Origin: a plasmid
Assembly (NCBI RefSeq): GCF_057098645.1
Contig: NZ_JBXSPU010000002.1
Reading direction: 5' to 3' (one strand)
Length of the DNA stretch: 64,000 nucleotides
In this document: in pieces, positions 1-64,000 of the stretch
How positions within the stretch are numbered: position 1 is the first letter of the stretch
How the letters are laid out: the number at the start of each line of letters is the position of its first letter
The notes under the pieces: model-generated
Database searches by the model: none
Seen by the model: only the letters and a program-made list of their open reading frames with translations
Told to the model about the DNA's origin: nothing
Program-made: the position numbers and the translations under genes

Positions 1-460
1 TGAACGTCCTTCCGGACTGACTCAGGCAATCATTGAAGTGGGGCGCATCAACAAAACGCTGTATCTGCTTAATTATATTGATGATGAAGATTACCGCCGG
101 CGCATTCTGACCCAGCTTAATCGGGGAGAAAGTCGCCATGCCGTTGCCAGAGCCATCTGTCACGGTCAAAAAGGTGAGATAAGAAAACGATATACCGACG
201 GTCAGGAAGATCAACTGGGCACACTGGGGCTGGTCACTAACGCCGTCGTGTTATGGAACACTATTTATATGCAGGCAGCCCTGGATCATCTCCGGGCGCA
301 GGGTGAAACACTGAATGATGAAGATATCGCACGCCTCTCCCCGCTTTGCCACGGACATATCAATATGCTCGGCCATTATTCCTTCACGCTGGCAGAACTG
401 GTGACCAAAGGACATCTGAGACCATTAAAAGAGGCGTCAGAGGCAGAAAACGTTGCTTAA
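1..460 (+). CDS. tnpA: Tn3-family transposase TnpA, C-terminal fragment (5' part lies outside window)
   Basis: ORF 38..460 ends ...LRPLKEASEAENVA and its stop sits inside the 38-bp Tn3-type terminal repeat; C-terminal sequence recognised from memory as Tn3/Tn2-type TnpA. Confidence 0.85.
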   Translation, partial: ERPSGLTQAIIEVGRINKTLYLLNYIDDEDYRRRILTQLNRGESRHAVARAICHGQKGEIRKRYTDGQEDQLGTLGLVTNAVVLWNTIYMQAALDHLRAQGETLNDEDIARLSPLCHGHINMLGHYSFTLAELVTKGHLRPLKEASEAENVA

Positions 461-493
461 CGTGAGTTTTCGTTCCACTGAGCGTCAGACCCC
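456..493. repeat. Tn3-family 38-bp terminal inverted repeat
   Basis: CTTAACGTGAGTTTTCGTTCCACTGAGCGTCAGACCCC read directly at the tnpA 3' end. Confidence 0.85.
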
Positions 494-989
494 AGATATC
501 AGCCAGCGGCGCTTTTTTCTGCCAGACAGCTTCCATACGCTGCATTTCAGCAATCCGGCTGTACCCGTCATTCATAAACCATGTCAGTGCCGTCACACAG
601 CAAGCCAGGACGAAGAATATCGTCAGCACAAGATAAATCGCCGATTTCCACGTATAGCGATACATTTCACGGCGCATGGCGTTAACGGAGTCATTAGCTG
701 CTTTCACGACCTGATTAAGGGCATTCACGGCGGGCTTCTGCTGCTCAGTGCCGGCTTGTGTTAACGCCTGCGTAACCTGATTCATAGCGGAGCTGACAGA
801 CTTTCTGACTGTATCGGTCATATTACCGGACGCACTGTCCAGCTCCCGGATAACCTTGCTCAGTGTTTCGCTCTGCCGCTGTAACTGCACGGAGGCAGCC
901 TGAAACTCCTCAGTCAGCGTGCTCACTCGTTTTTCCAGCGCCTGATGATGCCCGATAAGGGCAGCAATCTGTTTAATTTCGTCGCTCAT
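494..989 (-). pseudogene. mobilization-region protein, C-terminally truncated by the Tn3 end
   Basis: ORF 384..989 (minus) runs into the Tn3 IR, so its last ~35 codons are IR-derived; hydrophobic segment plus Q/A-rich region; sits next to a relaxase C-terminal fragment. Confidence 0.35.
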
Positions 990-1001
990 ATCAAATCCTG
1001 C

Positions 1002-1463
1002 TTATCGTGAGAATGACCAGCCTTTATCGGGCTTCTGTCGTTTCTGTTCGGCAATGCGCTGCCGCTCTTTCTCCTGCTGACGCTGTTTTTCCGCCAGTCT
1101 CGCCCGCTCTTTCTGCCGTTCCATTTCCTGATGTATCTCCTGAAACTCCGCCATCGCATCGTTAACAAGGGACTGAAGGTCAATTTCTTCCTGTATGTCC
1201 TTCATGGCATCGCTGACCAGTGCATTCAGCTTCTCCGGCTCTTTTTCAAAATCGAATACCCTGCCGGAAACGGCGTCCTGTTCGGGATCAGATTTCTGCG
1301 TCTGTTTTAGCATCAGAGTGTCCCGCTCACTGATGGCTTCCCGCAGCGAGGTGGTTACGTCAATCACGCTGTCACGTTCATCACAGCACTGCTGAACCTG
1401 TCTTTCCGCTTCCCTGCGCTCAAGAATGGCCTGTAACTGGTCAGTATCGAAGCGCTGAACGTC
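1002..1463 (-). pseudogene. relaxase (MobA-like) C-terminal fragment
   Basis: ORF 1002..1484; charged ERQ-rich tail typical of ColE1-type relaxase C-termini; upstream part replaced by tet(A)-derived sequence from ~1465. Confidence 0.35.
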
Positions 1464-1467
1464 AGGG

Positions 1468-1636
1468 GCAGCTGCAAGGCTCACTGGCGGCGCTCACCAG
1501 CCTGACCTCGATCGTCGGACCCCTCCTCTTCACGGCGATCTATGCGGCTTCTATAACAACGTGGAACGGGTGGGCATGGATTGCAGGCGCTGCCCTCTAC
1601 TTGCTCTGCCTGCCGGCGCTGCGTCGCGGGCTTTGG
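1468..1636 (+). pseudogene. tetA: tet(A) 3' remnant (codes ...LTSIVGPLLFTAIYAASITTWNGWAWIAGAALYLLCLPALRRGLW)
   Basis: plus-frame translation matches the C-terminus of class A TetA; reading frame is cut by the ISCR2 remnant after ...RRGLW. Confidence 0.7.
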
Positions 1637-1939
1637 AGAAATTCTTCAAATTCCCGTTGCACATAGCCCGGCAATTCCTTTCCCTGCTCTGCCATAAGCG
1701 CAGCGAATGCCGGGTAATACTCGTCAACGATCTGATAGAGAAGGGTTTGCTCGGGTCGGTGGCTCTGGTAACGACCAGTATCCCGATCCCGGCTGGCCGT
1801 CCTGGCCGCCACATGAGGCATGTTCCGCGTCCTTGCAATACTGTGTTTACATACAGTCTATCGCTTAGCGGAAAGTTCTTTTACCCTCAGCCGAAATGCC
1901 TGCCGTTGCTAGACATTGCCAGCCAGTGCCCGTCACTCC
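1637..1939 (-). mobile_element. ISCR2 5' remnant (first ~62 codons of the transposase plus upstream end)
   Basis: 1640-1939 is near-identical to 10624-10931 of the complete ISCR2 copy; ORF 1597..1821 starts MPHVAARTASRDRD... like the full transposase and then diverges. Confidence 0.8.
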
Positions 1940-2238
1940 GCGGTCTTCACTGCGTGATCGAGTTGATCGACACCCGCCGTGACACGCTCCATGAAGTGCC
2001 TGCCTGCGTCTGTTAGCCGAACGCCCCGCGCATGGCGCTCAAATAGCAGGACACCAAGGTTATCCTCCAGCGCTTTCACACGCGCGCTGACGCTCGACTG
2101 GCTGATACCAAGTGCCTTGGCCGCATGCCGAAAATTCAGATGCTCGGCGACGGCGATGAACTGAACAAGGGAAATGAGCGGTATCCTGCCAGACAGGATA
2201 CCGACATTCACGAGGTTTCGATGGTTAGTGCGCCGCAT
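1933..2238 (-). CDS. LysR-family regulator, N-terminal HTH fragment (floR-associated)
   Basis: 101-aa ORF with LysR-type HTH (FRHAAKALGISQSSVSARVKALE); lies between floR and the ISCR2 remnant as in published floR cassettes. Confidence 0.75.
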   Translation of the reverse strand: MRRTNHRNLVNVGILSGRIPLISLVQFIAVAEHLNFRHAAKALGISQSSVSARVKALEDNLGVLLFERHARGVRLTDAGRHFMERVTAGVDQLDHAVKTAE

Positions 2239-2265
2239 CGGAGCGGGCCTGCTACCAGTCGTCGG

Positions 2266-3480
2266 TTAGACGACTGGCGACTTCTCGGTGGCAGCCCCAC
2301 GGAGCCGAAGGAGCACCAGCCCCAACGAAACCAGTACCGCCATCGCCGTGGCGTAACAGATCACGGGCCACGCTGTGTCACCGTTTAAAAGTGCCACCGC
2401 CAATGTCCCGACAATGCTGACTATCAGGCTTTGAACGCAGAAGTAGAACGCGACCGCTGATCCCGCGATGTCGTCGAACTCTGCCAAAGCGCCGTTCGCG
2501 GTAACGGACACCGTGAAGACAATACCGACCGCGACAACCCACATCGGTAGGATGAAGGTGAGGAATGACGGCGAGCCGTAAAGTTCGCCGATCCCCAACA
2601 GGACCGCTCCGCAAACAAGCAACGCCATCCCACGCGCCACGCATCCTGCGATGCCCCATCTGGCGACAAAGGACTTCGCGAAACGGGTTGTCACGATCAT
2701 TACAAGCGCGACAGTGGCGAAGGCAAAGCTGAATCCGATCTCGGAATATTCCGCTTGGCCTATGAGCACACGGGGAGCCGTCGAGAAGAAGACGAAGTAG
2801 GTGCCCATACCGGCGCTAAAGCCGACAGTGTAAACCCAAAAAGCCGGACTCGCGAAGATCGGCAAGACAGATCGGCGCGTCTTGACTTGATCCAGAGGGC
2901 GGGTTTCGTGCCACCTGAAACCCGCATTTAGGAGTGCGAGCATCGCCAGTATAGCCAAAGTAATGAATATCGCCTGCCATCCCAAGAACTCGCCGATCCA
3001 TGCTCCGGCGATAGGGCCGAGCGCAGGCACGAACGCCAGCACCGAACTGAAAAGGCCGTAGATGACGACACCCTCAGGACGGTTGGCATAAACGTCGCGA
3101 ACCGTCGCGAACGTCGCCACCAGCATGGCCGACGCGCCCACTGCTTGAAGTAGACGGAAAGCGACAAAGGCCGGTGCAGTTGAAGACCAAGCTGCTCCCA
3201 GAGACGCAATGACGAAAGCCGTTGCGCCCGCAAGTAGAATTGGCCGTCGCCCGATTCTGTCTGAGAGCGGACCAAAAATCACCTGGCCCACGCCGAGCAT
3301 CACCATATAGAGGCTCAACGTGAGTTGGATCATAGCGGGCGTCGTGTTCAGGATGCCGGGCATCGCTGGAACGACAGGGAGATAAATATCCATCGCCAGT
3401 GAAGCGAGGATGTCGAAAGGAGCCATCAGCAGCAGTGCTGCCGGCAGCGTATAGGCCCACGCGGGGCGTGTGGTGGTCAT
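2266..3480 (-). CDS. floR: FloR florfenicol/chloramphenicol MFS exporter (404 aa)
   Basis: full-length 404-aa ORF MTTTRPAWAYTLPAALLLMAPFDILASLAMDIY... recognised as FloR; 12-TM MFS profile. Confidence 0.95.
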   Translation of the reverse strand: MTTTRPAWAYTLPAALLLMAPFDILASLAMDIYLPVVPAMPGILNTTPAMIQLTLSLYMVMLGVGQVIFGPLSDRIGRRPILLAGATAFVIASLGAAWSSTAPAFVAFRLLQAVGASAMLVATFATVRDVYANRPEGVVIYGLFSSVLAFVPALGPIAGAWIGEFLGWQAIFITLAILAMLALLNAGFRWHETRPLDQVKTRRSVLPIFASPAFWVYTVGFSAGMGTYFVFFSTAPRVLIGQAEYSEIGFSFAFATVALVMIVTTRFAKSFVARWGIAGCVARGMALLVCGAVLLGIGELYGSPSFLTFILPMWVVAVGIVFTVSVTANGALAEFDDIAGSAVAFYFCVQSLIVSIVGTLAVALLNGDTAWPVICYATAMAVLVSLGLVLLRLRGAATEKSPVV

Positions 3481-3696
3481 GACGAATCAACCCTCGATTA
3501 AGGAATACCGGGCGACGTCTGCTCGTCAGCAATCAGATGAGACTAGCCTTACAGAGCGCCGCAACAACAATACTGGTTGTTGCGGCTTACTTGTCTGCTG
3601 ACTTGGAATTTCCCATCTGATTACTCCACGCTTACGAATATGAATTGCTACATTTTATCCGATTATCTTTTGCTTCGCAATGCGGCATGGGCGCAC

Positions 3697-4581
3697 TCAG
3701 CGTTCCAGCCCCCTCTGCCGCCCTAACTGCCACGACACCGACCCGCCCTGCACGATGCCCATAACCTCGCGGCCGAGTTGGCGGTCGATGATCGGCCGCC
3801 ACGGGACAAGGGTGAACTCATGGGATTTCTCGACCACGGCGAACTTGCCGCTCGATAGATGCACGGTTCCGGTAAACTTGCCGCTGACGCTCTCGCCGTC
3901 CGTGGCGGCGCGGAACGGCAGGCCCTTACTCAAAGCCATATCCGATCCGACGCCGGCTACCTCGCGCTCCCGCAGGATGGCGAGAAGGTTGCGCCGGTAG
4001 AAGACGCGGCTGTCCCGGCTGCGGGTGGCGTCGCCCTGTTCGATATGGTGCTCGCGGCGCTGGTCCATGGCTTCGCGGACTTGTTGCCCGAAGCCGGTTG
4101 GCGCAAGGTCGGCCGTCTCGCCGTGGATCAGCCGCCGGTCCAGCCAGGTCGCGCCGTCCGATCCGATCTGTTTGTTCAGATCGACCGGGGAAAGGACGCG
4201 AACGCTGGCCTGACTGTCTCGGCCGGCGTCATGGGCGGCGGCACGGCTGACCAGATCATCGGGGATGCGCCATTGGTCGGCGTCGATCCGCTCGACGATA
4301 CCGGCCCGGCGTAGCGCCTCCAGCCGGCGCACATGGGCATCGACATAGCCCTCATAGTCGCCGCCTGGAACGCGGCACGTATAGGAAGAATAAACGCCCT
4401 TTTCACCCAAGTCCAACAGCTTTGGACCGCAGTTGACTCTTTCGACACCCCTGCGATGCAACCCAATCCGGCTGACGGGGAGCCAGCAACGCTGAAAATT
4501 TACCCTCCTCTTTCCCACTAGCGGCTCCTTTTCCGACAACCAGCACGGCGGATCCCTGCCGCGGCGCTGTGAACGCAGCAT
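3697..4581 (-). CDS. VirD2-like relaxase-domain protein (truncated form usually found between ISCR2 and floR)
   Basis: 294-aa ORF; its first ~68 codons are duplicated next to the second ISCR2 copy (9085-9289); position matches the known ISCR2-virD2-floR arrangement. Confidence 0.6.
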   Translation of the reverse strand: MLRSQRRGRDPPCWLSEKEPLVGKRRVNFQRCWLPVSRIGLHRRGVERVNCGPKLLDLGEKGVYSSYTCRVPGGDYEGYVDAHVRRLEALRRAGIVERIDADQWRIPDDLVSRAAAHDAGRDSQASVRVLSPVDLNKQIGSDGATWLDRRLIHGETADLAPTGFGQQVREAMDQRREHHIEQGDATRSRDSRVFYRRNLLAILREREVAGVGSDMALSKGLPFRAATDGESVSGKFTGTVHLSSGKFAVVEKSHEFTLVPWRPIIDRQLGREVMGIVQGGSVSWQLGRQRGLER

Positions 4582-5970
4582 TTTGATTGGTATCGTTGGC
4601 CTTCAGGCTCGTCAGTCAAACAGACCCAGGAGCAGCTCAGCCGGTGGCGCCCGGCTTTCGGGTAACGCCCTGGTCCCGCTGGTTTCGGCTTTGTGCTTCA
4701 GGTGATCAAGGATCTGCTTGATCACTATAGGGTCTTCAATGCAGGCGATGACTTTCATGGCGCCGCCGCAGCCGCTGCAGGTCTCGATGTCGATATTGAA
4801 AACACGCTTGAGCCGTTGCGCCCATGTCATCGACGCTCGCCGTTGTGCTGGTGTTGCCGGTTCATCAGCCACCCTGACCTTGTTGCCCCTGCCCCGTTTT
4901 GCCGGCGTGACCAACGCCCGGTGCCGACTGTTGGGTGCGAACACCCCGTGGAAGCGGGTTAGGTTGACTCTGGGCTTCGGTACCAGGGCGGCCAGCCTTG
5001 CAATGAAATCCAATGGTTCGAAAATGACGTGCGTGGTGCCGTCCTGGTACGGCGTCTTGAGCTGGTAGCGCACGTTGCCGCCTCGTGTTAACGACAGCCG
5101 CTTCTCGGATACCGCCGGGCGGCTGATGTACCGGCACAGCCGTTCGAGCTTCTTGCGTTCATCGGCCCTGGCCGCCACGCCGGCGTGCAGGCTGGACCCG
5201 GCTACCTTGCCAATCCCGTCACCGAACGGATCACCACTGGTCGGCAGAGTTTGCAAAGTGAACACCTTTCGCCCCGCCTGTGAACCGACAGCGATACGGT
5301 AAGTGATCGAGTGCCCCAGCAGGGGTGTCATCGGGTCGTCATCCACCGCATCCGAGGCCAGATAGCTGTTTTCGACATCCCGTTCCAGCAGGCCTTGCCG
5401 TTCCAGATAGCGACCCACCCGGTGGGCGATGGTGTGCGTCAGCTGGGTGAGCTCTGGGCTGGTCGGCGCCTTGACCCAGCGGAAACGCGCTGAGCCGTGG
5501 GATTGCTCGACATACACACCGTCGAGAAACAGCATGTGGAAGTGAACATTCAGATTGAGCGCCGATCCAAAACGCTGGATCAGGGTGACCGCGCCCGTCT
5601 TGGCCACTTGGTGGGTATGGCCCGCTTTCTTGACCAGGTGCGTGGCAATGACGCGGTAAACGATGCCCAGCACCCACCCCATGATCTCGGGCCGGCTGGC
5701 AAACAGGAAACGCAGCTGAAACGGGAAGCTCAACACCCACTGACGCATGGGTTGTTCAGGCAGTACTTCATCAACCAGCAAGGCGGCACTTTCGGCCATC
5801 CGCCGCGCCCCACAGCTCGGGCAGAAACCGCGACGCTTACAGCTGAAAGCGACCAGGTGCTCGGCGTGGCAAGACTCGCAGCGAACCCGTAGAAAGCCAT
5901 GCTCCAGCCGCCCGCATTGGAGAAATTCTTCAAATTCCCGTTGCACATAGCCCGGCAATTCCTTTCCCTG
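4378..5970 (-). mobile_element. ISCR2, 5'-truncated copy
   Basis: 4378-5970 aligns with 9085-10677 of the complete copy; similarity ends at 5970 where the low-GC zitR segment begins. Confidence 0.85.
4612..5958 (-). pseudogene. ISCR2 rolling-circle transposase (IS91 family), N-terminally truncated (448 of 497 aa)
   Basis: ORF identical to residues 50-497 of the 9320..10813 ORF apart from 1-2 substitutions. Confidence 0.85.
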
Positions 5971-5989
5971 TTTTGATCTCCTTTTTTCA

Positions 5990-6445
5990 TTATTCTTCTA
6001 AGTAATTTGTTAAAGCTTCCAAGAACAGCTGGGCTTTAGCCAATGTTTCATCATCCATCGTTGCCAAAAAATTTAAATAATTTGCTTTAGCTTGCTCATG
6101 CAACACATGATGAATATCCGCAATATGCTCACCTTCTTTCGTTAACTGATAAAAAATCGACTTTTGATTATCTTCCACTTGGTATGTCGTGATTAATTCA
6201 TCCTTCAATAACTTATTCACAGCCTTTGAAACTGCTGCTTTTGTTAACGCTAAAGCATCACTGAGCACTTTATTATTCACAGCATCATGTTGCTGAATAC
6301 AGCTCAAAATATGCAATTGCGTTAATGTGTAATTGCCCAAATCCTTCAATAAAATTTCACGCTTTTTCTCTCGATGAATTTCTTGTGCATGTATTAACTT
6401 TACTAAAGTTCGATACATTTTTTCTGTTTGTGTTGTCATAATCAT
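5990..6445 (-). CDS. zitR: MarR-family transcriptional regulator (zitR-like)
   Basis: 151-aa ORF with winged-helix MarR-like core; low-GC; position matches the zitR of published tet(X4) contexts. Confidence 0.7.
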   Translation of the reverse strand: MIMTTQTEKMYRTLVKLIHAQEIHREKKREILLKDLGNYTLTQLHILSCIQQHDAVNNKVLSDALALTKAAVSKAVNKLLKDELITTYQVEDNQKSIFYQLTKEGEHIADIHHVLHEQAKANYLNFLATMDDETLAKAQLFLEALTNYLEE

Positions 6446-6667
6446 TATCTCAGCTTTGTTTACCAGTTAACTATATTCCTGATTTAAATTATTGTCAACT
6501 GGTTAACTATAAATTTGAGTTAGTTTTATAAATACTTATAATGTTCCAATGATCAATAATCCTTTACTCAAAAAACCGAGAATCGCTCGCGGTTGATGCA
6601 CTTGGAATGTAGTGCATCGAATCGATAAAACATTCCATGTATTTGCCATTTTATTTGGAGCTTTGTC

Positions 6668-7297
6668 ATGGAAAAAAAACATTGGTCAAAAGTGGAATAT
6701 CTCCACGAAACTGTTAAAAACTCAAACATTATCATTAAAGGTCAACATAGCTATTACAGCGATTGTTGGGATCAGGGCTTTGAAGCTTCTGTTGTGCGCT
6801 ATTTATATGGCGATGAAGAAAGCTTAAAGTGGGAACCTTTATGGCACATCGATCAATTATACATTGGTGATTATGTCTGCATTGGCGCAGAAGCGGTAAT
6901 TCTCATGGGCGGCAATCATACACATCGCGCAGATTGGTTCAGCTTATATCCTTTTATGGAAACTATCATCGATGCTTATCAAAGCAAAGGTGATACGCAT
7001 ATTCATGATAGCGCTTGGATCGGTATGCGAGCGATGATTATGCCAGGCATCACAATTGGAGAAGGCGCAATCGTTGCCGCTGGCAGTATTGTGACAAAAG
7101 ATGTGGAACCTTATGCAATTGTAGGTGGATCACCTGCACAATTAGTAAAATACAGATTTCCACCAGAGATCATTCAACAGTTATTAGCATTGCATATTTA
7201 TGATTGGGCACCTGAGAAGTTTCAGGCGCTTCGCCCATTCTTAACACAAAATAATATCGAAGCATTGATTGAAGCTGAGAAACATTATTCGCTGTAA
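6668..7297 (+). CDS. cat: hexapeptide-repeat xenobiotic acetyltransferase (CatB/Vat-like)
   Basis: 209-aa ORF with left-handed beta-helix hexapeptide motifs (IGDYVCIGAEAVIL..., WIGMRAMIMPGITIGEGAIVAAGSIVTKDVEPYAIVGGSPA) typical of CatB/Vat acetyltransferases. Confidence 0.75.
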   Translation: MEKKHWSKVEYLHETVKNSNIIIKGQHSYYSDCWDQGFEASVVRYLYGDEESLKWEPLWHIDQLYIGDYVCIGAEAVILMGGNHTHRADWFSLYPFMETIIDAYQSKGDTHIHDSAWIGMRAMIMPGITIGEGAIVAAGSIVTKDVEPYAIVGGSPAQLVKYRFPPEIIQQLLALHIYDWAPEKFQALRPFLTQNNIEALIEAEKHYSL

Positions 7298-7344
7298 TCG
7301 TGATTTTCCTTAATGTATCTATCCCTTCCTTTAGAAGGGATCGT

Positions 7345-8958
7345 TTAAAAATTTTCCTGCCACTGCCAACCGTTTTCAGTTGCCACTAAATATTTTGTAA
7401 TACCAATATTTTCTAAAAATTCTTGATCATGAGCCACAATCACTAAAGCGCCACGATAACTTTGTAATAATTGTTCCAATGCTTGTAATGATGGTAAATC
7501 CAAGTGATTATTGGGTTCATCTAGCAATAGCAATTGTGCAGGCTTTTTTTGATATAAAGCCAGAATCAAAGCTGCTTTTAGCTGTTCACCACCACTTAAA
7601 GCCTTCATCGGCTGATTAATCACTGTATTGTCCAATCCCAACTGCGCTAGCTGCATTCTTAAATCTGTAATTTTCTCTTTGGTTTGCCCGTCTGAAACCT
7701 GCTCCAAAATAGATTTTGATAAATCCAAGGAAGACAATTGTTGATCCAAATAAGCAAAACTCACATGATGTATTACTTCGCCTTGTGAGGGCGAAATCTT
7801 CCCTGCTAATGCTTTCAACAATACAGATTTACCACTGCCATTTTTACCCACAATTGCAATGCGATCGCCCTTCTCAATTTGCCCATGAAATTCGCACAGG
7901 TGCTCAGCTAAATATGGCAATATCAGCTGGTTCAATTCTGCTAATATTTTCGGCACAAAAGCATCCACATCATAACCATGCAACACAACAGATTCCTGCT
8001 GATCTATGCGATTTTTTGCAGATTGAATGGCTAATTTACCTTGTTCAGCAATCTGATCACGTTGCTGCTTTGCTTTGCCTGAACTTAATTCACTACGGTT
8101 CTTTTGGCGATCTAACAATATCTTTGCTTGATTTTGCTCACCGCGTTGCTTATTGGCTTGAGAGGATCGTTTAGCTTGTCGCTCCAATTGTTGTTGTACA
8201 ACTGCCAAGCGCTTTTTCTCTGTCTGTTTTACTGCATTCAATTGCTGAATAGCAGAAGCTAATTCGGCATCCCTTTGCTCAATATAATCTTGATAAGCAC
8301 CGCTATATGCTGTTAAGCCTTTAGCAGATAATTCCACAATGGCATTCACTTGGTTCAACAAATAACGATCATGAGTAATGATGATCACCTGCCCTTGCCA
8401 TGATTGAATCATCGACCATAAAACTTGTTTATAGTGATAATCCAAATGATTACTTGGCTCATCCAAAATCAAAATTTGTGCTTGTGATAAGAAAGCAGCC
8501 GCAATGCGAATACGCATTTGCTCACCACCACTTAATTGCTGCATAGCAGTTGCTAACGAAACATGGGATAAAGACAGATCAGCCAATAAATTCAGAGCCT
8601 CATCCTGAATGCACCAACGCGAACCCACAGTTTCAAAATCATCAGGATCAACACTACCATTTTCAATGCGTTGTAATGCATCCAATATAGACTGAATCCC
8701 CAGTGCTTCAGCAACGGTTTCGGCACTATTTTCATGGGCTTTTTGTGATAAGTAATAAACTAAATCTCTATTGATACATGAGCCTTCCGTTGGCAATAAT
8801 CGCCCCGCCATGATTTGTGCCAATAAGCTTTTGCCCACGCCATTTCGCCCAATCAAAGCTGTGATTGGCTGAGAGAATGTATAAGTTAAATTTGAAAAAA
8901 CTGTGTTGCCATTTGGCAAACCATAAGACAACTGATTAAGCTGCAAAAATTTGGACAT
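7345..8958 (-). CDS. yheS: ABC-F family tandem-ATPase (YheS-like; no transmembrane domain)
   Basis: 537-aa ORF with two ABC cassettes (Walker A GRNGVGKS and GKNGSGKS, signature LSGGEQ twice) separated by a charged linker. Confidence 0.75.
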   Translation of the reverse strand: MSKFLQLNQLSYGLPNGNTVFSNLTYTFSQPITALIGRNGVGKSLLAQIMAGRLLPTEGSCINRDLVYYLSQKAHENSAETVAEALGIQSILDALQRIENGSVDPDDFETVGSRWCIQDEALNLLADLSLSHVSLATAMQQLSGGEQMRIRIAAAFLSQAQILILDEPSNHLDYHYKQVLWSMIQSWQGQVIIITHDRYLLNQVNAIVELSAKGLTAYSGAYQDYIEQRDAELASAIQQLNAVKQTEKKRLAVVQQQLERQAKRSSQANKQRGEQNQAKILLDRQKNRSELSSGKAKQQRDQIAEQGKLAIQSAKNRIDQQESVVLHGYDVDAFVPKILAELNQLILPYLAEHLCEFHGQIEKGDRIAIVGKNGSGKSVLLKALAGKISPSQGEVIHHVSFAYLDQQLSSLDLSKSILEQVSDGQTKEKITDLRMQLAQLGLDNTVINQPMKALSGGEQLKAALILALYQKKPAQLLLLDEPNNHLDLPSLQALEQLLQSYRGALVIVAHDQEFLENIGITKYLVATENGWQWQENF

Positions 8959-9084
8959 AAAACCTCCTTGATTGATCGTAATAACAAGTCAAATCAAGTT
9001 AATTGTTCATGTCAGCAAACCTCATCAGTTCTAAATTAAGATGCACGTATTTTAACTTTGTACAAAATAAAGTCAATGAAAAAC

Positions 9085-9289
9085 ACGTATAGGAAGAATA
9101 AACGCCCTTTTCACCCAAGTCCAACAGCTTTGGACCGCAGTTGACTCTTTCGACACCCCTGCGATGCAACCCAATCCGGCTGACGGGGAGCCAGCAACGC
9201 TGAAAATTTACCCTCCTCTTTCCCACTAGCGGCTCCTTTTCCGACAACCAGCACGGCGGATCCCTGCCGCGGCGCTGTGAACGCAGCAT
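9085..9289 (-). pseudogene. 5' fragment of virD2-like gene carried on the 3' flank of ISCR2
   Basis: 9085-9320 duplicates 4378-4612; ORF 8999..9289 starts MLRSQRRGRDPPCW... exactly as the virD2-like ORF and then diverges. Confidence 0.6.
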
Positions 9290-9319
9290 TTTGATTGGTA
9301 TCGTTGGCCTTCAGGCTCG

Positions 9320-10813
9320 TCAGTCAAACAGACCCAGGAGCAGCTCAGCCGGTGGCGCCCGGCTTTCGGGTAACGCCCTGGTCCCGCTGGTTTCGGCTTT
9401 GTGCTTCAGGTGATCAAGGATCTGCTTGATCACTATAGGGTCTTCAATGCAGGCGATGACTTTCATGGCGCCGCCGCAGCCGCTGCAGGTCTCGATGTCG
9501 ATATTGAAAACACGCTTGAGCCGTTGCGCCCATGTCATCGACGCTCGCCGTTGTGCTGGTGTTGCCGGTTCATCAGCCACCCTGACCTTGTTGCCCCTGC
9601 CCCGTTTTGCCGGCGTGACCAACGCCCGGTGCCGACTGTTGGGTGCGAACACCCCGTGGAAGCGGGTTAGGTTGACTCTGGGCTTCGGTACCAGGGCGGC
9701 CAGCCTTGCAATGAAATCCAATGGTTCGAAAATGACGTGCGTGGTGCCGTCCCGGTACGGCGTCTTGAGCTGGTAGCGCACGTTGCCGCCTCGTGTTAAC
9801 GACAGCCGCTTCTCGGATACCGCCGGGCGGCTGATGTACCGGCACAGCCGTTCGAGCTTCTTGCGTTCATCGGCCCTGGCCGCCACGCCGGCGTGCAGGC
9901 TGGACCCGGCTACCTTGCCAATCCCGTCACCGAACGGATCACCACTGGTCGGCAGAGTTTGCAAAGTGAACACCTTTCGCCCCGCCTGTGAACCGACAGC
10001 GATACGGTAAGTGATCGAGTGCCCCAGCAGGGGTGTCATCGGGTCGTCATCCACCGCATCCGAGGCCAGATAGCTGTTTTCGACATCCCGTTCCAGCAGG
10101 CCTTGCCGTTCCAGATAGCGACCCACCCGGTGGGCGATGGTGTGCGTCAGCTGGGTGAGCTCTGGGCTGGTCGGCGCCTTGACCCAGCGGAAACGCGCTG
10201 AGCCGTGGGATTGCTCGACATACACACCGTCGAGAAACAGCATGTGGAAGTGAACATTCAGATTGAGCGCCGATCCAAAACGCTGGATCAGGGTGACCGC
10301 GCCCGTCTTGGCCACTTGGTGGGTATGGCCCGCTTTCTTGACCAGGTGCGTGGCAATGACGCGGTAAACGATGCCCAGCACCCACCCCATGATCTCGGGC
10401 CGGCTGGCAAACAGGAAACGCAGCTGAAACGGGAAACTCAACACCCACTGACGCATGGGTTGTTCAGGCAGTACTTCATCAACCAGCAAGGCGGCACTTT
10501 CGGCCATCCGCCGCGCCCCACAGCTCGGGCAGAAACCGCGACGCTTACAGCTGAAAGCGACCAGGTGCTCGGCGTGGCAAGACTCGCAGCGAACCCGTAG
10601 AAAGCCATGCTCCAGCCGCCCGCATTGGAGAAATTCTTCAAATTCCCGTTGCACATAGCCCGGCAATTCCTTTCCCTGCTCTGCCATAAGCGCAGCGAAT
10701 GCCGGGTAATACTCGTCAACGATCTGATAGAGAAGGGTTTGCTCGGGTCGGTGGCTCTGGTAACGACCAGTATCCCGATCCCGGCTGGCCGTCCTGGCCG
10801 CCACATGAGGCAT
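9320..10813 (-). CDS. ISCR2 transposase (IS91 family, HUH rolling-circle, 497 aa)
   Basis: ORF with N-terminal Zn-binding Cys cluster (CESCHAEHLVAFSCKRRGFCPSC) and HUH region; recognised as ISCR2 Rcr2. Confidence 0.9.
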   Translation of the reverse strand: MPHVAARTASRDRDTGRYQSHRPEQTLLYQIVDEYYPAFAALMAEQGKELPGYVQREFEEFLQCGRLEHGFLRVRCESCHAEHLVAFSCKRRGFCPSCGARRMAESAALLVDEVLPEQPMRQWVLSFPFQLRFLFASRPEIMGWVLGIVYRVIATHLVKKAGHTHQVAKTGAVTLIQRFGSALNLNVHFHMLFLDGVYVEQSHGSARFRWVKAPTSPELTQLTHTIAHRVGRYLERQGLLERDVENSYLASDAVDDDPMTPLLGHSITYRIAVGSQAGRKVFTLQTLPTSGDPFGDGIGKVAGSSLHAGVAARADERKKLERLCRYISRPAVSEKRLSLTRGGNVRYQLKTPYRDGTTHVIFEPLDFIARLAALVPKPRVNLTRFHGVFAPNSRHRALVTPAKRGRGNKVRVADEPATPAQRRASMTWAQRLKRVFNIDIETCSGCGGAMKVIACIEDPIVIKQILDHLKHKAETSGTRALPESRAPPAELLLGLFD

Positions 10814-11151
10814 GTTCCGCGTCCTTGCAATACTGTGTTTACATACAGTCTATCGCTTAGCGGAAAGTTCTTTTACCCTCAGCCGAAATGCCTGCCGTTG
10901 CTAGACATTGCCAGCCAGTGCCCGTCACTCCCACTCAATAGTTGGCACAAAGTCCTATTCTAGGCACTACCATTACTTTACAACGCCTGAAGAAAAGAGG
11001 ATATGTTTCCTTAACTGAATTACATTTACAACTTAACCCATCTCTTTGCGAACCGCCGAGTACGTGACCCGTACGCTCGGTGGTGTGAGAGGCGCACTCC
11101 GTCAGTTACTGGCGGAGCCGTCTACTCGATTATGTGCCGTTTTATTCCATT

Positions 11152-13216
<2,065 letters not shown>

Positions 13217-13462
13217 TTATCAATGTTTAACTGTTATGCTGGTATCTTTCACAATGCCCGCTAACTTATATATATACGAAACATTCTACTCTATTTCATA
13301 CCCATATGGCAAGATAGGCGAATGTTTTTACTATTTTATTTCGCATTTTGAATTTCTCAAATATAAAAATTATTTTAACATTTTAGTACTTATAGTGCTT
13401 AATTATTGGTGATGCTGCCAACTTACTGATTTAGTGTATGATGGTGTTTTTGAGGTGCTCCA

Positions 13463-13738
13463 GTGGCTTCTGTTTCTATCAGCTGTCCCTCCTGTTCAGC
13501 TACTGACGGGGTGGTGCGTAACGGCAAAAGCACCGCCGGACATCAGCGCTATCTCTGCTCTCACTGCCGTAAAACATGGCAACTGCAGTTCACTTACACC
13601 GCTTCTCAACCCGGTACGCACCAGAAAATCATTGATATGGCCATGAATGGCGTTGGATGCCGGGCAACCGCCCGCATTATGGGCGTTGGCCTCAACACGA
13701 TTTTCCGCCATTTAAAAAACTCAGGCCGCAGTCGGTAA
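13463..13738 (+). CDS. insA: IS1 InsA
   Basis: 91-aa [33 protein letters not shown]... Confidence 0.9.
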
Positions 13739-14160
13739 CCTCGCGCATACAGCCGGGCAGTGACGTCATCGTCTGCGCGGAAATGGACGAACAGTGGGGA
13801 TACGTCGGGGCTAAATCGCGCCAGCGCTGGCTGTTTTACGCGTATGACAGGCTCCGGAAGACGGTTGTTGCGCACGTATTCGGTGAACGCACTATGGCGA
13901 CGCTGGGGCGTCTTATGAGCCTGCTGTCACCCTTTGACGTGGTGATATGGATGACGGATGGCTGGCCGCTGTATGAATCCCGCCTGAAGGGAAAGCTGCA
14001 CGTAATCAGCAAGCGATATACGCAGCGAATTGAGCGGCATAACCTGAATCTGAGGCAGCACCTGGCACGGCTGGGACGGAAGTCGCTGTCGTTCTCAAAA
14101 TCGGTGGAGCTGCATGACAAAGTCATCGGGCATTATCTGAACATAAAACACTATCAATAA
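13657..14160 (+). CDS. insB: IS1 InsB (expressed as InsAB' by -1 frameshift)
   Basis: 167-aa ORF overlapping insA in the -1 frame. Confidence 0.85.
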
Positions 14161-14339
14161 GTTGGAGTCATTACCCACTGCGCATACCGTATTCCTCACG
14201 AATTAATGCTCAAATACAGACCGGTCAAAAGAGATGTCAATCATAGCATCAGGCAAGCCGGTGACTAACAGGTTGCATAACCTCATTATCATTGGGAGAT
14301 GTGCCCCTCCGCCGCCTTGCCCGAATCGACCTTGTTCGG

Positions 14340-14687
14340 TCATCGTGAAAGTCTGTTTGCTATTGTCGTTGGGGATAAACCATCAAGCTTTTCAGCATCG
14401 CGCATCAAGTCCGCAACCCCTTTGCTGGCGTGCCCCAAATCAAACACTACGACCGGGCCAACCTCTATACCCTGCCCAAGAAGCGCCGGATCAATCACTA
14501 TGATCTGACCTAAATGCTCTGATTTTTTCTCAGTACTAAAAGCTAACGTGGATGGTGTAACTTGAACTGGTGACTGCCCGTAGACAACAGTTTTCACAGA
14601 TAAAGCGAATATTTTGCATGTCCTCATCCCACATAGTGTCCGACTAAAACCCAGGCCGTGCCCACCCGACCATCCTGCCCGCTTCAA
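14340..14687 (-). CDS. hypothetical protein (possibly a gene remnant)
   Basis: 115-aa ORF only; no recognisable family. Confidence 0.25.
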
Positions 14688-14933
14688 TACACCCTATGTG
14701 ACAATCGTGCCCTGACCAGGCCGCATGCGAATTTTGAGGAAACAGGGAGAAAATAAAAAGAAAACAAAAAGTTATCGGCTGAAGTATTTGCACTGATCTC
14801 AAATCAGGCGAAGCCTGACAGCACGTATGGGTCTGGCAGGGGACTTTAGGGATGAGGACATGCAATTGTGATAACCCTCCCGCCACGGGGTCGGTTAAAT
14901 TCGTATCCTGCCGGTGCAATTCCAACGGACGCA

Positions 14934-15371
14934 TTACCAGTTCGCCGGGTAGCATGGCCAACAAAGCCAGGCATCGAGCACACGGGTTTCACTGACGGCC
15001 GCTGCATAGACGCCGGTATCCGGGAAGAAATAAACCGGGGTGGCGTTGTTCAACTGGTCGCCTTCATCGGCCAGAGCACCGATCACCTCATGAGGCTTCA
15101 GCAGCATATCCGTTAAATATTCATCCGGGTGGATGGCATTCAGCGATATGGCCAGCTCCAGAAATTCATCCAGGGTGTGGCGGGTACGATACCCCCGGAA
15201 TACTTCGTATGAAGGCGAGACGCATTCTCCATACTGGGAACAGGCATCATACCCGGCCAGCTGCTCTTCGGTGAATCTGGAGGCATGCTTTGCCACGAGA
15301 CTCGTAAACTGCTCTTTATCGTCCATCACAATCCTTACACTGTAGGGGCCTGTTTTGTCAGACGCGACCAC
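14934..15371 (-). CDS. hypothetical protein
   Basis: 145-aa ORF, acidic; no family recognised. Confidence 0.4.
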   Translation of the reverse strand: MVASDKTGPYSVRIVMDDKEQFTSLVAKHASRFTEEQLAGYDACSQYGECVSPSYEVFRGYRTRHTLDEFLELAISLNAIHPDEYLTDMLLKPHEVIGALADEGDQLNNATPVYFFPDTGVYAAAVSETRVLDAWLCWPCYPANW

Positions 15372-15975
15372 CGGCTATGAACCGACAAGACGTCAGTCGC
15401 CTGCCAGCCCGGGCGAGGTGGAATACAGTTTACCAGTTCCGGCCGACCGACTTTGCTGCCAGGAGACGCTAAATACACTAATATTGAATCGTTGCATCTT
15501 CGATATCCGGGTGACATTCTGGTTCCCGGCTTTTCTGATCGGGTATGTAATGATCAATGCCCCCTCCCCCAGGATAAAATTATCAGGGCGCAAGGGTAGC
15601 TGGAGGAAGGATGGATACCATACATTTCTGCTTAATGCTTTTTTTTTGCTTCTGACGTTCTGGTAATCTAATTTTTATCACGATTTGAAAATGATAAATG
15701 GAATACACGTAATGAGTTACGCCCACCTTTTTGAAAATTGCGATCATGTTATTGAGGGCAACATTCTCCTCGACATTGCGAGTATTCCGCCCGTTCTGAA
15801 AAAGGCCCTGATCTTTCTCATCCAATCCGGACTGGAGCGGGAGGCATTTAACGCTCAATTAACAGAGCTCTTGATATTACCGCAGCCGAATTGTCAGCCC
15901 ACCTGCTTACTCCGGGAAACGCCTGAATGCGGTTCTTTGTCTTTACCTTGTTTTAATTTCACTACATGCTAACGT

Positions 15976-16482
15976 ATGCATACATTAGGCAAAATGGTTT
16001 CTCCAATGGAAAAGACGCAATCACCCGCAGAGCGCTTTTACGAAAGCATTTATTATTCTGATGAAAGCCTGGAAGAGGATTACCTCGCGGAGCTCCGCAA
16101 TTTCAGCAGCGACCACTGGGACACTGCACTGCGTGCCGCCCGTTTGTCTGCGGCGGTAAAGCGTTTCAAGACATCGGAGATGCTTCGCTTCATTCTGGAA
16201 TTCGTTGTTCCCGAGAACGCTCAGGAAGACGCCCCCGATCTGACACCGCTCGCAGCGAAGCGGCTTTGCAACTCCCTGTTCGGCCGGTCTGGTAGCCAGT
16301 CCATTCTTGTCTATGTCTTTGGCCAGGCAGGCCGTGTGCATCGCAGTGCAACCTGTTCCCCCAAAACCATAGAGGCTATCGCTGCTCTTTATCGTTCTGA
16401 CGCTGAACGCTACTGGAATTCAACTCTTGCGACAATTGAAAGGGTCAAACACACCTACCGCGCAAAAATCCGAAACTCCTGA
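15976..16482 (+). CDS. hypothetical protein
   Basis: 168-aa ORF; no family recognised. Confidence 0.4.
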   Translation: MHTLGKMVSPMEKTQSPAERFYESIYYSDESLEEDYLAELRNFSSDHWDTALRAARLSAAVKRFKTSEMLRFILEFVVPENAQEDAPDLTPLAAKRLCNSLFGRSGSQSILVYVFGQAGRVHRSATCSPKTIEAIAALYRSDAERYWNSTLATIERVKHTYRAKIRNS

Positions 16483-16737
16483 TCCAGTTATTAGACCTTA
16501 CGCCTTAATGCTAATGTATGCGTCCATTAGCTTTAAGCGAAGACGGACTTATTCAGGATGCTTTTACCAAAGAAGAACCACTGGGATTGGTTTTGATGGC
16601 TGTGCCAATTTATATTACCGGTCTGATCATGATAGGTACTCTGTTCACATGTAAGAAATGAACAGCCTGTTTCTGTTTAAGGCGAACAGGTTTATTCTCT
16701 TCACGCTTCCATGTCCCCCATAATTTCCCATCCCTCT

Positions 16738-17811
16738 TCAGAGCAATGAGTAATTGTTTGGTCCTTCAGATTCTCCCACCCTACTGTCTTCGCAGGCCGT
16801 CAGGCAGACACTTTTAAGCCGGTGGTTATAGAGACCAATACGGACGATTTCCTGGAGATAATCCCTTTCCTCCACCGTTAGTAACTGCCCTTCCTTTGAT
16901 TTTGTAATCATGTCCTGCCAGTTAAGCAATTTCTCGTAATTCACATGCTCACTGGTGTCGAGGCAATGCAGCCGGAAGTAACGCATAAACAGCGGGAATT
17001 CGTCGGTCTGGGCGATATCTGAAGCTCTGACGGTGAGCCGACACAAACACACAATGGTGGCCTGCTGCATTCTTATCAGCACATTCATGCTCTGGGGTAA
17101 GTTGTCCGGCAGCTTCAGGGGGCAGTCGGAAAGGCGTTGTAGAAGTGGTCCTGCTTCCGCTGGCTCGCGGCCCTCATATACCTTCAGGGGCTCGGTCCCC
17201 AGTTCCTGCATCATGGGGTGATACAACCATTCGCGTGACTCCGTCGCATCAATGATGATTTTCTCGATACATTCACTGTAGGTACCATCTCGTCTACCAA
17301 GCTGAACCTGACTGATTTCGTATTCTATATCCGGCAGATCAATGCGCAATGCAGCTACCATCTCCGAGGCATGGAGATGGTCGAACGTCAGTTTCCCGGC
17401 CACACTGCGGTCAATGTCCAGAAACACAGCTACGCAGAGATCGTTCACCTTCACAAACAGATCTGCCGTTGCGCCGAACATGCTTCCGCTGCCGCTGACT
17501 TCATCAAGTGGGACCGTGCCTCCATCGTAACCGGCCAGAAGATGCGGGAATCCTAGAAGTTGTTTTTCCTGAATAATTTCAATAATTTTTCCCCGAATCG
17601 CCTCCATCAGGCCATCACAATCACCGAGGAGATCGGTACTGTGGCTATAGTGCCAAAGTTTGACCTCTCCCTGTCTGGCTATCAAATCCGTACGACACCC
17701 AGGACAGATGCAGTTGCATGCGCTTCCTCTGCTGACTTCCGTGATGTCCAGAAACCGTCCGGTTTCGCGATGGAGTCCGAAAGGAATCCCATAGGTATAG
17801 CTCTTTCGCAT
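16738..17811 (-). CDS. hypothetical protein with N-terminal CxxC..CxxC zinc-ribbon-like motif
   Basis: 357-aa ORF; motif CNCICPGC near the N-terminus; otherwise unrecognised. Confidence 0.5.
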   Translation of the reverse strand: MRKSYTYGIPFGLHRETGRFLDITEVSRGSACNCICPGCRTDLIARQGEVKLWHYSHSTDLLGDCDGLMEAIRGKIIEIIQEKQLLGFPHLLAGYDGGTVPLDEVSGSGSMFGATADLFVKVNDLCVAVFLDIDRSVAGKLTFDHLHASEMVAALRIDLPDIEYEISQVQLGRRDGTYSECIEKIIIDATESREWLYHPMMQELGTEPLKVYEGREPAEAGPLLQRLSDCPLKLPDNLPQSMNVLIRMQQATIVCLCRLTVRASDIAQTDEFPLFMRYFRLHCLDTSEHVNYEKLLNWQDMITKSKEGQLLTVEERDYLQEIVRIGLYNHRLKSVCLTACEDSRVGESEGPNNYSLL

Positions 17812-18205
17812 GTCAGTGCCCCCGCTGAATACATACCTTCACTATATCGGGCGAAGACAGCATGACACTTCGATAAGAAGACTATTTTTCGTGAGATTTT
17901 AATACCGTAACTGAGCGGATTGATAAAACGATGATGATTAGACACGGGTGAAAAGTTACTTTTCCGATTGCCAAAACCTCCACCAGCAGTGTGCCATATT
18001 AATCTGGACGGATTCGGAATTAACGAGCGTTTCTTCAGCTGACTCATTTTTTGGCCGAAAATGGCTTTGTTTTATACACCGCAATTACCTTCAATGCAGT
18101 TTGTGGTTATTAATATAATCCATTATAAATTTCATGAGCTCCGGGTCACTTCGGGCTGAAAAAAGGACTTTCGCTACTTCTTTCATTGCATTTGTCGCAT
18201 TACTG

Positions 18206-18973
18206 GGTAATGACTCCAACTTACTGATAGTGTTTTATGGTCAGATAATGCCCGATGACTTTGTCATGCAGCTCCACCGATTTTGAGAACGACAGTGACT
18301 TCCTGCCCAGCCTTGCCAGATGCTGTCTCAGATTCAGGTTATGCCGCTCAATGCGCTGAGTGTAACGCTTGCTGATAACGTGCAGCTTTCCCTTCAGGCG
18401 TGATTCATAAAGCGGCCAGTCATCCGTCATCCATACCACGACCTCAAAGGCCGACAGCAGGCCCGGAAGACGCTCCAGCGTGGCCAACGTGCGTTCACCG
18501 AATACGTGCGCCACAACCGTCCTCCGTATCCTGTCATACGCGTAAAACAACCAGAGCTGGCGTGATTTAGCACCGACGTAACCCCACTGTTCGTCCATTT
18601 CCGCGCAGACGATGACGTCACTGCCCGGCTGTATGCGCGAGGTTACCGACTGCGGCCTGAGTTTTTTAAATGGCGGAAAATCGTGTTGAGGCCAACGCCC
18701 ATAATGCGGGCGGTTGCCCGGCATCCAACGCCATTCATGGCCATATCAATGATTTTCTGGTGCGTACCGGGTTGAGAAGCGGTGTAAGTGAACTGCAGTT
18801 GCCATGTTTTACGGCAGTGAGAGCAGAGATAGCGCTGATGTCCGGCAGTGCTTTTGCCGTTACGCACCACCCCGTCAGTAGCTGAACAGGAGGGACAGCT
18901 GATCGAAACAGAAGCCACTGGAGCACCTCAAAAACACCATCATACACTAAATCAGTAAGTTGGCACCATTACC
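18206..18973 (-). mobile_element. IS1 (768 bp), copy B, inverted relative to copy A
   Basis: insB 18221..18724 and insA 18643..18918 on minus strand; terminal sequence at 18961-18973 is a variant (GGTAATGGTGCC instead of GGTGATGCTGCC). Confidence 0.9.
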
Positions 18974-18999
18974 CGGGAAGAGGGGGAAAATCTAGTGTG

Positions 19000-20108
<1,109 letters not shown>

Positions 20109-20124
20109 TCAACAGGGATGGATA

Positions 20125-20245
20125 ACTTTGTGAAAAGCAACGCTTCCTGAGGGCAATTTGTCACAGGGTTAAGGGCAACTTGTCACAGAAAGGGCGGCTA
20201 TTTGAGGGTGATTTGTCACACTGAAAGGGCGTTTTGTCACAGATC
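20125..20245. repeat. ori2 iterons (four ~19-bp TGTGACAAnTnnCCCT-type direct repeats) upstream of repE
   Basis: TGAGGGCAATTTGTCACA / GGGCAACTTGTCACA / GAGGGTGATTTGTCACA / GGGCGTTTTGTCACA read directly. Confidence 0.8.
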
Positions 20246-20334
20246 CCTCTCTGGAACCCGCATGGATAAAGGCCTGTGGGCATTCTAAAAATAAAGATCT
20301 AACAACTATTTAAAAAGATCTTATAAAAATATCC

Positions 20335-20356
20335 CCGTGGATAAGTGGATAACCCC
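20335..20356. promoter_or_regulatory. tandem DnaA boxes of ori2
   Basis: GTGGATAAGTGGATAACC contains two TTATCCAC-type boxes next to the AT-rich stretch 20280-20335. Confidence 0.7.
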
Positions 20357-20617
20357 TAGGGGAGGTGATTTTGCAGGCATTGAGCGTATGCAGAATTTAT
20401 GAGTACTGTTCCATGGTGCTTCCTCGCTCACTCGGGGCTTCGCCCTGTCGCTCGGCTGCGGCGAGCACTGCTGGCTCGATTATATCTGTGGCCAGAAGTT
20501 AGACATACAGCCTATTAATTACGTGATGAGCGGCAGGGAAAAACACCAAAAGCCTCCCCCATTACCCCGGAACAAATTGAAATCCGTGAGCTCAGGAAAA
20601 AGCTACAACGTATTGAA

Positions 20618-21385
20618 GGTAATGACTCCAACTTATTGATAGTGTTTTATGTTCAGATAATGCCCGATGACTTTGTCATGCAGCTCCACCGATTTTGAGA
20701 ACGACAGCGACTTCCGTCCCAGCCGTGCCAGGTGCTGCCTCAGATTCAGGTTATGCCGCTCAATTCGCTGCGTATATCGCTTGCTGATTACGTGCAGCTT
20801 TCCCTTCAGGCGGGATTCATACAGCGGCCAGCCATCCGTCATCCATATCACCACGTCAAAGGGTGACAGCAGGCTCATAAGACGCCCCAGCGTCGCCATA
20901 GTGCGTTCACCGAATACGTGCGCAACAACCGTCTTCCGGAGCCTGTCATACGCGTAAAACAGCCAGCGCTGGCGCGATTTAGCCCCGACATAGCCCCACT
21001 GTTCGTCCATTTCCGCGCAGACGATGACGTCACTGCCCGGCTGTATGCGCGAGGTTACCGACTGCGGCCTGAGTTTTTTAAGTGACGTAAAATCGTGTTG
21101 AGGCCAACGCCCATAATGCGGGCAGTTGCCCGGCATCCAACGCCATTCATGGCCATATCAATGATTTTCTGGTGCGTACCGGGTTGAGAAGCGGTGTAAG
21201 TGAACTGCAGTTGCCATGTTTTACGGCAGTGAGAGCAGAGATAGCGCTGATGTCCGGCGGTGCTTTTGCCGTTACGCACCACCCCGTCAGTAGCTGAACA
21301 GGAGGGACAGCTGATAGAAACAGAAGCCACTGGAGCACCTCAAAAACACCATCATACACTAAATCAGTAAGTTGGCAGCATCACC
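20618..21385 (-). mobile_element. IS1 (768 bp), copy C, same orientation as copy B
   Basis: insB 20633..21136 (variant N-terminus MPGNCPHYG...), insA 21055..21330; canonical ends. Confidence 0.9.
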
Positions 21386-21636
21386 ATTTCGTCCAAGCTC
21401 GCCGCGTTTAAATAAAAGGAAATGAAGGGAACAGGTAAAAATATTAGATGTTTAATTCTCATACGAGTTACCACCATGGAGCGGAAACAGGATTTTGAAT
21501 GACGTGATGACTTTACTAATTAAGCTTATTTAGAGGTATTAATAGAATATTAAAAAATTTTAATTTTACTGCTGACGTTTTCATAAATCTCCTTTCCTGA
21601 AAAGTCGGCGATAAATTGGTTACCAATATCTTCATA

Positions 21637-21891
21637 TTACTGACGGACCAGTGTCCATACGCTTGCGGGTACTTTATCGTAGAGTTTCTTCATTGTCAGT
21701 TCAGCTTTTCGATGGTCATATGCCCCGGAAATTTCCAGTGATGCTATACCTGCATTTTTTTCACAGAGTCGTTCGAATACTTTTTCCAGTGTGTCGAAAG
21801 AAGAGCACTTACGAAATTTCATTAAATACGCCTGCTTAGTTTCGGACATGGTCAACCTTAATTTATTTCCCGCGAAAGTACGGTTTCCCAA
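21637..21891 (-). CDS. hypothetical small protein
   Basis: 84-aa ORF; possible internal start at MSETKQAYLMKF... Confidence 0.3.
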   Translation of the reverse strand: MGNRTFAGNKLRLTMSETKQAYLMKFRKCSSFDTLEKVFERLCEKNAGIASLEISGAYDHRKAELTMKKLYDKVPASVWTLVRQ

Positions 21892-21991
21892 TCTTATGTC
21901 GTTTTGTCCCTAGAATCTAATTTTTTTCACAAATATTTGATGTTTATCTCCGGATCGTTGTTGTAGTCGCTCTCTCTTTTTTAGTTGCTGT

Positions 21992-23048
21992 GGCTTTGTT
22001 GAATAAATCAGATTTCGGGTAAGTCTCCCCCGTAGCGGGTTGTGTTTTCAGGCAATACGCACGCTTTCAGGCATACCTGCTTTCGTCATTTTGTTCAGCG
22101 CTCGTACCAGGGCCATAGCCTCCGCAACCTGACCATCGTAGTCACGCAGCGTCAGTGAACCCCCGAACAGCTGTTTTACCCGGTACATCGCCGTTTCCGC
22201 TATCGAGCGACGGTTGTAATCTGTTGTCCATTTCCACCGCGCATTACTCCCGGTCATTCGCTGATTAGCCACTGCACGGTTACGGTCTGCATATTCACCG
22301 GGCCAGTAGCCCGCACCTTTTCGGGGAGGGATAAGCGCGCTGATTTTCTTACGCCGCAGTTCATCGTGACATAGCCGGGTATCGTAAGCGCCATCGGCGG
22401 CGGCTGACCTGATTTTCCGGTGGGTTTGCCGGATTAACCCGGGGAAGGCCTCTGAGTCCGTAACGTTGTTCAGCGACAGGTCTGCACAGATGATTTCATG
22501 TGTTTTACTGTCAACGGCGAGATGCAGCTTACGCCAGATACGGCGGCGTTCCTGGCCATGCTTTTTGACTTTCCACTCGCCTTCACCGAAGACCTTCAGC
22601 CCGGTGGAATCAATCACCAGATGTGCGATTTCACCCCGGGTGGGCGTTTTGAAACTGACATTAACCGACTTTGCCCGCCTGCTGACACAGCTGTAATCCG
22701 GGCAGCGTAGCGGAACGTTCATCAGAGAAAAAATGGAATCAATAAAGCCCTGCGCAGCGCGCAGGGTCAGCCTGAATACGCGTTTAATGACCAGCACAGT
22801 CGTGATGGCAAGGTCAGAATAGCGCTGAGGTCTGCCTCGTGAAGAAGGTGTTGCTGACTCATACCAGGCCTGAATAGCTTCATCATCCAGCCAGAAAGTT
22901 ATGGAGCCACGGTTGATGAGGGCTTTATTGTAGGTGGGCCAGTTGGTGATTTTGAACTTTTGCTTTGCCACGGAACGGTCTGCGTTGTCGGGAAGATGCG
23001 TGATCTGATCCTTCAACTCAGCAAAAGTTCGATTTATTCAACAAAGCC
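21992..23048 (-). mobile_element. IS903B-like element (IS5 family, 1057 bp), copy 1
   Basis: 18-bp terminal IRs GGCTTTGTTGAATAAATC; flanked by 9-bp direct repeat AGTTGCTGT. Confidence 0.9.
22048..23016 (-). CDS. IS903-type DDE transposase
   Basis: ORF ...KQKFKITNWPTYNKALINRGSITFWLDDEAIQAWY... recognised as IS903/IS102 transposase; true start probably internal. Confidence 0.9.
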   Translation of the reverse strand: MKDQITHLPDNADRSVAKQKFKITNWPTYNKALINRGSITFWLDDEAIQAWYESATPSSRGRPQRYSDLAITTVLVIKRVFRLTLRAAQGFIDSIFSLMNVPLRCPDYSCVSRRAKSVNVSFKTPTRGEIAHLVIDSTGLKVFGEGEWKVKKHGQERRRIWRKLHLAVDSKTHEIICADLSLNNVTDSEAFPGLIRQTHRKIRSAAADGAYDTRLCHDELRRKKISALIPPRKGAGYWPGEYADRNRAVANQRMTGSNARWKWTTDYNRRSIAETAMYRVKQLFGGSLTLRDYDGQVAEAMALVRALNKMTKAGMPESVRIA

Positions 23049-23129
23049 AGTTGCTGTGAACCTGTTCATAAGTGGATACCTCAGTGCTAAAATAGCTGTA
23101 AATAAAAACAGTGTATTCAGGTGACCACC

Positions 23130-24311
23130 ATGAACAGCAAGCCAGTAACCAGACAGTTTGAAGACTCAGACCTCCATCAGGAACTGGTCACGTTTGAGGT
23201 GCCCAATAATGACCTTAAGGAGCTCATTTTTTACTTTTCTCATATGAAATACAACACGGCTAAAACTTACCTTCAATGGCTGCGTTCCTGGAACGAGTGG
23301 TACCAAGCTAATGCAGGAAAGGAGGGAAACGAAGCCTGGCCTGCCAGTTCTCTCCCGGTGACAGAACCCCCGTTGTTGGCCTATCTGGACTATCTTCAGG
23401 GCTCGCTGTCACACAGCAGCATTAAAGGTTGTCTGCACGCGCTGAACAGTATCCATAGGAAAGCACTCGATCGCCCTGGGATCATCACATCCAAGGTCAA
23501 GAGTATTCTTGCAAGCCTCGAACAAGCTGAAGCCCGAGAGCAAAAAGTGACTCGTCAGGCAACGCCATTCCTAGTCTCCGACCTGAAAGCTTTGATTAAA
23601 GCCCACGGTACGACACAGTCGGTGCGCAAACTCCGAGACCTTTGCATTATCTGGACAGGTTTTGAAACACTGTTGCGCTCAGCAGAACTTCGGCGCATTC
23701 GGATGCAGGACCTTGTGCTGAATGAACAGACAGGCAGTTTTACCCTGACGGTGTACCGGACAAAATCCACTGTCAGTACCCTGCTTACCTATCATCTGAC
23801 CCCTCATCTCACTGCCACCCTAATCAGGCTGATGGATATGGTCAAAAGGGACCAGCAAAGCCATCCGAAGGATTATCTCTTCCAGGCAGTTAACTATCAG
23901 GACAGCGGATATATGCCCCCTGGATGGGGTCTCCGGAGCAAAGGGAATGAGATCAATACGCTGCTGAAAAATCATAATATGCCTTACCGACCTACCCGTC
24001 CCCCGATCGGGAAAAATGGAAAGCCCATTATTGTCGATGATGAGGGTATGCTCAGTAAAAACACATTGCTCCGGGCCTTTGAAGCGTTTTGGGATGAACT
24101 TCATCCGCAGGAAGCGGGCACCCGATGCTGGACTGGTCACAGCGTTAGGGTTGGCGGCGCCATCGAACTTGCTAATGCCGGGTACACGCACTTGCAGATC
24201 ATGGAGATGGGTAACTGGAGCAATCCAGAAATGGTTTCCCGCTATATCCGTAACATTGACGCAGGTAAGAAAGCGATGACGAAGTTCATGCGTGAGGCGC
24301 TGGATGAGTAG
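23130..24311 (+). CDS. tyrosine-type site-specific recombinase/integrase (Cre-like)
   Basis: ORF 23121..24311 (GTG) or 23130 (ATG); C-terminal catalytic signature HSVRVGGAIELANAG...NWSNPEMVSRYIRN (H-x-x-R ... Y). Confidence 0.7.
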   Translation: MNSKPVTRQFEDSDLHQELVTFEVPNNDLKELIFYFSHMKYNTAKTYLQWLRSWNEWYQANAGKEGNEAWPASSLPVTEPPLLAYLDYLQGSLSHSSIKGCLHALNSIHRKALDRPGIITSKVKSILASLEQAEAREQKVTRQATPFLVSDLKALIKAHGTTQSVRKLRDLCIIWTGFETLLRSAELRRIRMQDLVLNEQTGSFTLTVYRTKSTVSTLLTYHLTPHLTATLIRLMDMVKRDQQSHPKDYLFQAVNYQDSGYMPPGWGLRSKGNEINTLLKNHNMPYRPTRPPIGKNGKPIIVDDEGMLSKNTLLRAFEAFWDELHPQEAGTRCWTGHSVRVGGAIELANAGYTHLQIMEMGNWSNPEMVSRYIRNIDAGKKAMTKFMREALDE

Positions 24312-24335
24312 CGCCCCTGCGGGCGCTAATGAGGA

Positions 24336-24680
24336 TTACTTCTTTCGAAATGGATTAAAGCGGCCAAGATCATGAGGGGCGTCTTTCGGCGGCATCATCC
24401 CGGTGCGTTTAAATTTATAAACCCCGTTTAGCTTCATCGTCTGCACGCCCAGATTTAACAGTGCCACCAGCTTCAGGGTATACAGAAACGTGAATGCCGG
24501 GACCATCTGAATAAAAATAAATAGCAAACCCGCACACATCACACGCAGCCAGGCTGCATACTCCATGCTCAGCGGCCGCTTAAAGTAATGGATTTCCAGC
24601 AATCCGACCGTCTTGTTACTGATCCACACCGCTGCCAGTGAGAGTAACAACACGATGCACACCATAATGCCCAGTTCCAT
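24336..24680 (-). CDS. small hydrophobic (membrane) protein
   Basis: internal Met of ORF 24336..24809; at least 3 predicted TM helices; overlaps the end of the upstream ORF out of frame. Confidence 0.35.
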   Translation of the reverse strand: MELGIMVCIVLLLSLAAVWISNKTVGLLEIHYFKRPLSMEYAAWLRVMCAGLLFIFIQMVPAFTFLYTLKLVALLNLGVQTMKLNGVYKFKRTGMMPPKDAPHDLGRFNPFRKK

Positions 24681-25524
24681 GATCCTCACTCCCCGTCGAT
24701 TTGATATTTTGAGTTTCTGATTTACCCGCTTTGGTTTTGTTTTTCGCCTTCTTTTTGGGTTTGATATGGTGGAACAGGAAACAATCCACCAGCACCCAAC
24801 CATTAGCATATCGGGCCAGCAGTAATTTCTGGCCCGGATAATGTGTGTGGAAAAGCATTTTCACATCAACGGTATTCATGATCTTCTGCTTGCGCTTCAG
24901 TTCCTCCCCAGGCATCTCAAATTCCTGAATAAACGGTGATGACAACCGCTGGCGAAGCATTCGAATTGCACTAGCGTTTTCATCGTGTTTTGCCAGCCTC
25001 CCGAATCGCACAAGCGCCTTATGAGTTACCTGAACAGGCCCCAGATGGGAATTAACCAGTTCATACTGCCAGTAGTATCGCAGATCCACTTTTACCCAGC
25101 TGATGCTGTCTTCCAGTGCGGCTTTCATGATGGTTCCCGACATCGGGACCATGGTCAGCTTGGCCAGACGCATCTGAATGTAATCAGCCAGGGGCCTAAG
25201 GGACTCAGGTACATTGCTGTTCAGGAGAAGGTGCTGAAGCCCCGGTGTCGACGTCTGCCAGCTCAGGTTGCGGCCGTCAGGCAAAAATTCAAAGTTCTGA
25301 TCCGCTGGCGCCGATTTTGCGTTGTTCTCTTTCCGCATCAGAAAATAATGCCCACACAGTAACTCGGCCCGTACCTGGTCCTCTATCGGGTCATGGCGGG
25401 CCTTACTGAGATCAACCGTCAACACAACACGGTTGATGGCATCCTCATGGTATTTTTTCACCCAGACACAGACACGATAAAGTCTCTCATCAAGTTTCTG
25501 GCTGGTCGTGGAAATCCATTGCAT
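24616..25524 (-). CDS. hypothetical protein (302 aa)
   Basis: ORF immediately downstream of the Tus-like gene; basic C-terminal tail; no family recognised. Confidence 0.45.
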   Translation of the reverse strand: MQWISTTSQKLDERLYRVCVWVKKYHEDAINRVVLTVDLSKARHDPIEDQVRAELLCGHYFLMRKENNAKSAPADQNFEFLPDGRNLSWQTSTPGLQHLLLNSNVPESLRPLADYIQMRLAKLTMVPMSGTIMKAALEDSISWVKVDLRYYWQYELVNSHLGPVQVTHKALVRFGRLAKHDENASAIRMLRQRLSSPFIQEFEMPGEELKRKQKIMNTVDVKMLFHTHYPGQKLLLARYANGWVLVDCFLFHHIKPKKKAKNKTKAGKSETQNIKSTGSEDHGTGHYGVHRVVTLTGSGVDQ

Positions 25525-25534
25525 GCTTTTCTCC

Positions 25535-26494
25535 TCAGACCTTTCTCATAATGAAAATGCCAAGATCTGCACCGGGTACAAGTTCCGTGTAGCTATGGTT
25601 GCTCCTTCGACCATTGGACAGTGCTTCATCCTGCGCTGGCACCCAGTCCTGAAGTCTTTTAATTGTTGGCTTTTGTCCGACGCCAAAAATGGGTAATGAG
25701 GCTTTCACCACCTTGTAATCAGTCTCGGCATATTTGCTACTTCCACGCTCCTTGCCTTCAGGCCGGTATGTGAACAAATGCGCTATCGGAACCGGGAAGG
25801 TATTGGTTCGACAAAGGCGATACCCTTCGCCGTCTCTCAGTACTTTTCTTTCCAGTAATGCCTTCGCTCTATCGATGTTCGCCACCACTGTCAGGTCAGT
25901 TGTCACGGGCGATTTGACCGCTACTAAACGACGCTTATCCAGCATCGCGATGAGATCACTTGCGTTTGTTTTTACCTGGTTTCGGTTTAGCCGCCAGGCA
26001 AAAGTAACTTTTTTGAGCTGTTCTTCCACAAACAGAATTTTGCGAGTGGAATGCGCAGTCACCAGACCGGGAAGCTTACGGTGAACTTCCTTAAACCGGA
26101 TGTGTTTCTCCGAATTCACCCTTTTCATTGCAGAGGCAAAGTCACTTTTGGCATCATTTATATCGCAAATAATTCCGCTCAGCTGTTCGGCACCCTCAGG
26201 AACAATAATCAAACCCGGGTATTTGGTTGTCACTTTCGTCGAATTCCTGCTGAGTACATCAATGTCATCGATACAGAAATCCTGAATAACACGGATAATT
26301 TCATCCACGGAGGCATCTGAAATAGTACTCACCTCGATGGGGTTCACCTCTTTCAACCGCTCTTCGTGTCGTGTGACGGTCCCCACAGTCATCAGCTCGG
26401 CCATCACCGGCTGATGGTCATTCAGAAAGGATCTGAGCTTTTCAATTCGCTCCAGAATCCGGTCACGGTAAAAGAGTAAATCTTCACTGGCCAT
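25535..26494 (-). CDS. Tus-family replication-terminus-binding protein homolog
   Basis: 319 aa, same size as E. coli Tus (309 aa); central block EVHRKLPGLVTAHSTRKI...VTFAWRLNRNQVK resembles the Tus core ...WVHRHLPGLITLNAYRTL...LRFGWANKHIIK (from memory, not searched). Confidence 0.55.
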   Translation of the reverse strand: MASEDLLFYRDRILERIEKLRSFLNDHQPVMAELMTVGTVTRHEERLKEVNPIEVSTISDASVDEIIRVIQDFCIDDIDVLSRNSTKVTTKYPGLIIVPEGAEQLSGIICDINDAKSDFASAMKRVNSEKHIRFKEVHRKLPGLVTAHSTRKILFVEEQLKKVTFAWRLNRNQVKTNASDLIAMLDKRRLVAVKSPVTTDLTVVANIDRAKALLERKVLRDGEGYRLCRTNTFPVPIAHLFTYRPEGKERGSSKYAETDYKVVKASLPIFGVGQKPTIKRLQDWVPAQDEALSNGRRSNHSYTELVPGADLGIFIMRKV

Positions 26495-26582
26495 TCATCA
26501 CTCCGGTTTCAATAAAGCAGCGCAACACCGTTACGTCTTCAACGACTTCTGAAGAGTCGATATGCAGCCGGTAGTTGTACTT

Positions 26583-26861
26583 TTACAGCACCTTCCGCAA
26601 TTCCCCGGGATTGCCGGTTGTATAAAGTGGCAGAGGTTCAACCTGCTGACCGTCATGCCGAAAACAACGATTAAGGTCATTCAAAAGGCCAAAACTGACC
26701 GGCTGGCGTTGCAGATTGATGCGCTGCCAGTCCTGCTTTACACCAAACTTCACCCACCAACCCAGACCAATCAGTTCATTACGTATGTTCTGCACATTGC
26801 CCAAATCCGATACTGAAACATCCGGGATTACACCCTTCCCTTCCACCAGCAAATGCATCAC
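26583..26861 (-). CDS. hypothetical protein
   Basis: 92-aa ORF only. Confidence 0.3.
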   Translation of the reverse strand: MMHLLVEGKGVIPDVSVSDLGNVQNIRNELIGLGWWVKFGVKQDWQRINLQRQPVSFGLLNDLNRCFRHDGQQVEPLPLYTTGNPGELRKVL

Positions 26862-26864
26862 GCT

Positions 26865-27098
26865 CTAAAAATCAGGCTGACGGCTCTTCCTTGCGTGCTT
26901 CAGAATTGTACGAATCGAACGCAAGCTGTGGCGGGAATGCAAATTACGACGTTCAGCCGAACTAAGCCATCTCTGGATAAGCTCATTTGAATATGACACC
27001 GGCATTTCACCGGGGCCTGACCTTTCGATTTCACGCACATACAGCAGGCAGGAAGTAGCGGCACTCACTACTGCGTCAGAATTTTCGTTCATGTTCAC
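26865..27098 (-). CDS. hypothetical protein
   Basis: 77-aa ORF only. Confidence 0.3.
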   Translation of the reverse strand: MNMNENSDAVVSAATSCLLYVREIERSGPGEMPVSYSNELIQRWLSSAERRNLHSRHSLRSIRTILKHARKSRQPDF

Positions 27099-27531
27099 GT
27101 CCGTTAATATCAGAAATCTGCTTATCCGGTGTCAGGAACAAAGGCTGATAGTACAGGCGCCACGGATAGTGTACCGTCAAACCATCCGTTCCAATCCGGT
27201 TCAACCGGTAGCGTCCATTAATTCTGTCAACAGACCAGGTGCCAGGAACTACAGAACGACTCCAGCGGAAAACCGGCAGATCTCCGAGCTGAAGTGTATT
27301 CACGAGCCCTTTATCCATTTCGGTCACGCGTACCTTCAACAAGAAGCCCAGCCAGGGTAAAGACCAGATACACAGCCAAACGGGCTGGAGGACAACTTTG
27401 TTTAACAAATGACCTGTCATGAACATCGCTGATAAAAACATAAAACTGATGATAATCCAGAACACCATCCATCCTAACCAGGCTCTTGTCTCACGAAGTT
27501 TCCATTCAAGAAGGTAAAGTCGCTTTTTCAT
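27076..27531 (-). CDS. membrane protein (two N-terminal TM helices plus soluble domain)
   Basis: 151-aa ORF with hydrophobic segments WLGWMVFWIIISFMFLSAMFM and VLQPVWLCIWSLPWLGFLL. Confidence 0.45.
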   Translation of the reverse strand: MKKRLYLLEWKLRETRAWLGWMVFWIIISFMFLSAMFMTGHLLNKVVLQPVWLCIWSLPWLGFLLKVRVTEMDKGLVNTLQLGDLPVFRWSRSVVPGTWSVDRINGRYRLNRIGTDGLTVHYPWRLYYQPLFLTPDKQISDINGREHERKF

Positions 27532-27547
27532 CCAGAGCCCCCGGAAC

Positions 27548-28084
27548 TCAGTGAATGACTGATGTCTGCTGCATCAAAATAGTGGTGCGTGGCAGGATCT
27601 CGTTTCGCCACAACTCTTGAGCCGTCGTCCATCCATGTAGAATTCCGTTGCCACAGTGTGAATTGAACGCCATGACCTCATCAGTTAGCTGATAGACCAG
27701 CCTGTCTGGCATTTCAATGTACTCCGGAAGCGAAAGCAGGACGCCGTGTATCACGTCGCCGGTAAGCCTCGACAACGTCTCTTCGTCGTCCAGATTCTTT
27801 GTGGGCATCGTCGAAAGCGGGATAGAGAAACAACAGAGATCCATTCCCACCGCGTCAAAACCAACATCAAAACCTTCGTCATTGAGCACAAATCGGAAGA
27901 TAGCCTCAGGCGCCTGTTCTAGACCCGGCAGCGAGCCCTCCGGCACTTCTGTGCCGGTAAAAAACTTATCAGTCCAGTTACTGAATGGACTGGTGAACAC
28001 CCAACAAAGCAGAGGCAACGCAATATCCGTTTTAAGTACTCGTTTCGTGCCGGACGTTCCTGAAGAGTGAATTTTGCTTTTCAT
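27548..28084 (-). CDS. hypothetical protein
   Basis: 178-aa ORF, first gene of the minus-strand cluster. Confidence 0.4.
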   Translation of the reverse strand: MKSKIHSSGTSGTKRVLKTDIALPLLCWVFTSPFSNWTDKFFTGTEVPEGSLPGLEQAPEAIFRFVLNDEGFDVGFDAVGMDLCCFSIPLSTMPTKNLDDEETLSRLTGDVIHGVLLSLPEYIEMPDRLVYQLTDEVMAFNSHCGNGILHGWTTAQELWRNEILPRTTILMQQTSVIH

Positions 28085-28305
28085 TATTTACCTGTAGAGT
28101 GCTTGCAAAATGGCATCTGAATCGATCGCAGTTTGGCATTCGAATCGATCATGATTTGGCATCCATCTCCGATCACAGTTTGGCATCACAATCGATCACG
28201 ATTTGGCATGCTTCCGATCATTGATTGGCATCCTGCCAGTCACTCCGGGAATTAACTCTTTTCACCACAGTCTCCATTGCCGTGTTTAAACCAGTGGAGA
28301 CGTCA

Positions 28306-29871
28306 ATGTCCAGAAAGAGAAAATCCAGGAGCACTATGGAAACCTGTTTTAAGATCCTTCAGCTCAAGTTCGACAAGAAGCTGACTAACCGTTGTATCGG
28401 ACTGACGTTACACATCAGCGCCTCAACCGTTTTTGAGGTTCTTGCCCGCTTCAAAGCCTCTTCTCTGTCATGGCCATTACCTGCTGATATATCCCATGAC
28501 ACGCTGGAGAAACTCATTTTTCCGCCCAAAGACACCTTTGCATCAGAGCTTGTAATGCCTGACATGTTGTACTTCGATACGGAAATGAGAAAACCAGGTG
28601 TGACGCGGCAACTGTTGTGGATGGAATACAAGGCACAGGCGGGTAACAAAGCGATGGGATACTCGCACTTCTGCCGTTGCTACCGGGAGTGGAAAAAAAC
28701 GCGACGTCTCTCCATGCGCCAGGAGCATCGTGCCGGCGAAAAGCTTTTTATCGACTTCTGTGGTCCTACGGTTCCTGTTATTAATCCGGACACCGGTGAG
28801 ATACGCCGCGTGGCAATCTTCGTGGCCGTAATGGGGGCGTCCAACTATACCTACGTTGAAGCGTGCGAAGGTCAGGACATGATGTCATGGTTAAATGCCC
28901 ACAGCCGTTGCCTGACCTTCCTGGGCGGCGTACCGAAGCTGCTCATCCCCGATAACCTCAGAAGCGCAGTGAAAAAGGCCGATCGATATGAGCCTGTCAT
29001 CAACGACAGTTATCAGGCACTGGCTGAGCACTATGGCACGGTTATCATCCCGGCCCGACCACGCAAACCTAAAGATAAACCAAAAGCAGAAAACGGCGTC
29101 CTCATCGTTGAACGATGGCTTCTTGCCCGCATCCGTAATGAAACCTTCCACACGCTCAGGGCGCTGAATGCGCGCCTTAGGGAGTTACTGACAGACATGA
29201 ATAACCGGCCAATGAAGGGGTACGGCAATCAAACCCGTGCAGAACGCTTCCGCATACTGGATGCGCCAGCACTCTCTCCGCTGCCTCTGGCACCTTATGA
29301 ATACACGGAATACAAAGCTGTGAAGGTTGGCCCTGACTACCACGTTGAATATGCCCGTCACTGGTACTCCGTTCCACACGAACTGGTCGGTCAGCGTCTG
29401 TCACTGAAGGCGGGGCAGTCGGTGGTACAGCTCTGGCACAAGGGGCAGTGTGTGGCGCAACATCCGCGCAGCACACATGAATATAAACACACAACCAATC
29501 CGCTTCACATGCCAGAGCGCCACCGGCAGCACGGGACATGGACACCGGAACGCCTGATCGAGCAGGGAAAACGTACGGGCCCGTCCACAGGCCGGGTGGT
29601 TGAATCCATGCTGAAGGCAAAACCCCATCCGGAACTGGCTTATCGTGCAGTTCTGGGGCTGCTGGCACTTCAGAAAAAATACGGCCCGGAACGGCTGGAA
29701 AAGGCCTGTTACGTTGCCCTGCACTATAACGCCCCTGACAGACGCTTTATCGACAATCTGCTGCGTCACCATCGGGAGAACCTGGAGCTTCCATTATCCC
29801 GCCAGGGCGAACAACATCCGGCATATGCTTCAGAGCATGAAAACCTGCGTGGTCCGGGCTACTACCACTGA
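28306..29871 (+). CDS. istA: IS21-family transposase IstA
   Basis: ORF 28225..29871; N-terminal HTH, central DDE integrase-like core; start codon choice uncertain. Confidence 0.8.
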   Translation: MSRKRKSRSTMETCFKILQLKFDKKLTNRCIGLTLHISASTVFEVLARFKASSLSWPLPADISHDTLEKLIFPPKDTFASELVMPDMLYFDTEMRKPGVTRQLLWMEYKAQAGNKAMGYSHFCRCYREWKKTRRLSMRQEHRAGEKLFIDFCGPTVPVINPDTGEIRRVAIFVAVMGASNYTYVEACEGQDMMSWLNAHSRCLTFLGGVPKLLIPDNLRSAVKKADRYEPVINDSYQALAEHYGTVIIPARPRKPKDKPKAENGVLIVERWLLARIRNETFHTLRALNARLRELLTDMNNRPMKGYGNQTRAERFRILDAPALSPLPLAPYEYTEYKAVKVGPDYHVEYARHWYSVPHELVGQRLSLKAGQSVVQLWHKGQCVAQHPRSTHEYKHTTNPLHMPERHRQHGTWTPERLIEQGKRTGPSTGRVVESMLKAKPHPELAYRAVLGLLALQKKYGPERLEKACYVALHYNAPDRRFIDNLLRHHRENLELPLSRQGEQHPAYASEHENLRGPGYYH

Positions 29872-29887
29872 CAGAAGGAACAACAGT

Positions 29888-30643
29888 ATGAGTGATAACC
29901 TGTTAAACAAACTGACCCAACTGAAACTCCCGGCGATGGCCGGGAGCCTGATACGGCAGCGGGAAACGCCTCAGACCTACGACGAACTGTCGTTCGAGGA
30001 AAGGCTGACGCTGCTGGTTGATGACGAGCTTCTGAGCAGGGAAAACAGCCGTGTGGCACGGTTGAGAAAAAATGCCGGCCTGAAATACCAGGCAACACCG
30101 GAAGGGCTGCGCTATCCGGCCTCAAGAGGTCTGCGGGCTGAACAGATGAGAGAACTGCTGAACGGCCACTACATAACCCACAGGAAAAACCTGCTGATAA
30201 CCGGTCCGACAGGATGTGGCAAGAGCTGGATAGCCAATGCGCTGGGCGAACAGGCATGTCGACAGAAACACAGCGTCCGGTACTGTAGAACCGGGCGATT
30301 ACTGGAACAACTGGCTCAGGGACGTGTTGATGGCAGCTGGCTGAAATATCTGAAACAGTTGCAAAAAATACAGGTTCTAATCCTGGACGATCTGGGGCTG
30401 GAACAGTTAAGTAACGCCCAGTGTAATGACCTTCTGGAGCTCATAGAGGATCGTTACGGACAAAGCAGCACGATAGTGGTAAGCCAGTTCCCGGTAGATA
30501 AATGGCATGGTCTGATGGAGAACCCAACAACAGCAGATGCCATCCTGGACAGACTGGTACATAACTCACACCGAGTGGTCCTTCAGGGAGAGTCACTGAG
30601 GAAAAATCCCCCGGTAGTGGAAAGCAGCGAAAAAACGCGTTAA
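29888..30643 (+). CDS. istB: IS21-family helper ATPase IstB
   Basis: Walker A GPTGCGKS and Walker B VLILDDLG in ORF starting MSDNLLNKL... Confidence 0.85.
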   Translation: MSDNLLNKLTQLKLPAMAGSLIRQRETPQTYDELSFEERLTLLVDDELLSRENSRVARLRKNAGLKYQATPEGLRYPASRGLRAEQMRELLNGHYITHRKNLLITGPTGCGKSWIANALGEQACRQKHSVRYCRTGRLLEQLAQGRVDGSWLKYLKQLQKIQVLILDDLGLEQLSNAQCNDLLELIEDRYGQSSTIVVSQFPVDKWHGLMENPTTADAILDRLVHNSHRVVLQGESLRKNPPVVESSEKTR

Positions 30644-30792
30644 AAAGCGGTAGAAAAAGTTAAGTTCCCGGTTGATCGAATGGATGCGAATCGCTGATCG
30701 GACTTCGATGCCAATCCGTGATCGAATAGAGCGGAATACGCACTCGTTATCATCAAGATAAAGAGGTTATTCTGCATGATTGTAAGGAAGAG

Positions 30793-31110
30793 ATGGGATG
30801 GGATATCTTTTTCGAACAGGACTATTTGTTGCAAGAAAACAAACTGGCAATGAAATGGACTGATCGGGATATAATGGATGTCTATTCTAAAGTATTTAAA
30901 TCAACAATTAATTTGTTTGAAAAACTTGTCGTTAATAACAAGTTAACCTTAAGAGATACTTTTGGTTGGGTAATCGTAAACCCTACATTTGAACGCCAGT
31001 TTGAATGGATTGAGTCAGAAGTATTCGAAATCGTAGGAACTCATCTTGGTTACAACGTTGCCGCTATCAGAACACAGATGGCGACCGCGTGTAGGATGAC
31101 TTTCCACTAA
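30793..31110 (+). CDS. hypothetical protein
   Basis: 105-aa ORF; start codon uncertain. Confidence 0.35.
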   Translation: MGWDIFFEQDYLLQENKLAMKWTDRDIMDVYSKVFKSTINLFEKLVVNNKLTLRDTFGWVIVNPTFERQFEWIESEVFEIVGTHLGYNVAAIRTQMATACRMTFH

Positions 31111-31169
31111 CATGCCACTGGCAAACATCTGCCAGCGGGCGGTGTTTGCATTTTACCGGAGTTTTAAAA

Positions 31170-32222
31170 ATGACTAACGCCGCAACTGTATTAAAATCCG
31201 ACAATTCCGTACAGGAAGAAATCATTGGTAATCTGTTACCCGCAAATGTTATATCAAGTAAGATGTTTGCGAATAAAGAACAGTATTATCTTGTCAAAGC
31301 AAAAGATTTATTTGGCATTCCTGAGATGGATGAGGATATGATTGTTCCAGTGTTTAAAAAGTTTTCTCCATATCGTGCGAATCTGAATAAGGACTATATA
31401 CCAAATTCTCGAATACTTGAGCAAGTAGTAAAATTGCTTGTAAGTAACGATATAGATTTGAGTGTATGCCTGAAAGGAGAATCTGGATCAGGTAAGACTG
31501 AAATGGCAATGTATATTAGCCATATGCTGAACTGGCCGCTAACCATAAAGCAAATCAACAGCAATATTCGCGCTGATGAGCTGGAAGGTGAGCGTAGTCT
31601 TATTAACGGTAACACCAGTTTTGTGCCTAGCGAGCTTGTAACGGCATTTCAGGAAGGCCACCTCATTCTTCTGGATGAAGTGGACAAGATTGACCCTGAT
31701 ACTGCCGCAAAGCTTCATATGCCTATAGAGCGAAAGCCCTGGTCACTAGCTGCCAACGGTGGCGAAGTGGTTAAGGCAAATAAGTTTACGCGGTTTATGG
31801 GTACTTCAAACACAAACATGAGTGGGGGATCTCGTAAGTTCGTTTCATCGCAGCGGCAGGATGCAGCGTTTATCAAGCGCTTCCTGATTGTGGAGATGGA
31901 AAGGCCTTCAGAGGTTGCATTAACCAACGTTTTGCTTAAACGCTACAATAACCTGCCTATGCTGGTAATTGAAAAATTCGTTTCGGTAGCCGTTGCAGTA
32001 AACAACACAGGAACTGACGACAGTGTAATGGATATACGCCAGCTTGTGGCATGGGTTGGAACGTCAATGACGTTAAAGACCATGTCCTTACTGGATACAT
32101 TTAAAATTGCTTTTGCGTCGGCTCTGCCTGCACATGCCACTGGTATGGTGTTGGAAGCCATCGACTTAATTCTCGGTGACGACAAGAACCGTACAATGGA
32201 GTATTACACTGCAAAAAAGTAG
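31170..32222 (+). CDS. AAA+ ATPase (MoxR/CobS-like)
   Basis: Walker A GESGSGKT, Walker B LILLDEVDK; GGAG RBS 10 nt upstream of ATG at 31170 (ORF track begins at 31146); ~350 aa as in CobS/MoxR-class ATPases. Confidence 0.7.
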   Translation: MTNAATVLKSDNSVQEEIIGNLLPANVISSKMFANKEQYYLVKAKDLFGIPEMDEDMIVPVFKKFSPYRANLNKDYIPNSRILEQVVKLLVSNDIDLSVCLKGESGSGKTEMAMYISHMLNWPLTIKQINSNIRADELEGERSLINGNTSFVPSELVTAFQEGHLILLDEVDKIDPDTAAKLHMPIERKPWSLAANGGEVVKANKFTRFMGTSNTNMSGGSRKFVSSQRQDAAFIKRFLIVEMERPSEVALTNVLLKRYNNLPMLVIEKFVSVAVAVNNTGTDDSVMDIRQLVAWVGTSMTLKTMSLLDTFKIAFASALPAHATGMVLEAIDLILGDDKNRTMEYYTAKK

Positions 32223-32260
32223 TTATAGATGGGACGAGTTATCAGAAGGCTGAATGCCGT

Positions 32261-32530
32261 GTGACAGACTTTGCTCATCTTACGTTTTACGGTTTTCTGA
32301 GTGCAAACGGAACTGAAACTTTCGTGATTGCACAAGATGGAAATCAATATATAGGTCTGAAGCAGCATAATAATGACTATTCATTTATTTGTTATGAAGT
32401 CTGTAACAAAGATATGGAAGCCATGATTAAGGGCCTTGAATCAAAAGGATTCATGTATCAAGGGAGCATTCAATCGGCGGATGTCGAAAATGAATTTCCT
32501 GGAATTCTTTTAACAACACTTGAAAAGTAA
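32261..32530 (+). CDS. hypothetical small protein
   Basis: 89-aa ORF with GTG start; followed by hairpin element. Confidence 0.35.
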   Translation: MTDFAHLTFYGFLSANGTETFVIAQDGNQYIGLKQHNNDYSFICYEVCNKDMEAMIKGLESKGFMYQGSIQSADVENEFPGILLTTLEK

Positions 32531-32540
32531 TATTATTAAC

Positions 32541-32577
32541 CCTATCGGGAAATCTTTCCCGACGGGGAGGTTTTCCC
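32541..32577 (+). promoter_or_regulatory. GC-rich inverted-repeat element with downstream RBS-pairing segment (island hairpin family member 1)
   Basis: CCTATCGGGAAATCTTTCCCGACGGGGAGGTTTTCCC; GGTTTTCC can pair with the downstream GGAGAAAACC that contains the RBS. Confidence 0.55.
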
Positions 32578-32600
32578 ATTTCTAAATCTGGAGAAAACCT

Positions 32601-33728
32601 ATGACTTTCAATACTTCTAAACTTAATAAAGTTTCTGCAAAGGAAATCAGTGAAAACTTTATAAAAGCATATCCTGACTTGCAGGAAGGTGCTGTTATAA
32701 CAAAAATTGAAATTAGTGGGTGTCAGGGCTCTCGGCGAACTGATAAAATCGAACTGTCCTATGGCGGTGATGATATAACAGACCAGAAGAGCGTGTCTAA
32801 AAGCGAAGTTCGCTGGATAGACATAAAGGCACTGAGTTTCAAAAGCACTATCACTAGTCGAATTTCAACCCTTTGTTCACGGTTGTGCATCCGCTATAGC
32901 AATATGTGGATACTGCCAGTTGAAAGGATGGAGGAGTTTCTCGAAGAGGCACAAGAAATCGAACGTGAATTTCAAGCCGGTATCCAGAACGTGGTTGATA
33001 ACTATGACACTCATATTCAGGCTGAGAAAGATCGCAGTCCGTTGATGTCAGATTTAATTGACCAGTTGAAATTGACTAAAGATGATTTTGTTAAATCATT
33101 CCGGTTTAATCTGGCACATTTCATTCCGTTTTCACCGATTAGTGTGGAGGGGGATGAAACGCAGGACTTTTATCAAGAACAACTGATAACTGACTTGGCC
33201 GATGAAGCTATGAAGGTTTATACAAAAATCAGCAAAAATGATAATTTGCGTTCCAGCACGATTGACCGATTAAAGCAGATGCAGGATAAAATAATTAGCT
33301 TCATGTTCATTCATAAAGAGGCTGTTGTTCTTGCAGAAGCTATTAAGCATATCATGAATAATTTACCAAAAGGTGCCATTTCTTCTCCCCGTGATGTTGC
33401 GGTATTAAAGCAGTGGTTCTATTTCATGAGCGATGCGTCAATGCTGAAACGTATTATCTCCGGTGAACAAAAGGTAACCGACTGGCTGGATTCCATAACC
33501 CGGTCATTCAATATCGATTCACAGGTTACAGCGGCTAACTCTCTGAATACTGCTGAGGATGATGTTTTTTCTTCAGCAAATGTTTTCAGAGAAGACCCGG
33601 TTGAAGATCTTGAGAACAAGGCAGTGAATGCACCTGAGCCTGCTGTTGGCCCTGATGAAGATGTTTCTATTCAGGCCAGTGGTAGTAATAGAGCATTTGA
33701 CTGCGAACTCGAATTGACCGGTTGGTAA
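32601..33728 (+). CDS. hypothetical protein (375 aa) between the AAA+ and VWA genes
   Basis: ORF with good RBS; charged helical central region; no family recognised. Confidence 0.55.
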   Translation: MTFNTSKLNKVSAKEISENFIKAYPDLQEGAVITKIEISGCQGSRRTDKIELSYGGDDITDQKSVSKSEVRWIDIKALSFKSTITSRISTLCSRLCIRYSNMWILPVERMEEFLEEAQEIEREFQAGIQNVVDNYDTHIQAEKDRSPLMSDLIDQLKLTKDDFVKSFRFNLAHFIPFSPISVEGDETQDFYQEQLITDLADEAMKVYTKISKNDNLRSSTIDRLKQMQDKIISFMFIHKEAVVLAEAIKHIMNNLPKGAISSPRDVAVLKQWFYFMSDASMLKRIISGEQKVTDWLDSITRSFNIDSQVTAANSLNTAEDDVFSSANVFREDPVEDLENKAVNAPEPAVGPDEDVSIQASGSNRAFDCELELTGW

Positions 33729-33747
33729 TTTAGTCTTGTAAAAATAT

Positions 33748-33803
33748 CCCCAGATGGGTACTTCACCATCTGGGTGAGTACCCTTTATCAAATAAAGGTA
33801 CTC
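33748..33803 (+). promoter_or_regulatory. GC-rich inverted-repeat element (family member 2) plus RBS-proximal hairpin
   Basis: CCCCAGATGGGTACTTCACCATCTGGGTGAGTACCC followed by GAGTACCCTTTATCAAATAAAGGTACTC ending 3 nt before the ATG. Confidence 0.55.
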
Positions 33804-33805
33804 AA

Positions 33806-35818
33806 ATGAAATTTGATTTAAAATCTTCACCACGCCATATTCAACGCCTGACGAATATAGCCAGCGTGATAAGCGGTATAAATGGGATTTATGTAATTAT
33901 TGACAATAAGGTGAGTACACCTTATTTCAACACCCAAAACAATGTCTGTGTTTTACCTAACGGTGATTATAGCGATGAGAGATTTGTCAAGCTAATTGAA
34001 GGATTCATATGTCATGAAGCAGGACACGGTCGTTATACAGAGCATGAAGTATACCGTGAAGCTTTTGTTGGAGAATTGATCAATGCAGATGGCTTCATCA
34101 GTATTGATGATGACTTGAAGGCTGATTTTCAAAACCTAAAACAAAAGCAAAAAGCATATGCTCGTGCTTGTCGACTAAAAGGACTTATTAATCTTTTTGA
34201 TGATGTCCAGATGGAAGCGAAGACGGGTATTGATTATCAGGAGGCAAAAAAACGCCTCGCGGTGACTTATGCCTTGATGGTTGAAGCTGGGCGTATGACG
34301 GTTGATATTTCTTCAACCCCTCAAAACCCGGTTCAGTTTATTGAAATGTACCTGCTTAATACATTGCGGGTTAACGTTCTCCAACAAGAAGGGCATAAAG
34401 AAACGCTTGACCCATTTTTCGATTATGCAAAGAAAATCCTTGCACCTGTAACTTCAGAAGTCGATGAGATCATTCATCAAGCTCTAAGTTGCAAAAGTAC
34501 GCAAAATTGCGATTCTCTGGCGCGTAAAACTCTGGCTCTTTTAGAGCGTTTAAGGGATGAAGCAAAAGAGAAACAGCAAGAAGAGGAGCAGTCGAAAGAC
34601 CCGCATGACGATACAGATGAATCATCTGGCTCTGAGAATGAACCTGATACCGAACCCAATGGTGATAGCCAGGGTGAAGGGGATGGTGATAAAGAAGGTC
34701 AAGGCGATGATTCTGGTGATGGTAAGGCGCCTGCGGAAGGTAATGGGTTACCGGACCAATCCGGAGGGGATGAACAAAATGCTGAGAACTCTAACGGCGA
34801 ACCTGATGGTGAGTCTGAAGGTGATGAATCGGCGACCCCCGGCTCGGATGATGCTGACTCGACACCTTCCCTAAACGACAGTTCAAATGGAAATTCTTCT
34901 GATGGGGAAAGTAACTTTTCTCCTGAACAGTGGGATATGCTTGCCAAATTGCTGGATGATTTTTTAAACAGTGATGAGGAAAGCGAGGATTTTCATGAGG
35001 TTCTTGCAAAAGAGATCTCCGTAATTGCTGCCAGTGTGTCGGATGAGGTTAAAGCTGAATTTGGTGCAAGTGAGTGGGATGTTCCAGATTTGAACATTGA
35101 TCTGAATGTCTACAATGAAGCATTAAATATCAGCCAGACCCTTGGGGCAGATTTATCTGTTTTACAGCAGGTAAAAATGCGTGGTCAATTTAAAACCCGT
35201 GATAGAGGCTTGTCATTCGATATTAATCGACTGATCCAGTCTCCGATGGGTGTTAGGGATGTATTTCGGTCACAAAGCGAATCTAAAAACCGGGGCCACG
35301 TCGGCTTGGTCATTGTTCGTGATATTTCAGGTTCAATGAGTCTGGAACACCGTTATATCCATGCAATTAAGACTGACCTTGCATTAACTCTGGCAATTGA
35401 AGCTATTTCAAAAATGCATGTTGCTAATGTGATTTATCCGTTTGTAGACAAAGATTTTGAAGTTATCAAAACGTTTGATGAAAACGCGGAAGAGAAACTT
35501 TCAAAATTCTCACTTGGCTGCAAGGGCAATAATACCCCAACGGGTTCTGCATTAAATGCTGCTTTAGAGTTGTTACTTGAAAGCCAGTTTGACAGGAAAA
35601 TTGTTTTCCTTATTACTGATGGTTATCCGACTGAGTCGGCTTACACCATTAATGATGTTTTTTCAGTTGCTGAAAGTAACGGCATTGAAATCGCTGGTGT
35701 TGGTATTAAAACTGATGTGTTGATGGGTTTTAATGAGGGCACCTTCGTAAATGTTGATGATATTTCTTTATTGCCGAATGAGGTCAGTAAATTAGTACAT
35801 CAAATTCTATCTAATTAA
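33806..35818 (+). CDS. von Willebrand factor A (VWA) domain protein with long acidic low-complexity linker (CobT-like architecture)
   Basis: C-terminal VWA/MIDAS-like motifs (LVIVRDISGSMS, FLITDGYPT); ~120-aa D/E/G/S-rich segment; adjacent to the AAA+ gene. Confidence 0.7.
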   Translation: MKFDLKSSPRHIQRLTNIASVISGINGIYVIIDNKVSTPYFNTQNNVCVLPNGDYSDERFVKLIEGFICHEAGHGRYTEHEVYREAFVGELINADGFISIDDDLKADFQNLKQKQKAYARACRLKGLINLFDDVQMEAKTGIDYQEAKKRLAVTYALMVEAGRMTVDISSTPQNPVQFIEMYLLNTLRVNVLQQEGHKETLDPFFDYAKKILAPVTSEVDEIIHQALSCKSTQNCDSLARKTLALLERLRDEAKEKQQEEEQSKDPHDDTDESSGSENEPDTEPNGDSQGEGDGDKEGQGDDSGDGKAPAEGNGLPDQSGGDEQNAENSNGEPDGESEGDESATPGSDDADSTPSLNDSSNGNSSDGESNFSPEQWDMLAKLLDDFLNSDEESEDFHEVLAKEISVIAASVSDEVKAEFGASEWDVPDLNIDLNVYNEALNISQTLGADLSVLQQVKMRGQFKTRDRGLSFDINRLIQSPMGVRDVFRSQSESKNRGHVGLVIVRDISGSMSLEHRYIHAIKTDLALTLAIEAISKMHVANVIYPFVDKDFEVIKTFDENAEEKLSKFSLGCKGNNTPTGSALNAALELLLESQFDRKIVFLITDGYPTESAYTINDVFSVAESNGIEIAGVGIKTDVLMGFNEGTFVNVDDISLLPNEVSKLVHQILSN

Positions 35819-35824
35819 ACTCTA

Positions 35825-35868
35825 CCCAATCGGGGCAAAACGACGCCCGGTTGGGTCGCTTTGCTCCC
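35825..35868 (+). promoter_or_regulatory. GC-rich inverted-repeat element (family member 3)
   Basis: CCCAATCGGGGCAAAACGACGCCCGGTTGGGTCGCTTTGCTCCC; TTGCTCC pairs with the GGAGCAA of the downstream RBS. Confidence 0.5.
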
Positions 35869-35889
35869 TGAAGGATTAAGGAGCAATAT

Positions 35890-36111
35890 ATGACTCAGAT
35901 AAAGACTTACCGTGTCGAGTATGAAAAAGTCGGGACGATGCATCGTGTCCGTATTTTTGGTCGCATGGGTGAAATTGTCAAAAGTGAATTGCCAGAAGAA
36001 AGAATTCTCCGGGATGTATCTATACCAGAGGGTAATGGAGAAATGGCAACGTCAATGGTTGATGGTTTTATCCAGCGTCTTGAAAATATCGGCTTCAAGA
36101 CTGAAGCGTAA
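35890..36111 (+). CDS. hypothetical small protein (73 aa)
   Basis: ORF with AAGGAG RBS. Confidence 0.45.
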   Translation: MTQIKTYRVEYEKVGTMHRVRIFGRMGEIVKSELPEERILRDVSIPEGNGEMATSMVDGFIQRLENIGFKTEA

Positions 36112-36116
36112 TTGTT

Positions 36117-36203
36117 GAGGGCTCTTGTGGGCCCTCATTCTTAGATTCTGCGTTGTGGGTTTCTCCCTGTTTTCTGCATCGCAGAGGGCATTGAGAAACC
36201 CAC
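36117..36203 (+). promoter_or_regulatory. pair of inverted repeats upstream of the toprim gene
   Basis: GAGGGCTCTTGTGGGCCCTC and GTGGGTTTCTC...GAGAAACCCAC ending at the start codon. Confidence 0.5.
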
Positions 36204-36204
36204 A

Positions 36205-37458
36205 ATGCCAGATAAGAGAGAACAAATGACTTATGCATCCCAGGCTGTTAAGCGTACACCACATGAAGTCACTGACCACTTTATAAAAATGGTTCACGCT
36301 CGTATAGCGGAAGTATCAGGCTGGCGCTATGTATTCGATAGAATACCGGCATTTAAAGACGCTTGTGATAAAGCACCTGGCCAGGTTCCTTGCCCATTTA
36401 GTGGGGTCGGGAAATCAAAGTTCCGGTTCCGTAAAAAGGACCTCTTTACCGGTTGTGCCATTCACAATGATTTTCCAGTGAATGCATTTTGTGACGGTAT
36501 TGATGTATTGGCAGAGTACTACAAGCTGAGCAAGACCCAGACTTGTAAGAAGATCCTGACTGATTTCTTTGGGATGGATTTGTACGCTCCATTAACTGAT
36601 GCGGATCTCGAAAGTGAACGTCGTTATAAATCAACAGTTCGTGCAACCGAAACGCTTGACAGCGATGAAGTTGAAAAACGAGGGCGTAAACTTGAAGTGA
36701 TATATCACTATACCGGTGAAATCAAACCTGAGAGCCCTGTGTGGGTGTATCTCCGAAATCGAGGTCTTAATCGAGTTCTGAGCAACCTTCCCAAGGATTT
36801 AGGTCTGAACAAACGACTTTACTACATGGATAAGTCACTGGAAAAACCCACGATTTACCCGGGAATGATCGCAATTTATCGCGATACCCGTGGGCGTCCT
36901 CTGACAATCCACAGAACGTTCGTCGAGTTAAATGGTGATAAGGCACATGTTGAGAATCCGAAACTGATGATGAAACCGCCTGCCGATATGACTGGCGGCT
37001 CAATTCAGCTGTACGATCCACACTTCAATCCAGGTACCCGTACCTGGACGTTAGGTGTGGCTGAAGGCATAGAAAACGCGCTGTCAGTTACTGAAGCGAC
37101 TTCAACACCGTGCTGGGCCGCGAGCTCTGCCTGGTGCCTTGAAAACGTTGAAGTGCCGGATAGTCTCCTGCCTCCCCCTGGTGTGAAAGTAATACAGTTT
37201 TACATCTGGGCGGATAAGGATCTTGTGAATACAAAAGGCACTTCCCCGGGAATGGAGTCAGCTAAACGACTTCAGGAACGTATGAAAGAGTTTTTTGCAA
37301 AGCGATATCCCACTTCAGAGCTGACAATTAAAGTCTTTGAACCTGATTTCGATATTCCTGTAGGGAAGAAAGGAGTCGACTGGAACGATGTACTAAAATT
37401 AACAGGACCGGATGGATTCCCCGTAAAATGGGCTCCTGAATGTCTTGCTCAGCTTTAA
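36205..37458 (+). CDS. toprim-domain protein with N-terminal Cys/His-rich region (primase- or OLD-nuclease-like fold)
   Basis: toprim-like motifs LGVAEGIENALS (E) and IWADKD (DxD); N-terminal CPFSG...GCAIH...FCDG. Confidence 0.55.
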   Translation: MPDKREQMTYASQAVKRTPHEVTDHFIKMVHARIAEVSGWRYVFDRIPAFKDACDKAPGQVPCPFSGVGKSKFRFRKKDLFTGCAIHNDFPVNAFCDGIDVLAEYYKLSKTQTCKKILTDFFGMDLYAPLTDADLESERRYKSTVRATETLDSDEVEKRGRKLEVIYHYTGEIKPESPVWVYLRNRGLNRVLSNLPKDLGLNKRLYYMDKSLEKPTIYPGMIAIYRDTRGRPLTIHRTFVELNGDKAHVENPKLMMKPPADMTGGSIQLYDPHFNPGTRTWTLGVAEGIENALSVTEATSTPCWAASSAWCLENVEVPDSLLPPPGVKVIQFYIWADKDLVNTKGTSPGMESAKRLQERMKEFFAKRYPTSELTIKVFEPDFDIPVGKKGVDWNDVLKLTGPDGFPVKWAPECLAQL

Positions 37459-37460
37459 AT

Positions 37461-37500
37461 CCGATAACTCCCCCGCCTTTTCAGGCCGGGGTGGGTTATC
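37461..37500 (+). promoter_or_regulatory. inverted repeat downstream of toprim gene (possible terminator or processing hairpin)
   Basis: CCGATAACTCCCCCGCC...GGCCGGGGTGGGTTATC followed by T-rich sequence. Confidence 0.4.
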
Positions 37501-37732
37501 TCTTTAGTGTTTATTTACGTTAAATCCTAAACAGATAATCCGATTTCCTTCGTGAAAATCACCTGTTATTCAGGTTTTTTTTACGGCTGAGATGCTTGCT
37601 CAGTTTAATAAATGTGCGATACATCTGGCTACGGTCGGTTGTATGACATGGTATATCCATAAAACTTAAAACCCCTGACGGGAGTATTACCGTTAGGGTG
37701 ATGCTCATCGTTAAATATCGGAGAGCATTGTT

Positions 37733-38257
37733 ATGAATATTGAAAATCAAGATTTATTTAATACGTTCGCTGCTGTGATTTCATCTCATATCGTTGAGCA
37801 ACCATCTTCGTGTTATTACCTTCATGATAATGAAATTGACTTCACGATTTTAAAACACAGCATAATAGATAAAGACAAAAACCTGTTGTACGTTATTCGT
37901 CCTTCAGGAACCTGTTTGTTGCGTTGTGATAAATACTTCTTTCCGAATTACTATCTTACAAGTCGTGGAGATTATAAAGCATTTAAGTATGTGCATTTTA
38001 ATCTTGCAACACGAGAAGCGGAAGAAATCACCTGGCAGCAAGCTTTTGAAATTTTGTCCAAGCCGGGAAGACCTCCATTAAGAGGTTCACTTGGTAAATT
38101 TGATTATTTAAAACTTGTTATTGATGATCTTCGTGCGCGAGGGTATGCCGATTTCCTTCCAGCATACAACCTTGATGGCCTTCGTCACTTTGCAGTAAAG
38201 GATGAGCGACCATCACTTGTCAGTTATATCGACAATGTCATGGCACTTTGCGCATAA
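37733..38257 (+). CDS. hypothetical protein (174 aa)
   Basis: ORF with RBS; no family recognised. Confidence 0.45.
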   Translation: MNIENQDLFNTFAAVISSHIVEQPSSCYYLHDNEIDFTILKHSIIDKDKNLLYVIRPSGTCLLRCDKYFFPNYYLTSRGDYKAFKYVHFNLATREAEEITWQQAFEILSKPGRPPLRGSLGKFDYLKLVIDDLRARGYADFLPAYNLDGLRHFAVKDERPSLVSYIDNVMALCA

Positions 38258-38281
38258 AGATAACACATATTTTTACTACAT

Positions 38282-38317
38282 CCCTGATGGCACCTCCCAT
38301 CGGGGTGGCCCTCAGAG
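38282..38317 (+). promoter_or_regulatory. GC-rich inverted-repeat element (family member) interrupted by IS903B
   Basis: CCCTGATGGCACCTCCCATCGGGGTGGCCCTCAGAG; the last 9 bp are the IS903B target duplication, repeated at 39375-39383. Confidence 0.55.
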
Positions 38318-39374
38318 GGCTTTGTTGAATAAATCAGATTTCGGGTAAGTCTCCCCCGTAGCGGGTTGTGTTTTCAGGCAATACGCACGCTTTCAGGCAT
38401 ACCTGCTTTCGTCATTTTGTTCAGCGCTCGTACCAGGGCCATAGCCTCCGCAACCTGACCATCGTAGTCACGCAGCGTCAGTGAACCCCCGAACAGCTGT
38501 TTTACCCGGTACATCGCCGTTTCCGCTATCGAGCGACGGTTGTAATCTGTTGTCCATTTCCACCGCGCATTACTCCCGGTCATTCGCTGATTAGCCACTG
38601 CACGGTTACGGTCTGCATATTCACCGGGCCAGTAGCCCGCACCTTTTCGGGGAGGGATAAGCGCGCTGATTTTCTTACGCCGCAGTTCATCGTGACATAG
38701 CCGGGTATCGTAAGCGCCATCGGCGGCGGCTGACCTGATTTTCCGGTGGGTTTGCCGGATTAACCCGGGGAAGGCCTCTGAGTCCGTAACGTTGTTCAGC
38801 GACAGGTCTGCACAGATGATTTCATGTGTTTTACTGTCAACGGCGAGATGCAGCTTACGCCAGATACGGCGGCGTTCCTGGCCATGCTTTTTGACTTTCC
38901 ACTCGCCTTCACCGAAGACCTTCAGCCCGGTGGAATCAATCACCAGATGTGCGATTTCACCCCGGGTGGGCGTTTTGAAACTGACATTAACCGACTTTGC
39001 CCGCCTGCTGACACAGCTGTAATCCGGGCAGCGTAGCGGAACGTTCATCAGAGAAAAAATGGAATCAATAAAGCCCTGCGCAGCGCGCAGGGTCAGCCTG
39101 AATACGCGTTTAATGACCAGCACAGTCGTGATGGCAAGGTCAGAATAGCGCTGAGGTCTGCCTCGTGAAGAAGGTGTTGCTGACTCATACCAGGCCTGAA
39201 TAGCTTCATCATCCAGCCAGAAAGTTATGGAGCCACGGTTGATGAGGGCTTTATTGTAGGTGGGCCAGTTGGTGATTTTGAACTTTTGCTTTGCCACGGA
39301 ACGGTCTGCGTTGTCGGGAAGATGCGTGATCTGATCCTTCAACTCAGCAAAAGTTCGATTTATTCAACAAAGCC
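38318..39374 (-). mobile_element. IS903B-like element (1057 bp), copy 2
   Basis: identical transposase ORF (38374..39342) and IRs as copy 1; flanked by 9-bp direct repeat CCCTCAGAG. Confidence 0.9.
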
Positions 39375-39400
39375 CCCTCAGAGTTGAATCTGGAGGTCTT

Positions 39401-40279
39401 ATGAAATTAGCTACAGATCTGGTCAATGCGGTTCTGATAAAGAATGGCATTGTACCAACTTCCATTAATGAGTTGCCTGTAACGTCGCTGGTAAAGCCAT
39501 TGACACAAGTGCATCTCAGCCTGTATCTGAAAACAACGCATTTATCTCAGTTCGTCCCTGACTACGTTGAGTCTCTGAAAGATTGTCCGGTTTCGTATGA
39601 TATCGGCCTTGAACTTCAGCAGTGTATCAACAGTGCTGAATTGCTCTGTGAAGACATGGAGTCACTTGAGTTTATCTCTGTATGGATAGAGCTCTATACG
39701 TGTAATTCAAAGCAACAGCGGTTTGAGAAAAGTAACTTTTCTTTTCGAACTGAAGATATCGAGCTGGCTAAGATGCTGTCTTGCTCGCATGAAATCTTAA
39801 TAAGTCAGGCGGCTTGTTTCTGGCTTTTGTATTTTGAAGATTTCATGAAATATGTTCGTAATAGGCTCTGTGCATTACTCAGACAGGTTTTAATTTTGAT
39901 TGCAGGACTGCGAAATGTATACCTGCAACGGAATGAAGATCAGTTGATTAAGAGAGTTAAGCACGGGAATGAAATGCTGGAGGTGACTCTTAAAGCTGTT
40001 GCACTATGTTCAATAGAAAGGTATCTGAAATCATATGCCTCTTTACGAACAGAAGCGGCGGCTTCTGGGTTTATCAAATGCATTCAGTCTTATATCAGTA
40101 CTGGTTGGAGACATGGCTATATAGTCTGTCAATATTCAAAAAATGGACGGTCTCTTGGTAAGTCATTACCACTTTTTATAAAAGAGACATCTGAGCATAA
40201 TATACAGAAACGTGTCAATCGCCTTATATCTTCCACGATTTCGGGGCGAAATAAAGATTTAGGTCTTTACGATTTCTGA
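39401..40279 (+). CDS. hypothetical protein, tandem paralog family member 1 (292 aa)
   Basis: shares N-terminal h-x-x-A-h-L motif (LVNAVL) with the four downstream ORFs. Confidence 0.55.
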   Translation: MKLATDLVNAVLIKNGIVPTSINELPVTSLVKPLTQVHLSLYLKTTHLSQFVPDYVESLKDCPVSYDIGLELQQCINSAELLCEDMESLEFISVWIELYTCNSKQQRFEKSNFSFRTEDIELAKMLSCSHEILISQAACFWLLYFEDFMKYVRNRLCALLRQVLILIAGLRNVYLQRNEDQLIKRVKHGNEMLEVTLKAVALCSIERYLKSYASLRTEAAASGFIKCIQSYISTGWRHGYIVCQYSKNGRSLGKSLPLFIKETSEHNIQKRVNRLISSTISGRNKDLGLYDF

Positions 40280-40288
40280 TTAACATTA

Positions 40289-40325
40289 CCCATCCGGGGA
40301 TTACATCCCTGATGGGTGTAATCCC
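40289..40325 (+). promoter_or_regulatory. GC-rich hairpin element (family member)
   Basis: CCCATCCGGGGATTACATCCCTGATGGGTGTAATCCC: stem GGGGATTACATCCC/GGGTGTAATCCC, loop TGAT; GTAATCC also pairs with the downstream GGATTAC at the RBS/start. Confidence 0.6.
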
Positions 40326-40349
40326 ATTTTTTATTTAAGTGAGGATTAC

Positions 40350-41285
40350 ATGAAAATTATTGAGAAAATCATTAATGCATTTCTGATATCGCGTAAACAT
40401 TCAGTGAAGGTCAGTAATGTTATCTGCTTGAGTGGCACCGACGGTAAATTTACTGGAATATGCTGTGACGCCGATGTTTCATTTGATTTTCTTTATTCGT
40501 ATGCCCCCGCATACAGTTCAACATTTTTAGATATCCCGTTTCCTGGGTTTGAAGACCAGGACATCGCGGATTGTGTTAAATGTCAGTTAGATGTAGTTAA
40601 AAATAAACGGAATCGGTCTTTTTTAATTGACCATATTAGATTTCCAGTTTCCTCAAGGGAAGGATTCACTCTGACACGCGGTGATAGTTACGACGTGACT
40701 GAATGTGAATATAATAAGGAACGATTGCTACATCTGACCCGACAAGGACGTTTTTGTGAAGACTATCTCACGTTCAAGGATGGCCTGAGTTCCTTCTTTT
40801 CATTTGTGAATTTCGAATTACATGAAATAGTGAAGGAAGGTATACGTTTGGCACTTGATGTTTTAAACAAGATTACATCTGATCAACCAGACCGTCTTAT
40901 AAAAGACTTTAAGTATCATGATTGCTTCGGCAGTTATAATGTACAAATATTTTCTAAGGGTCTGCCAGTTGATATCCTTGAAACGATGATTGCACCTGAT
41001 AGGTTGTTGTCTAACTTGTCAGGTAGTCGTCAGATTATGAAAAATGCAAGTCGCTATCTTAAAGGCTTTGCCCTCAGTAATCGTGTTTACATGAAATACG
41101 GATGGCGTTTAGCAGATGTTGACACATCTGACTATGCGAAAGTTATGTCAGATAGAGAAATGCATGCCAGAGATGATCTTAAGGCGTTTTGCAGTGTCTT
41201 TTTTAAAGAGTGTTTCGCATCCGGAAAATATGAATACGAAGCATACCTGAGTGAAAGACAACACGCGATTCGTAACGGGTATTAA
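40350..41285 (+). CDS. hypothetical protein, tandem paralog family member 2 (311 aa)
   Basis: N-terminal IINAFL motif; size and position as other members. Confidence 0.55.
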   Translation: MKIIEKIINAFLISRKHSVKVSNVICLSGTDGKFTGICCDADVSFDFLYSYAPAYSSTFLDIPFPGFEDQDIADCVKCQLDVVKNKRNRSFLIDHIRFPVSSREGFTLTRGDSYDVTECEYNKERLLHLTRQGRFCEDYLTFKDGLSSFFSFVNFELHEIVKEGIRLALDVLNKITSDQPDRLIKDFKYHDCFGSYNVQIFSKGLPVDILETMIAPDRLLSNLSGSRQIMKNASRYLKGFALSNRVYMKYGWRLADVDTSDYAKVMSDREMHARDDLKAFCSVFFKECFASGKYEYEAYLSERQHAIRNGY

Positions 41286-41308
41286 TACTTATTATCAACT
41301 TATCTAAT

Positions 41309-41342
41309 CCCTGAGGGAATTCTTCCCTTGGGGAGGATTCCC
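41309..41342 (+). promoter_or_regulatory. GC-rich hairpin element (family member)
   Basis: CCCTGAGGGAATTCTTCCCTTGGGGAGGATTCCC; full stem pairing needs G-U wobble pairs, so an RNA-level structure is suggested. Confidence 0.6.
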
Positions 41343-41362
41343 TCTTAACCGAGGGCTACAAA

Positions 41363-42283
41363 ATGAAAGCGATTTATAAAATAATTGAAGCGATGCTGGT
41401 GAAAATGGGCTTTGAAGGTGCCGTGATCCAAAGTGTCAATCTGGAAACGGGTGTGATTCAGAGTCTAGTTGTTAAGGCTGATATTCCTGTCCGGACTTTA
41501 ATGCCGCATTTAAGGCGATATCTGCGCGATTGTGAGCCTTTATGGGGACATGACGTGGATTACCACCCTATAGCACAATATTGCTCAGGAGCTGCGTTGT
41601 TGAAGGCTGGGCCGGTCACTCTTGAAACCTTTCGGTTTGAGGTTTCAGTGTCAACTGCTCACCTGCGGCTTGTGGATGTTGAGCCGGACTGTCTAAATGA
41701 GGGTGTGAACCGTGAAAAACTGGAGTATGTATATTACCGCTCCAGCAATGCAGACAAGGATCTAATACTTGGTATGGTTGAAAAAGGACATAATTTTATC
41801 AACCATCTGCATGAACTTTTACGCTCGCGCTTATCAACGGCTTTGCCGCTGATTTTCGCAGTTACAGAAAAGATTGCGGAGAGTTCAGTTCCACAAGTAA
41901 TCACCAGCTTTTTCAGTGTTGACCATCAAATCAATGCCCAGATAGTAGTCGAACCTGTACCCGTTTCAGTCGCAGACCAGATAATTTCTGCTGACTGGAA
42001 TGTGTGTAGTGTTTCAGGAGCGGATAAGTTCCTGAACCATGTTAATCGTTATCTGTCGGGTAGGGTGATGAAGCGGCGTATTTACGCTGTTATAGAAGCT
42101 TGCGACGGTGGATCTTTATCCCTCAATGCGAACTTAGGTTGCTTTACATCACCTCTTCTCGTAACTGAGTATAAAATGGTTCAGTCACACTCTTCATCGC
42201 TTTATCGAAAGGCTATAAATAACTCGCTTAAGCAAGTTAATTCGTATGCTCCAGAGCATTCAGATGACCTGCTTTCTATGTAA
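41363..42283 (+). CDS. hypothetical protein, tandem paralog family member 3 (306 aa)
   Basis: N-terminal IIEAML motif. Confidence 0.55.
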   Translation: MKAIYKIIEAMLVKMGFEGAVIQSVNLETGVIQSLVVKADIPVRTLMPHLRRYLRDCEPLWGHDVDYHPIAQYCSGAALLKAGPVTLETFRFEVSVSTAHLRLVDVEPDCLNEGVNREKLEYVYYRSSNADKDLILGMVEKGHNFINHLHELLRSRLSTALPLIFAVTEKIAESSVPQVITSFFSVDHQINAQIVVEPVPVSVADQIISADWNVCSVSGADKFLNHVNRYLSGRVMKRRIYAVIEACDGGSLSLNANLGCFTSPLLVTEYKMVQSHSSSLYRKAINNSLKQVNSYAPEHSDDLLSM

Positions 42284-42292
42284 TTAATTTTA

Positions 42293-42330
42293 CCCATTGG
42301 GGAAGCGTATTCCCCGTGGGGGTTGCTTCC
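42293..42330 (+). promoter_or_regulatory. GC-rich hairpin element (family member)
   Basis: CCCATTGGGGAAGCGTATTCCCCGTGGGGGTTGCTTCC; CTTCCT can pair with the AGGAAG RBS 12 nt downstream. Confidence 0.6.
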
Positions 42331-42355
42331 TTTCTTCATTAAAGAGGAAGTGAAT

Positions 42356-43291
42356 ATGTTTAATGAAAGTGATGATAAAAACTTTGTTAGTGCAATGCTT
42401 AAATGTCAACTTGGCCTGAATATAAGCCAAGAGGATATTACAATATATGACAAAGAAAATCATTTTGAACAACTTTCTTTTAAAGCAAATGTGGCGCTTG
42501 ATGATTTGTTATTTTATCTGGATTTATATATATCAGAATTGATTAAGCATAATGCGCCGTATTCTGAAACTGAAGTCCTTCGGACTAAAATCAAATACTT
42601 TCTTAAAGTATATGAAAAGTCTGGTTTTCAGAACATAAGAATTCGCGGTTATCATAACGCGCACAGTACTATAGATATTGTCGATATCGCATCATTAATA
42701 TTGGCGGGGTCTGTACCGGAGTCTGAACATGATTCAATAGATCCTGTTTTAAGAAAGGAAATCTATCAAAATCGCATGAGTGTTGAGGGTAAAGTTCTCA
42801 TTGCCCGTTTTGCACTTAAGCAATTTTTCCATTCTGATTTTGGTGATTTCATCTTAGAGTTCGAGAAAAGTATCTCCAAGTGTTTGAATACTTCTCTCCA
42901 GATAATTAAATCTGTAAAGAACTCATTTAACCGTTTAGGTCAATATCAATATCAGCGTCGTGTAAAAGATGACCTGACTTTGCATCTTGATTTGAATACA
43001 GATGAATACCCGGCCTGTATGCCAGACCTTTACATCGGTTTCAAGGAGTCTGAAGGGACGACGGGAGTGTATCGCGATGATGAAAAAATCATTCGTCTTT
43101 ATACTGGCGTTAGTTCCGGAAAGGATGTTCCTGTAATGATGACCGTTCGATTCACTGGCTGTGACGGGAGTGTTTTGTCTGAATCATCGCACGGTACTTT
43201 CTGTTCCGTGGGACCTACCGGCCGAGTGCAGGTTTGTGACAGAGTTGCGTTGGTCCAAGAAGCGGTCGAAGAGTTACGGGATGTTGTTTAA
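42356..43291 (+). CDS. hypothetical protein, tandem paralog family member 4 (311 aa from MFNESDD...)
   Basis: clearly paralogous to member 5 (VEGKVLIARFALKQFF vs VDGQVLIARFALEKFW and N-terminal FVSAML vs YVRAVL); AGAGGAAG RBS 5 nt upstream. Confidence 0.6.
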   Translation: MFNESDDKNFVSAMLKCQLGLNISQEDITIYDKENHFEQLSFKANVALDDLLFYLDLYISELIKHNAPYSETEVLRTKIKYFLKVYEKSGFQNIRIRGYHNAHSTIDIVDIASLILAGSVPESEHDSIDPVLRKEIYQNRMSVEGKVLIARFALKQFFHSDFGDFILEFEKSISKCLNTSLQIIKSVKNSFNRLGQYQYQRRVKDDLTLHLDLNTDEYPACMPDLYIGFKESEGTTGVYRDDEKIIRLYTGVSSGKDVPVMMTVRFTGCDGSVLSESSHGTFCSVGPTGRVQVCDRVALVQEAVEELRDVV

Positions 43292-43407
43292 CCCTTGTTT
43301 TTTACCTCTTCATTCCAAAAAGTAACTTTGTTCTACCAAATGACCGCGCTACCTATTCTGATCAACTTGCAGGAAAGAATGGCGCAGTAGTACATATTTT
43401 TAATCCA

Positions 43408-43443
43408 CCCACTGGGGAAGTCGCTCCCCTGTGGGGCACTTCC
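43408..43443 (+). promoter_or_regulatory. GC-rich hairpin element (family member)
   Basis: CCCACTGGGGAAGTCGCTCCCCTGTGGGGCACTTCC; ACTTCCT can pair with the AGGAAGT RBS downstream. Confidence 0.6.
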
Positions 43444-43467
43444 TTTAATAATCCTGAGGAAGTGAAG

Positions 43468-44424
43468 ATGACTAATTCTACTGATAACCAGAACTACGTT
43501 CGTGCAGTACTGGCAGGCATTGGTATTGATTTTGATGAAACAGAGATGTTTATCAGTGTCTCTCATTGCCAGAGCGACGAAGTTTCGTTTACATGCAGTA
43601 TATCAGCCAGTGAGTTAAGAGAATCTGCGGGGCATTATGTGGATACTCTTAATGATACCCAACTGGCTGGCCTGGATGCGGATGCACTCAAGAAGCGACT
43701 GGTTTACTTCCTTGAGGTTTTCGACCTGGTTTCCGGTCAATATCTGGATATTTCCGGTAAACATTTCGCGACCAGCCGCTTTGAATACGACGATGTCTGT
43801 AGTGAGATCCTGAGTAACTCTGCGGACAGCGCCCAGCCAGGTGGCTATGATCGTGAAGAGTACAAAAGACTGATGGAAGTTGATGGTCAGGTTTTAATCG
43901 CCCGATTTGCACTGGAAAAATTCTGGGATACGCATTTTATTGGGCTTATCAACTATGTATCAGATGAAATAACATCCGGGCTTTATGAGGTTTATCGCAC
44001 GTTCAGTGATATAAACATGGCCGGTTATACATTTAGTGAGTATTCATATACGCGTCGTATTACCGACGAACTTAGTTTGCATATTTCACTTAAAGAGGAC
44101 GATTTCGAAGAGCAATTAACCGATTGTTATATGGATGAAACAACGCTGCCGTCTGGCAAGGTGGTTTTACGCCGTAATAATGAATCAATTATTGGGATTT
44201 ATGAAGGATATGCTTCAAAATCTTACTTTCCTATGGTTGCTAATGTTAGAGTCCTTGATACAGATGGTGAAGTTGTTACTGAACTTTACCAAGGGGTGAA
44301 TGTATCAGAATTAGCTGGTGGTCGGATTAAAATCCATGACCGTCAGGAATTAATTTCTGAGGTGTTCGCTAACTTACGTGAATTCATCCCAGCATCAGAG
44401 GATAAAATCTTTGATGCGGCATGA
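43468..44424 (+). CDS. hypothetical protein, tandem paralog family member 5 (318 aa from MTNSTDN...)
   Basis: paralog of member 4; last gene before a rho-independent terminator. Confidence 0.6.
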   Translation: MTNSTDNQNYVRAVLAGIGIDFDETEMFISVSHCQSDEVSFTCSISASELRESAGHYVDTLNDTQLAGLDADALKKRLVYFLEVFDLVSGQYLDISGKHFATSRFEYDDVCSEILSNSADSAQPGGYDREEYKRLMEVDGQVLIARFALEKFWDTHFIGLINYVSDEITSGLYEVYRTFSDINMAGYTFSEYSYTRRITDELSLHISLKEDDFEEQLTDCYMDETTLPSGKVVLRRNNESIIGIYEGYASKSYFPMVANVRVLDTDGEVVTELYQGVNVSELAGGRIKIHDRQELISEVFANLREFIPASEDKIFDAA

Positions 44425-44471
44425 GTCCTGAAGGTTGAATTATATATTTTCAGGTTTTTATACTTCTAAGA

Positions 44472-44500
44472 AGGCACGGTTATCCGTGCCTTTTTTTTTG
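44472..44500 (+). terminator. rho-independent terminator after the paralog array
   Basis: GGCACGGTTATCCGTGCC hairpin followed by T9. Confidence 0.75.
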
Positions 44501-44836
44501 CTTTCGTCAAAACTTGCATTGATTTCACAATTTTACAACGTTCTTACTGCCCTATATGTTTTACGGTACTGTACTCTTGGCACCGTTACATGTAAGCCTT
44601 CCATTACCTTCTTCAACCAAACCTAGCCTAATTTACATCCTTCCAGCTGTTTCCTTCTCTGCTTCTTTTACTCGAATGTTTTGCCCCTTGCTGACGTTTC
44701 CGGCAGCACACAGTCCGAATGCTGGAGCCTCCAAATTACTTTTTACTTCTTTTGTTTCGGTTTCGCGAAAATAGGTCTCTTATCTGAAAAATGGATCGTT
44801 AGAGATTTGTATACTGTTTAAAACAAAGGAGTCACT

Positions 44837-45106
44837 ATGCCTGCCACTACAATCCTGAGCAATAACCCTGTGAATTCGGTCTTCTCTAATGACAATAGCC
44901 ATTTCACATACCGGCATATTGATTTCAGTATTGAGCTACTGCTTTCTTCAGGAACTGACTCACAACTGGAATATCTGTTTCTCAAACCGGCGGCTGAAGT
45001 AAAGATCGATTTACAGCGCCGTTTAGCTAGTGGGGAACGTTACGTTACAACCGAGAGTTGTGACAATTTTAGCGAAGTTGATGGCTGCATGGGACACGAT
45101 TGCTGA
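44837..45106 (+). CDS. hypothetical small protein
   Basis: 89-aa ORF with AAGGAG RBS. Confidence 0.35.
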   Translation: MPATTILSNNPVNSVFSNDNSHFTYRHIDFSIELLLSSGTDSQLEYLFLKPAAEVKIDLQRRLASGERYVTTESCDNFSEVDGCMGHDC

Positions 45107-45160
45107 GGACTTTATAACGGCAGGCGTCCGATTTAATACAACACGAGACACTATCACCTA

Positions 45161-45751
45161 ATGATGACTGAATCGTTCTTTGACTGGGTTGTGTATTGCA
45201 TCACAGGCGTAATACTGGCATCTGCGTTCCTCGAAGGAAAAAGAACCCGTTTTCCGGCTGCATTTTTTTACGGAAGCATTGTGCTGCTGGTCGTTTTGAT
45301 AGTGGCCGGTGCCCTCAACTGGTGGTTCTACCGTTCTAAATTCGGCTCAGTTGTCGTTATTTTTGCCGCGACAACGCTGTTAATGACCCGATTCAGATTG
45401 GTTATTTATGCGTTCAGGTTTCGGACGCTGGTGGCAGATCTCCAATCACATGTAGCCAAGGGATTCAGGATAATCCTTGTCTTACCCGAAAATGAAGACG
45501 AGAAGACCGTTTTGCTTAGCAAATTGTCGAAAGTGATACATTCTGGGACGTTGTTTTATACCCGAACAGCTCTGGGTCCATATTCTGGGGATCTCCTGCA
45601 TGCTCTGGGACAAAAGCACCGAAATGGCGAGGGCTATCTGCTTCTTTGTGAGCAACAACTTCCGGCTCGAACCTGGCTAAGCACTGTAGAAAACGGTCAA
45701 CCAGAGAAGTCTATTGCAGTTAATTTTCATTCGATCCCTGATATGGAGTGA
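45161..45751 (+). CDS. membrane protein (several TM helices in N-terminal half)
   Basis: 196-aa ORF; hydrophobic segments VVYCITGVILASAF, FFYGSIVLLVVLIVAGALNWWF, VVVIFAATTLLM. Confidence 0.45.
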   Translation: MMTESFFDWVVYCITGVILASAFLEGKRTRFPAAFFYGSIVLLVVLIVAGALNWWFYRSKFGSVVVIFAATTLLMTRFRLVIYAFRFRTLVADLQSHVAKGFRIILVLPENEDEKTVLLSKLSKVIHSGTLFYTRTALGPYSGDLLHALGQKHRNGEGYLLLCEQQLPARTWLSTVENGQPEKSIAVNFHSIPDME

Positions 45752-45758
45752 TACCCCT

Positions 45759-46016
45759 ATGAGCAATACAGATTCACAGACCGTACCAGCTGATGCCCTG
45801 TGTGAAAACAGTTCTCAGGTGAAAATTCAGCTAAGTCGAAGCGCCTCACGAGCATTGACGACGGCGAAAGAAATTCTTGAAACCCGAGGGCTGGTATCCG
45901 TATCCACTGAAGACCTTGTTCAGGCCTGTCTCGAAGAAAATCAGCCACTCGACCTGGCAAGTATCTATCTTGAGCACCGGCTAAAACAGAAGGGAACCAG
46001 TATCTGTGAATTTTAG
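45759..46016 (+). CDS. hypothetical small protein
   Basis: internal start MSNTDSQT... of ORF 45714..46016. Confidence 0.35.
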   Translation: MSNTDSQTVPADALCENSSQVKIQLSRSASRALTTAKEILETRGLVSVSTEDLVQACLEENQPLDLASIYLEHRLKQKGTSICEF

Positions 46017-46174
46017 TGTTTTCCAACCTATTGGGGAAATTCCGGAATGTGTTTATATAGCTGTAAGTAAAGCACTGCGTATTCCGCTCTATTCGATCAC
46101 GGATTGGCATCGAAGTCCGATCAGCGATTCGCATCCATTCGATCAACCGGGAACTTAACTTTTTCTACCGCTTT

Positions 46175-46930
46175 TTAACGCGTTTTTTCGCTGCTTTCCA
46201 CTACCGGGGGATTTTTCCTCAGTGACTCTCCCTGAAGGACCACTCGGTGTGAGTTATGTACCAGTCTGTCCAGGATGGCATCTGCTGTTGTTGGGTTCTC
46301 CATCAGACCATGCCATTTATCTACCGGGAACTGGCTTACCACTATCGTGCTGCTTTGTCCGTAACGATCCTCTATGAGCTCCAGAAGGTCATTACACTGG
46401 GCGTTACTTAACTGTTCCAGCCCCAGATCGTCCAGGATTAGAACCTGTATTTTTTGCAACTGTTTCAGATATTTCAGCCAGCTGCCATCAACACGTCCCT
46501 GAGCCAGTTGTTCCAGTAATCGCCCGGTTCTACAGTACCGGACGCTGTGTTTCTGTCGACATGCCTGTTCGCCCAGCGCATTGGCTATCCAGCTCTTGCC
46601 ACATCCTGTCGGACCGGTTATCAGCAGGTTTTTCCTGTGGGTTATGTAGTGGCCGTTCAGCAGTTCTCTCATCTGTTCAGCCCGCAGACCTCTTGAGGCC
46701 GGATAGCGCAGCCCTTCCGGTGTTGCCTGGTATTTCAGGCCGGCATTTTTTCTCAACCGTGCCACACGGCTGTTTTCCCTGCTCAGAAGCTCGTCATCAA
46801 CCAGCAGCGTCAGCCTTTCCTCGAACGACAGTTCGTCGTAGGTCTGAGGCGTTTCCCGCTGCCGTATCAGGCTCCCGGCCATCGCCGGGAGTTTCAGTTG
46901 GGTCAGTTTGTTTAACAGGTTATCACTCAT
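46175..46930 (-). CDS. istB: IS21-family IstB ATPase (copy 2)
   Basis: identical to 29888..30643 product. Confidence 0.85.
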   Translation of the reverse strand: MSDNLLNKLTQLKLPAMAGSLIRQRETPQTYDELSFEERLTLLVDDELLSRENSRVARLRKNAGLKYQATPEGLRYPASRGLRAEQMRELLNGHYITHRKNLLITGPTGCGKSWIANALGEQACRQKHSVRYCRTGRLLEQLAQGRVDGSWLKYLKQLQKIQVLILDDLGLEQLSNAQCNDLLELIEDRYGQSSTIVVSQFPVDKWHGLMENPTTADAILDRLVHNSHRVVLQGESLRKNPPVVESSEKTR

Positions 46931-46946
46931 ACTGTTGTTCCTTCTG

Positions 46947-48512
46947 TCAGTGGTAGTAGCCCGGACCACGCAGGTTTTCATGCTCTGAAGCATATGCCGG
47001 ATGTTGTTCGCCCTGGCGGGATAATGGAAGCTCCAGGTTCTCCCGATGGTGACGCAGCAGATTGTCGATAAAGCGTCTGTCAGGGGCGTTATAGTGCAGG
47101 GCAACGTAACAGGCCTTTTCCAGCCGTTCCGGGCCGTATTTTTTCTGAAGTGCCAGCAGCCCCAGAACTGCACGATAAGCCAGTTCCGGATGGGGTTTTG
47201 CCTTCAGCATGGATTCAACCACCCGGCCTGTGGACGGGCCCGTACGTTTTCCCTGCTCGATCAGGCGTTCCGGTGTCCATGTCCCGTGCTGCCGGTGGCG
47301 CTCTGGCATGTGAAGCGGATTGGTTGTGTGTTTATATTCATGTGTGCTGCGCGGATGTTGCGCCACACACTGCCCCTTGTGCCAGAGCTGTACCACCGAC
47401 TGCCCCGCCTTCAGTGACAGACGCTGACCGACCAGTTCGTGTGGAACGGAGTACCAGTGACGGGCATATTCAACGTGGTAGTCAGGGCCAACCTTCACAG
47501 CTTTGTATTCCGTGTATTCATAAGGTGCCAGAGGCAGCGGAGAGAGTGCTGGCGCATCCAGTATGCGGAAGCGTTCTGCACGGGTTTGATTGCCGTACCC
47601 CTTCATTGGCCGGTTATTCATGTCTGTCAGTAACTCCCTAAGGCGCGCATTCAGCGCCCTGAGCGTGTGGAAGGTTTCATTACGGATGCGGGCAAGAAGC
47701 CATCGTTCAACGATGAGGACGCCGTTTTCTGCTTTTGGTTTATCTTTAGGTTTGCGTGGTCGGGCCGGGATGATAACCGTGCCATAGTGCTCAGCCAGTG
47801 CCTGATAACTGTCGTTGATGACAGGCTCATATCGATCGGCCTTTTTCACTGCGCTTCTGAGGTTATCGGGGATGAGCAGCTTCGGTACGCCGCCCAGGAA
47901 GGTCAGGCAACGGCTGTGGGCATTTAACCATGACATCATGTCCTGACCTTCGCACGCTTCAACGTAGGTATAGTTGGACGCCCCCATTACGGCCACGAAG
48001 ATTGCCACGCGGCGTATCTCACCGGTGTCCGGATTAATAACAGGAACCGTAGGACCACAGAAGTCGATAAAAAGCTTTTCGCCGGCACGATGCTCCTGGC
48101 GCATGGAGAGACGTCGCGTTTTTTTCCACTCCCGGTAGCAACGGCAGAAGTGCGAGTATCCCATCGCTTTGTTACCCGCCTGTGCCTTGTATTCCATCCA
48201 CAACAGTTGCCGCGTCACACCTGGTTTTCTCATTTCCGTATCGAAGTACAACATGTCAGGCATTACAAGCTCTGATGCAAAGGTGTCTTTGGGCGGAAAA
48301 ATGAGTTTCTCCAGCGTGTCATGGGATATATCAGCAGGTAATGGCCATGACAGAGAAGAGGCTTTGAAGCGGGCAAGAACCTCAAAAACGGTTGAGGCGC
48401 TGATGTGTAACGTCAGTCCGATACAACGGTTAGTCAGCTTCTTGTCGAACTTGAGCTGAAGGATCTTAAAACAGGTTTCCATAGTGCTCCTGGATTTTCT
48501 CTTTCTGGACAT
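46947..48512 (-). CDS. istA: IS21-family IstA transposase (copy 2)
   Basis: identical to 28306..29871 product. Confidence 0.8.
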   Translation of the reverse strand: MSRKRKSRSTMETCFKILQLKFDKKLTNRCIGLTLHISASTVFEVLARFKASSLSWPLPADISHDTLEKLIFPPKDTFASELVMPDMLYFDTEMRKPGVTRQLLWMEYKAQAGNKAMGYSHFCRCYREWKKTRRLSMRQEHRAGEKLFIDFCGPTVPVINPDTGEIRRVAIFVAVMGASNYTYVEACEGQDMMSWLNAHSRCLTFLGGVPKLLIPDNLRSAVKKADRYEPVINDSYQALAEHYGTVIIPARPRKPKDKPKAENGVLIVERWLLARIRNETFHTLRALNARLRELLTDMNNRPMKGYGNQTRAERFRILDAPALSPLPLAPYEYTEYKAVKVGPDYHVEYARHWYSVPHELVGQRLSLKAGQSVVQLWHKGQCVAQHPRSTHEYKHTTNPLHMPERHRQHGTWTPERLIEQGKRTGPSTGRVVESMLKAKPHPELAYRAVLGLLALQKKYGPERLEKACYVALHYNAPDRRFIDNLLRHHRENLELPLSRQGEQHPAYASEHENLRGPGYYH

Positions 48513-48716
48513 TGACGTCTCCACTGGTTTAAACACGGCAATGGAGACTGTGGTGAAAAGAGTTAATTCCCGGAGTGACTGGCAGGATGCCAATCAATGA
48601 TCGGAAGCATGCCAAATCGTGATCGATTGTGATGCCAAACTGTGATCGGAGATGGATGCCAAATCATGATCGATTCGAATGCCAAACTGCGATCGATTCA
48701 GATGCCATTTTGCAAA

Positions 48717-49021
48717 AGTGGCATCGCCAGTCCGACCGGTACATTATCCACCCGGTGAACTTTGACCAGGTCACTGTTATCAATAATCAGCACCGATGTG
48801 CGGACATTAACCAGCAGGCTGATAAGCACAAACACGGCCACCCAGCCCAGCAAATCCATCACGTTGTGCCGCTGTACCCACATCACGGCCACCGCGAGAA
48901 CAGACAATGTGAGCGCAATTTTTTCAATGGAATCCCACGTCCTGGTTCCCATAAAGGCGGCAATGGCGTTCAGGTTATTCCGCAACCACTCACCACCGGC
49001 AATCACATAAACTTCATTCAC
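48717..49021 (-). pseudogene. traG: traG 5' fragment (F-type transfer gene) truncated by IS21-family insertion
   Basis: ORF 48698..49021 begins MNEVYVIAGGEWLRNNLNAIAAFMGTRTWDSIEK..., recognised from memory as the N-terminus of F TraG; frame runs into IS sequence after ~100 codons. Confidence 0.7.
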
Positions 49022-49904
49022 AGCGTGCTCCCTCCGAAGTGATAGTTGTTCTGGTAACGACTGAGCATGCGGGCGGAAAGCTGCTGACGCATGTAGCTCA
49101 TCTGACGATCGACAACCAGCAGCGCATCCTGCTGTACCTGCACCTGTGACTGAAACGCCGCAATCTGCCGGGTGGCATCATTCATGTTGTCGTTAATATG
49201 TTCGATAACTGCTTCGTCATAATTTCCTGTGGCCACCATCGCCCGGGCCTGCTGTATCAGCTCCTGAATGTACTGCAGCAGGATGTCGTAACCGATATAG
49301 TCCGTCAGCTGGTAAATCATACTGTTGGAAACACCGAGCATCTGCGGGTCAACCAGGTATTTGAAGACGGGGATGGTGGTACTGGAAATAAAGCCTTTTT
49401 CCTTGTCATCCAGAGGCGTGTCACTGACCGCCTTGTTCTGAATGCTGGCCAGAAGTTTAGTAATCTGAGACTTCAGTGCATTATCCCGGCTGATGGTCAC
49501 CGGTGTGTCTGCCACCACTTTCAGGCATTTATCAGAATCGTTGCAGTGATAAATTTTTGCTGTGCCGCCTTCCATCATGGCCCGGATAATTGAGCGGTCA
49601 GTGGTTCTGGCTGACAAGGGTGTGATTTCGCCGTTAGGACCAAACACCAGTGAGCCGGTCAGCGTCATCACAAACTCTTTCAGCTCTTTGTTGCCGTCAA
49701 ACATTCTGTTTTTGGAAAGCGCATTCCACATGATGTTGATGTTTTTGGTCACCCGCTCCTTATCCTTGTCGCTGGCTTTATCCCTGACACTGTCAGATTT
49801 CCCGCCAACGGTACATCCCTGCCGGGAAGCCGCCCAGTCAGCAAAAATATTGCTCTCACCGGCAATGTCCTGACAGACTTTCTGCTGGGACACCTGCGTC
49901 CGGG
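49018..49904 (-). pseudogene. traH: traH 3' fragment (F-type transfer gene), 5' end replaced by IS629
   Basis: ORF ends 4 bp inside the traG start as traH does in F; upstream part interrupted at the IS629 end (49905). Confidence 0.55.
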
Positions 49905-49946
49905 TGAACCGCCCCGGGTTTCCTGGAGAGTGTTTTATCTGTGAAC

Positions 49947-50837
49947 TCAGGCTGCCAGATCATCGTTTCCGATGGAAGCATAATAAGCTTTTTCTGCTTC
50001 TGCCGGGGGAGTATGGCCCAGCCTTTCCAGCAATCGTCGATTGTTATACCAGTCCACCCACGTGAGTGTGGCCAGTTCCACTTCTGCACGGTTTTTCCAG
50101 CTCTTACGGTGTATTACCTCCGCTTTGTAAAGACCATTGATGCTCTCCGCCATCGCGTTGTCATACGAGTCACCTGTACTCCCTGTTGATGCCAGCAGTT
50201 TTGCTTCTTTTAGTCGCTCCGTATAGGCCAGTGATACATACTGAGAACCTTTATCACTGTGATGGACTGTGCCGGACGGCCGACGGGCCCACAACGCCTG
50301 CTCCAGTGCATCCAGCACGAATGTTGTTTCCATGGATGATGAGACCTGCCATCCCACGATGTATCCGGCGAACACATCAATGATGAACGCCACATAAACG
50401 AAGCCCCGCCATGTGCTGACGTAAGTAAAATCAGCCACCCACAGCTGGTCAGGTCGTTCTGCCACGAACTGACGGTTTACGCGGTCGCCTGCGGCAACGG
50501 CTTTCCGGCTGATGGTCGTACGGACCTTTTTACCCCGGAGAACACCGGCAAGTCCCATAACTGCCATGAGACGTGCCACAGTGCATCTGGCCACTCTGAT
50601 ACCTTCCCGTAACAACTGACGCCAGACTTTACGCACACCGTATACCTGGTGATTTTCATCGTATACGCGCTGTATCTCTTTCTTCAGCCAGTCATCGTGC
50701 TGCGCACGGGCACTGCGTTTATCCGGATGATGTCGCTGTTGCTGACAGTGGTAATACGTTGACGGGGCAATATGCAGTTCGCTGCATAGCGGTCCGACCC
50801 CGTACTGCTCACGCAGCTTATCCAGCAGTGGCATCAT
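49947..50837 (-). CDS. IS629 OrfB (DDE transposase domain)
   Basis: IS3-family integrase-core ORF. Confidence 0.85.
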
Positions 50838-51160
50838 TTTTTCCAGAGGCGGTCGAACTCCGCCTTCGCAAAATAAGCGGAAGCCTGGCGAAGGATATCG
50901 TTACTGCGGCGCAGTTCACGATTTTCACGCTCCAGCTCTTTCAGACGCTGACGTTCAGCGGTGGTGAGCCCGCCATCACCGCCCCCGGTATCCCGCTCAT
51001 GCTGGCGAACCCAGACACGCAGAGTCTCCGGCGTACAGCCAATCTTTGGAGCAATGGAACAAATTGTCGCCCATTGTGAGTCATATTCATCCTGACTTTC
51101 CAGAACCATACGAATCGCCCGCTGACGGACTTCGGGGGAAAAACGAGTATTTTTAGTCAT
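50834..51160 (-). CDS. IS629 OrfA (HTH/leucine-zipper)
   Basis: [23 protein letters not shown]... Confidence 0.85.
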
Positions 51161-51271
51161 CCTGTTTACCTCTTTCTCAGGGAGTTTAGTCTCCAGGATT
51201 TCCGGGGCGGTTCAGCCATAAAGTTATGTTCCTGACGTATGTATTCGTCCCGCAGGAATCAACCAACTGAT

Positions 51272-51661
51272 TTATCTGAATTTATCATGCCCCTCAACTC
51301 TGATTTTATTCATCTTGTTTACCGAATCGGGTATATCTGATAACTGTCCCGATAAGACTTTTTGTTTCGCCAGCATAATCTCTTTTTCAAGCTTTTGAAG
51401 TTCTTTTATATAGTCATTCTTCCCTTCTTCATCAGCCGGTGAAATGCTCTCAGGAAGACGCTTCATTGACTCATCTACAGCATCATCCATTCTGTCAAGA
51501 GCTTCAAGAAGCTCCTTTTTATCCATTGATGACTGAAGTACACTCATATTCCTTGCAAGAACTTGCATGCTTTCATCAAGTTCTTCTGCCACTGTAATCC
51601 CCCCACACAAAAAATATAATGCCATACCACAGCTGATTATAACTTTATTGCTTTTCTGCAT
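51272..51661 (-). CDS. hypothetical exported protein downstream of katP
   Basis: 129-aa ORF with N-terminal hydrophobic signal-like segment; charged helical remainder. Confidence 0.45.
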   Translation of the reverse strand: MQKSNKVIISCGMALYFLCGGITVAEELDESMQVLARNMSVLQSSMDKKELLEALDRMDDAVDESMKRLPESISPADEEGKNDYIKELQKLEKEIMLAKQKVLSGQLSDIPDSVNKMNKIRVEGHDKFR

Positions 51662-51704
51662 AATTTCTCCTTCATGAGGGAGGTGCCCTCCCTCATCAGT
51701 TTTA

Positions 51705-53930
<2,226 letters not shown>

Positions 53931-54087
53931 TTAAGGGAAATTCGCATGTTGTATACAAAAGTCAACTTTATTGATGCAACAGGATATACCTATTGCTGGG
54001 ATAGATACTACAGACAAAAAATACTAAGGGGTTCCAAGCCGCAACTGAACCGCCCCGGTTTTCCTGGAGAGTGTTTTATCTGTGAAC

Positions 54088-54978
54088 TCAGGCTGCCAGA
54101 TCATCGTTTCTGATGGAAGCATAATAAGCTTTTTCTGCTTCTGCCGGAGGGATATGACCCAGCCTTCCCAGCAATCGTCGATTGTTATACCAGTCCACCC
54201 ACGTGAGTGTGGCCAGTTCCACTTCTGCACGGTTTTTCCAGCTCTTACGGTGTATTACCTCCGCTTTGTAAAGACCATTGATGCTCTCCGCCATCGCGTT
54301 GTCATACGAGTCACCTGTACTCCCTGTTGATGCCAGCAGTTTTGCTTCTTTTAGTCGCTCCGTATAGGCCAGTGATACATACTGAGAACCTTTATCACTG
54401 TGATGGACTGTGCCGGACGGCCGACGGGCCCACAACGCCTGCTCCAGTGCATCCAGCACGAATGTCGTTTCCATGGACGATGAGACCCGCCACCCCACGA
54501 TGTATCCGGCAAACACATCAATGATGAACGCCACATAGACGAAGCCCTGCCATGTGCTGACGTAAGTAAAATCAGCCACCCACAGCTGGTCAGGTCGTTC
54601 TGCCACGAACTGACGGTTTACGCGGTCGCCTGCGGCAACGGCTTTCCGGCTGATGGTCGTACGGACCTTTTTACCCCGGAGAACACCGGCAAGTCCCATA
54701 ACTGCCATGAGACGTGCCACAGTGCATCTGGCCACTCTGATACCTTCCCGTAACAACTGACGCCAGACTTTACGCACACCGTATACCTGGTGATTTTCAT
54801 CGTATACGCGCTGTATCTCTTTCTTCAGCCAGTCATCGTGCTGCGCACGGGCACTGCGTTTATCCGGATGATGTCGCTGTTGCTGACAATGGTAATACGT
54901 TGACGGGGCAATATGCAGTTCGCTGCATAGCGGTCCGACCCCGTACTGCTCACGCAGCTTATCCAGCAGTGGCATCAT
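54088..54978 (-). CDS. IS629 OrfB (copy 2)
   Basis: near-identical to copy 1 (e.g. WQGFVYVAF vs WRGFVYVAF). Confidence 0.85.
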
Positions 54979-55301
54979 TTTTTCCAGAGGCGGTCGAACT
55001 CCGCCTTCGCAAAATAAGCGGAAGCCTGGCGAAGGATATCGTTACTGCGGCGCAGTTCACGATTTTCACGTTCCAGCTCTTTCAGACGCTGACGTTCAGC
55101 GGTGGTGAGTCCACCATCACCACTCCCGGTATCCCGCTCATGCTGACGAACCCACACACGCAGAGTCTCTGGTGTACAGCCAATCTTTGGGGCAATGGAA
55201 CAAATTGCCGCCCATTGTGAGTCATATTCGCCCTGACTTTCCAGAACCATACGAACTGCCCGTTGACGGACCTCGGGGGAAAAACGTGTATTTTTAGTCA
55301 T
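54975..55301 (-). CDS. IS629 OrfA (copy 2)
   Basis: near-identical to copy 1. Confidence 0.85.
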
Positions 55302-55736
55302 CCTGTTTACCTCTTTCTCAGGGAGTTTAGTCTCCAGGATTCCCGGGGCGGTTCAAGGTTTGCTTTTCTGTGTAGGTTTAGATTTTGTGTTTGCAGGGTA
55401 AACAAAACTGATTAACTCGTCATTTCGGTAACTGAAATAGTTTGCTGTATTCTGTTTACAATCTCTTTAATAAGGCATTTGTCACGTGGCTATTCATATG
55501 AAAATCATACGTTATCTTACAAATCAATCATCTGAGTGTTATAATATAACTTAGCTGTGATATGTGTAAGAATGTTTAGGCAATATATTATTATCGCTAA
55601 TGTTGTTTTGGTTGGGAGAGATTCTCCTTGCGGTAGCTTTTTGTTTTTAGATGCTTCTTGCTTAAAAAGATATAATTTCTGTTCTTTTATATAGGATTCT
55701 TTACATTTACTGAGTTTTCTTATTTATTTAAACATT

Positions 55737-56252
55737 ATGAAATCTAATGCTTTTGACGTCATGGGGAAGGTTGCATGGCTATGGGCCTGTTCTCCTCTGC
55801 ATAAAAAATGGCCATTATCTGTTTTTGCTATTAATGTCATACCTGCTATTCAGACAAATCAATTTGCTCTCTTAATAAAGGATGAGCTTCCTGTAGCTTT
55901 TTGTAGCTGGGCCAGTTTAGATCTGGAATGTGAGGTAAAATATATAAATGATGTAACATCTTTGTATGCAAAAGACTGGATGTCGGGAGAAAGAAAGTGG
56001 TTTATTGACTGGATAGCTCCATTTGGACACAACATGGAGTTATATAAATACATGAGGAAAAAGTATCCTTATGAGTTATTCAGAGCAATAAGGTTAGATG
56101 AGAGCAGTAAAACAGGAAAAATAGCTGAATTTCATGGAGGGGGGATAGATAAAAAACTGGCATCAAAAATATTCAGGCAATACCATCATGAACTTATGTC
56201 TGAAGTAAAAAACAGACAAGATTTTAATTTTAATATTGAGAAAGAAAACTAA
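55737..56252 (+). CDS. ehxC: hemolysin-activating lysine-acyltransferase EhxC (HlyC family)
   Basis: 171-aa ORF with HlyC-like core (WLWACSPLHKKWPLSVFAINVIPAIQTNQFALL, FIDWIAPFGH); directly precedes the RTX toxin gene. Confidence 0.9.
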   Translation: MKSNAFDVMGKVAWLWACSPLHKKWPLSVFAINVIPAIQTNQFALLIKDELPVAFCSWASLDLECEVKYINDVTSLYAKDWMSGERKWFIDWIAPFGHNMELYKYMRKKYPYELFRAIRLDESSKTGKIAEFHGGGIDKKLASKIFRQYHHELMSEVKNRQDFNFNIEKEN

Positions 56253-56253
56253 T

Positions 56254-59250
56254 ATGACAGTAAATAAAATAAAGAACATTTTCAATAATGCGACATTGAC
56301 TACAAAATCAGCATTTAATACAGCATCATCAAGCGTACGTTCCGCTGGCAAAAAACTCATATTATTAATACCTGATAATTATGAAGCTCAGGGCGTGGGT
56401 ATTAATGAGTTGGTCAAAGCTGCTGATGAGCTTGGAATAGAAATACACCGTACTGAACGAGATGATACAGCGATTGCAAACCAGTTTTTTGGTGCAGCAG
56501 AAAAAGTTGTAGGATTAACTGAACGTGGTGTTGCAATATTCGCACCACAACTTGACAAACTTCTGCAGAAGTATCAGAAAGTTGGGAGTAAAATAGGAGG
56601 AACCGCTGAAAATGTAGGTAATAATCTGGGAAAAGCCGGAACAGTTCTCTCAGCACTACAGAATTTTACGGGGATTGCTTTATCAGGCATGGCTCTTGAT
56701 GAATTGCTGAGAAAACAACGGGAAGGAGAGGATATAAGTCAGAATGATATTGCCAAAAGTAGTATTGAACTTATTAATCAGCTTGTAGATACAATATCAA
56801 GTATAAACAGTACCGTTGATTCATTTTCTGAGCAGCTTAACCAGCTTGGCTCATTTTTATCCAGTAAACCTCGCTTAAGTTCTGTTGGTGGGAAATTACA
56901 AAATTTACCAGACCTGGGCTCCCTGGGGGATGGGCTGGATGTTGTCTCCGGAATTCTTTCTGCTGTATCAGCAAGCTTTATTCTGGGAAACAGTGACGCA
57001 CATACAGGAACAAAAGCTGCAGCGGGTATAGAACTGACAACTCAGGTTCTTGGAAATGTTGGTAAAGCTGTTTCGCAATATATTCTGGCTCAGAGAATGG
57101 CACAGGGGTTATCGACAACAGCTGCAAGTGCGGGTCTGATCACATCGGCTGTTATGCTGGCTATCAGTCCTCTTTCTTTCCTGGCTGCTGCAGATAAATT
57201 TGAGCGAGCTAAGCAGCTTGAATCATATTCTGAACGATTTAAAAAATTGAATTATGAAGGGGATGCTTTACTCGCAGCCTTTCATAAAGAAACCGGAGCT
57301 ATAGATGCAGCCCTGACAACAATAAATACTGTCCTGAGTTCTGTATCTGCAGGAGTTAGTGCAGCCTCCAGTGCATCCCTCATAGGGGCCCCGATAAGCA
57401 TGCTGGTGAGTGCATTAACCGGTACGATATCTGGCATTCTGGAAGCATCAAAACAGGCTATGTTTGAGCACGTTGCAGAGAAATTCGCTGCTCGGATCAA
57501 TGAATGGGAAAAGGAGCATGGCAAAAATTATTTTGAGAATGGCTATGACGCAAGACATGCTGCGTTTTTAGAAGACTCTCTGTCTTTGCTTGCTGATTTT
57601 TCTCGTCAGCATGCAGTAGAAAGAGCAGTCGCAATAACCCAGCAACATTGGGATGAGAAGATCGGTGAACTTGCAGGCATAACCCGTAATGCTGATCGCA
57701 GTCAGAGTGGTAAGGCATATATTAATTATCTGGAAAATGGAGGGCTTTTAGAGGCTCAACCGAAGGAGTTTACACAACAAGTGTTTGATCCTCAAAAAGG
57801 GACCATAGACCTTTCAACAGGTAATGTATCAAGTGTTTTGACATTTATAACACCAACATTTACCCCAGGAGAAGAAGTTAGAGAAAGAAAACAGAGTGGT
57901 AAATATGAATATATGACATCTCTTATTGTAAATGGTAAGGATACATGGTCTGTAAAAGGCATAAAAAATCATAAAGGTGTATATGATTATTCAAAATTGA
58001 TTCAGTTTGTTGAAAAGAATAACAAACACTATCAGGCGAGAATAATTTCTGAGCTCGGAGATAAAGACGATGTGGTTTATTCTGGAGCAGGCTCATCAGA
58101 AGTATTTGCTGGTGAAGGTCATGATACCGTATCTTATAATAAGACGGATGTTGGTAAACTAACAATTGATGCAACAGGAGCATCAAAACCTGGTGAGTAT
58201 ATAGTTTCAAAAAATATGTATGGTGACGTGAAGGTATTGCAGGAAGTCGTTAAGGAACAGGAGGTGTCAGTAGGGAAGCGAACAGAGAAAATACAATATC
58301 GTGATTTTGAATTCAGAACCGGTGGAATTCCTTATGATGTAATAGATAATCTTCATTCTGTTGAAGAGCTCATTGGCGGAAAACATGATGATGAATTCAA
58401 AGGCGGTAAGTTTAATGATATATTCCATGGCGCAGATGGGAACGATTATATCGAAGGTAATTATGGTAATGATCGACTATACGGCGATGATGGGGATGAT
58501 TATATATCCGGAGGACAGGGAGACGACCAGTTATTTGGTGGTAGTGGAAACGATAAATTGAGTGGAGGGGATGGTAATAATTATCTGACAGGAGGAAGCG
58601 GTAATGATGAGCTTCAGGCACACGGAGCTTATAATATTCTGTCAGGTGGTACTGGTGATGATAAACTTTATGGTGGTGGTGGTATTGATCTTCTGGATGG
58701 AGGGGAAGGTAATGACTATCTGAATGGTGGTTTTGGTAATGATATTTATGTTTATAGGCAAAACTATGGTCATCATACAATTGCAGATGAAGGAGGTAAA
58801 GGAGATCGTTTGCACTTATCTGATATTAGCTTTGATGATATCGCATTTAAGAGAGTTGGAAATGATCTTATCATGAATAAAGCCATTAATGGTGTACTTT
58901 CATTTAATGAGTCAAATGATGTCAATGGGATAACATTTAAAAACTGGTTTGCGAAAGATGCCTCAGGAGCAGATAATCATCTTGTTGAGGTTATAACAGA
59001 TAAAGATGGTCGAGAGATAAAAGTTGATAAAATACCTCATAATAATAATGAACGGTCAGGTTATATAAAAGCCAGTAATATAGCATCTGAAAAAAACATG
59101 GTTAATATCACCAGTGTTGCCAATGATCTTAATAAGATTATTTCTTCAGTTTCAGGATTCGATTCAGGTGATGAACGATTAGCATCTTTATATAATTTAT
59201 CCTTACATCAAAACAACACACACTCAACAACTTTAACGACAACTGTCTGA
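56254..59250 (+). CDS. ehxA: RTX pore-forming toxin EhxA (enterohemolysin, 998 aa)
   Basis: ORF from [10 protein letters not shown]...; Gly/Asp-rich nonapeptide repeats (GGxGNDxLx) at 58380-58760; HlyA-like hydrophobic and acylation regions. Confidence 0.9.
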
Positions 59251-59299
59251 GACTAAAAGAGGAGGTGATGGCCATTCCAGGAGGAATGGTCATCGTTAT

Positions 59300-61420
59300 A
59301 TGATGAGTAAATGTAGTTCTCATAATAGTCTGTATGCACTGATATTGCTTGCACAATATCATAATATAACTGTCAATGCTGAAACTATAAGGCATCAGTA
59401 TAATACCCACACACAAGATTTTGGGGTGACTGAATGGTTACTGGCAGCGAAATCCATTGGCTTAAAAGCAAAATATGTAGAAAAACATTTTTCCAGATTG
59501 TCAATAATTTCTTTACCTGCGTTGATATGGCGGGATGACGGTAAGCATTATATATTGTCTCGTGTTACTAAAGATTCATCACGCTATCTTGTTTATGATC
59601 CAGAACAACATCAGTCACTAACTTTTAGTCGGGATGAGTTTGAAAAACTGTATCAGGGAAAAGTCATTCTGGTTACGTCAAGAGCAACAGTAGTCGGAGA
59701 GTTAGCTAAATTTGATTTTTCTTGGTTTATCCCCTCTGTTGTGAAATACAGGAGGATTTTACTTGAGGTGTTAACTGTTTCTGCTTTTATTCAGTTTCTT
59801 GCGTTAATAACACCTCTTTTTTTTCAGGTTGTAATGGATAAGGTTTTAGTTCACCGGGGGTTTTCAACGTTAAATATTATCACAATAGCATTTATTATAG
59901 TGATACTTTTTGAAGTGATATTAACCGGAGCCAGAACTTATATTTTCTCTCATACTACAAGTCGTATTGACGTCGAACTGAGCGCTAAGTTATTCAGACA
60001 TTTGCTTGCATTGCCTGTTTCATATTTTGAAAATCGCAGGGTCGGAGAGACCGTTGCCAGAGTAAGGGAACTGGAGCAAATTCGTAATTTTTTAACCGGA
60101 CAAGCGTTGACATCAGTTCTTGATCTATTTTTTTCTGTAATATTTTTTTGTGTCATGTGGTATTACAGCCCTCAATTAACACTGGTTATATTATTGTCAC
60201 TACCTTGTTATGTTATATGGTCATTGTTTATATCACCCTTATTACGTCGACGTCTTGATGATAAGTTTCTCAGGAATGCAGAAAATCAAGCTTTTCTTGT
60301 CGAAACGGTAACAGCAATAAATACAATTAAATCCATGGCAGTATCACCACAGATGATTGCTACATGGGATAAACAACTGGCCGGGTATGTTGCTTCCAGT
60401 TTCAGGGTAAATCTGGTTGCAATGACAGGGCAGCAGGGGATACAGCTGATACAGAAAAGTGTAATGGTAATTAGTCTATGGATGGGAGCACATCTTGTCA
60501 TATCGGGAGAGATAAGCATCGGGCAGTTAATCGCGTTTAATATGCTTGCAGGTCAGGTCATTGCTCCTGTTATCAGACTGGCTCATCTTTGGCAGGATTT
60601 TCAGCAGGTTGGTATTTCTGTTGAGCGCCTTGGTGATGTATTAAATACACCGGTAGAGAAAAAGTCAGGCAGAAATATACTGCCGGAAATTCAGGGGGAT
60701 ATCGAATTTAAAAATGTCAGATTTCGGTATTCTTCTGACGGTAATGTTATTTTGAATAATATTAATTTATACATATCAAAGGGGGATGTTATCGGTATAG
60801 TTGGCCGTTCTGGTTCAGGAAAAAGTACATTAACAAAACTGCTTCAGCGCTTTTATATACCAGAGACCGGACAGATTTTAATTGATGGGCATGATTTATC
60901 ACTTGCAGATCCAGAATGGTTACGACGCCAGATTGGTGTTGTATTGCAGGAAAATATACTATTAAATCGTAGTATTATCGATAATATTACATTAGCTTCT
61001 CCGGCTGTATCTATGGAACAGGCTATTGAGGCAGCCAGACTTGCAGGTGCCCATGATTTTATTACAGAACTAAAAGAAGGGTACAATACTATTGTTGGAG
61101 AACAGGGCGTTGGTCTTTCAGGAGGGCAGCGCCAACGGATCGCAATAGCCCGGGCTCTTGTTACAAATCCTCGAATTCTTATTTTTGATGAAGCAACCAG
61201 TGCTCTTGATTATGAGTCGGAAAATATAATAATGAAAAATATGTCAAGAATATGTAAGAACAGAACCGTAATTATTATTGCACACAGGTTGTCAACTGTA
61301 AAAAATGCAAACAGAATAATTGTTATGGATAATGGCTTTATTTCTGAAGATGGCACACATAAAGAGCTTATCTCCAAAAAAGACAGTTTATATGCATATT
61401 TATATCAGTTGCAGGCATAA
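59300..61420 (+). CDS. ehxB: type I secretion ABC transporter EhxB (HlyB family, C39 peptidase-like N-domain)
   Basis: 706-aa ORF; Walker [10 protein letters not shown], signature LSGGQRQR, Walker [13 protein letters not shown]. Confidence 0.9.
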
Positions 61421-61423
61421 CGT

Positions 61424-62863
61424 ATGCGCTTTTACATGAAAGGTTTATGGGATTTGGTTTGCCGTTATAAGACGGTTTTTTCTGATGTCTGGAAAATTCG
61501 TCACACACTTGATGCTCCTGTGAGAGAAAAAGATGAGTATGCATTTCTTCCTGCTCACCTTGAACTCATTGAAACACCAGTATCCAGACGTTCTCATTTT
61601 GTTGTATGGAGTATTTTATTATTTGTAATTATATCTCTTCTCTTATCTGTTCTTGGGAAAGTTGAAGTGGTTTCAGTAGCAAATGGTAAGTTTACTCATA
61701 GTGGAAGAAGCAAAGAAATAAAACCGATAGAGAATGCGATTGTAGAAAAAATAATGGTAAAAGATGGCTCTTTTGTAAAAAAAAATGATCCATTAGTTGA
61801 ATTGACGGTGCCTGGTGTTGAATCTGATATTTTAAAATCAGAAGCATCTTTGTTGTATGAAAAAACAGAACAATATCGCTACGCAATTCTTTCTGAATCA
61901 ATACAACGGAATGAGCTTCCTGAAATAAGGATAACAGATTTTCCTGGCGGAGAAGATAATGCGGGAGGTGAACATTTTCAGAGGGTTAGCTCATTAATAA
62001 AAGAGCAATTCATGACATGGCAGAACAGAAAAAATCAAAAGCAGCTCACATTAAATAAAAAAATAGTTGAACGGGATGCAGCGCTTGCTCGTGTTAGCCT
62101 GTATGAGCATCAGGTATCACAGGAAGGAAGAAAACTCAATGATTTTAAGTATTTGTTGAATAAAAAAGCTGTTTCTCAACATTCAGTTATGGAGCAGGAA
62201 AATAGCTATATTCAGGCAAAAAATGAACATGCAGTCTGGCTTGCACAGGTTTCTCAACTTGAAAAAGAAATAGAACTTGTGCGGGAAGAACTGGCACTGG
62301 AGACGAATATCTTCAGAAGTGAAATTATCGAGAAGCACAGAAAATCAACAGATAACATTGTGTTGCTGGAGCATGAGCTTGAAAAAAACAGGCAGAGAAA
62401 AGCATCATCTTTTATTAAAGCTCCTGTGAGTGGTACTGTTCAGGAGTTAAATATACATACAGAAGGTGGTGTTGTCACAACAGCAGAAACGCTGATGATT
62501 ATTGTCCCTGATAATGATATTCTCGAAGTAACAGCATCTGTACTTAACAAGGATATCGGTTTTATACAACCTGGACAGGAGGTCGTTATTAAAGTAGATG
62601 CATATCCATATACACGTCATGGTTACCTTACAGGGAAAGTAAAAAATATAACTGCAGATTCTGTTTCTGTTCCGGATACAGGGCTTGTATTTAACGTGAT
62701 TATATCTGTTGATCGGAATGATATACAGGGAGAAAGAAAAAAAATCCCTGTTACAGCTGGAATGACTGTTATGGCAGAAATAAAAACCGGGGTGCGTAGT
62801 GTTATCAGCTATCTTCTTAGTCCATTAAAGGAAACTATTAATGAAAGTTTACGTGAACGTTAG
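61424..62863 (+). CDS. ehxD: type I secretion membrane fusion protein EhxD (HlyD family)
   Basis: 479-aa ORF with N-terminal TM anchor and long coiled-coil, immediately after ehxB. Confidence 0.9.
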   Translation: MRFYMKGLWDLVCRYKTVFSDVWKIRHTLDAPVREKDEYAFLPAHLELIETPVSRRSHFVVWSILLFVIISLLLSVLGKVEVVSVANGKFTHSGRSKEIKPIENAIVEKIMVKDGSFVKKNDPLVELTVPGVESDILKSEASLLYEKTEQYRYAILSESIQRNELPEIRITDFPGGEDNAGGEHFQRVSSLIKEQFMTWQNRKNQKQLTLNKKIVERDAALARVSLYEHQVSQEGRKLNDFKYLLNKKAVSQHSVMEQENSYIQAKNEHAVWLAQVSQLEKEIELVREELALETNIFRSEIIEKHRKSTDNIVLLEHELEKNRQRKASSFIKAPVSGTVQELNIHTEGGVVTTAETLMIIVPDNDILEVTASVLNKDIGFIQPGQEVVIKVDAYPYTRHGYLTGKVKNITADSVSVPDTGLVFNVIISVDRNDIQGERKKIPVTAGMTVMAEIKTGVRSVISYLLSPLKETINESLRER

Positions 62864-62929
62864 TATATAAATAACATATTGGCTTTTTATATGATATAGA
62901 TTTCTGAAATGATCTTGTAAAGATTATCT

Positions 62930-63391
62930 ATGTTATTTAAACAAACTATGATACAGTTTTTATCTTTAAAAAGAGTTAATGGAATGGATAGTATTAAATT
63001 ACTTGATAAAGTTATTATCTATCAACAACAGAATGAGCAATTATATCCAGCACAGGCGTTGTTCGTTCATATGATGATAAATACGATTTTAACGCCAGCA
63101 CTCACCGTGGCATCATCGGAGAGTCGCTCACAAGGCTCGGGGCGATGTTTTCTGGTAAAGAGTACCAGATACTGCTTCCTGGTGAAATTCACATTAAAGA
63201 AAGTGGTAAGCGATAATATAAGGGCCGGGATTCCGGCCTTTTTATGCAGCCTTTATAACAGTGTATTAGTCATTCGCATATTCAACATATCCCTCCTCAC
63301 AATTGTATATGCCATAATACATTCTCTTACCCTCCGGGCCTTCAGCTTTAAATGGGACAAGAAGTGTTTTTTCATCTTCAACATCTGTTAA
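62930..63391 (+). CDS. hypothetical protein (AT-rich ORF)
   Basis: 153-aa ORF only; overlaps a convergent ORF, so one of the two may be spurious. Confidence 0.2.
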   Translation: MLFKQTMIQFLSLKRVNGMDSIKLLDKVIIYQQQNEQLYPAQALFVHMMINTILTPALTVASSESRSQGSGRCFLVKSTRYCFLVKFTLKKVVSDNIRAGIPAFLCSLYNSVLVIRIFNISLLTIVYAIIHSLTLRAFSFKWDKKCFFIFNIC

Positions 63392-63646
63392 ACTTCTCTC
63401 AATCTTTTCCCATGTAATTTTCGGGATTTCTGTACCAAGAAGTTGAACATCGTTGTCCCAGCGTTTCATTCTTTGCAGGTAATCATTTTTTACAAACGTT
63501 CTGGCCTGTTCATCGCTGACCTGATAGCATGCCGGACCTTTATCTTCAGACCAGAAAAAAACAGCAGCAAGAGCAATAATCGTTAAAATAAAAATAAATT
63601 TCATGCTAATTACTTTCATAAAATCTCCACAACTTCTGTCGTTCAT
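63266..63646 (-). CDS. hypothetical small exported protein
   Basis: 126-aa ORF with signal-peptide-like segment MKFIFILTIIALAAVFFWS. Confidence 0.4.
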   Translation of the reverse strand: MNDRSCGDFMKVISMKFIFILTIIALAAVFFWSEDKGPACYQVSDEQARTFVKNDYLQRMKRWDNDVQLLGTEIPKITWEKIERSLTDVEDEKTLLVPFKAEGPEGKRMYYGIYNCEEGYVEYAND

Positions 63647-63816
63647 TCGATATAAAAAACATTACGAATATATCCGTACAATGTGAGCATACTGTGAAGT
63701 GGCTTTAACAATTATGAAATAATACAATAGATCACATATTGCAGTGGTCTCTTTTTTATAGAAGAAATCACAATTCATAATTGTGACTTATTATGCATGT
63801 TTGTTTTTCAGCATTG

Positions 63817-64000
63817 TGAACCGCCCCGGAAATCCTGGAGACTAAACTCCCTGAGAAAGAGGTAAACAGGATGACTAAAAATACTCGTTTTTCCCCCGAA
63901 GTCCGTCAGCGGGCGATTCGTATGGTTCTGGAAAGTCAGGATGAATATGACTCACAGTGGGCGGCAATTTGTTCCATTGCCCCAAAGATTGGCTGTACGC
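63817..64000 (+). mobile_element. IS629, copy 3 (left end only; continues beyond window), opposite orientation to copies 1-2
   Basis: TGAACCGCCCCGGAAATCCTGGAGACTAAACTCC... and orfA start [23 protein letters not shown] at 63871. Confidence 0.8.

Follow-up and report, generated by a model that had tools for sequence, protein, structure and literature searches.

An acidic, predicted disordered linker in a CobT-like VWA protein of conjugative plasmids

The window – a 64,000-nucleotide stretch of plasmid DNA from contig NZ_JBXSPU010000002.1 – encodes a protein that profile comparison places in the CobT superfamily, and whose long acidic linker probably acts as a disordered polyanionic tether, or as an entropic spring, between two modules that would dock separately on a CobS-like AAA+ hexamer. 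As such a tether the linker itself is ordinary, of the textbook-style disordered acidic kind, and what this case adds is that its composition is conserved but its sequence and length can change. The CobT plan gives a gene that RefSeq annotates just as ‘VWA domain-containing protein’ the outline of a machine that can be tested, in which the N-terminal domain would sit on the lid of the ATPase and the shaft in its pore, with the MIDAS site turned to a client and the linker serving as a leash. The CobS/CobT-like pair, without CobN, is present in ~2,000 sequenced plasmids that are mostly predicted to be conjugative and that include IncHI1-type tet(X4) carriers; the retained HExxH motif and the role of the module in plasmids are the more interesting leftovers.

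The CobT-like gene and its neighbours

The CobT-like gene is part of a group of genes transcribed in one direction (Table 1), beginning with an AAA+ ATPase whose start is placed by RefSeq at window position 31170. Against PDB sequences this ATPase matches midasin best (1e-20), and also CobS (9ujv_A, 1.2e-10 over aa 50-310) and NorQ (3e-7). The DUF3150 protein, which is always encoded between the ATPase and the CobT-like gene, has no match among PDB sequences and is a candidate third subunit or client. The slot between the ATPase and DUF3150, filled here by a small ORF, also contains a small, unconserved gene in some relatives (183 and 214 aa, neither matching Pfam), and the small ORF that follows the CobT-like gene is annotated as a hypothetical protein.

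The order AAA_5, DUF3150, CobT-like is kept around relatives that are only ~20-25% identical to the window protein, and a Toprim primase-like gene also lies 3′ of the CobT-like gene in a distant relative. By these comparisons of sequence and gene order, the ATPase, DUF3150, CobT-like and primase-like genes make up a module conserved in conjugative elements, both plasmids and ICEs. On pYPE10-190k-tetX4, the reference plasmid, the operon belongs to the IncHI1 backbone and is separated by a few genes from trhN/trhI, which lie upstream, and homologs occur in 2,010 plasmid records, of which 1,791 are predicted conjugative, so that the ‘plasmid island’ of the first-pass annotation is an inaccurate description. 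Searches of the literature on the module (DUF3150, plasmid CobS/CobT, IncHI) returned annotations or unrelated work and no functional study. The idea of a ‘phage CobT’ was dropped, because tblastn against 50,697 phage records gave no match; PHROG profiles give weak matches.

Table 1. Coordinates of the genes and protein segments in the window
Feature	Position	Strand	Basis or detail
Partner AAA+ ATPase (AAA_5; CobS/midasin/NorQ-like)	31146..32222	+	AAA_5 3.8e-32; phrog_249
Small 89-aa ORF between ATPase and DUF3150	32261..32530	+	ORF list
DUF3150 protein	32601..33728	+	DUF3150 1.4e-22
CobT-like adaptor, whole gene (670 aa)	33806..35818	+	ORF; VWA Pfam; family profile vs CobT
N-terminal M48-like zincin-fold domain, CobT_N equivalent	33806..34594	+	aa 1-263
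HExxH motif (H70 E71 A G H74)	34013..34027	+	Invariant alignment columns, plasmid/ICE family
Acidic, hydrophobic-poor linker	34556..34915	+	aa ~251-370, bounds by composition
Disordered core of linker	34598-34906	+	aa 265-367, AlphaFold2 prediction
Acidic helical pre-VWA region	34916..35170	+	aa 371-455, starts with conserved ‘NFSxEQW’
Basic ‘shaft-like’ segment	35171..35299	+	aa 456-498, directly before MIDAS strand
VWA domain, intact MIDAS	35300..35815	+	DxSxS at 35321-35335; Pfam VWA 7.6e-08
Small 73-aa ORF in gap between CobT-like and Toprim genes	35890..36111	+	Annotated hypothetical protein
DUF7146 + Toprim_3 primase-like gene, downstream	36205..37458	+	Pfam; phrog_510 DNA primase

Domain plan and family membership

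The protein is built in three parts: a zincin-like N-terminal domain comes first, the acidic linker second, and third a C-terminal module in which helices and a basic shaft lead into a VWA domain and its MIDAS site. A likeness to CobT had been proposed from the sequence at the outset, and it is borne out by profile comparison: a broad family profile (A2) matches the solved cobaltochelatase CobT (9uka_G) at E=3e-38 across both domains and all three of the folded stretches, the alignment reaching CobT residues 348-461 and 521-615 in the C-terminal module, and relatives of the window protein pass Pfam CobT and CobT_C (ten representatives scanned). The window protein itself falls below the cut-offs for Pfam CobT, CobT_C and NCBIfam, phmmer of the protein alone against PDB sequences returns just a weak VWA match, and a profile built from close homologs only finds CobT at E=0.039, so that the broader profile is required for detection. 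On this evidence the window protein is a divergent CobT-type adaptor, and it has the features that define the superfamily, namely an M48-like N-terminal domain, an acidic linker, a module of helices, shaft and VWA-MIDAS, and an adjacent CobS-like ATPase.

It shares this three-part plan with CobT (PF06213 CobT and PF11775 CobT_C; structures 9UKA-9UKL), but unlike CobT it is encoded in a conjugative plasmid or ICE backbone together with DUF3150 and a primase-like gene, outside any CobN or B12 context. A second difference is an HExxH motif, with D133 and E137 downstream of it, that is invariant across the plasmid/ICE family and lost in true CobT. The motif is found at ~aa 60-70 in 132 of the 137 full-length family representatives, and its columns align to ‘GD--SMALR’ in true CobT, from which it is absent. 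The window contains no CobN-sized or CobN-like ORF and no cobalamin-biosynthesis context, which sets the system apart from the aerobic cobaltochelatase CobNST; three of the four largest other ORFs encode an RTX haemolysin, an ABC exporter and a peroxidase. The corresponding NCBIfam scores are far below threshold, with 35.5 bits against a cut-off of 558.55 for TIGR01650 (CobS) and 27.8 bits against 779.45 for TIGR02442 (putative cobaltochelatase).

Within the C-terminal module, AlphaFold2 predicts pre-VWA helices at residues 373-388, 396-409 and 433-454 with pLDDT up to ~90, and W376, L383 and F386 are conserved in this region. The shaft-like segment that follows has a constant length of 41-43 aa across 81 aligned family members and is net positive in 93% of them (median +7); at +6 here, it is the sole net-positive part of the CobT-like protein. 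By alignment, its position matches that of the CobT shaft (Q373-R413), which lies just before MIDAS residue D422 and inserts into the CobS pore (preprint 10.64898/2026.07.21.739949). Residues 456-496 are modelled by AlphaFold2 with pLDDT <50, as would be expected of a segment that becomes ordered only on binding. The MIDAS residues D506-x-S508-x-S510, T579 and D605 are invariant in the homolog alignment, and the best Foldseek matches of the module are the MIDAS domains of Rea1/MDN1, with NorD of NorQD and integrin I domains also found.

At the level of sequence and fold, the pair is also of the MoxR/midasin type in combining an AAA_5 ATPase with a MIDAS-bearing VWA protein. Midasin (Rea1/Mdn1), an AAA+ remodeller in ribosome assembly, has AAA_5-type modules and a long unstructured region before its MIDAS domain, as in the plasmid pair, and that region is D/E-rich. 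The family profile aligns with midasin residues ~4420-4845, leading into and including the MIDAS domain, at E ~4e-7, a score that may be partly compositional. Midasin differs in being a single eukaryotic chain of ~4,900 residues with six fused AAA modules and no zincin, whose clients are UBL-domain assembly factors. NorQ and NorD, which function in metal-cofactor insertion into nitric oxide reductase, are a MoxR-class AAA+ hexamer and a separate VWA/MIDAS protein like the plasmid ATPase and its CobT-like partner, and both the structural and the profile matches of the CobT-like protein have NorD near the top.

Composition, predicted disorder and variation of the linker

The first-pass annotation had described a long acidic, low-complexity linker at 34560-34930 that separates the N-terminal region from a C-terminal VWA domain, and both the segment and its position between the two are real, the VWA domain being recognized by Pfam and its MIDAS intact. 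In the frame of ORF 33806-35818 (+) the interval corresponds to aa 252-375 and contains the sequence quoted earlier. These 124 residues include 40 D/E against 5 K/R (net -35; 0.33 D/E per residue), together with 19 G, 19 S, 10 N and 9 P; hydrophobic residues (VILMFWYC) number only 3. When the residues of the protein were shuffled 20,000 times and scored in 124-aa windows, no shuffle matched this hydrophobic depletion (shuffle minimum 17) and two attained the observed net charge. The Shannon entropy of the segment is 3.27 bits, against 4.14 and 4.03 in its flanks. Although its composition is as described, the interval is too wide at both ends: the first ~12 residues (EAKEKQQEEEQS) are predicted to finish the last helix of the N-domain, and the final ones (NFSPEQ) are part of the conserved motif with which the C-terminal module starts.

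Disorder prediction, proposed as a check on the earlier description, leaves the linker outside any folded domain. AlphaFold2 models the core with pLDDT ~30 and zero secondary structure between two confidently predicted flanking domains. There is no charge periodicity, and the linker copy in the window is non-repetitive (best self-period identity 0.20), unlike those of some relatives, with clear tandem repeats in 11 of 128 representative linkers; in the linker DNA, Tandem Repeats Finder picks up a single, weak repeat (24 bp x 2.1, 34659-34709). Open reading frames in alternative frames across the linker (34557-34874 on the + strand; 34699-34947, 34477-34659 and 34791-35009 on the - strand) were rejected as genes because a conserved CDS with good support contains them all, and they are taken to be by-products of a stop-poor, low-complexity codon composition.

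An acidic, hydrophobic-poor segment is found at the same position in all 137 full-length family representatives, drawn from 50%-identity clusters, with a length of 25-223 aa (median 100) and a start near aa 200 in most. Homologs lacking the linker had been named as a possible refutation, and none was found among these representatives, the minimum being the 25 aa just given. The linker is net negative in 100% of the 81 aligned family members. In 30 homologs it spans 26-164 aa, always carries a net negative charge (-7 to -52) and has at most 9 hydrophobic residues. Compared with the window protein, these linkers are 11-73% identical and the flanks 47-94%. The expectation that this would be a site of length variation is thus well founded, and most strikingly so in one clade in which the flanks are at least 99.1% identical and the linker ranges from 47 to 152 aa. 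Linker sequences cannot be aligned among homologs, yet they are acidic throughout, with Q-rich variants having only 0.21-0.25 D/E per residue. As judged from these comparisons, linker composition is conserved, and sequence and exact length are free to change.

Such variability would also be expected if the linker were neutral low-complexity filler, its length driven by slippage, with only a short connection between domains being important. Lengths of 25-223 aa, changes of ~100 aa between proteins that are otherwise ~99% identical, the tandem repeats in some members, a divergence much faster in linker sequence than in flanks, and the sufficiency of 26 aa in the close homolog with the shortest linker (P0040) all fit this reading. 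Nonetheless, we regard it as decidedly unlikely, as no divergent representative (0/137) has lost the segment and the median length stays near 100 aa, neutral drift would not keep a composition that is net negative and poor in hydrophobic residues everywhere, and the feature persists in the solved CobT and is reported for ChlD.

Possible roles of the linker

The flexible tether, one of the two roles initially suggested for the segment, agrees with the behaviour of CobT, whose linker of ~90 residues is disordered in every cryo-EM state (preprint 10.64898/2026.07.21.739949). The CobT linker is D/E/S-rich in the profile alignment, and is invisible by cryo-EM just as that of the window protein is predicted to be disordered. 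If the CobST and CobSTN structures of the cobaltochelatase are carried over by homology, one would expect the N-terminal M48-like domain on the small (lid) domain at the periphery of the ring and the C-terminal module on its face, with the basic 41-43-residue shaft inserted into the central pore and the MIDAS site offered to a client. The linker would need only to be long, flexible, soluble and non-sticky, and would let both modules reach one ring, rotate around it and leave space for the client. Its high negative charge and few hydrophobic residues would keep the chain expanded and make it an entropic spring, as proposed for Mdn1/Rea1, where the unstructured linker before the MIDAS domain is described as such a spring exerting 1-2 pN on the MIDAS bond (PMC8837202). 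Selection would then act on the composition of the linker and not on its sequence or exact length, which would explain its fast divergence, indels and repeat expansions.

The Mg-chelatase subunit ChlD/BchD likewise serves as the adaptor of an AAA+ motor to its client; its acidic linker is extended and lies before a C-terminal integrin-I/MIDAS (VWA) domain whose MIDAS site binds the client ChlH (PMC6604950). It differs in that its N-terminal module is an inactive AAA+ domain and not zincin-like, its linker is also proline-rich, and it acts in tetrapyrrole metalation. Because CobN is absent from the plasmid system, the client there can only be guessed at, DUF3150 or a host or plasmid protein being our suggestions. 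The docking geometry is borrowed from a chelatase whose similarity needed profile detection and whose partner CobN is missing here. The shortest linkers, of 25-26 aa, imply that a reach of ~100 residues is not strictly required.

Since the linker of every family member is acidic, and a pure spacer need not be, the charge probably has a role beyond spacing, for example in repelling DNA or acidic neighbouring domains, or in contacting a basic surface. In a stronger form of this idea, the linker is an electrostatic regulatory element that might mask the basic shaft of its own protein, as a form of autoinhibition, until the ATP-bound ring engages the shaft, or that might bind a basic groove of the AAA+ partner. 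Acidity, and not only length or flexibility, is universal in the family, and the basic shaft (+6) is flanked by the linker (-35) and the acidic helical region (-17). The ChlD linker described above is acidic, and early literature on the BchI structure reportedly proposed that this acidic region contacts a positively charged groove of BchI. Against this, CobST structures have no ordered linker contact in any nucleotide state (preprint 10.64898/2026.07.21.739949), neither linker sequence nor charge pattern is conserved, the Q-rich variants have a low acidic density, and the AAA+ partner, taken as a whole, is not a basic protein (net -2, pI 6.3). We therefore think such a regulatory role somewhat unlikely.

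The other role initially suggested, that of a DNA mimic or anti-restriction decoy titrating DNA-binding defence proteins (e.g. type I enzymes) in the recipient, is very unlikely. The known mimics Ocr and ArdA fold compactly and imitate the geometry of B-DNA with their acidic side chains. The linker has strong negative charge and carriage on a mobile element in common with them, and its charge density is high. The protein is also encoded on conjugative plasmids, beside a primase-like gene and in a backbone region near transfer genes, and anti-defence genes are clustered in early-entering plasmid regions (PMC11541004). Unlike Ocr and ArdA, however, the linker is predicted to be unfolded, has an aperiodic charge and is embedded in a large protein with two conserved domains of enzymatic or binding type and an obligate ATPase partner. 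No family of anti-restriction or defence proteins, ArdA and Ocr included, is matched in Pfam or PADLOC: the Pfam matches of the CobT-like protein are to VWA families only, and PADLOC finds no credible defence match for the four operon proteins, with a single weak 13-bit match to TmtA. Moreover, metabolic CobT has the same kind of acidic linker, as do all 137 representatives examined, and one is reported for ChlD; the feature therefore belongs to the adaptor architecture and not to plasmids.

A further reading, which we rate as unlikely, takes the CobS-like ATPase/DUF3150/CobT-like module to be a CobN-less AAA+ machine with a catalytically competent M48-like zincin, and not a chelatase relic. 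The linker would tether a protease head to the MIDAS ‘hand’ on one ring, a host or plasmid protein would be captured and cut or remodelled during conjugative establishment, and the acidic chain might also hold the complex away from DNA or serve as a decoy that resembles nucleic acid. This reading is raised by the invariant HExxH, D133 and E137 described above, which true CobT has lost.

Composition and predicted structure of the linker

The interval 34560-34930 encodes aa 252-375 of the 670-aa ORF 33806-35818 (+), and its translation gives the sequence quoted in the first-pass annotation. These 124 residues include 40 D/E versus 5 K/R (net -35), 19 Gly, 19 Ser and just 3 hydrophobic residues. 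Among 20,000 shuffles of the protein's own residues, no 124-residue window was as hydrophobic-poor (shuffle minimum 17) and the net charge was matched in just two, so that the acidic low-complexity segment described in this VWA protein is confirmed. Sequence entropy is 3.27 bits versus about 4.1 in the flanks, and the borders fall at aa ~251-370 by composition or aa 265-367 by predicted disorder. GC content is 49.6% in the linker DNA and 41.2% over the gene as a whole. On both strands, non-CDS frames within 34477-35009 contain four ORFs (60-105 aa) that overlap the linker; these are most simply by-products of stop-poor, low-complexity codons.

An AlphaFold2 model, computed with an input alignment of 30 homologs, delimits the domains (see table), of which a Pfam scan recognises the VWA domain alone. 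The best structural matches of the whole-protein model are the Rea1/MDN1 MIDAS domains and NorD of the NorQD complex, and the MIDAS residues (D506, S508, S510, T579, D605) show no variation among homologs. The protein is very acidic (pI 4.45), and aa 456-498 is its sole basic part. In an 81-sequence alignment the segment before the MIDAS strand has a fixed length of 41-43 residues and is net positive in 93% of members (median +7); in the window protein it has low AlphaFold2 confidence, and lies exactly at the position of the CobT 'shaft' that inserts into the CobS pore.

Features of the adaptor protein, its operon and the surrounding plasmid
Feature	Position (nt in the window unless aa)	Strand	Remarks
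Conserved module	31146-37458		Also at loci L002, L003, L004 (distant relatives), near T4SS and integrase genes
ATPase gene upstream of CobT-like gene	31146-32222		AAA_5
HExxH	34013-34027
D133 + E137	34202-34216
N-terminal domain	aa 8-263		AlphaFold2: confident
Linker core	aa 265-367		AlphaFold2: pLDDT ~30, secondary structure absent
Pre-VWA helices	aa 373-454		AlphaFold2: confident
Shaft-position stretch	aa 456-496		AlphaFold2: second low-confidence region
Basic part	aa 456-498 (35171-35299)
VWA fold	aa 499-669		AlphaFold2
ORFs overlapping linker	34557-34874	+
	34699-34947; 34477-34659; 34791-35009	-
Pair of 548-aa and 332-aa ORFs	28225-30643	+
	46175-48593	-
Equal-length ORFs (322 aa)	22048-23016; 38374-39342	-
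	42323-43291	+
Array of hypothetical genes	39401-44424	+
Peroxidase-domain ORF (736 aa)	51705-53915	-
RTX haemolysin locus	56236-62863	+
IS91/ISCR-type Y2 transposases	4612-5958; 9320-10813
Tus-like gene	25535-26494

Variation of the linker across the family

Across a close set of 30 homologs, with 44-88% overall identity, linkers run from 26 to 164 aa. All have a net negative charge (-7 to -52), a D/E content of 0.21-0.44 per residue and no more than 9 hydrophobic residues. Compared with the window protein, the linkers are 11-73% identical and the flanks 47-94%, and the borders are conserved ('LLERLRDEAKEQQQ' on the N side, 'KSNFSxEQW' on the C side). The predicted length variation is borne out in the Yersinia/Buttiauxella clade (P0047-P0054), where the linkers consist of QQQD[GS] repeats, not of G/D/E/S (columns ~300-495 of the homolog alignment A1). 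Here they extend from 47 to 152 aa while the flanks are at least 99.1% identical, a clean series of natural lengths on which linker requirements could be tested. The window protein's own clade has a non-repetitive linker, steady at 113-117 aa apart from one 85-aa deletion variant.

More widely, DxSxS is present in all 137 full-length representatives, as is an acidic segment poor in hydrophobic residues, 25-223 aa long (median 100) and starting near residue 200 in most. Among the 128 linkers that reach 40 aa, 11 are obvious tandem repeats, and every member of the 81-sequence alignment has a net negative linker (median -28). Neutral filler would fit this freedom of length. The segment is nevertheless kept in every lineage, with its composition maintained, and such a reading is quite improbable.

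A CobT-type adaptor and its putative tether

Searching 1.84 billion cluster representatives with an HMM yielded 3,859 relatives. Built from 81 of these, a profile matches solved cobaltochelatase CobT (9uka_G, E=3e-38) over three stretches, which cover the N-domain, the region from pre-VWA through shaft to MIDAS, and the remaining VWA. The Pfam gathering scores for CobT (PF06213) and CobT_C (PF11775) are reached by several representatives, which bears out the CobT-like comparison of the first-pass annotation. The best PDB sequence matches of the ATPase are midasin (1e-20), CobS (1.2e-10, nearly full length) and NorQ. Because of the profile match to CobT and these ATPase matches, the two proteins are a divergent CobS/CobT-type motor-adaptor pair. 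A cobaltochelatase proper was ruled out: scores are far under the NCBIfam equivalog cut-offs, no CobN is present within the window, and the gene context is different.

In a July 2026 preprint on CobSTN assembly (10.64898/2026.07.21.739949), CobT comprises CobT_N (M48C-like), a ~90-residue linker disordered in all reconstructions, and CobT_C. CobT_N binds the CobS small domain at the ring periphery, nucleotide binding orders CobT Q373-R413, just before MIDAS D422, which enters the ring pore as a 'shaft', and CobT is able to turn by ~60 degrees on the ring (10.64898/2026.07.21.739949). Since the parts of the window protein and their order are those of CobT, with a segment at the shaft position that AlphaFold2 leaves disordered, we read the acidic segment as a tether, as had been proposed; its predicted disorder agrees with the disorder seen in the CobT linker. 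Acidic linkers are known to characterise MIDAS adaptors of the CobT and ChlD types, in ChlD preceding the MIDAS domain (PMC6604950). Midasin has a counterpart: the unstructured pre-MIDAS linker of Mdn1 has been described as an entropic spring exerting 1-2 pN on the bond between MIDAS and its ligand (PMC8837202).

The linker is thus probably a disordered polyanionic tether or entropic spring. It would join two modules docking separately on one hexamer; being highly charged and lacking hydrophobic residues, the chain would stay expanded and non-adhesive. By general polymer scaling, ~105 disordered residues would have a contour near 380 Å and span roughly 80-90 Å end to end, a reach comparable with an AAA+ hexamer's radius to diameter; even 26 residues (~90 Å contour) could reach from rim to centre (rough estimates). 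The analysis shows the composition, the predicted disorder, the conservation of this property in the family, the homology and the synteny; docking, spring action and a client we infer.

The charge might instead be functional, perhaps by shielding the basic shaft or by contact with a basic motor surface; its universality and the acidic/basic/acidic layout (-35, -17, +6) favour this, but CobST lacks any ordered linker contact and the charge pattern is unconserved, and we regard it as unlikely. The DNA mimicry raised by the first-pass annotation is scarcely credible: the acidic linker goes with the adaptor architecture, also in chelatases, is predicted to be unfolded and is aperiodic, and there is no match to an anti-restriction family.

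A linker of this kind is already known, and of low interest taken alone. Less ordinary are DUF3150 instead of CobN and retention of HExxH, found in 132 of the 137 representatives. The HExxH...D...E signature on the M48-like N-domain is invariant in the plasmid/ICE family where solved CobT reads 'GD--SMALR', and the plasmid adaptor, unlike CobT, may therefore be an active metallopeptidase.

Plasmid and operon context

At 100% identity, the DNA matches ~190-kb IncHI1A/MOBH tet(X4) plasmids. The operon had been placed on an island, but in the reference plasmid pYPE10-190k-tetX4 it lies in the backbone, downstream of trhN/trhI with three hypothetical genes between. By tblastn, homologs occur in 2,010 plasmid records, including 1,791 predicted conjugative; divergent matches, at or below about 70% identity, fall into two pieces that leave out the linker. 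No close relatives were found in phage records. The order AAA_5, (small ORF), DUF3150, CobT-like is kept in three relatives only ~20-25% identical to the window protein; in one, the same Zn-ribbon/DUF7146/Toprim primase-like gene comes next, and another adjoins TrbI and an integrase. DUF3150 is always present where a chelatase would have CobN; the literature searched yielded no functional role for the module, DUF3150 included.

Two copies of a pair of ORFs, with identical sizes of 548 aa and 332 aa and presumably IS21-type istA/istB from their translations, bracket the region in inverted orientation; the first copy, directly upstream of the operon, is missing from pYPE10. One of the three 322-aa ORFs (38374-39342) was scanned and is a DDE transposase (DDE_Tnp_1_5 and DDE_Tnp_1), accompanying ~1.07 kb extra relative to pYPE10 between a 174-aa ORF and the array that lies downstream of the operon. 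The consecutive array genes (~290-320 aa) have similar N-termini, MK(L/I/A)..I..A.L..., and seem to be paralogs belonging to the IncHI1 backbone; the sole member scanned (39401-40279) has no Pfam match. Sharing the window with the IncHI1 backbone are the ORF with a Pfam peroxidase domain and the RTX locus, encoding a 1004-aa RTX toxin, a C39-ABC exporter and an HlyD-type protein. Two IS91/ISCR-type Y2 transposases are also present. The replicon has the look of an IS-rearranged mosaic, and the Tus-like gene is inverted relative to pYPE10.

What the first reader, a model, noticed from the sequence alone, without database searches (positions are those of the whole stretch)
38309..39383. IS903B inserted exactly inside a hairpin element between the 174-aa gene and paralog 1
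The 9-bp target duplication CCCTCAGAG (38309-38317 and 39375-39383) lies within the conserved hairpin motif and only 17 bp upstream of the paralog-1 start codon. The insertion is a simple, probably recent transposition. It separates the paralog array from its upstream sequence and could silence it by polarity or drive it from an IS-borne outward promoter.
Basis: seen in the sequence. Interest (0 to 1): 0.45.

Follow-up and report, generated by a model that had tools for sequence, protein, structure and literature searches.

The report
IS903B insertion upstream of plasmid paralogs
A common jumping gene (IS903B) has recently landed between two genes of an IncHI1 resistance plasmid, splitting a small RNA hairpin that covers the ribosome-binding site of the next gene; this is an ordinary event that probably silences five genes of unknown function.

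Summary
A 1057-bp IS903B (38318-39374) has perfect 18-bp inverted repeats and an IS5-family DDE transposase on the minus strand. It is flanked by the 9-bp duplication CCCTCAGAG, which occurs nowhere else in the window, and it ends 17 nt before the paralog-1 ATG.

Removing the IS and one duplicate copy in silico gives a sequence 100% identical to the uninterrupted site in more than 200 IncHI1 plasmids, R27 included. No record in the plasmid or E. coli collections has this junction. The insertion is therefore derived, simple and recent.

The IS does not sit in the GC-rich hairpin (38282-38305). It splits the second stem-loop (38307-38317 | 39384-39398), which pairs an anti-SD with the paralog-1 Shine-Dalgarno. 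This two-hairpin module recurs at 10 or more consecutive gene junctions and is conserved into IncHI2.

I found no outward promoter. Polar silencing of P1-P5 is the likely effect, but it is inferred, not shown. Three things dilute its importance:
- the array is silent in wild-type R27;
- other IncHI1 plasmids carry independent IS insertions in the array;
- in this window the cluster is already cut from its upstream region by an IS21-family element.

Ordinary; low interest.

The parts
38318..39374 (-). IS903B, 1057 bp (strand given is that of the transposase gene)
   Evidence: 100% identical to the RefSeq-annotated IS903B in NZ_AP027830.
38318..38335 (.). Terminal inverted repeat, at the end distal to the transposase start (GGCTTTGTTGAATAAATC)
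39357..39374 (.). Terminal inverted repeat, at the transposase-proximal end (reverse complement of the same 18-mer)
38374..39342 (-). IS5-family DDE transposase ORF (322 aa from TTG, as RefSeq annotates the identical protein)
38309..38317 (.). Left copy of the 9-bp target-site duplication CCCTCAGAG
39375..39383 (.). Right copy of the 9-bp target-site duplication CCCTCAGAG
38282..38305 (+). Hairpin A of the g174>P1 intergenic module (CCCTGATGG-CACCTC-CCATCGGGG). Left intact by the insertion.
38307..38317 (+). 5' arm (anti-SD, GGCC-C-TCAGA) plus first loop base of hairpin B. Now separated from its partner by the IS.
39384..39398 (+). Rest of the loop (TTGAA) and 3' arm of hairpin B (TCTGG-A-GGTC), which contains the P1 Shine-Dalgarno GGAGG at 39392-39396
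37733..38257 (+). 174-aa gene (g174), intact. Its stop codon lies 60 nt before the IS.
39401..40279 (+). Paralog 1 (292 aa), intact ORF
   Evidence: HHalign against the P2-P5 family gives probability 97%.
40350..44424 (+). Paralogs 2-5 (40350-41285, 41363-42283, 42356-43291, 43468-44424), downstream of the insertion
44468..44500 (+). Strong intrinsic-terminator-like hairpin with a T-run that closes the array

Best explanation
One copy of IS903B (IS5 family) transposed recently into the 77-nt spacer between the 174-aa gene and paralog 1 of a conserved IncHI1 backbone gene cluster. It is a plain insertion that made the usual 9-bp duplication.

The staggered cut fell in the 5' arm and loop of a conserved stem-loop. 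In the ancestral mRNA that stem-loop pairs an anti-SD (GGCCCTCAGA) with the paralog-1 ribosome-binding site.

The transposase gene points against the cluster. Any transcript coming from upstream must therefore cross about 1 kb of untranslated antisense IS sequence before reaching P1. The most likely consequence is polar loss of P1-P5 expression. That consequence is inferred. What is shown is the insertion itself, its derived state and the hairpin it split.

Because the duplication copies most of the anti-SD, a weakened form of the SD-masking hairpin re-forms at the right junction. Transcripts leaving the IS would therefore still translate P1 poorly.

The choice of site probably reflects regional capture in AT-rich, H-NS-type DNA and the array's tolerance of insertions. 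It does not look like recognition of the hairpin.
For: Anatomy of the insertion.

Derived and recent:
- The excised 240-bp site matches 247 plasmids without interruption, 218 of them at 99% identity or more; every one of the 35 sampled rows down to row 35 of the ranking, R27 included, is 100% identical.
- The flanks are 100% identical to relatives.
- The exact junction is absent from the plasmid and E. coli collections.
- The two IS903B copies in the window differ at 0 of 1057 positions, and each has its own duplication.

The hairpin that was hit:
- The ancestral spacer folds into hairpin A plus hairpin B at -26.2 kcal/mol, z = -2.5.
- Both hairpins are recovered by RNAalifold across five lineages.
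- They are seen with compensatory changes in the IncHI1B-like and IncHI2 lineages.
- Hairpin B drops from -11.2 to about -7.9 kcal/mol at the new right junction.

Co-transcription from upstream:
- The spacers are 70-77 nt and show no promoter-like sites.
- R27 microarrays show R0198-R0210 derepressed 19- to 115-fold in an htdA mutant at 25 C (38- to 115-fold for R0198-R0203, the array genes), and these genes are near-silent in wild type (PMC7366339).

The array tolerates insertions. Independent IS903B, IS2 or IS3-family insertions sit in P1, P3 and P5 of other IncHI1 plasmids.

Site choice:
- IS903 hotspots coincide with H-NS-bound DNA (PMC11335895).
- The array is 36-46% GC.
Against: - No expression data exist for this plasmid, so polarity is inferred.
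- My mapping of R27 ORF numbers to these genes rests on counting gene order (trhN = R0005 ... toprim = R0204, P1 = R0202), not on the original annotation.
- In this window an IS21-family element already cuts the cluster at 30742/30743, inside the homologue of R0210. Upstream-driven transcription may have been lost before IS903B arrived, which would make the insertion neutral.
- The simple consensus scans could miss weak internal promoters in the array.
- H-NS binding here was not tested.
Confidence: 0.85

Rival explanations
1. The insertion activates the array. An outward or hybrid promoter at the IS903B end next to P1 drives P1-P5 independently of the native HtdA/TrhR-TrhY-controlled transcription.
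For: IS elements of several families are known to create such promoters (general knowledge). The IS end lies only 26 nt from the ATG. A weak TTCAAC-N15-TTGAAT pair spans the junction (my reading).
Against: - The consensus scan finds no plus-strand promoter-like site at the right end.
- A relaxed scan finds only a 7/12 match, well inside the IS.
- The weak junction pair would start transcription at or inside the SD.
- The SD remains partly paired at the junction.
- The papers I read on IS903B report gene inactivation, not activation.
Confidence: 0.07
2. The hairpin itself attracted the IS: structure-specific targeting of a cruciform or palindrome.
For: IS903 prefers targets with palindromic flanks (WTTYA-N9-TRAAW; PMC2577343). 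The site lies in an inverted repeat.
Against: - The site matches the preferred motif at only 4 of 10 flank positions (sequence, motif).
- The duplication is not centred on the palindrome.
- The three other IS903B insertions in this array lie inside ORFs, not in hairpins.
- None of the other nine hairpin modules in the window carries an IS.
Confidence: 0.05
3. The insertion is functionally neutral here, because the cluster had already been disconnected from its promoter by the IS21-family element and inversion. IS903B would then be just one more hit in decaying, non-selected DNA.
For: - The cluster starts abruptly at 30743, inside the R0210 homologue. The 5' part of that gene and everything upstream are absent from the window.
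- Two inverted identical IS21-family copies bracket the 15.3-kb segment.
- The array is hit by IS elements repeatedly in other plasmids.
- The array is near-silent in wild-type R27.
Against: - The order of the two events is unknown.
- All ORFs of the cluster remain intact in the window, so any decay is very recent.
- A promoter in the 274-nt toprim>g174 spacer cannot be excluded.
Confidence: 0.35

Closest known systems
IS903B / IS903 (IS5 family, IS903 group)
   Same: Length 1057 bp, perfect 18-bp terminal inverted repeats, 9-bp target duplication and a single DDE transposase spanning the element. It is 100% identical to copies that RefSeq annotates as IS903B.
   Different: Nothing in the element itself. 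Only the insertion site is new among the collections searched.
IS903B insertional inactivation, e.g. of mgrB, wcaJ, rmpA and fim in Klebsiella
   Same: The same element acts as a disruptive mutagen near or inside a gene (PMC10540941, PMC11363291).
   Different: Here the ORFs are intact. The hit is in an intercistronic spacer, so any effect would come from polarity or loss of translational control. No phenotype or selection is known.
SD-sequestering intercistronic hairpins (translational coupling elements; two-hairpin intergenic RNA thermometer of Yersinia yscW-lcrF, PMC3280987)
   Same: The disrupted element is a stem-loop pairing an anti-SD with the SD of the downstream cistron. It is preceded by a second hairpin in a short intergenic spacer.
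   Different: The resemblance is one of architecture only. No Rfam family matches, temperature or ribosome dependence was not tested, and there is no fourU motif. The module is reiterated at 10 or more junctions, which the known examples are not.

Membership tests
IS903B (IS5 family) | Element length about 1057 bp | tested here: met
   38318-39374 = 1057 bp
IS903B (IS5 family) | Perfect 18-bp terminal inverted repeats | tested here: met
   GGCTTTGTTGAATAAATC at both ends; the arms diverge from base 19
IS903B (IS5 family) | 9-bp direct target-site duplication | tested here: met
   CCCTCAGAG on both sides, with only these two occurrences in the window
IS903B (IS5 family) | Single DDE transposase of the IS5 family | tested here: met
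   Pfam DDE_Tnp_1 (E = 6.6e-33) and DDE_Tnp_1_5 (E = 3.4e-40). NCBIfam NF033579, 357 bits against a cutoff of 140.
IS903B (IS5 family) | Near-identity to the reference IS903B nucleotide sequence (ISfinder) | tested here: inconclusive
   ISfinder was not available. The element is 100% identical to an IS whose transposase (WP_000654804.1) RefSeq names 'IS5-like element IS903B family transposase'.
Simple (non-composite, unrearranged) insertion | Matching duplication on both sides, and flanks contiguous in IS-free relatives | tested here: met
   The second IS903B copy has its own, different duplication, AGTTGCTGT, so the two copies have not recombined or moved as a unit.
SD-sequestering translational control hairpin | Stable stem pairing the SD, conserved across lineages with compensatory changes | tested here: met
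   Covariation in this particular spacer is modest: 2 of 16 pairs have double changes.
SD-sequestering translational control hairpin | Demonstrated effect on translation (ribosome, temperature or factor dependent) | not testable with these tools
   Needs reporter fusions or structure probing

The most novel reading that the evidence does not exclude
The 'hairpin element' the IS split is one unit of an undescribed, reiterated intercistronic control module: a GC-rich hairpin A followed by an anti-SD:SD hairpin B. The module sits at 10 or more consecutive junctions of a roughly 13-kb IncHI backbone cluster that is co-regulated with conjugation. In about half the units, the apical part of hairpin A carries a cognate SD-like sequence able to pair with the anti-SD, which would make a three-element on/off switch gating the translation of each cistron. 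The IS903B insertion would then be a natural experiment that uncouples one unit.
Probability: 0.3. Interest if true: 0.5.

Novelty: already known. Interest (0 to 1): 0.12.

Why it matters
As an event it matters little. IS903B hops constantly in Enterobacterales plasmids, and this one hit a gene array of unknown function that is dispensable.

It has two modest uses. First, it is a lineage marker: a unique junction, plus a second identical IS903B and a pair of IS21-family copies. Second, it is a natural polar mutant of P1-P5, which could help in asking what this orphan, IncHI-restricted paralog family does.

The more interesting by-product is the conserved two-hairpin module at every junction of the cluster. 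If it is functional, it would be an unusual case of reiterated translational gating in a plasmid operon tied to conjugation.

Tried and rejected
1. Composite transposon or IS-IS recombination. The two identical direct IS903B copies (21992-23048 and 38318-39374) each have their own matching duplication, so neither applies.
2. Same insertion in known plasmids. The only 'full-coverage' hits (AP027830, CP033094, CP145535) turned out to carry IS903B at other positions, inside the P1 or P3 ORFs.
3. Outward promoter. Strict and relaxed scans were both negative.
4. Match to the IS903 preferred target motif. Poor, 4 of 10 positions (plus the sequence).
5. Function of the genes downstream:
   - No Pfam, PHROGs or NCBIfam hit.
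   - Homologues occur only in IncHI-type contexts.
6. Rfam. No family matches the hairpins.
7. The three-element switch (X:anti-SD). Cognate-specific complementarity ranks first in 5 of 10 modules, but only fifth for the g174>P1 module the IS hit. I do not claim the switch for this spacer.
8. Hu & Derbyshire 1998 (PMC107802) and the original R27 record AF250878 could not be retrieved.
9. Orientation bias. All four IS903B insertions in the array point the same way, but four events are too few to be significant.

Full report
**1. The observation**

CCCTCAGAG occurs only twice in the 64-kb window, at 38309-38317 and 39375-39383; shuffles give a mean of 0.25 occurrences.

The 1057 bp between the two copies (38318-39374) begin and end with a perfect 18-bp inverted repeat, GGCTTTGTTGAATAAATC. 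They hold one long minus-strand ORF (38374-39342). That ORF hits Pfam DDE_Tnp_1 and DDE_Tnp_1_5 and the NCBIfam IS5-family transposase equivalog at 357 bits against a cutoff of 140.

The element is 100% identical to the IS in plasmid NZ_AP027830, whose transposase RefSeq names IS903B family. The right duplicate copy ends 17 nt before the paralog-1 ATG at 39401.

**2. Derived, simple and recent**

The backbone is IncHI1. I removed the IS and one duplicate copy in silico and searched 240 bp across the repaired site.
- 247 of 248 matching plasmids carry it uninterrupted.
- 218 of them are at least 99% identical; the 35 sampled rows down to row 35 of the ranking, among them R27 (NC_002305) and the many roughly 190-kb swine and human IncHI1 plasmids, are all 100% identical.
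- In a 3.1-kb query the flanks matched relatives at 100% as two pieces spanning 2035 bp, which is exactly 3101 minus 1066.

A 241-bp junction query found no record with this junction in 72,556 plasmids or in 5,426 complete E. coli genomes. The apparent full-coverage hits have IS903B elsewhere:
- inside the P1 ORF in AP027830 (duplication GACTGCGAA);
- inside P3 in CP033094 (duplication GGTAGGGTG);
- inside P3 at another position in CP145535.

R27 itself has IS2 in P5, and CP080081 has an IS3-family element in P1. The array therefore takes IS hits repeatedly and tolerates them. This particular hit is private to the window's source.

A second IS903B at 21992-23048 is identical at all 1057 positions and lies in the same orientation. 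It has its own duplication, AGTTGCTGT, and its site is empty in relatives. There are therefore two independent simple insertions, not a composite transposon or a recombination product.

**3. What exactly was hit**

The repaired 77-nt spacer folds into two hairpins:
- Hairpin A, 38282-38305: CCCTGATGG / CCATCGGGG with a 6-nt loop.
- Hairpin B, 38307-38317 | 39384-39398: GGCC-C-TCAGA / TCTGG-A-GGTC. Its 3' arm contains the P1 Shine-Dalgarno GGAGG (39392-39396).

The IS sits after the first loop base of hairpin B. The duplicated 9-mer is the 5' arm minus its first two G's, plus that loop base. Hairpin A is untouched.

The hairpin concerned is the SD-masking one, not the conspicuous GC-rich one.

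The ancestral structure scores -26.2 kcal/mol, z = -2.5. Both hairpins recur at the same place in four other lineages, with some compensatory change, and RNAalifold recovers both:
- an IncHI1B-like Citrobacter plasmid (87% DNA identity);
- an IncHI2 plasmid (P1 51% amino-acid identity);
- two more distant contigs (P1 37-38% identity).

Because the duplication copies most of the anti-SD, a weaker hairpin B re-forms at the right junction: about -7.9 against -11.2 kcal/mol, no longer better than shuffles.

**4. Context of the hairpins**

The same bipartite module precedes each of at least ten consecutive plus-strand genes: a GC-rich hairpin, then an anti-SD:SD hairpin. The run goes from the gene before DUF3150 through VWA, toprim, g174 and P1-P5.

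The other nine modules fold far better than shuffles, z = -3.8 to -8.5 with 0-1 of 200 shuffles as good. They keep their structure with compensatory changes into IncHI2. No Rfam family matches, and a full-text search found no description for IncHI plasmids.

In five of ten modules the anti-SD is best complementary to its own hairpin-A region rather than to any other module's (rank 1 of 10). Some of these pairs covary. For example, GGGGATTAC / GTAATCCC / GAGGATTAC in IncHI1 becomes GGGGATCAC / GTGATCCC / GAGGATCAC in IncHI2. This hints at a three-element switch. For the g174>P1 module the cognate rank is only 5 of 10, so I do not claim the switch there.

**5. Likely consequence**

No sigma-70-like site reads out of the IS toward P1. 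The weak junction pair TTCAAC-N15-TTGAAT would start transcription inside the SD. The spacers within the array are 70-77 nt (176 nt for P4>P5) and show no promoter-like sites, and a strong terminator follows P5 at 44468-44500.

Published R27 microarrays (PMC7366339) report ORFs R0198-R0203 as essentially unexpressed in wild type at 25 or 37 C. In an htdA mutant at 25 C they are derepressed 38- to 115-fold, together with R0204-R0210.

By counting gene order from trhN = R0005, I infer toprim = R0204, g174 = R0203, P1 = R0202 ... P5' = R0198. This mapping is inferred. The original annotation was not retrievable.

Co-derepression across the insertion site argues that P1-P5 are transcribed from upstream. 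About 1 kb of untranslated antisense IS should therefore be polar. This is inference; no data exist for this plasmid.

**6. A complication**

Relative to pYUYZMPE6-1 (NZ_CP139340), the window's cluster begins abruptly at 30743, inside the homologue of R0210. It directly abuts a 2640-bp IS21-family element encoding IstA (548 aa) and IstB (332 aa). A second, inverted, 100% identical copy lies at 46076-48715, and the DNA to the left of 28104 is inverted.

The 5' part of that gene and everything upstream are absent from the window. The native upstream promoter region is thus already disconnected, and the IS903B insertion may add little. The order of the two events is unknown.

**7. Why here**

The site matches the published IS903 target motif WTTYA-N9-TRAAW (PMC2577343) at only 4 of 10 flank positions. 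The duplication is not centred on the palindrome, and the other IS903B hits in the array lie in ORFs. Hairpin-specific targeting is therefore unlikely.

IS903 hotspots coincide with H-NS-bound DNA (PMC11335895), and the array is 36-46% GC. R27 genes are H-NS/Hha modulated according to PMC7366339. Regional capture plus tolerance is the economical explanation, but it was not tested.

**8. What lies downstream**

P4-P5 (E = 2e-38) and P2-P3 (E = 2e-8) are clear paralogs. The P1 family matches the P2-P5 profile with HHalign probability 97%, E = 4e-11, so 'paralog 1' is justified.

The family is an orphan:
- No Pfam, PHROGs or NCBIfam hit.
- Thirteen cluster representatives among 1.84 billion proteins.
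- In the plasmid collection, close relatives (80-100% identity) on about 280 plasmids, of which the records examined are IncHI1-type, and 1117 records below 60% identity (51% in the sampled rows); the one examined is IncHI2.

**9. Verdict**

This is a real, well-delimited and very ordinary IS903B insertion. It is recent, simple, private to this plasmid, and probably polar or neutral. The element is already known, and only the site is new. Interest is low. The reiterated two-hairpin intercistronic module it landed in is the more unusual thing seen.

Noticed in passing
window 32531-32600, 33729-33805, 35819-35889, 36112-36204, ~37672-37732, 38258-38317|39384-39400, 40280-40349, 41286-41362, 42284-42355, ~43405-43467: A bipartite intercistronic module precedes 10 or more consecutive plus-strand genes: a GC-rich hairpin followed by an anti-SD:SD hairpin. 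Fold z-scores range from -2.5 (the repaired g174>P1 spacer) to -8.5, and the structure is conserved with compensatory changes in IncHI1B-like and IncHI2 plasmids. In 5 of 10 modules the anti-SD is best complementary to its own upstream hairpin, which suggests a possible three-element switch. There is no Rfam match and I found no description for IncHI plasmids.
   Followed up: partly
window 21992-23048 (duplication 21983-21991 / 23049-23057): A second IS903B, identical at 1057 of 1057 positions and in the same orientation, with its own duplication AGTTGCTGT. It lies near the hha / tyrosine-recombinase region. The site is empty in related IncHI1 plasmids.
   Followed up: yes
window 28103-30742 and 46076-48715: Two inverted, 100% identical copies of a 2640-bp IS21-family element (IstA 548 aa, IstB 332 aa) bracket the 15.3-kb segment that holds the cluster and the IS903B. 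The left copy truncates the homologue of R27 R0210 at 30743. The backbone left of 28104 is inverted relative to NZ_CP139340. What lies beyond 48715 was not identified.
   Followed up: partly
L002 (NZ_AP027830) 4550-5606; L003 (NZ_CP033094) 5203-6259; L008 (NZ_CP145535) ~4800-5860; L005 (R27) 11342-12570; L009 (NZ_CP080081) ~2920-4260: Other IncHI1 plasmids carry independent IS insertions in the same paralog array: IS903B in P1 and twice in P3, IS2 in P5 of R27, and an IS3-family element in P1. All four IS903B copies, counting the one in this window, point antisense to the array.
   Followed up: partly
window 39401-44424 (P1-P5) and 37733-38257 (g174): Five divergent paralogs of about 300 aa, plus a 174-aa gene, form an orphan family found only in IncHI-type contexts. 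There is no domain hit and no PDB fold neighbour for the P1 model. By gene-order inference they correspond to R27 R0198-R0203, which are silent in wild type and about 100-fold derepressed in an htdA mutant at 25 C (PMC7366339).
   Followed up: partly
window 40297-40325: In the P1>P2 spacer, the alternative pairing GGGATTAC...GTAATCCC followed by ATTTTTTATT scores as an intrinsic-terminator-like site. The 'SD-open' conformer of this module might therefore also act as an attenuator.
   Followed up: no
window 37459-37732: The unusually long 274-nt toprim>g174 spacer holds two terminator-like hairpins (37472-37495 and 37561-37575) ahead of the usual two-hairpin module. This fits the roughly 3- to 8-fold drop in R27 array signal between R0204 and R0203.
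   Followed up: no
window 4376-5970 / 9084-10678; 49905-51214 / 54046-55355; 13407-14177 / 18204-18973 / 20618-21386: Further long internal repeats in the window: a 1.6-kb direct pair, a 1.3-kb direct pair at 97.5% identity, and three copies of about 770 bp that match the IS1 copies annotated in NZ_CP139340. None was examined.
   Followed up: no

What the first reader, a model, noticed from the sequence alone, without database searches (positions are those of the whole stretch)
39401..44424. Tandem array of five divergent paralogs (290-320 aa each)
Five consecutive co-directional ORFs of similar size share a conserved N-terminal h-x-x-A-h-L motif (LVNAVL, IINAFL, IIEAML, FVSAML, YVRAVL). Members 4 and 5 are clearly homologous along their length (VEGKVLIARFALKQFF vs VDGQVLIARFALEKFW; RTKIKYFLKVYE vs KKRLVYFLEVFD). 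Each is preceded by a hairpin element and the array ends in a strong terminator. Tandem, rapidly diverged paralogs are typical of arms-race loci such as immunity or anti-defence protein arrays and specificity modules.
Basis: seen in the sequence. Interest (0 to 1): 0.7.

Follow-up and report, generated by a model that had tools for sequence, protein, structure and literature searches.

The report
Five NgrC-like paralogs, IncHI plasmid operon
Five neighbouring genes on a multidrug-resistance IncHI plasmid are real, anciently duplicated copies of an uncharacterised plasmid protein (NgrC-like, no relative of known structure or function found), and each is preceded by a conserved two-hairpin RNA element predicted to hide its ribosome-binding site; their function is still unknown, but they do not behave like a fast-evolving arms-race locus.

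Summary
Five co-directional genes (292-318 aa) sit at 39401-44424 on an IncHI1 plasmid backbone. Profile comparisons and two independent AlphaFold models show that all five share one fold. They match no Pfam, NCBIfam, PHROG, PADLOC or PDB entry. The only relatives in 1.84 billion proteins are the same family. The nearest outside relatives are 'NgrC' proteins, a single-copy backbone gene in other MOBH plasmids (IncC, pAQU1, pNDM-MAR type), near a Toprim gene in IncC and pAQU1.

The arms-race reading is weakly supported. The same five genes, in the same order and with nearly the same sizes, occur in four IncHI lineages and more than 1400 plasmids. dN/dS is 0.14-0.24, like neighbouring genes. Copy number does vary between deep lineages (2, 4 or 5).

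The array is the distal end of an operon of about 15 kb (AAA-MoxR, DUF3150, VWA, Toprim and others). Nearly every gap between cistrons carries a GC-rich hairpin followed by a hairpin that pairs with the Shine-Dalgarno sequence. A third segment could free the Shine-Dalgarno sequence by alternative pairing. The same element occurs in IncC and pAQU1. The A5/NgrC branch is acidic and ends in Ala-Ala.

Function is inferred only: probably an accessory protein complex for plasmid DNA handling or establishment.

The parts
39401..40279 (+). A1, 292 aa. NgrC-like paralog of clade I, near-neutral charge.
   Evidence: ORF and RefSeq CDS WP_000762007. hhalign to A2+A3 gives E 1e-8. AF2 pLDDT 85. Fold match to A5.
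40350..41285 (+). A2, 311 aa. Clade I paralog.
   Evidence: The A2-A3 comparison gives 93.6% probability.
41363..42283 (+). A3, 306 aa. Clade I paralog.
42356..43291 (+). A4, 311 aa. Clade II paralog, moderately acidic. The start is ATG 42356.
   Evidence: A4-A5 hhalign E 1e-50. Charge.
43468..44424 (+). A5, 318 aa. Clade II paralog and the most NgrC-like member. Net charge is -31. It carries the loop motif S-H-C-Q-S-D and a C-terminal Ala-Ala.
   Evidence: AF2 pLDDT 90, pTM 0.83. Foldseek matches to NgrC at E 1e-9 to 1e-6. Charge and motifs.
40288..40349 (+). Intercistronic element between A1 and A2. H1 is at 40288-40317. H2 is at 40318-40349 and pairs GTAATCCC with the SD GAGGATTAC. An alternative 12-bp hairpin plus T-run lies at 40297-40325.
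   Evidence: Three-way covariation with IncHI2: GGGGATCAC / GTGATCCC / GAGGATCAC.
41302..41355 (+). Intercistronic element between A2 and A3. H1 is at 41302-41338. H2 is at 41340-41355 and pairs CCCTC with GAGGG.
42293..42353 (+). Intercistronic element between A3 and A4. H1 is at 42293-42320. H2 is at 42323-42353 and pairs TTGCTTCCTTT with AGAGGAAGTGA.
43408..43464 (+). Intercistronic element before A5. H1 is at 43408-43435 and H2 at 43437-43464. It is a diverged copy of the A3-to-A4 element.
   Evidence: Direct repeats D2, D4 and D10 at 71-77% identity. Folding.
43319..43329 (.). Near-palindromic motif AAAGTAACTTT in the long gap between A4 and A5. It is a possible operator or internal-promoter mark.
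   Evidence: One search finds 12 strand-matches in the window against 4.4 +/- 2.2 expected. The same motif forms a perfect inverted repeat in the operon leader upstream of h291 in the reference plasmid.
44468..44504 (+). Intrinsic terminator that closes the operon. The stem contains GGCACGG..CCGTGCC and is followed by T9.
   Evidence: It is conserved in IncHI1B, IncHI2 and HIx.
38282..38317 (+). 5' part of the element between U174 and A1: H1 and the first half of H2. It is cut by IS903B. The remainder lies at 39375-39400.
   Evidence: Comparison with the intact reference gap.
38318..39374 (-). IS903B inserted inside H2 of the gap between U174 and A1. The 9-bp target duplication CCCTCAGAG lies at 38309-38317 and 39375-39383.
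30743..38257 (+). Upstream cistrons of the same operon. They are the h328 3' fragment, AAA_5/MoxR-like ATPase 31146-32222, h89 32261-32530, DUF3150 32601-33728, VWA 33806-35818, h73 35890-36111, DUF7146/Toprim_3 36205-37458 and U174 37733-38257. Bipartite elements lie at 32540-32600, 33749-33804, 35824-35886 and 36112-36207.

Best explanation
**Shown.**
- The five ORFs are expressed-type genes under purifying selection. They are true ancient paralogs.
- They are an IncHI-specific expansion, from 2 up to 5 copies, of the uncharacterised NgrC-like family. That family is a single-copy backbone gene in other MOBH conjugative plasmids.
- The family splits into two clades. Clade I (A1, A2, A3) is near-neutral in charge. 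Clade II (A4, A5) is acidic. A5 keeps two NgrC features: the S-x-C-Q-G-D loop and a C-terminal Ala-Ala.
- The proteins have a two-lobed alpha/beta fold joined by a helix of about 45 residues. No residue that looks catalytic is conserved across all five.
- They are the last cistrons of a co-directional operon of about 15 kb: h291, AAA-MoxR, DUF3150, VWA, Toprim, U174, then A1-A5. The operon ends at a strong terminator.
- Almost every cistron has its Shine-Dalgarno sequence paired in hairpin H2. H2 sits directly after a GC-rich hairpin H1. The 5' arm and loop of H1 mimic the SD and can pair with the anti-SD instead.

**Inferred.**
- The H1/H2 pair is a bistable switch that keeps each cistron translationally silent. 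Something must perturb the base of H1 to open it. Candidates are upstream translation or termination about 10 nt away, or a trans-acting factor.
- If so, the cistrons would be made together and in fixed proportions.
- The proteins are non-enzymatic subunits of a hetero-oligomer built on an ancestral pair of a clade-I and a clade-II subunit.
- The acidic, Ala-Ala-ended subunit may be short-lived, because its end resembles a ClpXP degron.
- The complex acts with the Toprim and AAA/VWA proteins of the same operon on plasmid DNA, in replication priming, establishment or protection after transfer.

The confidence value applies to the statement as a whole. The 'shown' part alone I rate at about 0.9, and the functional inference at about 0.3.
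For: **Identity and paralogy:**

**Conservation of the array:**. Purifying selection.

**Narrow orphan family:** only 74 hits in 1.84e9 representatives, all of this family.

**Link to NgrC:**
- Foldseek gives E 1e-9 to 1e-6 with TM about 0.5-0.65 over the full length.
- hhalign gives 73% probability, E 3e-5, over 257 collinear columns.
- The motif and the C-terminal AA are shared.
- NgrC lies next to a Toprim gene in IncC and pAQU1, and the IncHI Toprim is 34% identical to theirs.

**Two clades:** the two-gene lineage has exactly one member of each clade.

**Operon and RNA elements:**. The same element occurs in IncC and pAQU1.

**Charge and lack of conserved catalytic residues:**
Against: - Hetero-oligomerisation was not modelled.
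- The Ala-Ala end as a degron is an analogy with SsrA/ClpX rules (my own knowledge), not a test.
- A ribosome stopped about 10 nt upstream would reach only the first few bases of H1, so coupling by termination alone is doubtful.
- In one search, only about 16 of 26 elements flipped to the alternative fold when 7 nt of H1 were blocked.
- NgrC and A5 keep Cys/His/Asp-rich motifs that could be a catalytic or metal site. That would argue against 'non-enzymatic' for that branch.
- In this particular plasmid the array is cut off from its native promoter by IS903B and by an IS21-mediated inversion. It may therefore be poorly expressed here.
Confidence: 0.4

Rival explanations
1. The array is an anti-defence or establishment array. 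Each paralog is a decoy or inhibitor aimed at a different host defence (restriction, CRISPR or other), and duplication diversified the targets.
For: - The paralogs are extremely divergent, and copy number differs between deep lineages (2, 4 or 5), with a lineage-specific duplication in L013.
- A5 and NgrC are acidic (net -19 to -31), as DNA mimics are.
- NgrC in IncC, pAQU1 and pNDM-MAR-type plasmids shares an operon with DNA methyltransferase genes that look orphan (no partner endonuclease annotated in the stretches read).
- One Foldseek hit is a fusion to an ArdC-type DUF1738 domain.
Against: - dN/dS is 0.14-0.24, like most of the neighbouring backbone genes.
- The five-gene set is fixed in order and size across four lineages and more than 1400 plasmids.
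- No match to any anti-restriction Pfam family.
- No Frpo-type single-strand promoter. The hairpins are SD-sequestering RNA structures.
- In IncHI the array follows Tra2, whereas oriT is in Tra1. That placement is from the R27 literature as I remember it and was not verified here.
- A1-A3 are not acidic.
Confidence: 0.25
2. A5 and NgrC are an enzyme or metal-binding protein that uses the conserved Cys/Asp loop, and in NgrC a His-rich R-N-S-H-G-H-x-Y-S-H motif. A1-A4 are degenerate pseudo-enzyme copies that regulate or scaffold it.
For: - NgrC has invariant Y-C-Q-G-D-G and R-N-S-x-G-x-x-Y-S-H-x-N motifs.
- The A5 clade keeps S-H-C-Q-G/S-D and G-K-H. A4 keeps G-Y-H-N-A-H-S. Clade I has lost these motifs.
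Against: - No significant structural match to any enzyme.
- The motifs are only partly kept, even within the A5 clade. P0053, for example, lacks them.
Confidence: 0.12
3. The hairpins are not translational switches. H1 would be an mRNA-stabilising or RNase-processing element (REP-like or RNase III-like) or a weak attenuator, and the H2/SD pairing would be incidental.
For: - H1 is conserved in sequence as well as structure: (T/A)AACCC..GGGG..CCCC..GGG. That pattern suits a protein or RNase recognition site.
- The alternative X:anti-SD helix is followed by a U-rich tract, and one instance is flagged as a terminator.
Against: - The SD is paired in all but two of the 33 gaps in which an SD was identified, across six lineages, with median P(unpaired) 0.01. 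H2 ends 0-7 nt before the ATG.
- The anti-SD, the SD and the H1 arm co-vary three ways.
- In the 64-kb window the element is found only immediately upstream of start codons of this operon.
Confidence: 0.2
4. The ORFs are non-functional or decaying filler, and their similarity is a leftover of old duplications.
For: - No known function or domain.
- In this plasmid the array is separated from its promoter by IS elements.
Against: - The reading frames are intact and lengths are conserved in four lineages that have diverged to 40-64% identity.
- dN/dS is well below 1.
- The AF2 models are confident.
- SDs and regulatory elements are conserved.
Confidence: 0.03

Closest known systems
NgrC (an annotation name only, for example pAQU1 ORF131 and IncC WP_000595210). 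It is an uncharacterised backbone protein of MOBH conjugative plasmids.
   Same: - The predicted fold matches over the full length (Foldseek E 1e-9 to 1e-6, TM about 0.5-0.65).
- There is weak but collinear profile similarity (E 3e-5).
- Sizes are similar (263-311 aa).
- The charge is acidic.
- The S-x-C-Q-G-D loop and the C-terminal Ala-Ala are shared with A5.
- The gene lies in a long co-directional operon, near a homologous Toprim gene in IncC and pAQU1. It is preceded by the same two-hairpin element in both.
   Different: - NgrC was single-copy in the plasmids examined; IncHI has 2-5 copies.
- Four of the five IncHI copies have lost the NgrC motifs and the Ala-Ala end.
- Sequence identity is about 10-15%, below what HMMER detects in a database search.
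- NgrC itself has no known function, so the match names the family but does not explain it.
Anti-defence gene islands in plasmid leading regions (Samuel et al. 2024, PMC11541004), such as ArdA, KlcA, PsiB, SSB and orphan methyltransferases.
   Same: - Both are co-directional runs of small to medium genes of unknown function on conjugative plasmids.
- In IncC, pAQU1 and pNDM-MAR-type plasmids, NgrC relatives share operons with DNA methyltransferases that look orphan.
   Different: - No homology to any known anti-defence family.
- No single-strand promoter hairpins.
- Not adjacent to oriT in IncHI, according to the R27 literature (not tested here).
- The content is fixed rather than variable, and the genes are under purifying selection.
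Translational coupling through SD-sequestering hairpins, for example R1 tap-repA, ColIb-P9 repY-repZ and the RNA phage MS2 cistrons (from my own knowledge).
   Same: - The SD of the downstream cistron is locked in a local hairpin.
- An alternative pairing can release it.
   Different: - Here the module is bipartite (H1 plus H2) with an SD-mimic in H1.
- It is repeated before eleven of the fifteen cistron junctions of the operon.
- It is conserved across plasmid families.
- The upstream stop codon is usually 8-28 nt before H1 and at least 30 nt before H2, so a terminating ribosome cannot open H2 directly.
MoxR-type AAA+ ATPase / VWA protein pairs, for example RavA-ViaA and CbbQ-CbbO (from my own knowledge).
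   Same: An AAA_5 ATPase and a VWA protein are encoded in the same operon as the array. Such pairs remodel or assemble partner protein complexes.
   Different: No evidence links the array proteins to them other than sharing an operon. In IncC the AAA/VWA genes and NgrC lie in different operons.

Membership tests
NgrC-like uncharacterised plasmid protein family | Sequence-profile similarity over the full length. | tested here: inconclusive
   hhalign of the 40-sequence family against 5 NgrC sequences gives 73% probability, E 3e-5, over 257 collinear columns. HMMER against 1.84e9 proteins did not reach NgrC.
NgrC-like uncharacterised plasmid protein family | Same three-dimensional fold. | tested here: met
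   The A5 model hits several proteins named NgrC at E 1e-9 to 1e-6, TM about 0.5-0.65, over 320-333 aligned columns. The A1 model also hits an NgrC at E 3e-3.
NgrC-like uncharacterised plasmid protein family | Genomic setting: a MOBH plasmid backbone operon near a DUF7146/Toprim gene. | tested here: met
   The setting holds in IncC (L015) and pAQU1 (L014) as well as IncHI. The Toprim proteins are 34% identical. In the pNDM-MAR-type plasmid no Toprim gene is annotated near NgrC.
NgrC-like uncharacterised plasmid protein family | Signature motifs: the Y/H-C-Q-G-D loop and the C-terminal Ala-Ala. | tested here: inconclusive
   Present in most of the A5 clade (P0053 lacks the loop). Absent from A1-A4.
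Leading-region anti-defence genes | Homology to a known anti-defence family such as ArdA, ArdB/KlcA, ArdC, PsiB or Acr. | tested here: not met
Leading-region anti-defence genes | Position within the first-transferred region next to oriT, with single-strand promoters. | not tested
   oriT was not located with the tools. The array follows trhN and trhI of Tra2. From the R27 literature as I recall it, oriT lies in Tra1. The hairpins present are SD-sequestering RNA elements, not Frpo-like promoters.
Leading-region anti-defence genes / arms-race arrays | Rapid turnover or positive selection between close relatives. | tested here: not met
   Pairwise NG86 dN/dS is 0.14-0.24, against 0.03-0.21 for most neighbouring genes. 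Gene content is identical in four lineages. Site-level tests were not done.
Polymorphic-toxin immunity arrays | An adjacent toxin gene, and small immunity proteins that vary between strains. | tested here: not met
   No protein with a recognisable toxin domain is annotated in the operon. The proteins are about 300 aa and conserved.
Known anti-phage defence systems (PADLOC) | A match to a defence-system protein model. | tested here: not met
   0 families for all five proteins.
SD-sequestering translational control elements | The SD is base-paired in a stable local hairpin immediately upstream of the start codon, and the structure is conserved. | tested here: met
   32 of 34 gaps in six lineages show the two-hairpin fold. 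Median P(unpaired SD) is 0.01 and mean MFE z is -4.4. Compensatory changes are seen.
SD-sequestering translational control elements | A demonstrated trigger that opens the hairpin, such as an upstream ribosome, a factor or temperature. | not testable with these tools
   Only in-silico blocking of the base of H1 was possible. About 16 of 26 elements refold into the alternative helix, which in many cases leaves the SD unpaired.
Rfam RNA families | A match at the gathering score. | tested here: not met
   No family reaches its gathering score in 30600-46200.

The most novel reading that the evidence does not exclude
Two linked claims. First, the two-hairpin module is a previously undescribed class of bistable intercistronic riboregulator shared by MOBH conjugative plasmids (IncHI, IncC, pAQU1). 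It consists of an SD-mimic in H1, an anti-SD and the SD, and it gates translation of whole backbone operons. Second, the NgrC-like proteins it controls form a new-fold hetero-oligomer, with a protease-timed acidic subunit, that is needed when the plasmid enters or establishes in a new host.
Probability: 0.3. Interest if true: 0.8.

Novelty: new variant of a known kind. Interest (0 to 1): 0.6.

Why it matters
IncHI plasmids spread typhoid multidrug resistance, mcr-1 and tet(X4), and IncC plasmids are also major resistance carriers. About half of their conserved backbone has no known function.

This work defines one such block:
- A protein family with no structural or sequence relative of known function.
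- It is found in more than 1400 IncHI plasmids as a 2-5 gene array.
- Through NgrC, it is found in about another 1400 MOBH plasmids as a single gene.

It also identifies a repeated RNA element that probably controls how the whole operon is translated. If the proteins act in establishment or counter-defence, or if the RNA switch is real, both would be new handles on plasmid spread. Both are directly testable with deletions and reporter fusions in R27 or pVCR94.

Tried and rejected
**Family searches with no result**
- NCBIfam, PHROGs and PADLOC for the five proteins gave nothing.
- Pfam gave nothing for the five proteins or for NgrC.
- A PDB sequence-profile search gave 0 hits.

**Extra paralogs on the same plasmid**
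- Other ~300-aa hypothetical proteins (h291, h328, d302, d357), plus U174 and d196, were tested as possible paralogs.
- hhalign gave E 0.1-0.9, so this was rejected. These comparisons also served as negative controls.
- U174 was compared with the ~185-aa neighbours of NgrC in IncC and pAQU1. There was no BLASTP similarity.

**Other operon proteins**
- NCBIfam gave no hit and PHROGs only three marginal matches (E 0.004-0.008) to families of unknown function.

**RNA searches**
- Rfam gave no family at its gathering score.
- A sigma-70 promoter scan of the region found no more sites than in shuffled sequence (14 against 17.4).

**Literature**
- Searches for NgrC, DUF1828/1829, DUF3150, IncHI TraDIS, and intercistronic hairpins in conjugative plasmids found no functional information.
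- One 'ngrC' hit was a misspelling of nqrC.

**Other dead ends**
- The IncHI1 proteomics paper (PMC5390554) was read, but its per-gene table was not consulted.
- L006, the contig of the distant hit P0026, gave no ORF of 100 aa or more and was not pursued.
- Megablast of the two-copy and four-copy lineages against PLSDB gave no match.
- The thermometer idea for H2 was considered and dropped. The stems are 8-11 bp (-7 to -17 kcal/mol), and IncC, which carries the same element, is not known to me to be thermosensitive.

Full report
**Where the window comes from**

The region 39401-44424 is 100% identical to IncHI1 plasmids such as pYPE10-190k-tetX4 and pHCM1 of S. Typhi CT18. In total 283 plasmids carry it at the DNA level. 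All five ORFs are annotated 'hypothetical protein'.

**Check of the observation**

The five ORFs exist on the + strand. SD spacing shows that A4 starts at ATG 42356 and A5 at ATG 43468.

Pairwise BLASTP gives A4~A5 at 27% identity over 314 aa (E 3e-38) and A2~A3 at 28% over 101 aa (E 3e-8). A1 has only weak but collinear matches.

I collected orthologues from IncHI1B (L003), IncHI2 (L002) and a fourth lineage, HIx (L004). Profile-profile comparison then links all five:

| Comparison | Probability | E-value | Columns |
|---|---|---|---|
| A4 vs A5 | 100% | 1.5e-50 | 304 |
| A2 vs A3 | 93.6% | 2e-7 | 236 |
| A1 vs A2+A3 | 95.6% | 1e-8 | 239 |
| A1+A2+A3 vs A4+A5 | 94.3% | 1e-7 | 196, collinear |

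Reversed profiles and six unrelated proteins of the same plasmid score E 0.009-0.9.

A 20-sequence alignment needs only 340 columns.

**Structure**

- AF2 on A5, using a 40-sequence family alignment, gives pLDDT 90 and pTM 0.83.
- AF2 on A1, using only A1/A2/A3-type sequences, gives pLDDT 85 and pTM 0.78.
- The two models have the same order of secondary-structure elements, including a central helix of about 45 residues.
- Foldseek with the A1 model retrieves the AFDB entry that had matched window A5 at 100% identity (V9SIJ7; E 2.4e-7, TM 0.56, 316 columns).

Paralogy is therefore confirmed by sequence and, independently, by structure.

**What the family is**

An exhaustive HMMER search of 1.84 billion representatives with the family profile finds only 74 proteins. 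All are full-length members or fragments of this same family.

Foldseek against AFDB50 goes further. After the family itself come about 35 full-length hits (E 1e-9 to 1e-4, TM 0.4-0.65). Some are named NgrC. The rest are uncharacterised 250-311 aa proteins, mostly of Enterobacterales and Pasteurellaceae.

NgrC is ORF131 of pAQU1 (PMC4036041; L014 45729-46634). It occurs in 1429 plasmids, including IncC and pNDM-MAR-type Klebsiella plasmids. It is a single gene in every one I examined.

Family-versus-NgrC hhalign gives 73% probability, E 3e-5, over 257 collinear columns.

Three further points tie NgrC to the array:
- In IncC and pAQU1, NgrC lies a gene or two from a Toprim protein whose C-terminal half is 34% identical to the IncHI Toprim.
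- NgrC and the A5 clade share an S-(H/Y)-C-Q-G-D hairpin loop, an acidic charge (net -19 to -31) and a C-terminal Ala-Ala. A1-A4 lack the loop and the Ala-Ala end.
- No functional literature on NgrC was found.

**Evolution**

The same five genes, in the same order and with nearly the same lengths, occur in IncHI1A, IncHI1B, IncHI2 and HIx. A tblastn search with A5 finds 1406 plasmids.

Amino-acid identity between IncHI1A and IncHI2 orthologues:

| Gene | Identity (%) |
|---|---|
| A1-A5 | 47-64 |
| VWA | 63 |
| U174 | 68 |
| Toprim | 78 |

NG86 dN/dS between IncHI1A and IncHI1B is 0.14-0.24 for the array. Fifteen of the sixteen neighbouring genes I tested give 0.03-0.21; the sixteenth, a 73-aa gene, gives 0.81 on very few sites. 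This is purifying selection with no gene-level arms-race signal.

Deeper lineages differ in copy number at the same syntenic slot:
- L008-L011 carry two genes, one of A1 type and one of A5 type.
- L013 carries four: an A2 type, an A3 type and two A5-type copies.

A neighbour-joining tree gives clade I (A1, with A2+A3) and clade II (A4, A5). NgrC is nearest to clade II.

DNA-level repeats between the A3-to-A4 and A4-to-A5 junctions (71-77% identity) show that the regulatory element was duplicated together with the gene.

**Operon and RNA elements**

In the reference plasmid the array is the end of a co-directional block after trhI. The order is h291, h125, h328, AAA_5, h89, DUF3150, VWA, h73, DUF7146/Toprim_3, U174, then A1-A5. 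A strong terminator closes it.

Eleven of the fifteen cistron junctions in this block show the same bipartite element:
- H1 is a GC-rich hairpin that usually begins 5-25 nt (most often about 10) after the stop codon. Its consensus is (T/A)ACCC-N-GGGG...CCCC-N-GGG.
- H2 follows immediately. It pairs an anti-SD with the SD and ends 0-7 nt before the ATG.

I folded 34 gaps from six lineages:
- 32 show the two-hairpin fold with a buried SD.
- The mean MFE z-score is -4.4.
- The median probability that the SD is unpaired is 0.01.

The 5' arm and loop of H1 are as complementary to the anti-SD as the SD itself. This holds at z < -2 in 28 of 31 elements. Three-way co-variation is visible. For example, the A1-to-A2 element reads GGGGATTAC / GTAATCCC / GAGGATTAC in IncHI1A and GGGGATCAC / GTGATCCC / GAGGATCAC in IncHI2.

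Blocking 7 nt at the base of H1 in silico flips about 16 of 26 elements into the alternative helix. In many of these the SD is left unpaired, and a U-rich tract often follows the helix.

Further points on the element:
- RNAalifold recovers H1 across 24 instances, with double changes in 7 of 10 pairs. Orthologous sets show both hairpins with 2-3 compensatory pairs each.
- The same element precedes cistrons in IncC and pAQU1, including the NgrC genes themselves.
- A strict scan of the whole 64-kb window finds it only in this operon.
- Rfam has no matching family.

**Interpretation**

*Shown.* The five genes are real and are ancient paralogs of an orphan NgrC-like family. They form the distal part of a backbone operon. 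The SD of almost every cistron is structurally sequestered by a conserved element that has an alternative fold.

*Inferred.* The cistrons are translated in a gated, coordinated way. The proteins have no catalytic-looking residue conserved across the family. They descend from a pair of one clade-I and one clade-II gene. I therefore infer that they form a hetero-oligomeric, non-enzymatic assembly that works with the Toprim and AAA/VWA proteins on plasmid DNA. The Ala-Ala end may make the A5/NgrC subunit a ClpXP substrate. This is an analogy with SsrA rules from my own knowledge, not a test.

*Main rival.* An anti-defence role is not excluded. NgrC relatives share operons with DNA methyltransferases that look orphan, no partner endonuclease being annotated in the stretches read. 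A5 is acidic. Copy number varies between lineages.

**State of this particular plasmid**

- IS903B (38318-39374, 9-bp duplication CCCTCAGAG) sits inside H2 of the gap between U174 and A1.
- Two inverted IS21-family copies have inverted the segment 30743-46076 relative to the reference plasmid. This truncates h328 and separates the operon from its leader.

Expression of the array here may therefore depend on fortuitous promoters.

Noticed in passing
window 38318-39374 (target duplications at 38309-38317 and 39375-39383): An IS903B copy is inserted exactly inside the SD-sequestering hairpin (H2) of the gap between U174 and A1. It has a 9-bp target duplication CCCTCAGAG. It separates A1-A5 from the upstream cistrons in this plasmid only.
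   Followed up: partly
window about 28105-30742 (+) and about 46077-48700 (-): Two inverted copies of an IS21-family element (548-aa and 332-aa ORFs) flank the segment 30743-46076. That segment is inverted relative to the reference plasmid pYPE10. The inversion truncates h328 and cuts the operon off from its leader downstream of trhI.
   Followed up: partly
window 17952, 26001, 26138, 34908, 39729, 43319: The near-palindromic motif AAGT(A/T)ACTTT is over-represented: 12 strand-matches against 4.4 +/- 2.2 expected. In the reference plasmid it forms a perfect inverted repeat (AAGTAACTTTATAAAAGTTACTT) in the leader upstream of the first operon gene. It also sits in the long gap between A4 and A5 in all lineages. 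It may be an operator for an unknown regulator.
   Followed up: partly
L015 482-552, 11296-11371, 11927-12003, 15868-15942; L014 45173-45258, 45643-45731, 46635-46719: The same two-hairpin intercistronic element occurs in IncC and pAQU1 backbone operons, with the H1 consensus TAACCC..GGGG..CCCC..GGG followed by an anti-SD:SD hairpin. It is therefore a feature of MOBH plasmids, not of the array alone.
   Followed up: partly
window 44416-44421 (last two codons of A5); NgrC in L014 and L015: All A5-clade proteins and all NgrC proteins end in Ala, and most end in Ala-Ala (DAA, VAA, QAA, IAA, KAA, EAA). This resembles the ClpX-recognised end of the SsrA tag. A1-A4 do not have it.
   Followed up: no
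L010 10001-11762; L013 3714-7709: Deep IncHI-like lineages that are absent from PLSDB carry only two family members (one of each clade) or four (with a private duplication of the A5 type) at the same syntenic slot.
   Followed up: partly
L015 1897-3522; L014 34173-35063; L016 3608-4816: In IncC, pAQU1 and a pNDM-MAR-type plasmid, the NgrC gene shares its co-directional block with a DNA methyltransferase gene. No partner endonuclease is annotated in the stretches read, so these look like orphan methyltransferases, a hallmark of establishment or anti-restriction regions. The IncHI operon has no such gene.
   Followed up: no
window 40297-40335: Inside the A1-to-A2 element, an alternative 12-bp hairpin (GGGATTACATCC/GGGTGTAATCCC) is followed by ATTTTTTATT. 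It scores as an intrinsic terminator and excludes both H1 and H2. It could be an attenuator conformation.
   Followed up: partly
L006 (GCA_002230475.1 contig, 11025 bases): The contig said to encode the distant hit P0026 (40% identity to A5) shows no ORF of 100 aa or more, and the gene does not translate to the query. This is unexplained. Possible causes are a different genetic code or a wrong coordinate.
   Followed up: no

Follow-up and report, generated by a model that had tools for sequence, protein, structure and literature searches.

A traG–traH relic between an IncHI1 tet(X4) plasmid and pO103-type virulence-plasmid DNA: a probable IS21-mediated plasmid fusion

The 64,000-nucleotide stretch of plasmid DNA analysed here, referred to as 'the window', is a chimera of an IncHI1 tet(X4) plasmid and virulence-plasmid DNA of the pO103 type. 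Where the two meet lies a 1.2-kb block, traG'/traH', the remnant of an F-type transfer operon that no longer functions. The explanation we favor, with a probability of about 0.8, is that IS21-mediated fusion joined the IncHI1 tet(X4) plasmid to the virulence-plasmid DNA within traG, and that the block was inherited as a pO103-type relic. The features on which this reading is built are collected in Table 1. In what follows, 'reference' denotes the 190-kb IncHI1 plasmid pYPE10-190k-tetX4 (CP041449), against which the IncHI1 part of the window was mapped.

Table 1. Features of the window, in order of position
Feature	Coordinates	Strand	Basis or detail
Multiresistance part, from an IncHI1 tet(X4) plasmid (reference 65663 down to 38627, plus one IS903)	1–28103		100% identity to pYPE10-190k-tetX4
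IS21-family element, copy 1, opposite in orientation to copy 2	28104–30742	+	2,640-bp self-match at 100%
IncHI1 backbone segment, 15.3 kb, inverted (reference 24365–38631 plus one IS903)	30743–46075		mapping to pYPE10-190k-tetX4
ISSso4-like IS21-family element, copy 2, 2,639 bp	46076–48714	-	istA within 46947–48593, istB within 46175–47173
traG', codons 1–102 (+1 nt) of 938-codon F-type traG	48715–49021	-	Pfam, NCBIfam, p3R-3 TraG alignment
traH', codons 164–457 plus stop of 457-codon F-type traH	49018–49904	-	Pfam, NCBIfam, intact TraH alignment
IS629/IS1203-type IS3-family element truncating traH, 1,310 bp	49905–51214	-	orfA 50834–51160, orfB 49947–50837
Cytochrome b562 (51272–51661) and katP (51705–53915) module	51215–54045	-	family matches; NZ_CP024480.1 annotation
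IS629/IS1203-type element, second copy, a direct repeat 97.5% identical to the first	54046–55355	-	self-comparison
ehxCABD enterohemolysin operon	55737–62863	+	EhxA NF033203, 2311 bits; 99.6% to NZ_CP024480.1
Partial third IS629 copy; window ends inside it	63817–64000		self-comparison

In F-type transfer systems, TraG acts in mating-pair stabilisation and entry exclusion, and TraH in pilus assembly. The traG' open reading frame (ORF; 48698–49021, minus strand) encodes 107 amino acids, beginning MNEVYVIAGGEW, and matches positions 1–105 of the 462 in the Pfam TraG_N model (E = 2.8e-20) and positions 1–101 of the 922 in the NCBIfam TraG model PRK13735 (E = 1.5e-43). Alignment with the intact TraG of p3R-3 (938 amino acids) accounts for residues 1–102, 101 of them identical and one substituted. 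The ORF ends in sequence of the IS21 element (48698–48714, five codons and the stop), so the true traG DNA is confined to 48715–49021. On the other side, the minus strand of 49018–49902 matches positions 136–358 of the 358 in Pfam TraH (PF06122; E = 1.6e-50) and positions 165–456 of the 457 in NCBIfam TraH (PRK13723; E = 3e-166). The N-terminus of TraH—the export signal and the first 163 residues—is missing, and the IS629-type element abuts residue 164 directly. Neither fragment reaches the cut-off set for the full-length protein (149 bits against 600 for PRK13735, and 553.5 against 625 for PRK13723), as expected of gene fragments, and to judge from these alignments traG' is a fragment rather than a functional member of its family. 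The initial annotation had recognized some 100 codons from the 5' end of traG and the 3' part of traH, with an IS21-family element interrupting the former and an IS629-type element the latter. That description stands: its coordinates for the block were right to within 17 bases, the aligned residues are TraG 1–102 and TraH 164–457, both ORFs match Pfam and NCBIfam models in agreement with the intact-protein alignments, and both elements are present at the borders.

The element that truncates traH has inverted ends (TGAACCGCCCCGG...), spans 1,310 bp, and encodes a 108-amino-acid orfA protein (HTH_Tnp_1) and a 296-amino-acid orfB protein (rve; NF033516, 313 bits). From its length and termini, it is probably of the IS629/IS1203 type. 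It differs from the second full copy in the window by 2.5%. Target duplications were sought for both copies, in every pairing of their flanks, and none was found; the copies are therefore read as rearrangement joints, products of IS-mediated deletion or recombination, rather than as simple insertions. Twenty-two plasmids of the PLSDB collection, 43–84 kb in size and of EHEC or aEPEC origin, match a 200-bp probe across the traH'/IS629 junction over its whole length and without interruption. In all 22, the match to the window ends exactly at 48715, and the remainder of traG then continues. Among them are NC_013354.1, which we take to be pO103 of the O103:H2 strain 12009, and NZ_CP043544.1. The latter, by its 82,910-bp size and pig source, matches pF2_18C_FIB (PMC6985150), a virulence plasmid described there as pO103-like and of type FIB13, in which IS1203, a variant of IS629, abounds and is the commonest IS. 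Because the junction occurs in 22 pO103-like plasmids, and because the closest of these carries a frameshift in traG and lists no gene for the F pilus, the traH cut is old, is inherited from a pO103-like EHEC/aEPEC plasmid lineage, and predates the replicon in which it is now found.

The closest virulence plasmid, NZ_CP024480.1 (strain 2011C-4315), aligns with window positions 48715–64000 in a single stretch at 99.6% identity, and shares the order traG', traH', IS629, cytochrome b562, katP, IS629 and ehxCABD. Over the same interval, pO103-type plasmids in general are 99–100% identical to the window. Their traG–traH'–IS629 junction is the same to the base and is followed by ehxCABD, and some also carry cytochrome b562 and katP. 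They differ from the window on the far side of 48715. There, they continue into full-length traG (frameshifted in NZ_CP024480.1 by a 1-nt deletion at nt 516), and then a hypothetical gene where traS would lie, traT, traD and traI, whereas traG in the window ends at codon 102, at the IS21 element, and gives way to IncHI1 DNA. Related virulence plasmids also differ from one another, by whole IS-bounded modules.

What remains of the F transfer region in NZ_CP024480.1 is modest. Its feature table lists, as F-transfer genes, only traM, an SLT transglycosylase, finO, traX, traI, traD, traT and the hypothetical gene in the traS position; pilus-assembly genes are absent from the full table, which omits pseudogenes and some coding genes. 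The region is thus reduced to traM/oriT plus traG to traX. The F nic-site motif has exactly one match in this plasmid, located between traM and the SLT gene, and none in the window; no other F tra DNA was found across the 64 kb. With a closest relative that lacks pilus genes and whose traG is frameshifted, the F-type transfer system represented by traG'/traH' is dead, just as the initial annotation had supposed, and it had died before this DNA diverged from its ancestor. Nor, since the closest ancestor-like plasmid lists none, are F pilus-assembly tra genes to be expected elsewhere on the replicon.

The left-hand part of the window has an altogether different origin. About 45 kb of it is 100% identical to pYPE10-190k-tetX4, which is typed as IncHI1A, MOBH, MPF_F and conjugative, and positions 1–28103 are also matched by more than 40 plasmids similar to this one. 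The cargo comprises tet(X4) (11152–12309), floR (2266–3480) and copies of ISCR2, identified by matches to the Tet(X), FloR and ISCR families. The IS21 copies aside, the only differences from the reference are two IS903-type insertions, each with its own 9-bp duplication. The 190-kb IncFIA/IncHI1A/IncHI1B tet(X4) plasmids (e.g. CP041449 and pTECL_2-190k-tetX4, MZ773210) therefore resemble window positions 1–46075 completely apart from IS elements. They differ in lacking IS21 at the two sites occupied here (sites a and b, below), IS903 at the window's two sites, and virulence-plasmid DNA; their backbone is continuous where that of the window is broken, at reference positions 24364/24365 and 38627–38631, with the 15.3 kb between inverted.

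The two parts are held together by an IS21-family element. The element carries istA, for a DDE transposase (NF033546, 284 bits; cut-off 160), followed by istB, for an AAA+ helper (PF01695, 204 bits), and has the TG...CA ends TGCAAAATGG...GGAATACGCA. The two copies in the window are 100% identical and lie in opposite orientations. Identical copies elsewhere are named 'IS21-like element ISSso4 family' by PGAP; they are plentiful in Escherichia coli and E. fergusonii from farm animals, and common in poultry-derived strains. Several occurrences resembled parts of the present arrangement and were set aside. In p3R-3 (NZ_CP049351.1) and CP110413.1, apparent matches to IS21 beside traG'/traH' proved to be two pieces joined together, the IS21 element lying between trbJ and traQ and traG being intact. 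In p1902-MDR and p53EVA-2, which have IS21 and IncHI1 DNA, the element occupies other sites, so these plasmids lend no support to the idea that IS21 was already present at site a or site b.

Copy 2 of the element joins traG', at 48715, to the IncHI1 backbone, at 46075 (reference site a). Window mapping placed no virulence-plasmid DNA to the left of 48715, and no IncHI1 DNA to the right of 46075. Because the DNA past the element matches the IncHI1 backbone at 100% identity and is not traG, the break in traG is a joint between two plasmids. The initial annotation held that the IS elements part the block from the rest of the tra operon on both sides. This proved to be so on neither: beyond the IS629-type element come cytochrome b562, katP and ehx, and beyond the IS21 element comes backbone 100% identical to pYPE10-190k-tetX4.

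This joint has been encountered nowhere else. A 200-bp probe across the IS21/traG' junction was covered by none of 72,556 plasmids; a 4.9-kb probe, searched by megablast, found no place with at least 80% coverage in 5,426 complete E. coli genomes; the chimeric 107-amino-acid ORF was absent from a gene index by exact look-up, and the junction 37-mer from JGI metagenomes by exact scan. All three IS21 junctions of the window, in fact, are missing from every independent sequence in the collections searched. The traG cut is a separate event, unique to this replicon among those collections. The initial annotation had put both cuts down to a single course of decay within one plasmid, a view that cannot be maintained with the traH junction shared by 22 plasmids and the traG junction found only here.

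That view can be put in a fuller form: a single F-type plasmid whose own tra region decayed in place through two IS insertions, leaving tet(X4) and the virulence genes reliant on a helper for their spread. It accommodates the genuine F-type character of both fragments, the lack of any other F tra gene or F-type nic motif in the window, and the lack of pilus genes in the closest virulence-plasmid relative. It does not accommodate IncHI1 backbone at 100% identity, instead of traG, past the IS21 element; the location of tet(X4) on the IncHI1 part, in a family typed MOBH/MPF_F with a conjugating member 99.96% identical; or a traH cut older than the replicon. We consider decay in place improbable.

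The IS21 copies also bound a rearrangement within the IncHI1 part. Window positions 23049–28103 correspond to reference positions 43681 down to 38627, and 30743–46075 to 24365 up to 38631; these opposite directions of mapping mean that the 15.3 kb between the copies is inverted. Three breakpoints are involved: site a, which is intergenic; site b, in a hypothetical gene 2.4 kb past trhI; and traG. Neither a nor b falls in an annotated trh gene of the reference. Copy 1 is flanked by site a (window 28103) and site b (window 30743). The 5-mer AGCAC/GTGCT, present once in the reference (38627–38631), forms the left flank of both copies in the window, and is a 5-bp target duplication that was split when the segment was inverted, either by intramolecular replicative transposition or by recombination between an insertion at this site and another, inverted copy. 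No duplication links the two remaining flanks, AAAGT on the traG side and CTCGT at reference position 24365 (site b), which is what two different source molecules should leave. A composite transposon made of the two inverted copies was considered and rejected: the outer flanks, GTGCT and AAAGT, form no duplication, and to find the site-a duplication on one outer and one inner flank is the pattern of an inversion.

The IS21 junctions are read from a single assembly with two 100% identical repeats of 2.6 kb, and one must ask whether the joint is real. Were it an artefact, separate IncHI1 and virulence plasmids, each with an identical IS21 element, would have been joined, or mis-oriented, through these repeats. 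Repeats of 2,639 bp without a single difference would allow this, assembly can place DNA flanked by inverted repeats either way round, and none of the three junctions occurs in other records. Yet the artefact would require the element to be present at each of three particular places (a, b and traG), and the site-a duplication is divided between the copies precisely as it would be after a true inversion. When the 15.3-kb inversion is reversed computationally, moreover, traG' is still tied through the IS to IncHI1 DNA, now at site b. We regard an artefact of this kind as very improbable.

The best-supported history for the fusion begins in the virulence-plasmid lineage. The source of the block is an EHEC/aEPEC virulence plasmid of the pO103 or pF2_18C_FIB type (IncFIB, with ehx and katP), in whose lineage an IS629/IS1203-type element had earlier replaced everything upstream of traH codon 164, the pilus-assembly genes had been lost and traG was in decay. 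An active ISSso4-like element would later have fused a pYPE10-type IncHI1 plasmid with the pO103-type plasmid, or with the block, at codon 102 of traG. The fusion would have proceeded by IS21 transposition, possibly through cointegrase activity, and a further IS21-associated event inverted the 15.3 kb. Every order of events that can be constructed converges on the same final structure. Two junctions are expected of such a fusion, and one of them lies within the window. For the other, a third IS21 copy is predicted outside the window, linking IncHI1 position 24364 with the 3' remainder of traG. It should be flanked on one side by reference sequence ending ...CAGTTACGGAGGTGAAAATGCTGAATTAG, probably with a repeat of CTCGT after it, and on the other by traG from about nt 303, with a repeat of AAAGT (plus strand of the window, 48715–48719). 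The fusion model also leads one to expect the virulence plasmid's IncFIB replicon, traM/oriT, traI, traD and etp/stcE beyond the window, as well as both trh regions of IncHI1.

How much virulence-plasmid DNA took part bears on what lies beyond the window. The IncHI1 plasmid might have captured only a virulence block, from traG' through ehx and beyond, with the 3' part of traG, traD, traI and oriT deleted after the fusion or never transferred. The window ends inside an IS629 copy (63817–64000), a likely point of recombination; the IS629 copies without target duplications mark earlier rearrangements; and related plasmids vary by whole IS-bounded modules, all of which is consistent with partial capture. 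Nothing in the window speaks against it, as it shares every demonstrated feature with IS21-mediated fusion and differs only beyond the window's edge. We view it as a real but rather unlikely alternative.

Fusion of replicons by insertion sequences is familiar, and two precedents are close enough to compare. Fusion plasmids formed by IS26 are documented for tet(X4) (PMC8694195). In these (e.g. pCSZ11R and pCSX5G-tetX4; PMC8694195), as in the window, an IS stands at the joint of two plasmids, but the element in the window is instead ISSso4-like, of the IS21 family, with IstA and IstB and a 5-bp duplication, and only one junction is visible. The partner differs too: it is a virulence plasmid here, and another resistance plasmid in the IS26 tet(X4) fusions. 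The second precedent is IS21 itself. An isoform of IstA termed 'cointegrase', which acts on IS21 tandems, catalyses replicon fusion (Schmid, Seitz and Haas 1998, cited in PMC10122671). The resemblance extends to family, two-gene organization, TG...CA ends, and replicons joined by the IS. The window departs from this precedent in that it shows neither IS21 in tandem nor another copy in direct repeat where a matching junction would be. For the element in the window, a cointegrase mechanism is suggested by the behavior of its family.

What, then, does the relic say about transfer? The initial annotation reasoned from the loss of F tra genes that, barring intact tra genes in another part of the plasmid, self-transmission was unlikely. 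This does not follow, for tet(X4) is borne by IncHI1 DNA whose backbone is typed as MOBH/MPF_F and as conjugative, and a 99.96%-identical plasmid of that kind, pTECL_2-190k-tetX4, transfers to E. coli J53 (PMC9045145), as demonstrated by filter mating (PMC9045145). The F relic says almost nothing about the transmissibility of the hybrid. Self-transfer of the hybrid, if it occurs, would be driven by the trh/MOBH functions of IncHI1, a thermosensitive system, and not by F tra. No trh gene, oriT or relaxase of IncHI1 lies within the window; trh genes are absent because site b is situated 2.4 kb beyond trhI, and trhI falls on the far side of that breakpoint, outside the window. Should the virulence plasmid be there in full, an F-type oriT, traM, traI and traD are also to be expected on the replicon, and this set would provide a second, helper-dependent route of transfer. 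The most complete form of the hybrid would be a self-transmissible, IncHI1-driven cointegrate that arose by an IS21 cointegrase event in traG, uniting on a single conjugative molecule resistance to tigecycline, a last-resort drug (tet(X4), with floR and others), with ehx and katP (and possibly etp, stcE and lpxM). We give this tentative reading somewhat less than an even chance; the F-type oriT, traI and traD may be retained in it.

Decayed tra remnants in EHEC plasmids are already well known, as are plasmid fusions mediated by IS elements. What appears to be new, as far as the collections and papers searched are concerned, is the exact IS21/traG' junction and the pairing of IncHI1 tet(X4) with pO103-type DNA. 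PLSDB, the complete E. coli genomes of RefSeq and the searchable literature yielded no hybrid of an IncHI1 tet(X4) plasmid with pO103-type ehx/katP DNA; in the literature, tet(X4) and ehx/katP meet only in statistics of co-occurrence at the level of the isolate. By one such count, 2.6% of the E. coli genomes with tet(X4) also carry katP (PMC9320811). The relic is a marker without function of its own: it records the attachment of ehx/katP DNA, from an EHEC-type plasmid that is not self-mobile, to a widespread tet(X4) IncHI1 plasmid. To take it as a sign of non-transmissibility would lead to a wrong assessment of risk. If the hybrid is real and transferable, selective pressure from tetracyclines, florfenicol or tigecycline would co-select and disseminate the virulence genes of an EHEC plasmid, and conjugation would bring those genes into new hosts. 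The k-mer that spans the IS21/traG' junction, GATGCCATTTTGCAAAAGTGGCATCGCCAGTCCGACC, offers a specific marker, by PCR or by k-mer search, with which the hybrid can be tracked.

The segment of the IncHI1 backbone that lies between the two IS21-family copies, 15.3 kb in length, is reversed in orientation relative to the 190-kb IncHI1 tet(X4) plasmid pYPE10-190k-tetX4, and a 5-bp duplication, AGCAC (reference 38627-38631), is divided between the two copies. The IS903-type copies each have a separate 9-bp target duplication (AGTTGCTGT; CCCTCAGAG). Neither is present in the reference IncHI1 plasmid, and both are therefore recent simple insertions.

Repeats and related features (window coordinates unless stated)
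Feature	Coordinates	Remarks
IS21-family copies	28104-30742; 46076-48714	mutually inverted; 100% identical
Segment between IS21-family copies	30743-46075	IncHI1
IS903-type (IS5 family) elements	21992-23048; 38318-39374	1,057 bp each; 100% identical
ISCR2-type (IS91-like, ISVsa3) repeats	4376-5970; 9084-10678	direct
ISCR2-type (IS91-like, ISVsa3) repeats, second pair	1630-1939; 10622-10931	direct
tet(X4)	11152-12309	
floR	2266-3480	
~770-bp repeat, three copies	13407-14175; 18204-18973; 20618-21386	94-99% identical
Cytochrome b562-katP module with flanking IS629/IS1203-type copies	49905-55355	copies direct; 97.5% identical
Third IS629-type copy	63817-64000	inverted; window ends inside copy
traG of NZ_CP024480.1	5609-8307 (that plasmid)	

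The ISCR2-type repeats surround tet(X4) and floR, in a context 100% identical to that of the reference plasmids, and are the usual setting of tet(X4). The resistance region also contains the ~770-bp repeat, one copy of which is inverted with respect to the other two; each encloses a 167-aa ORF. DNA homologous to the repeat in the related IncHI1 plasmid p1902-MDR is annotated as an IS1A-family transposase.

Many relatives lack the cytochrome b562-katP module and have only one IS between the truncated traH and ehxC, which suggests that the module was gained or lost by recombination between IS copies. No target duplications were found for the two IS629/IS1203-type copies around it.

In NZ_CP024480.1, the closest EHEC relative, a 1-nt deletion at nt 516 splits traG into two ORFs, of 188 and 719 aa. 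MOB-suite types this plasmid as ‘conjugative, MPF_F’, which looks like an over-call, because no pilus gene is listed for it. NZ_CP024480.1 also shares the position of the third IS629-type copy, which is downstream of both ehxD and the colicin M immunity region.
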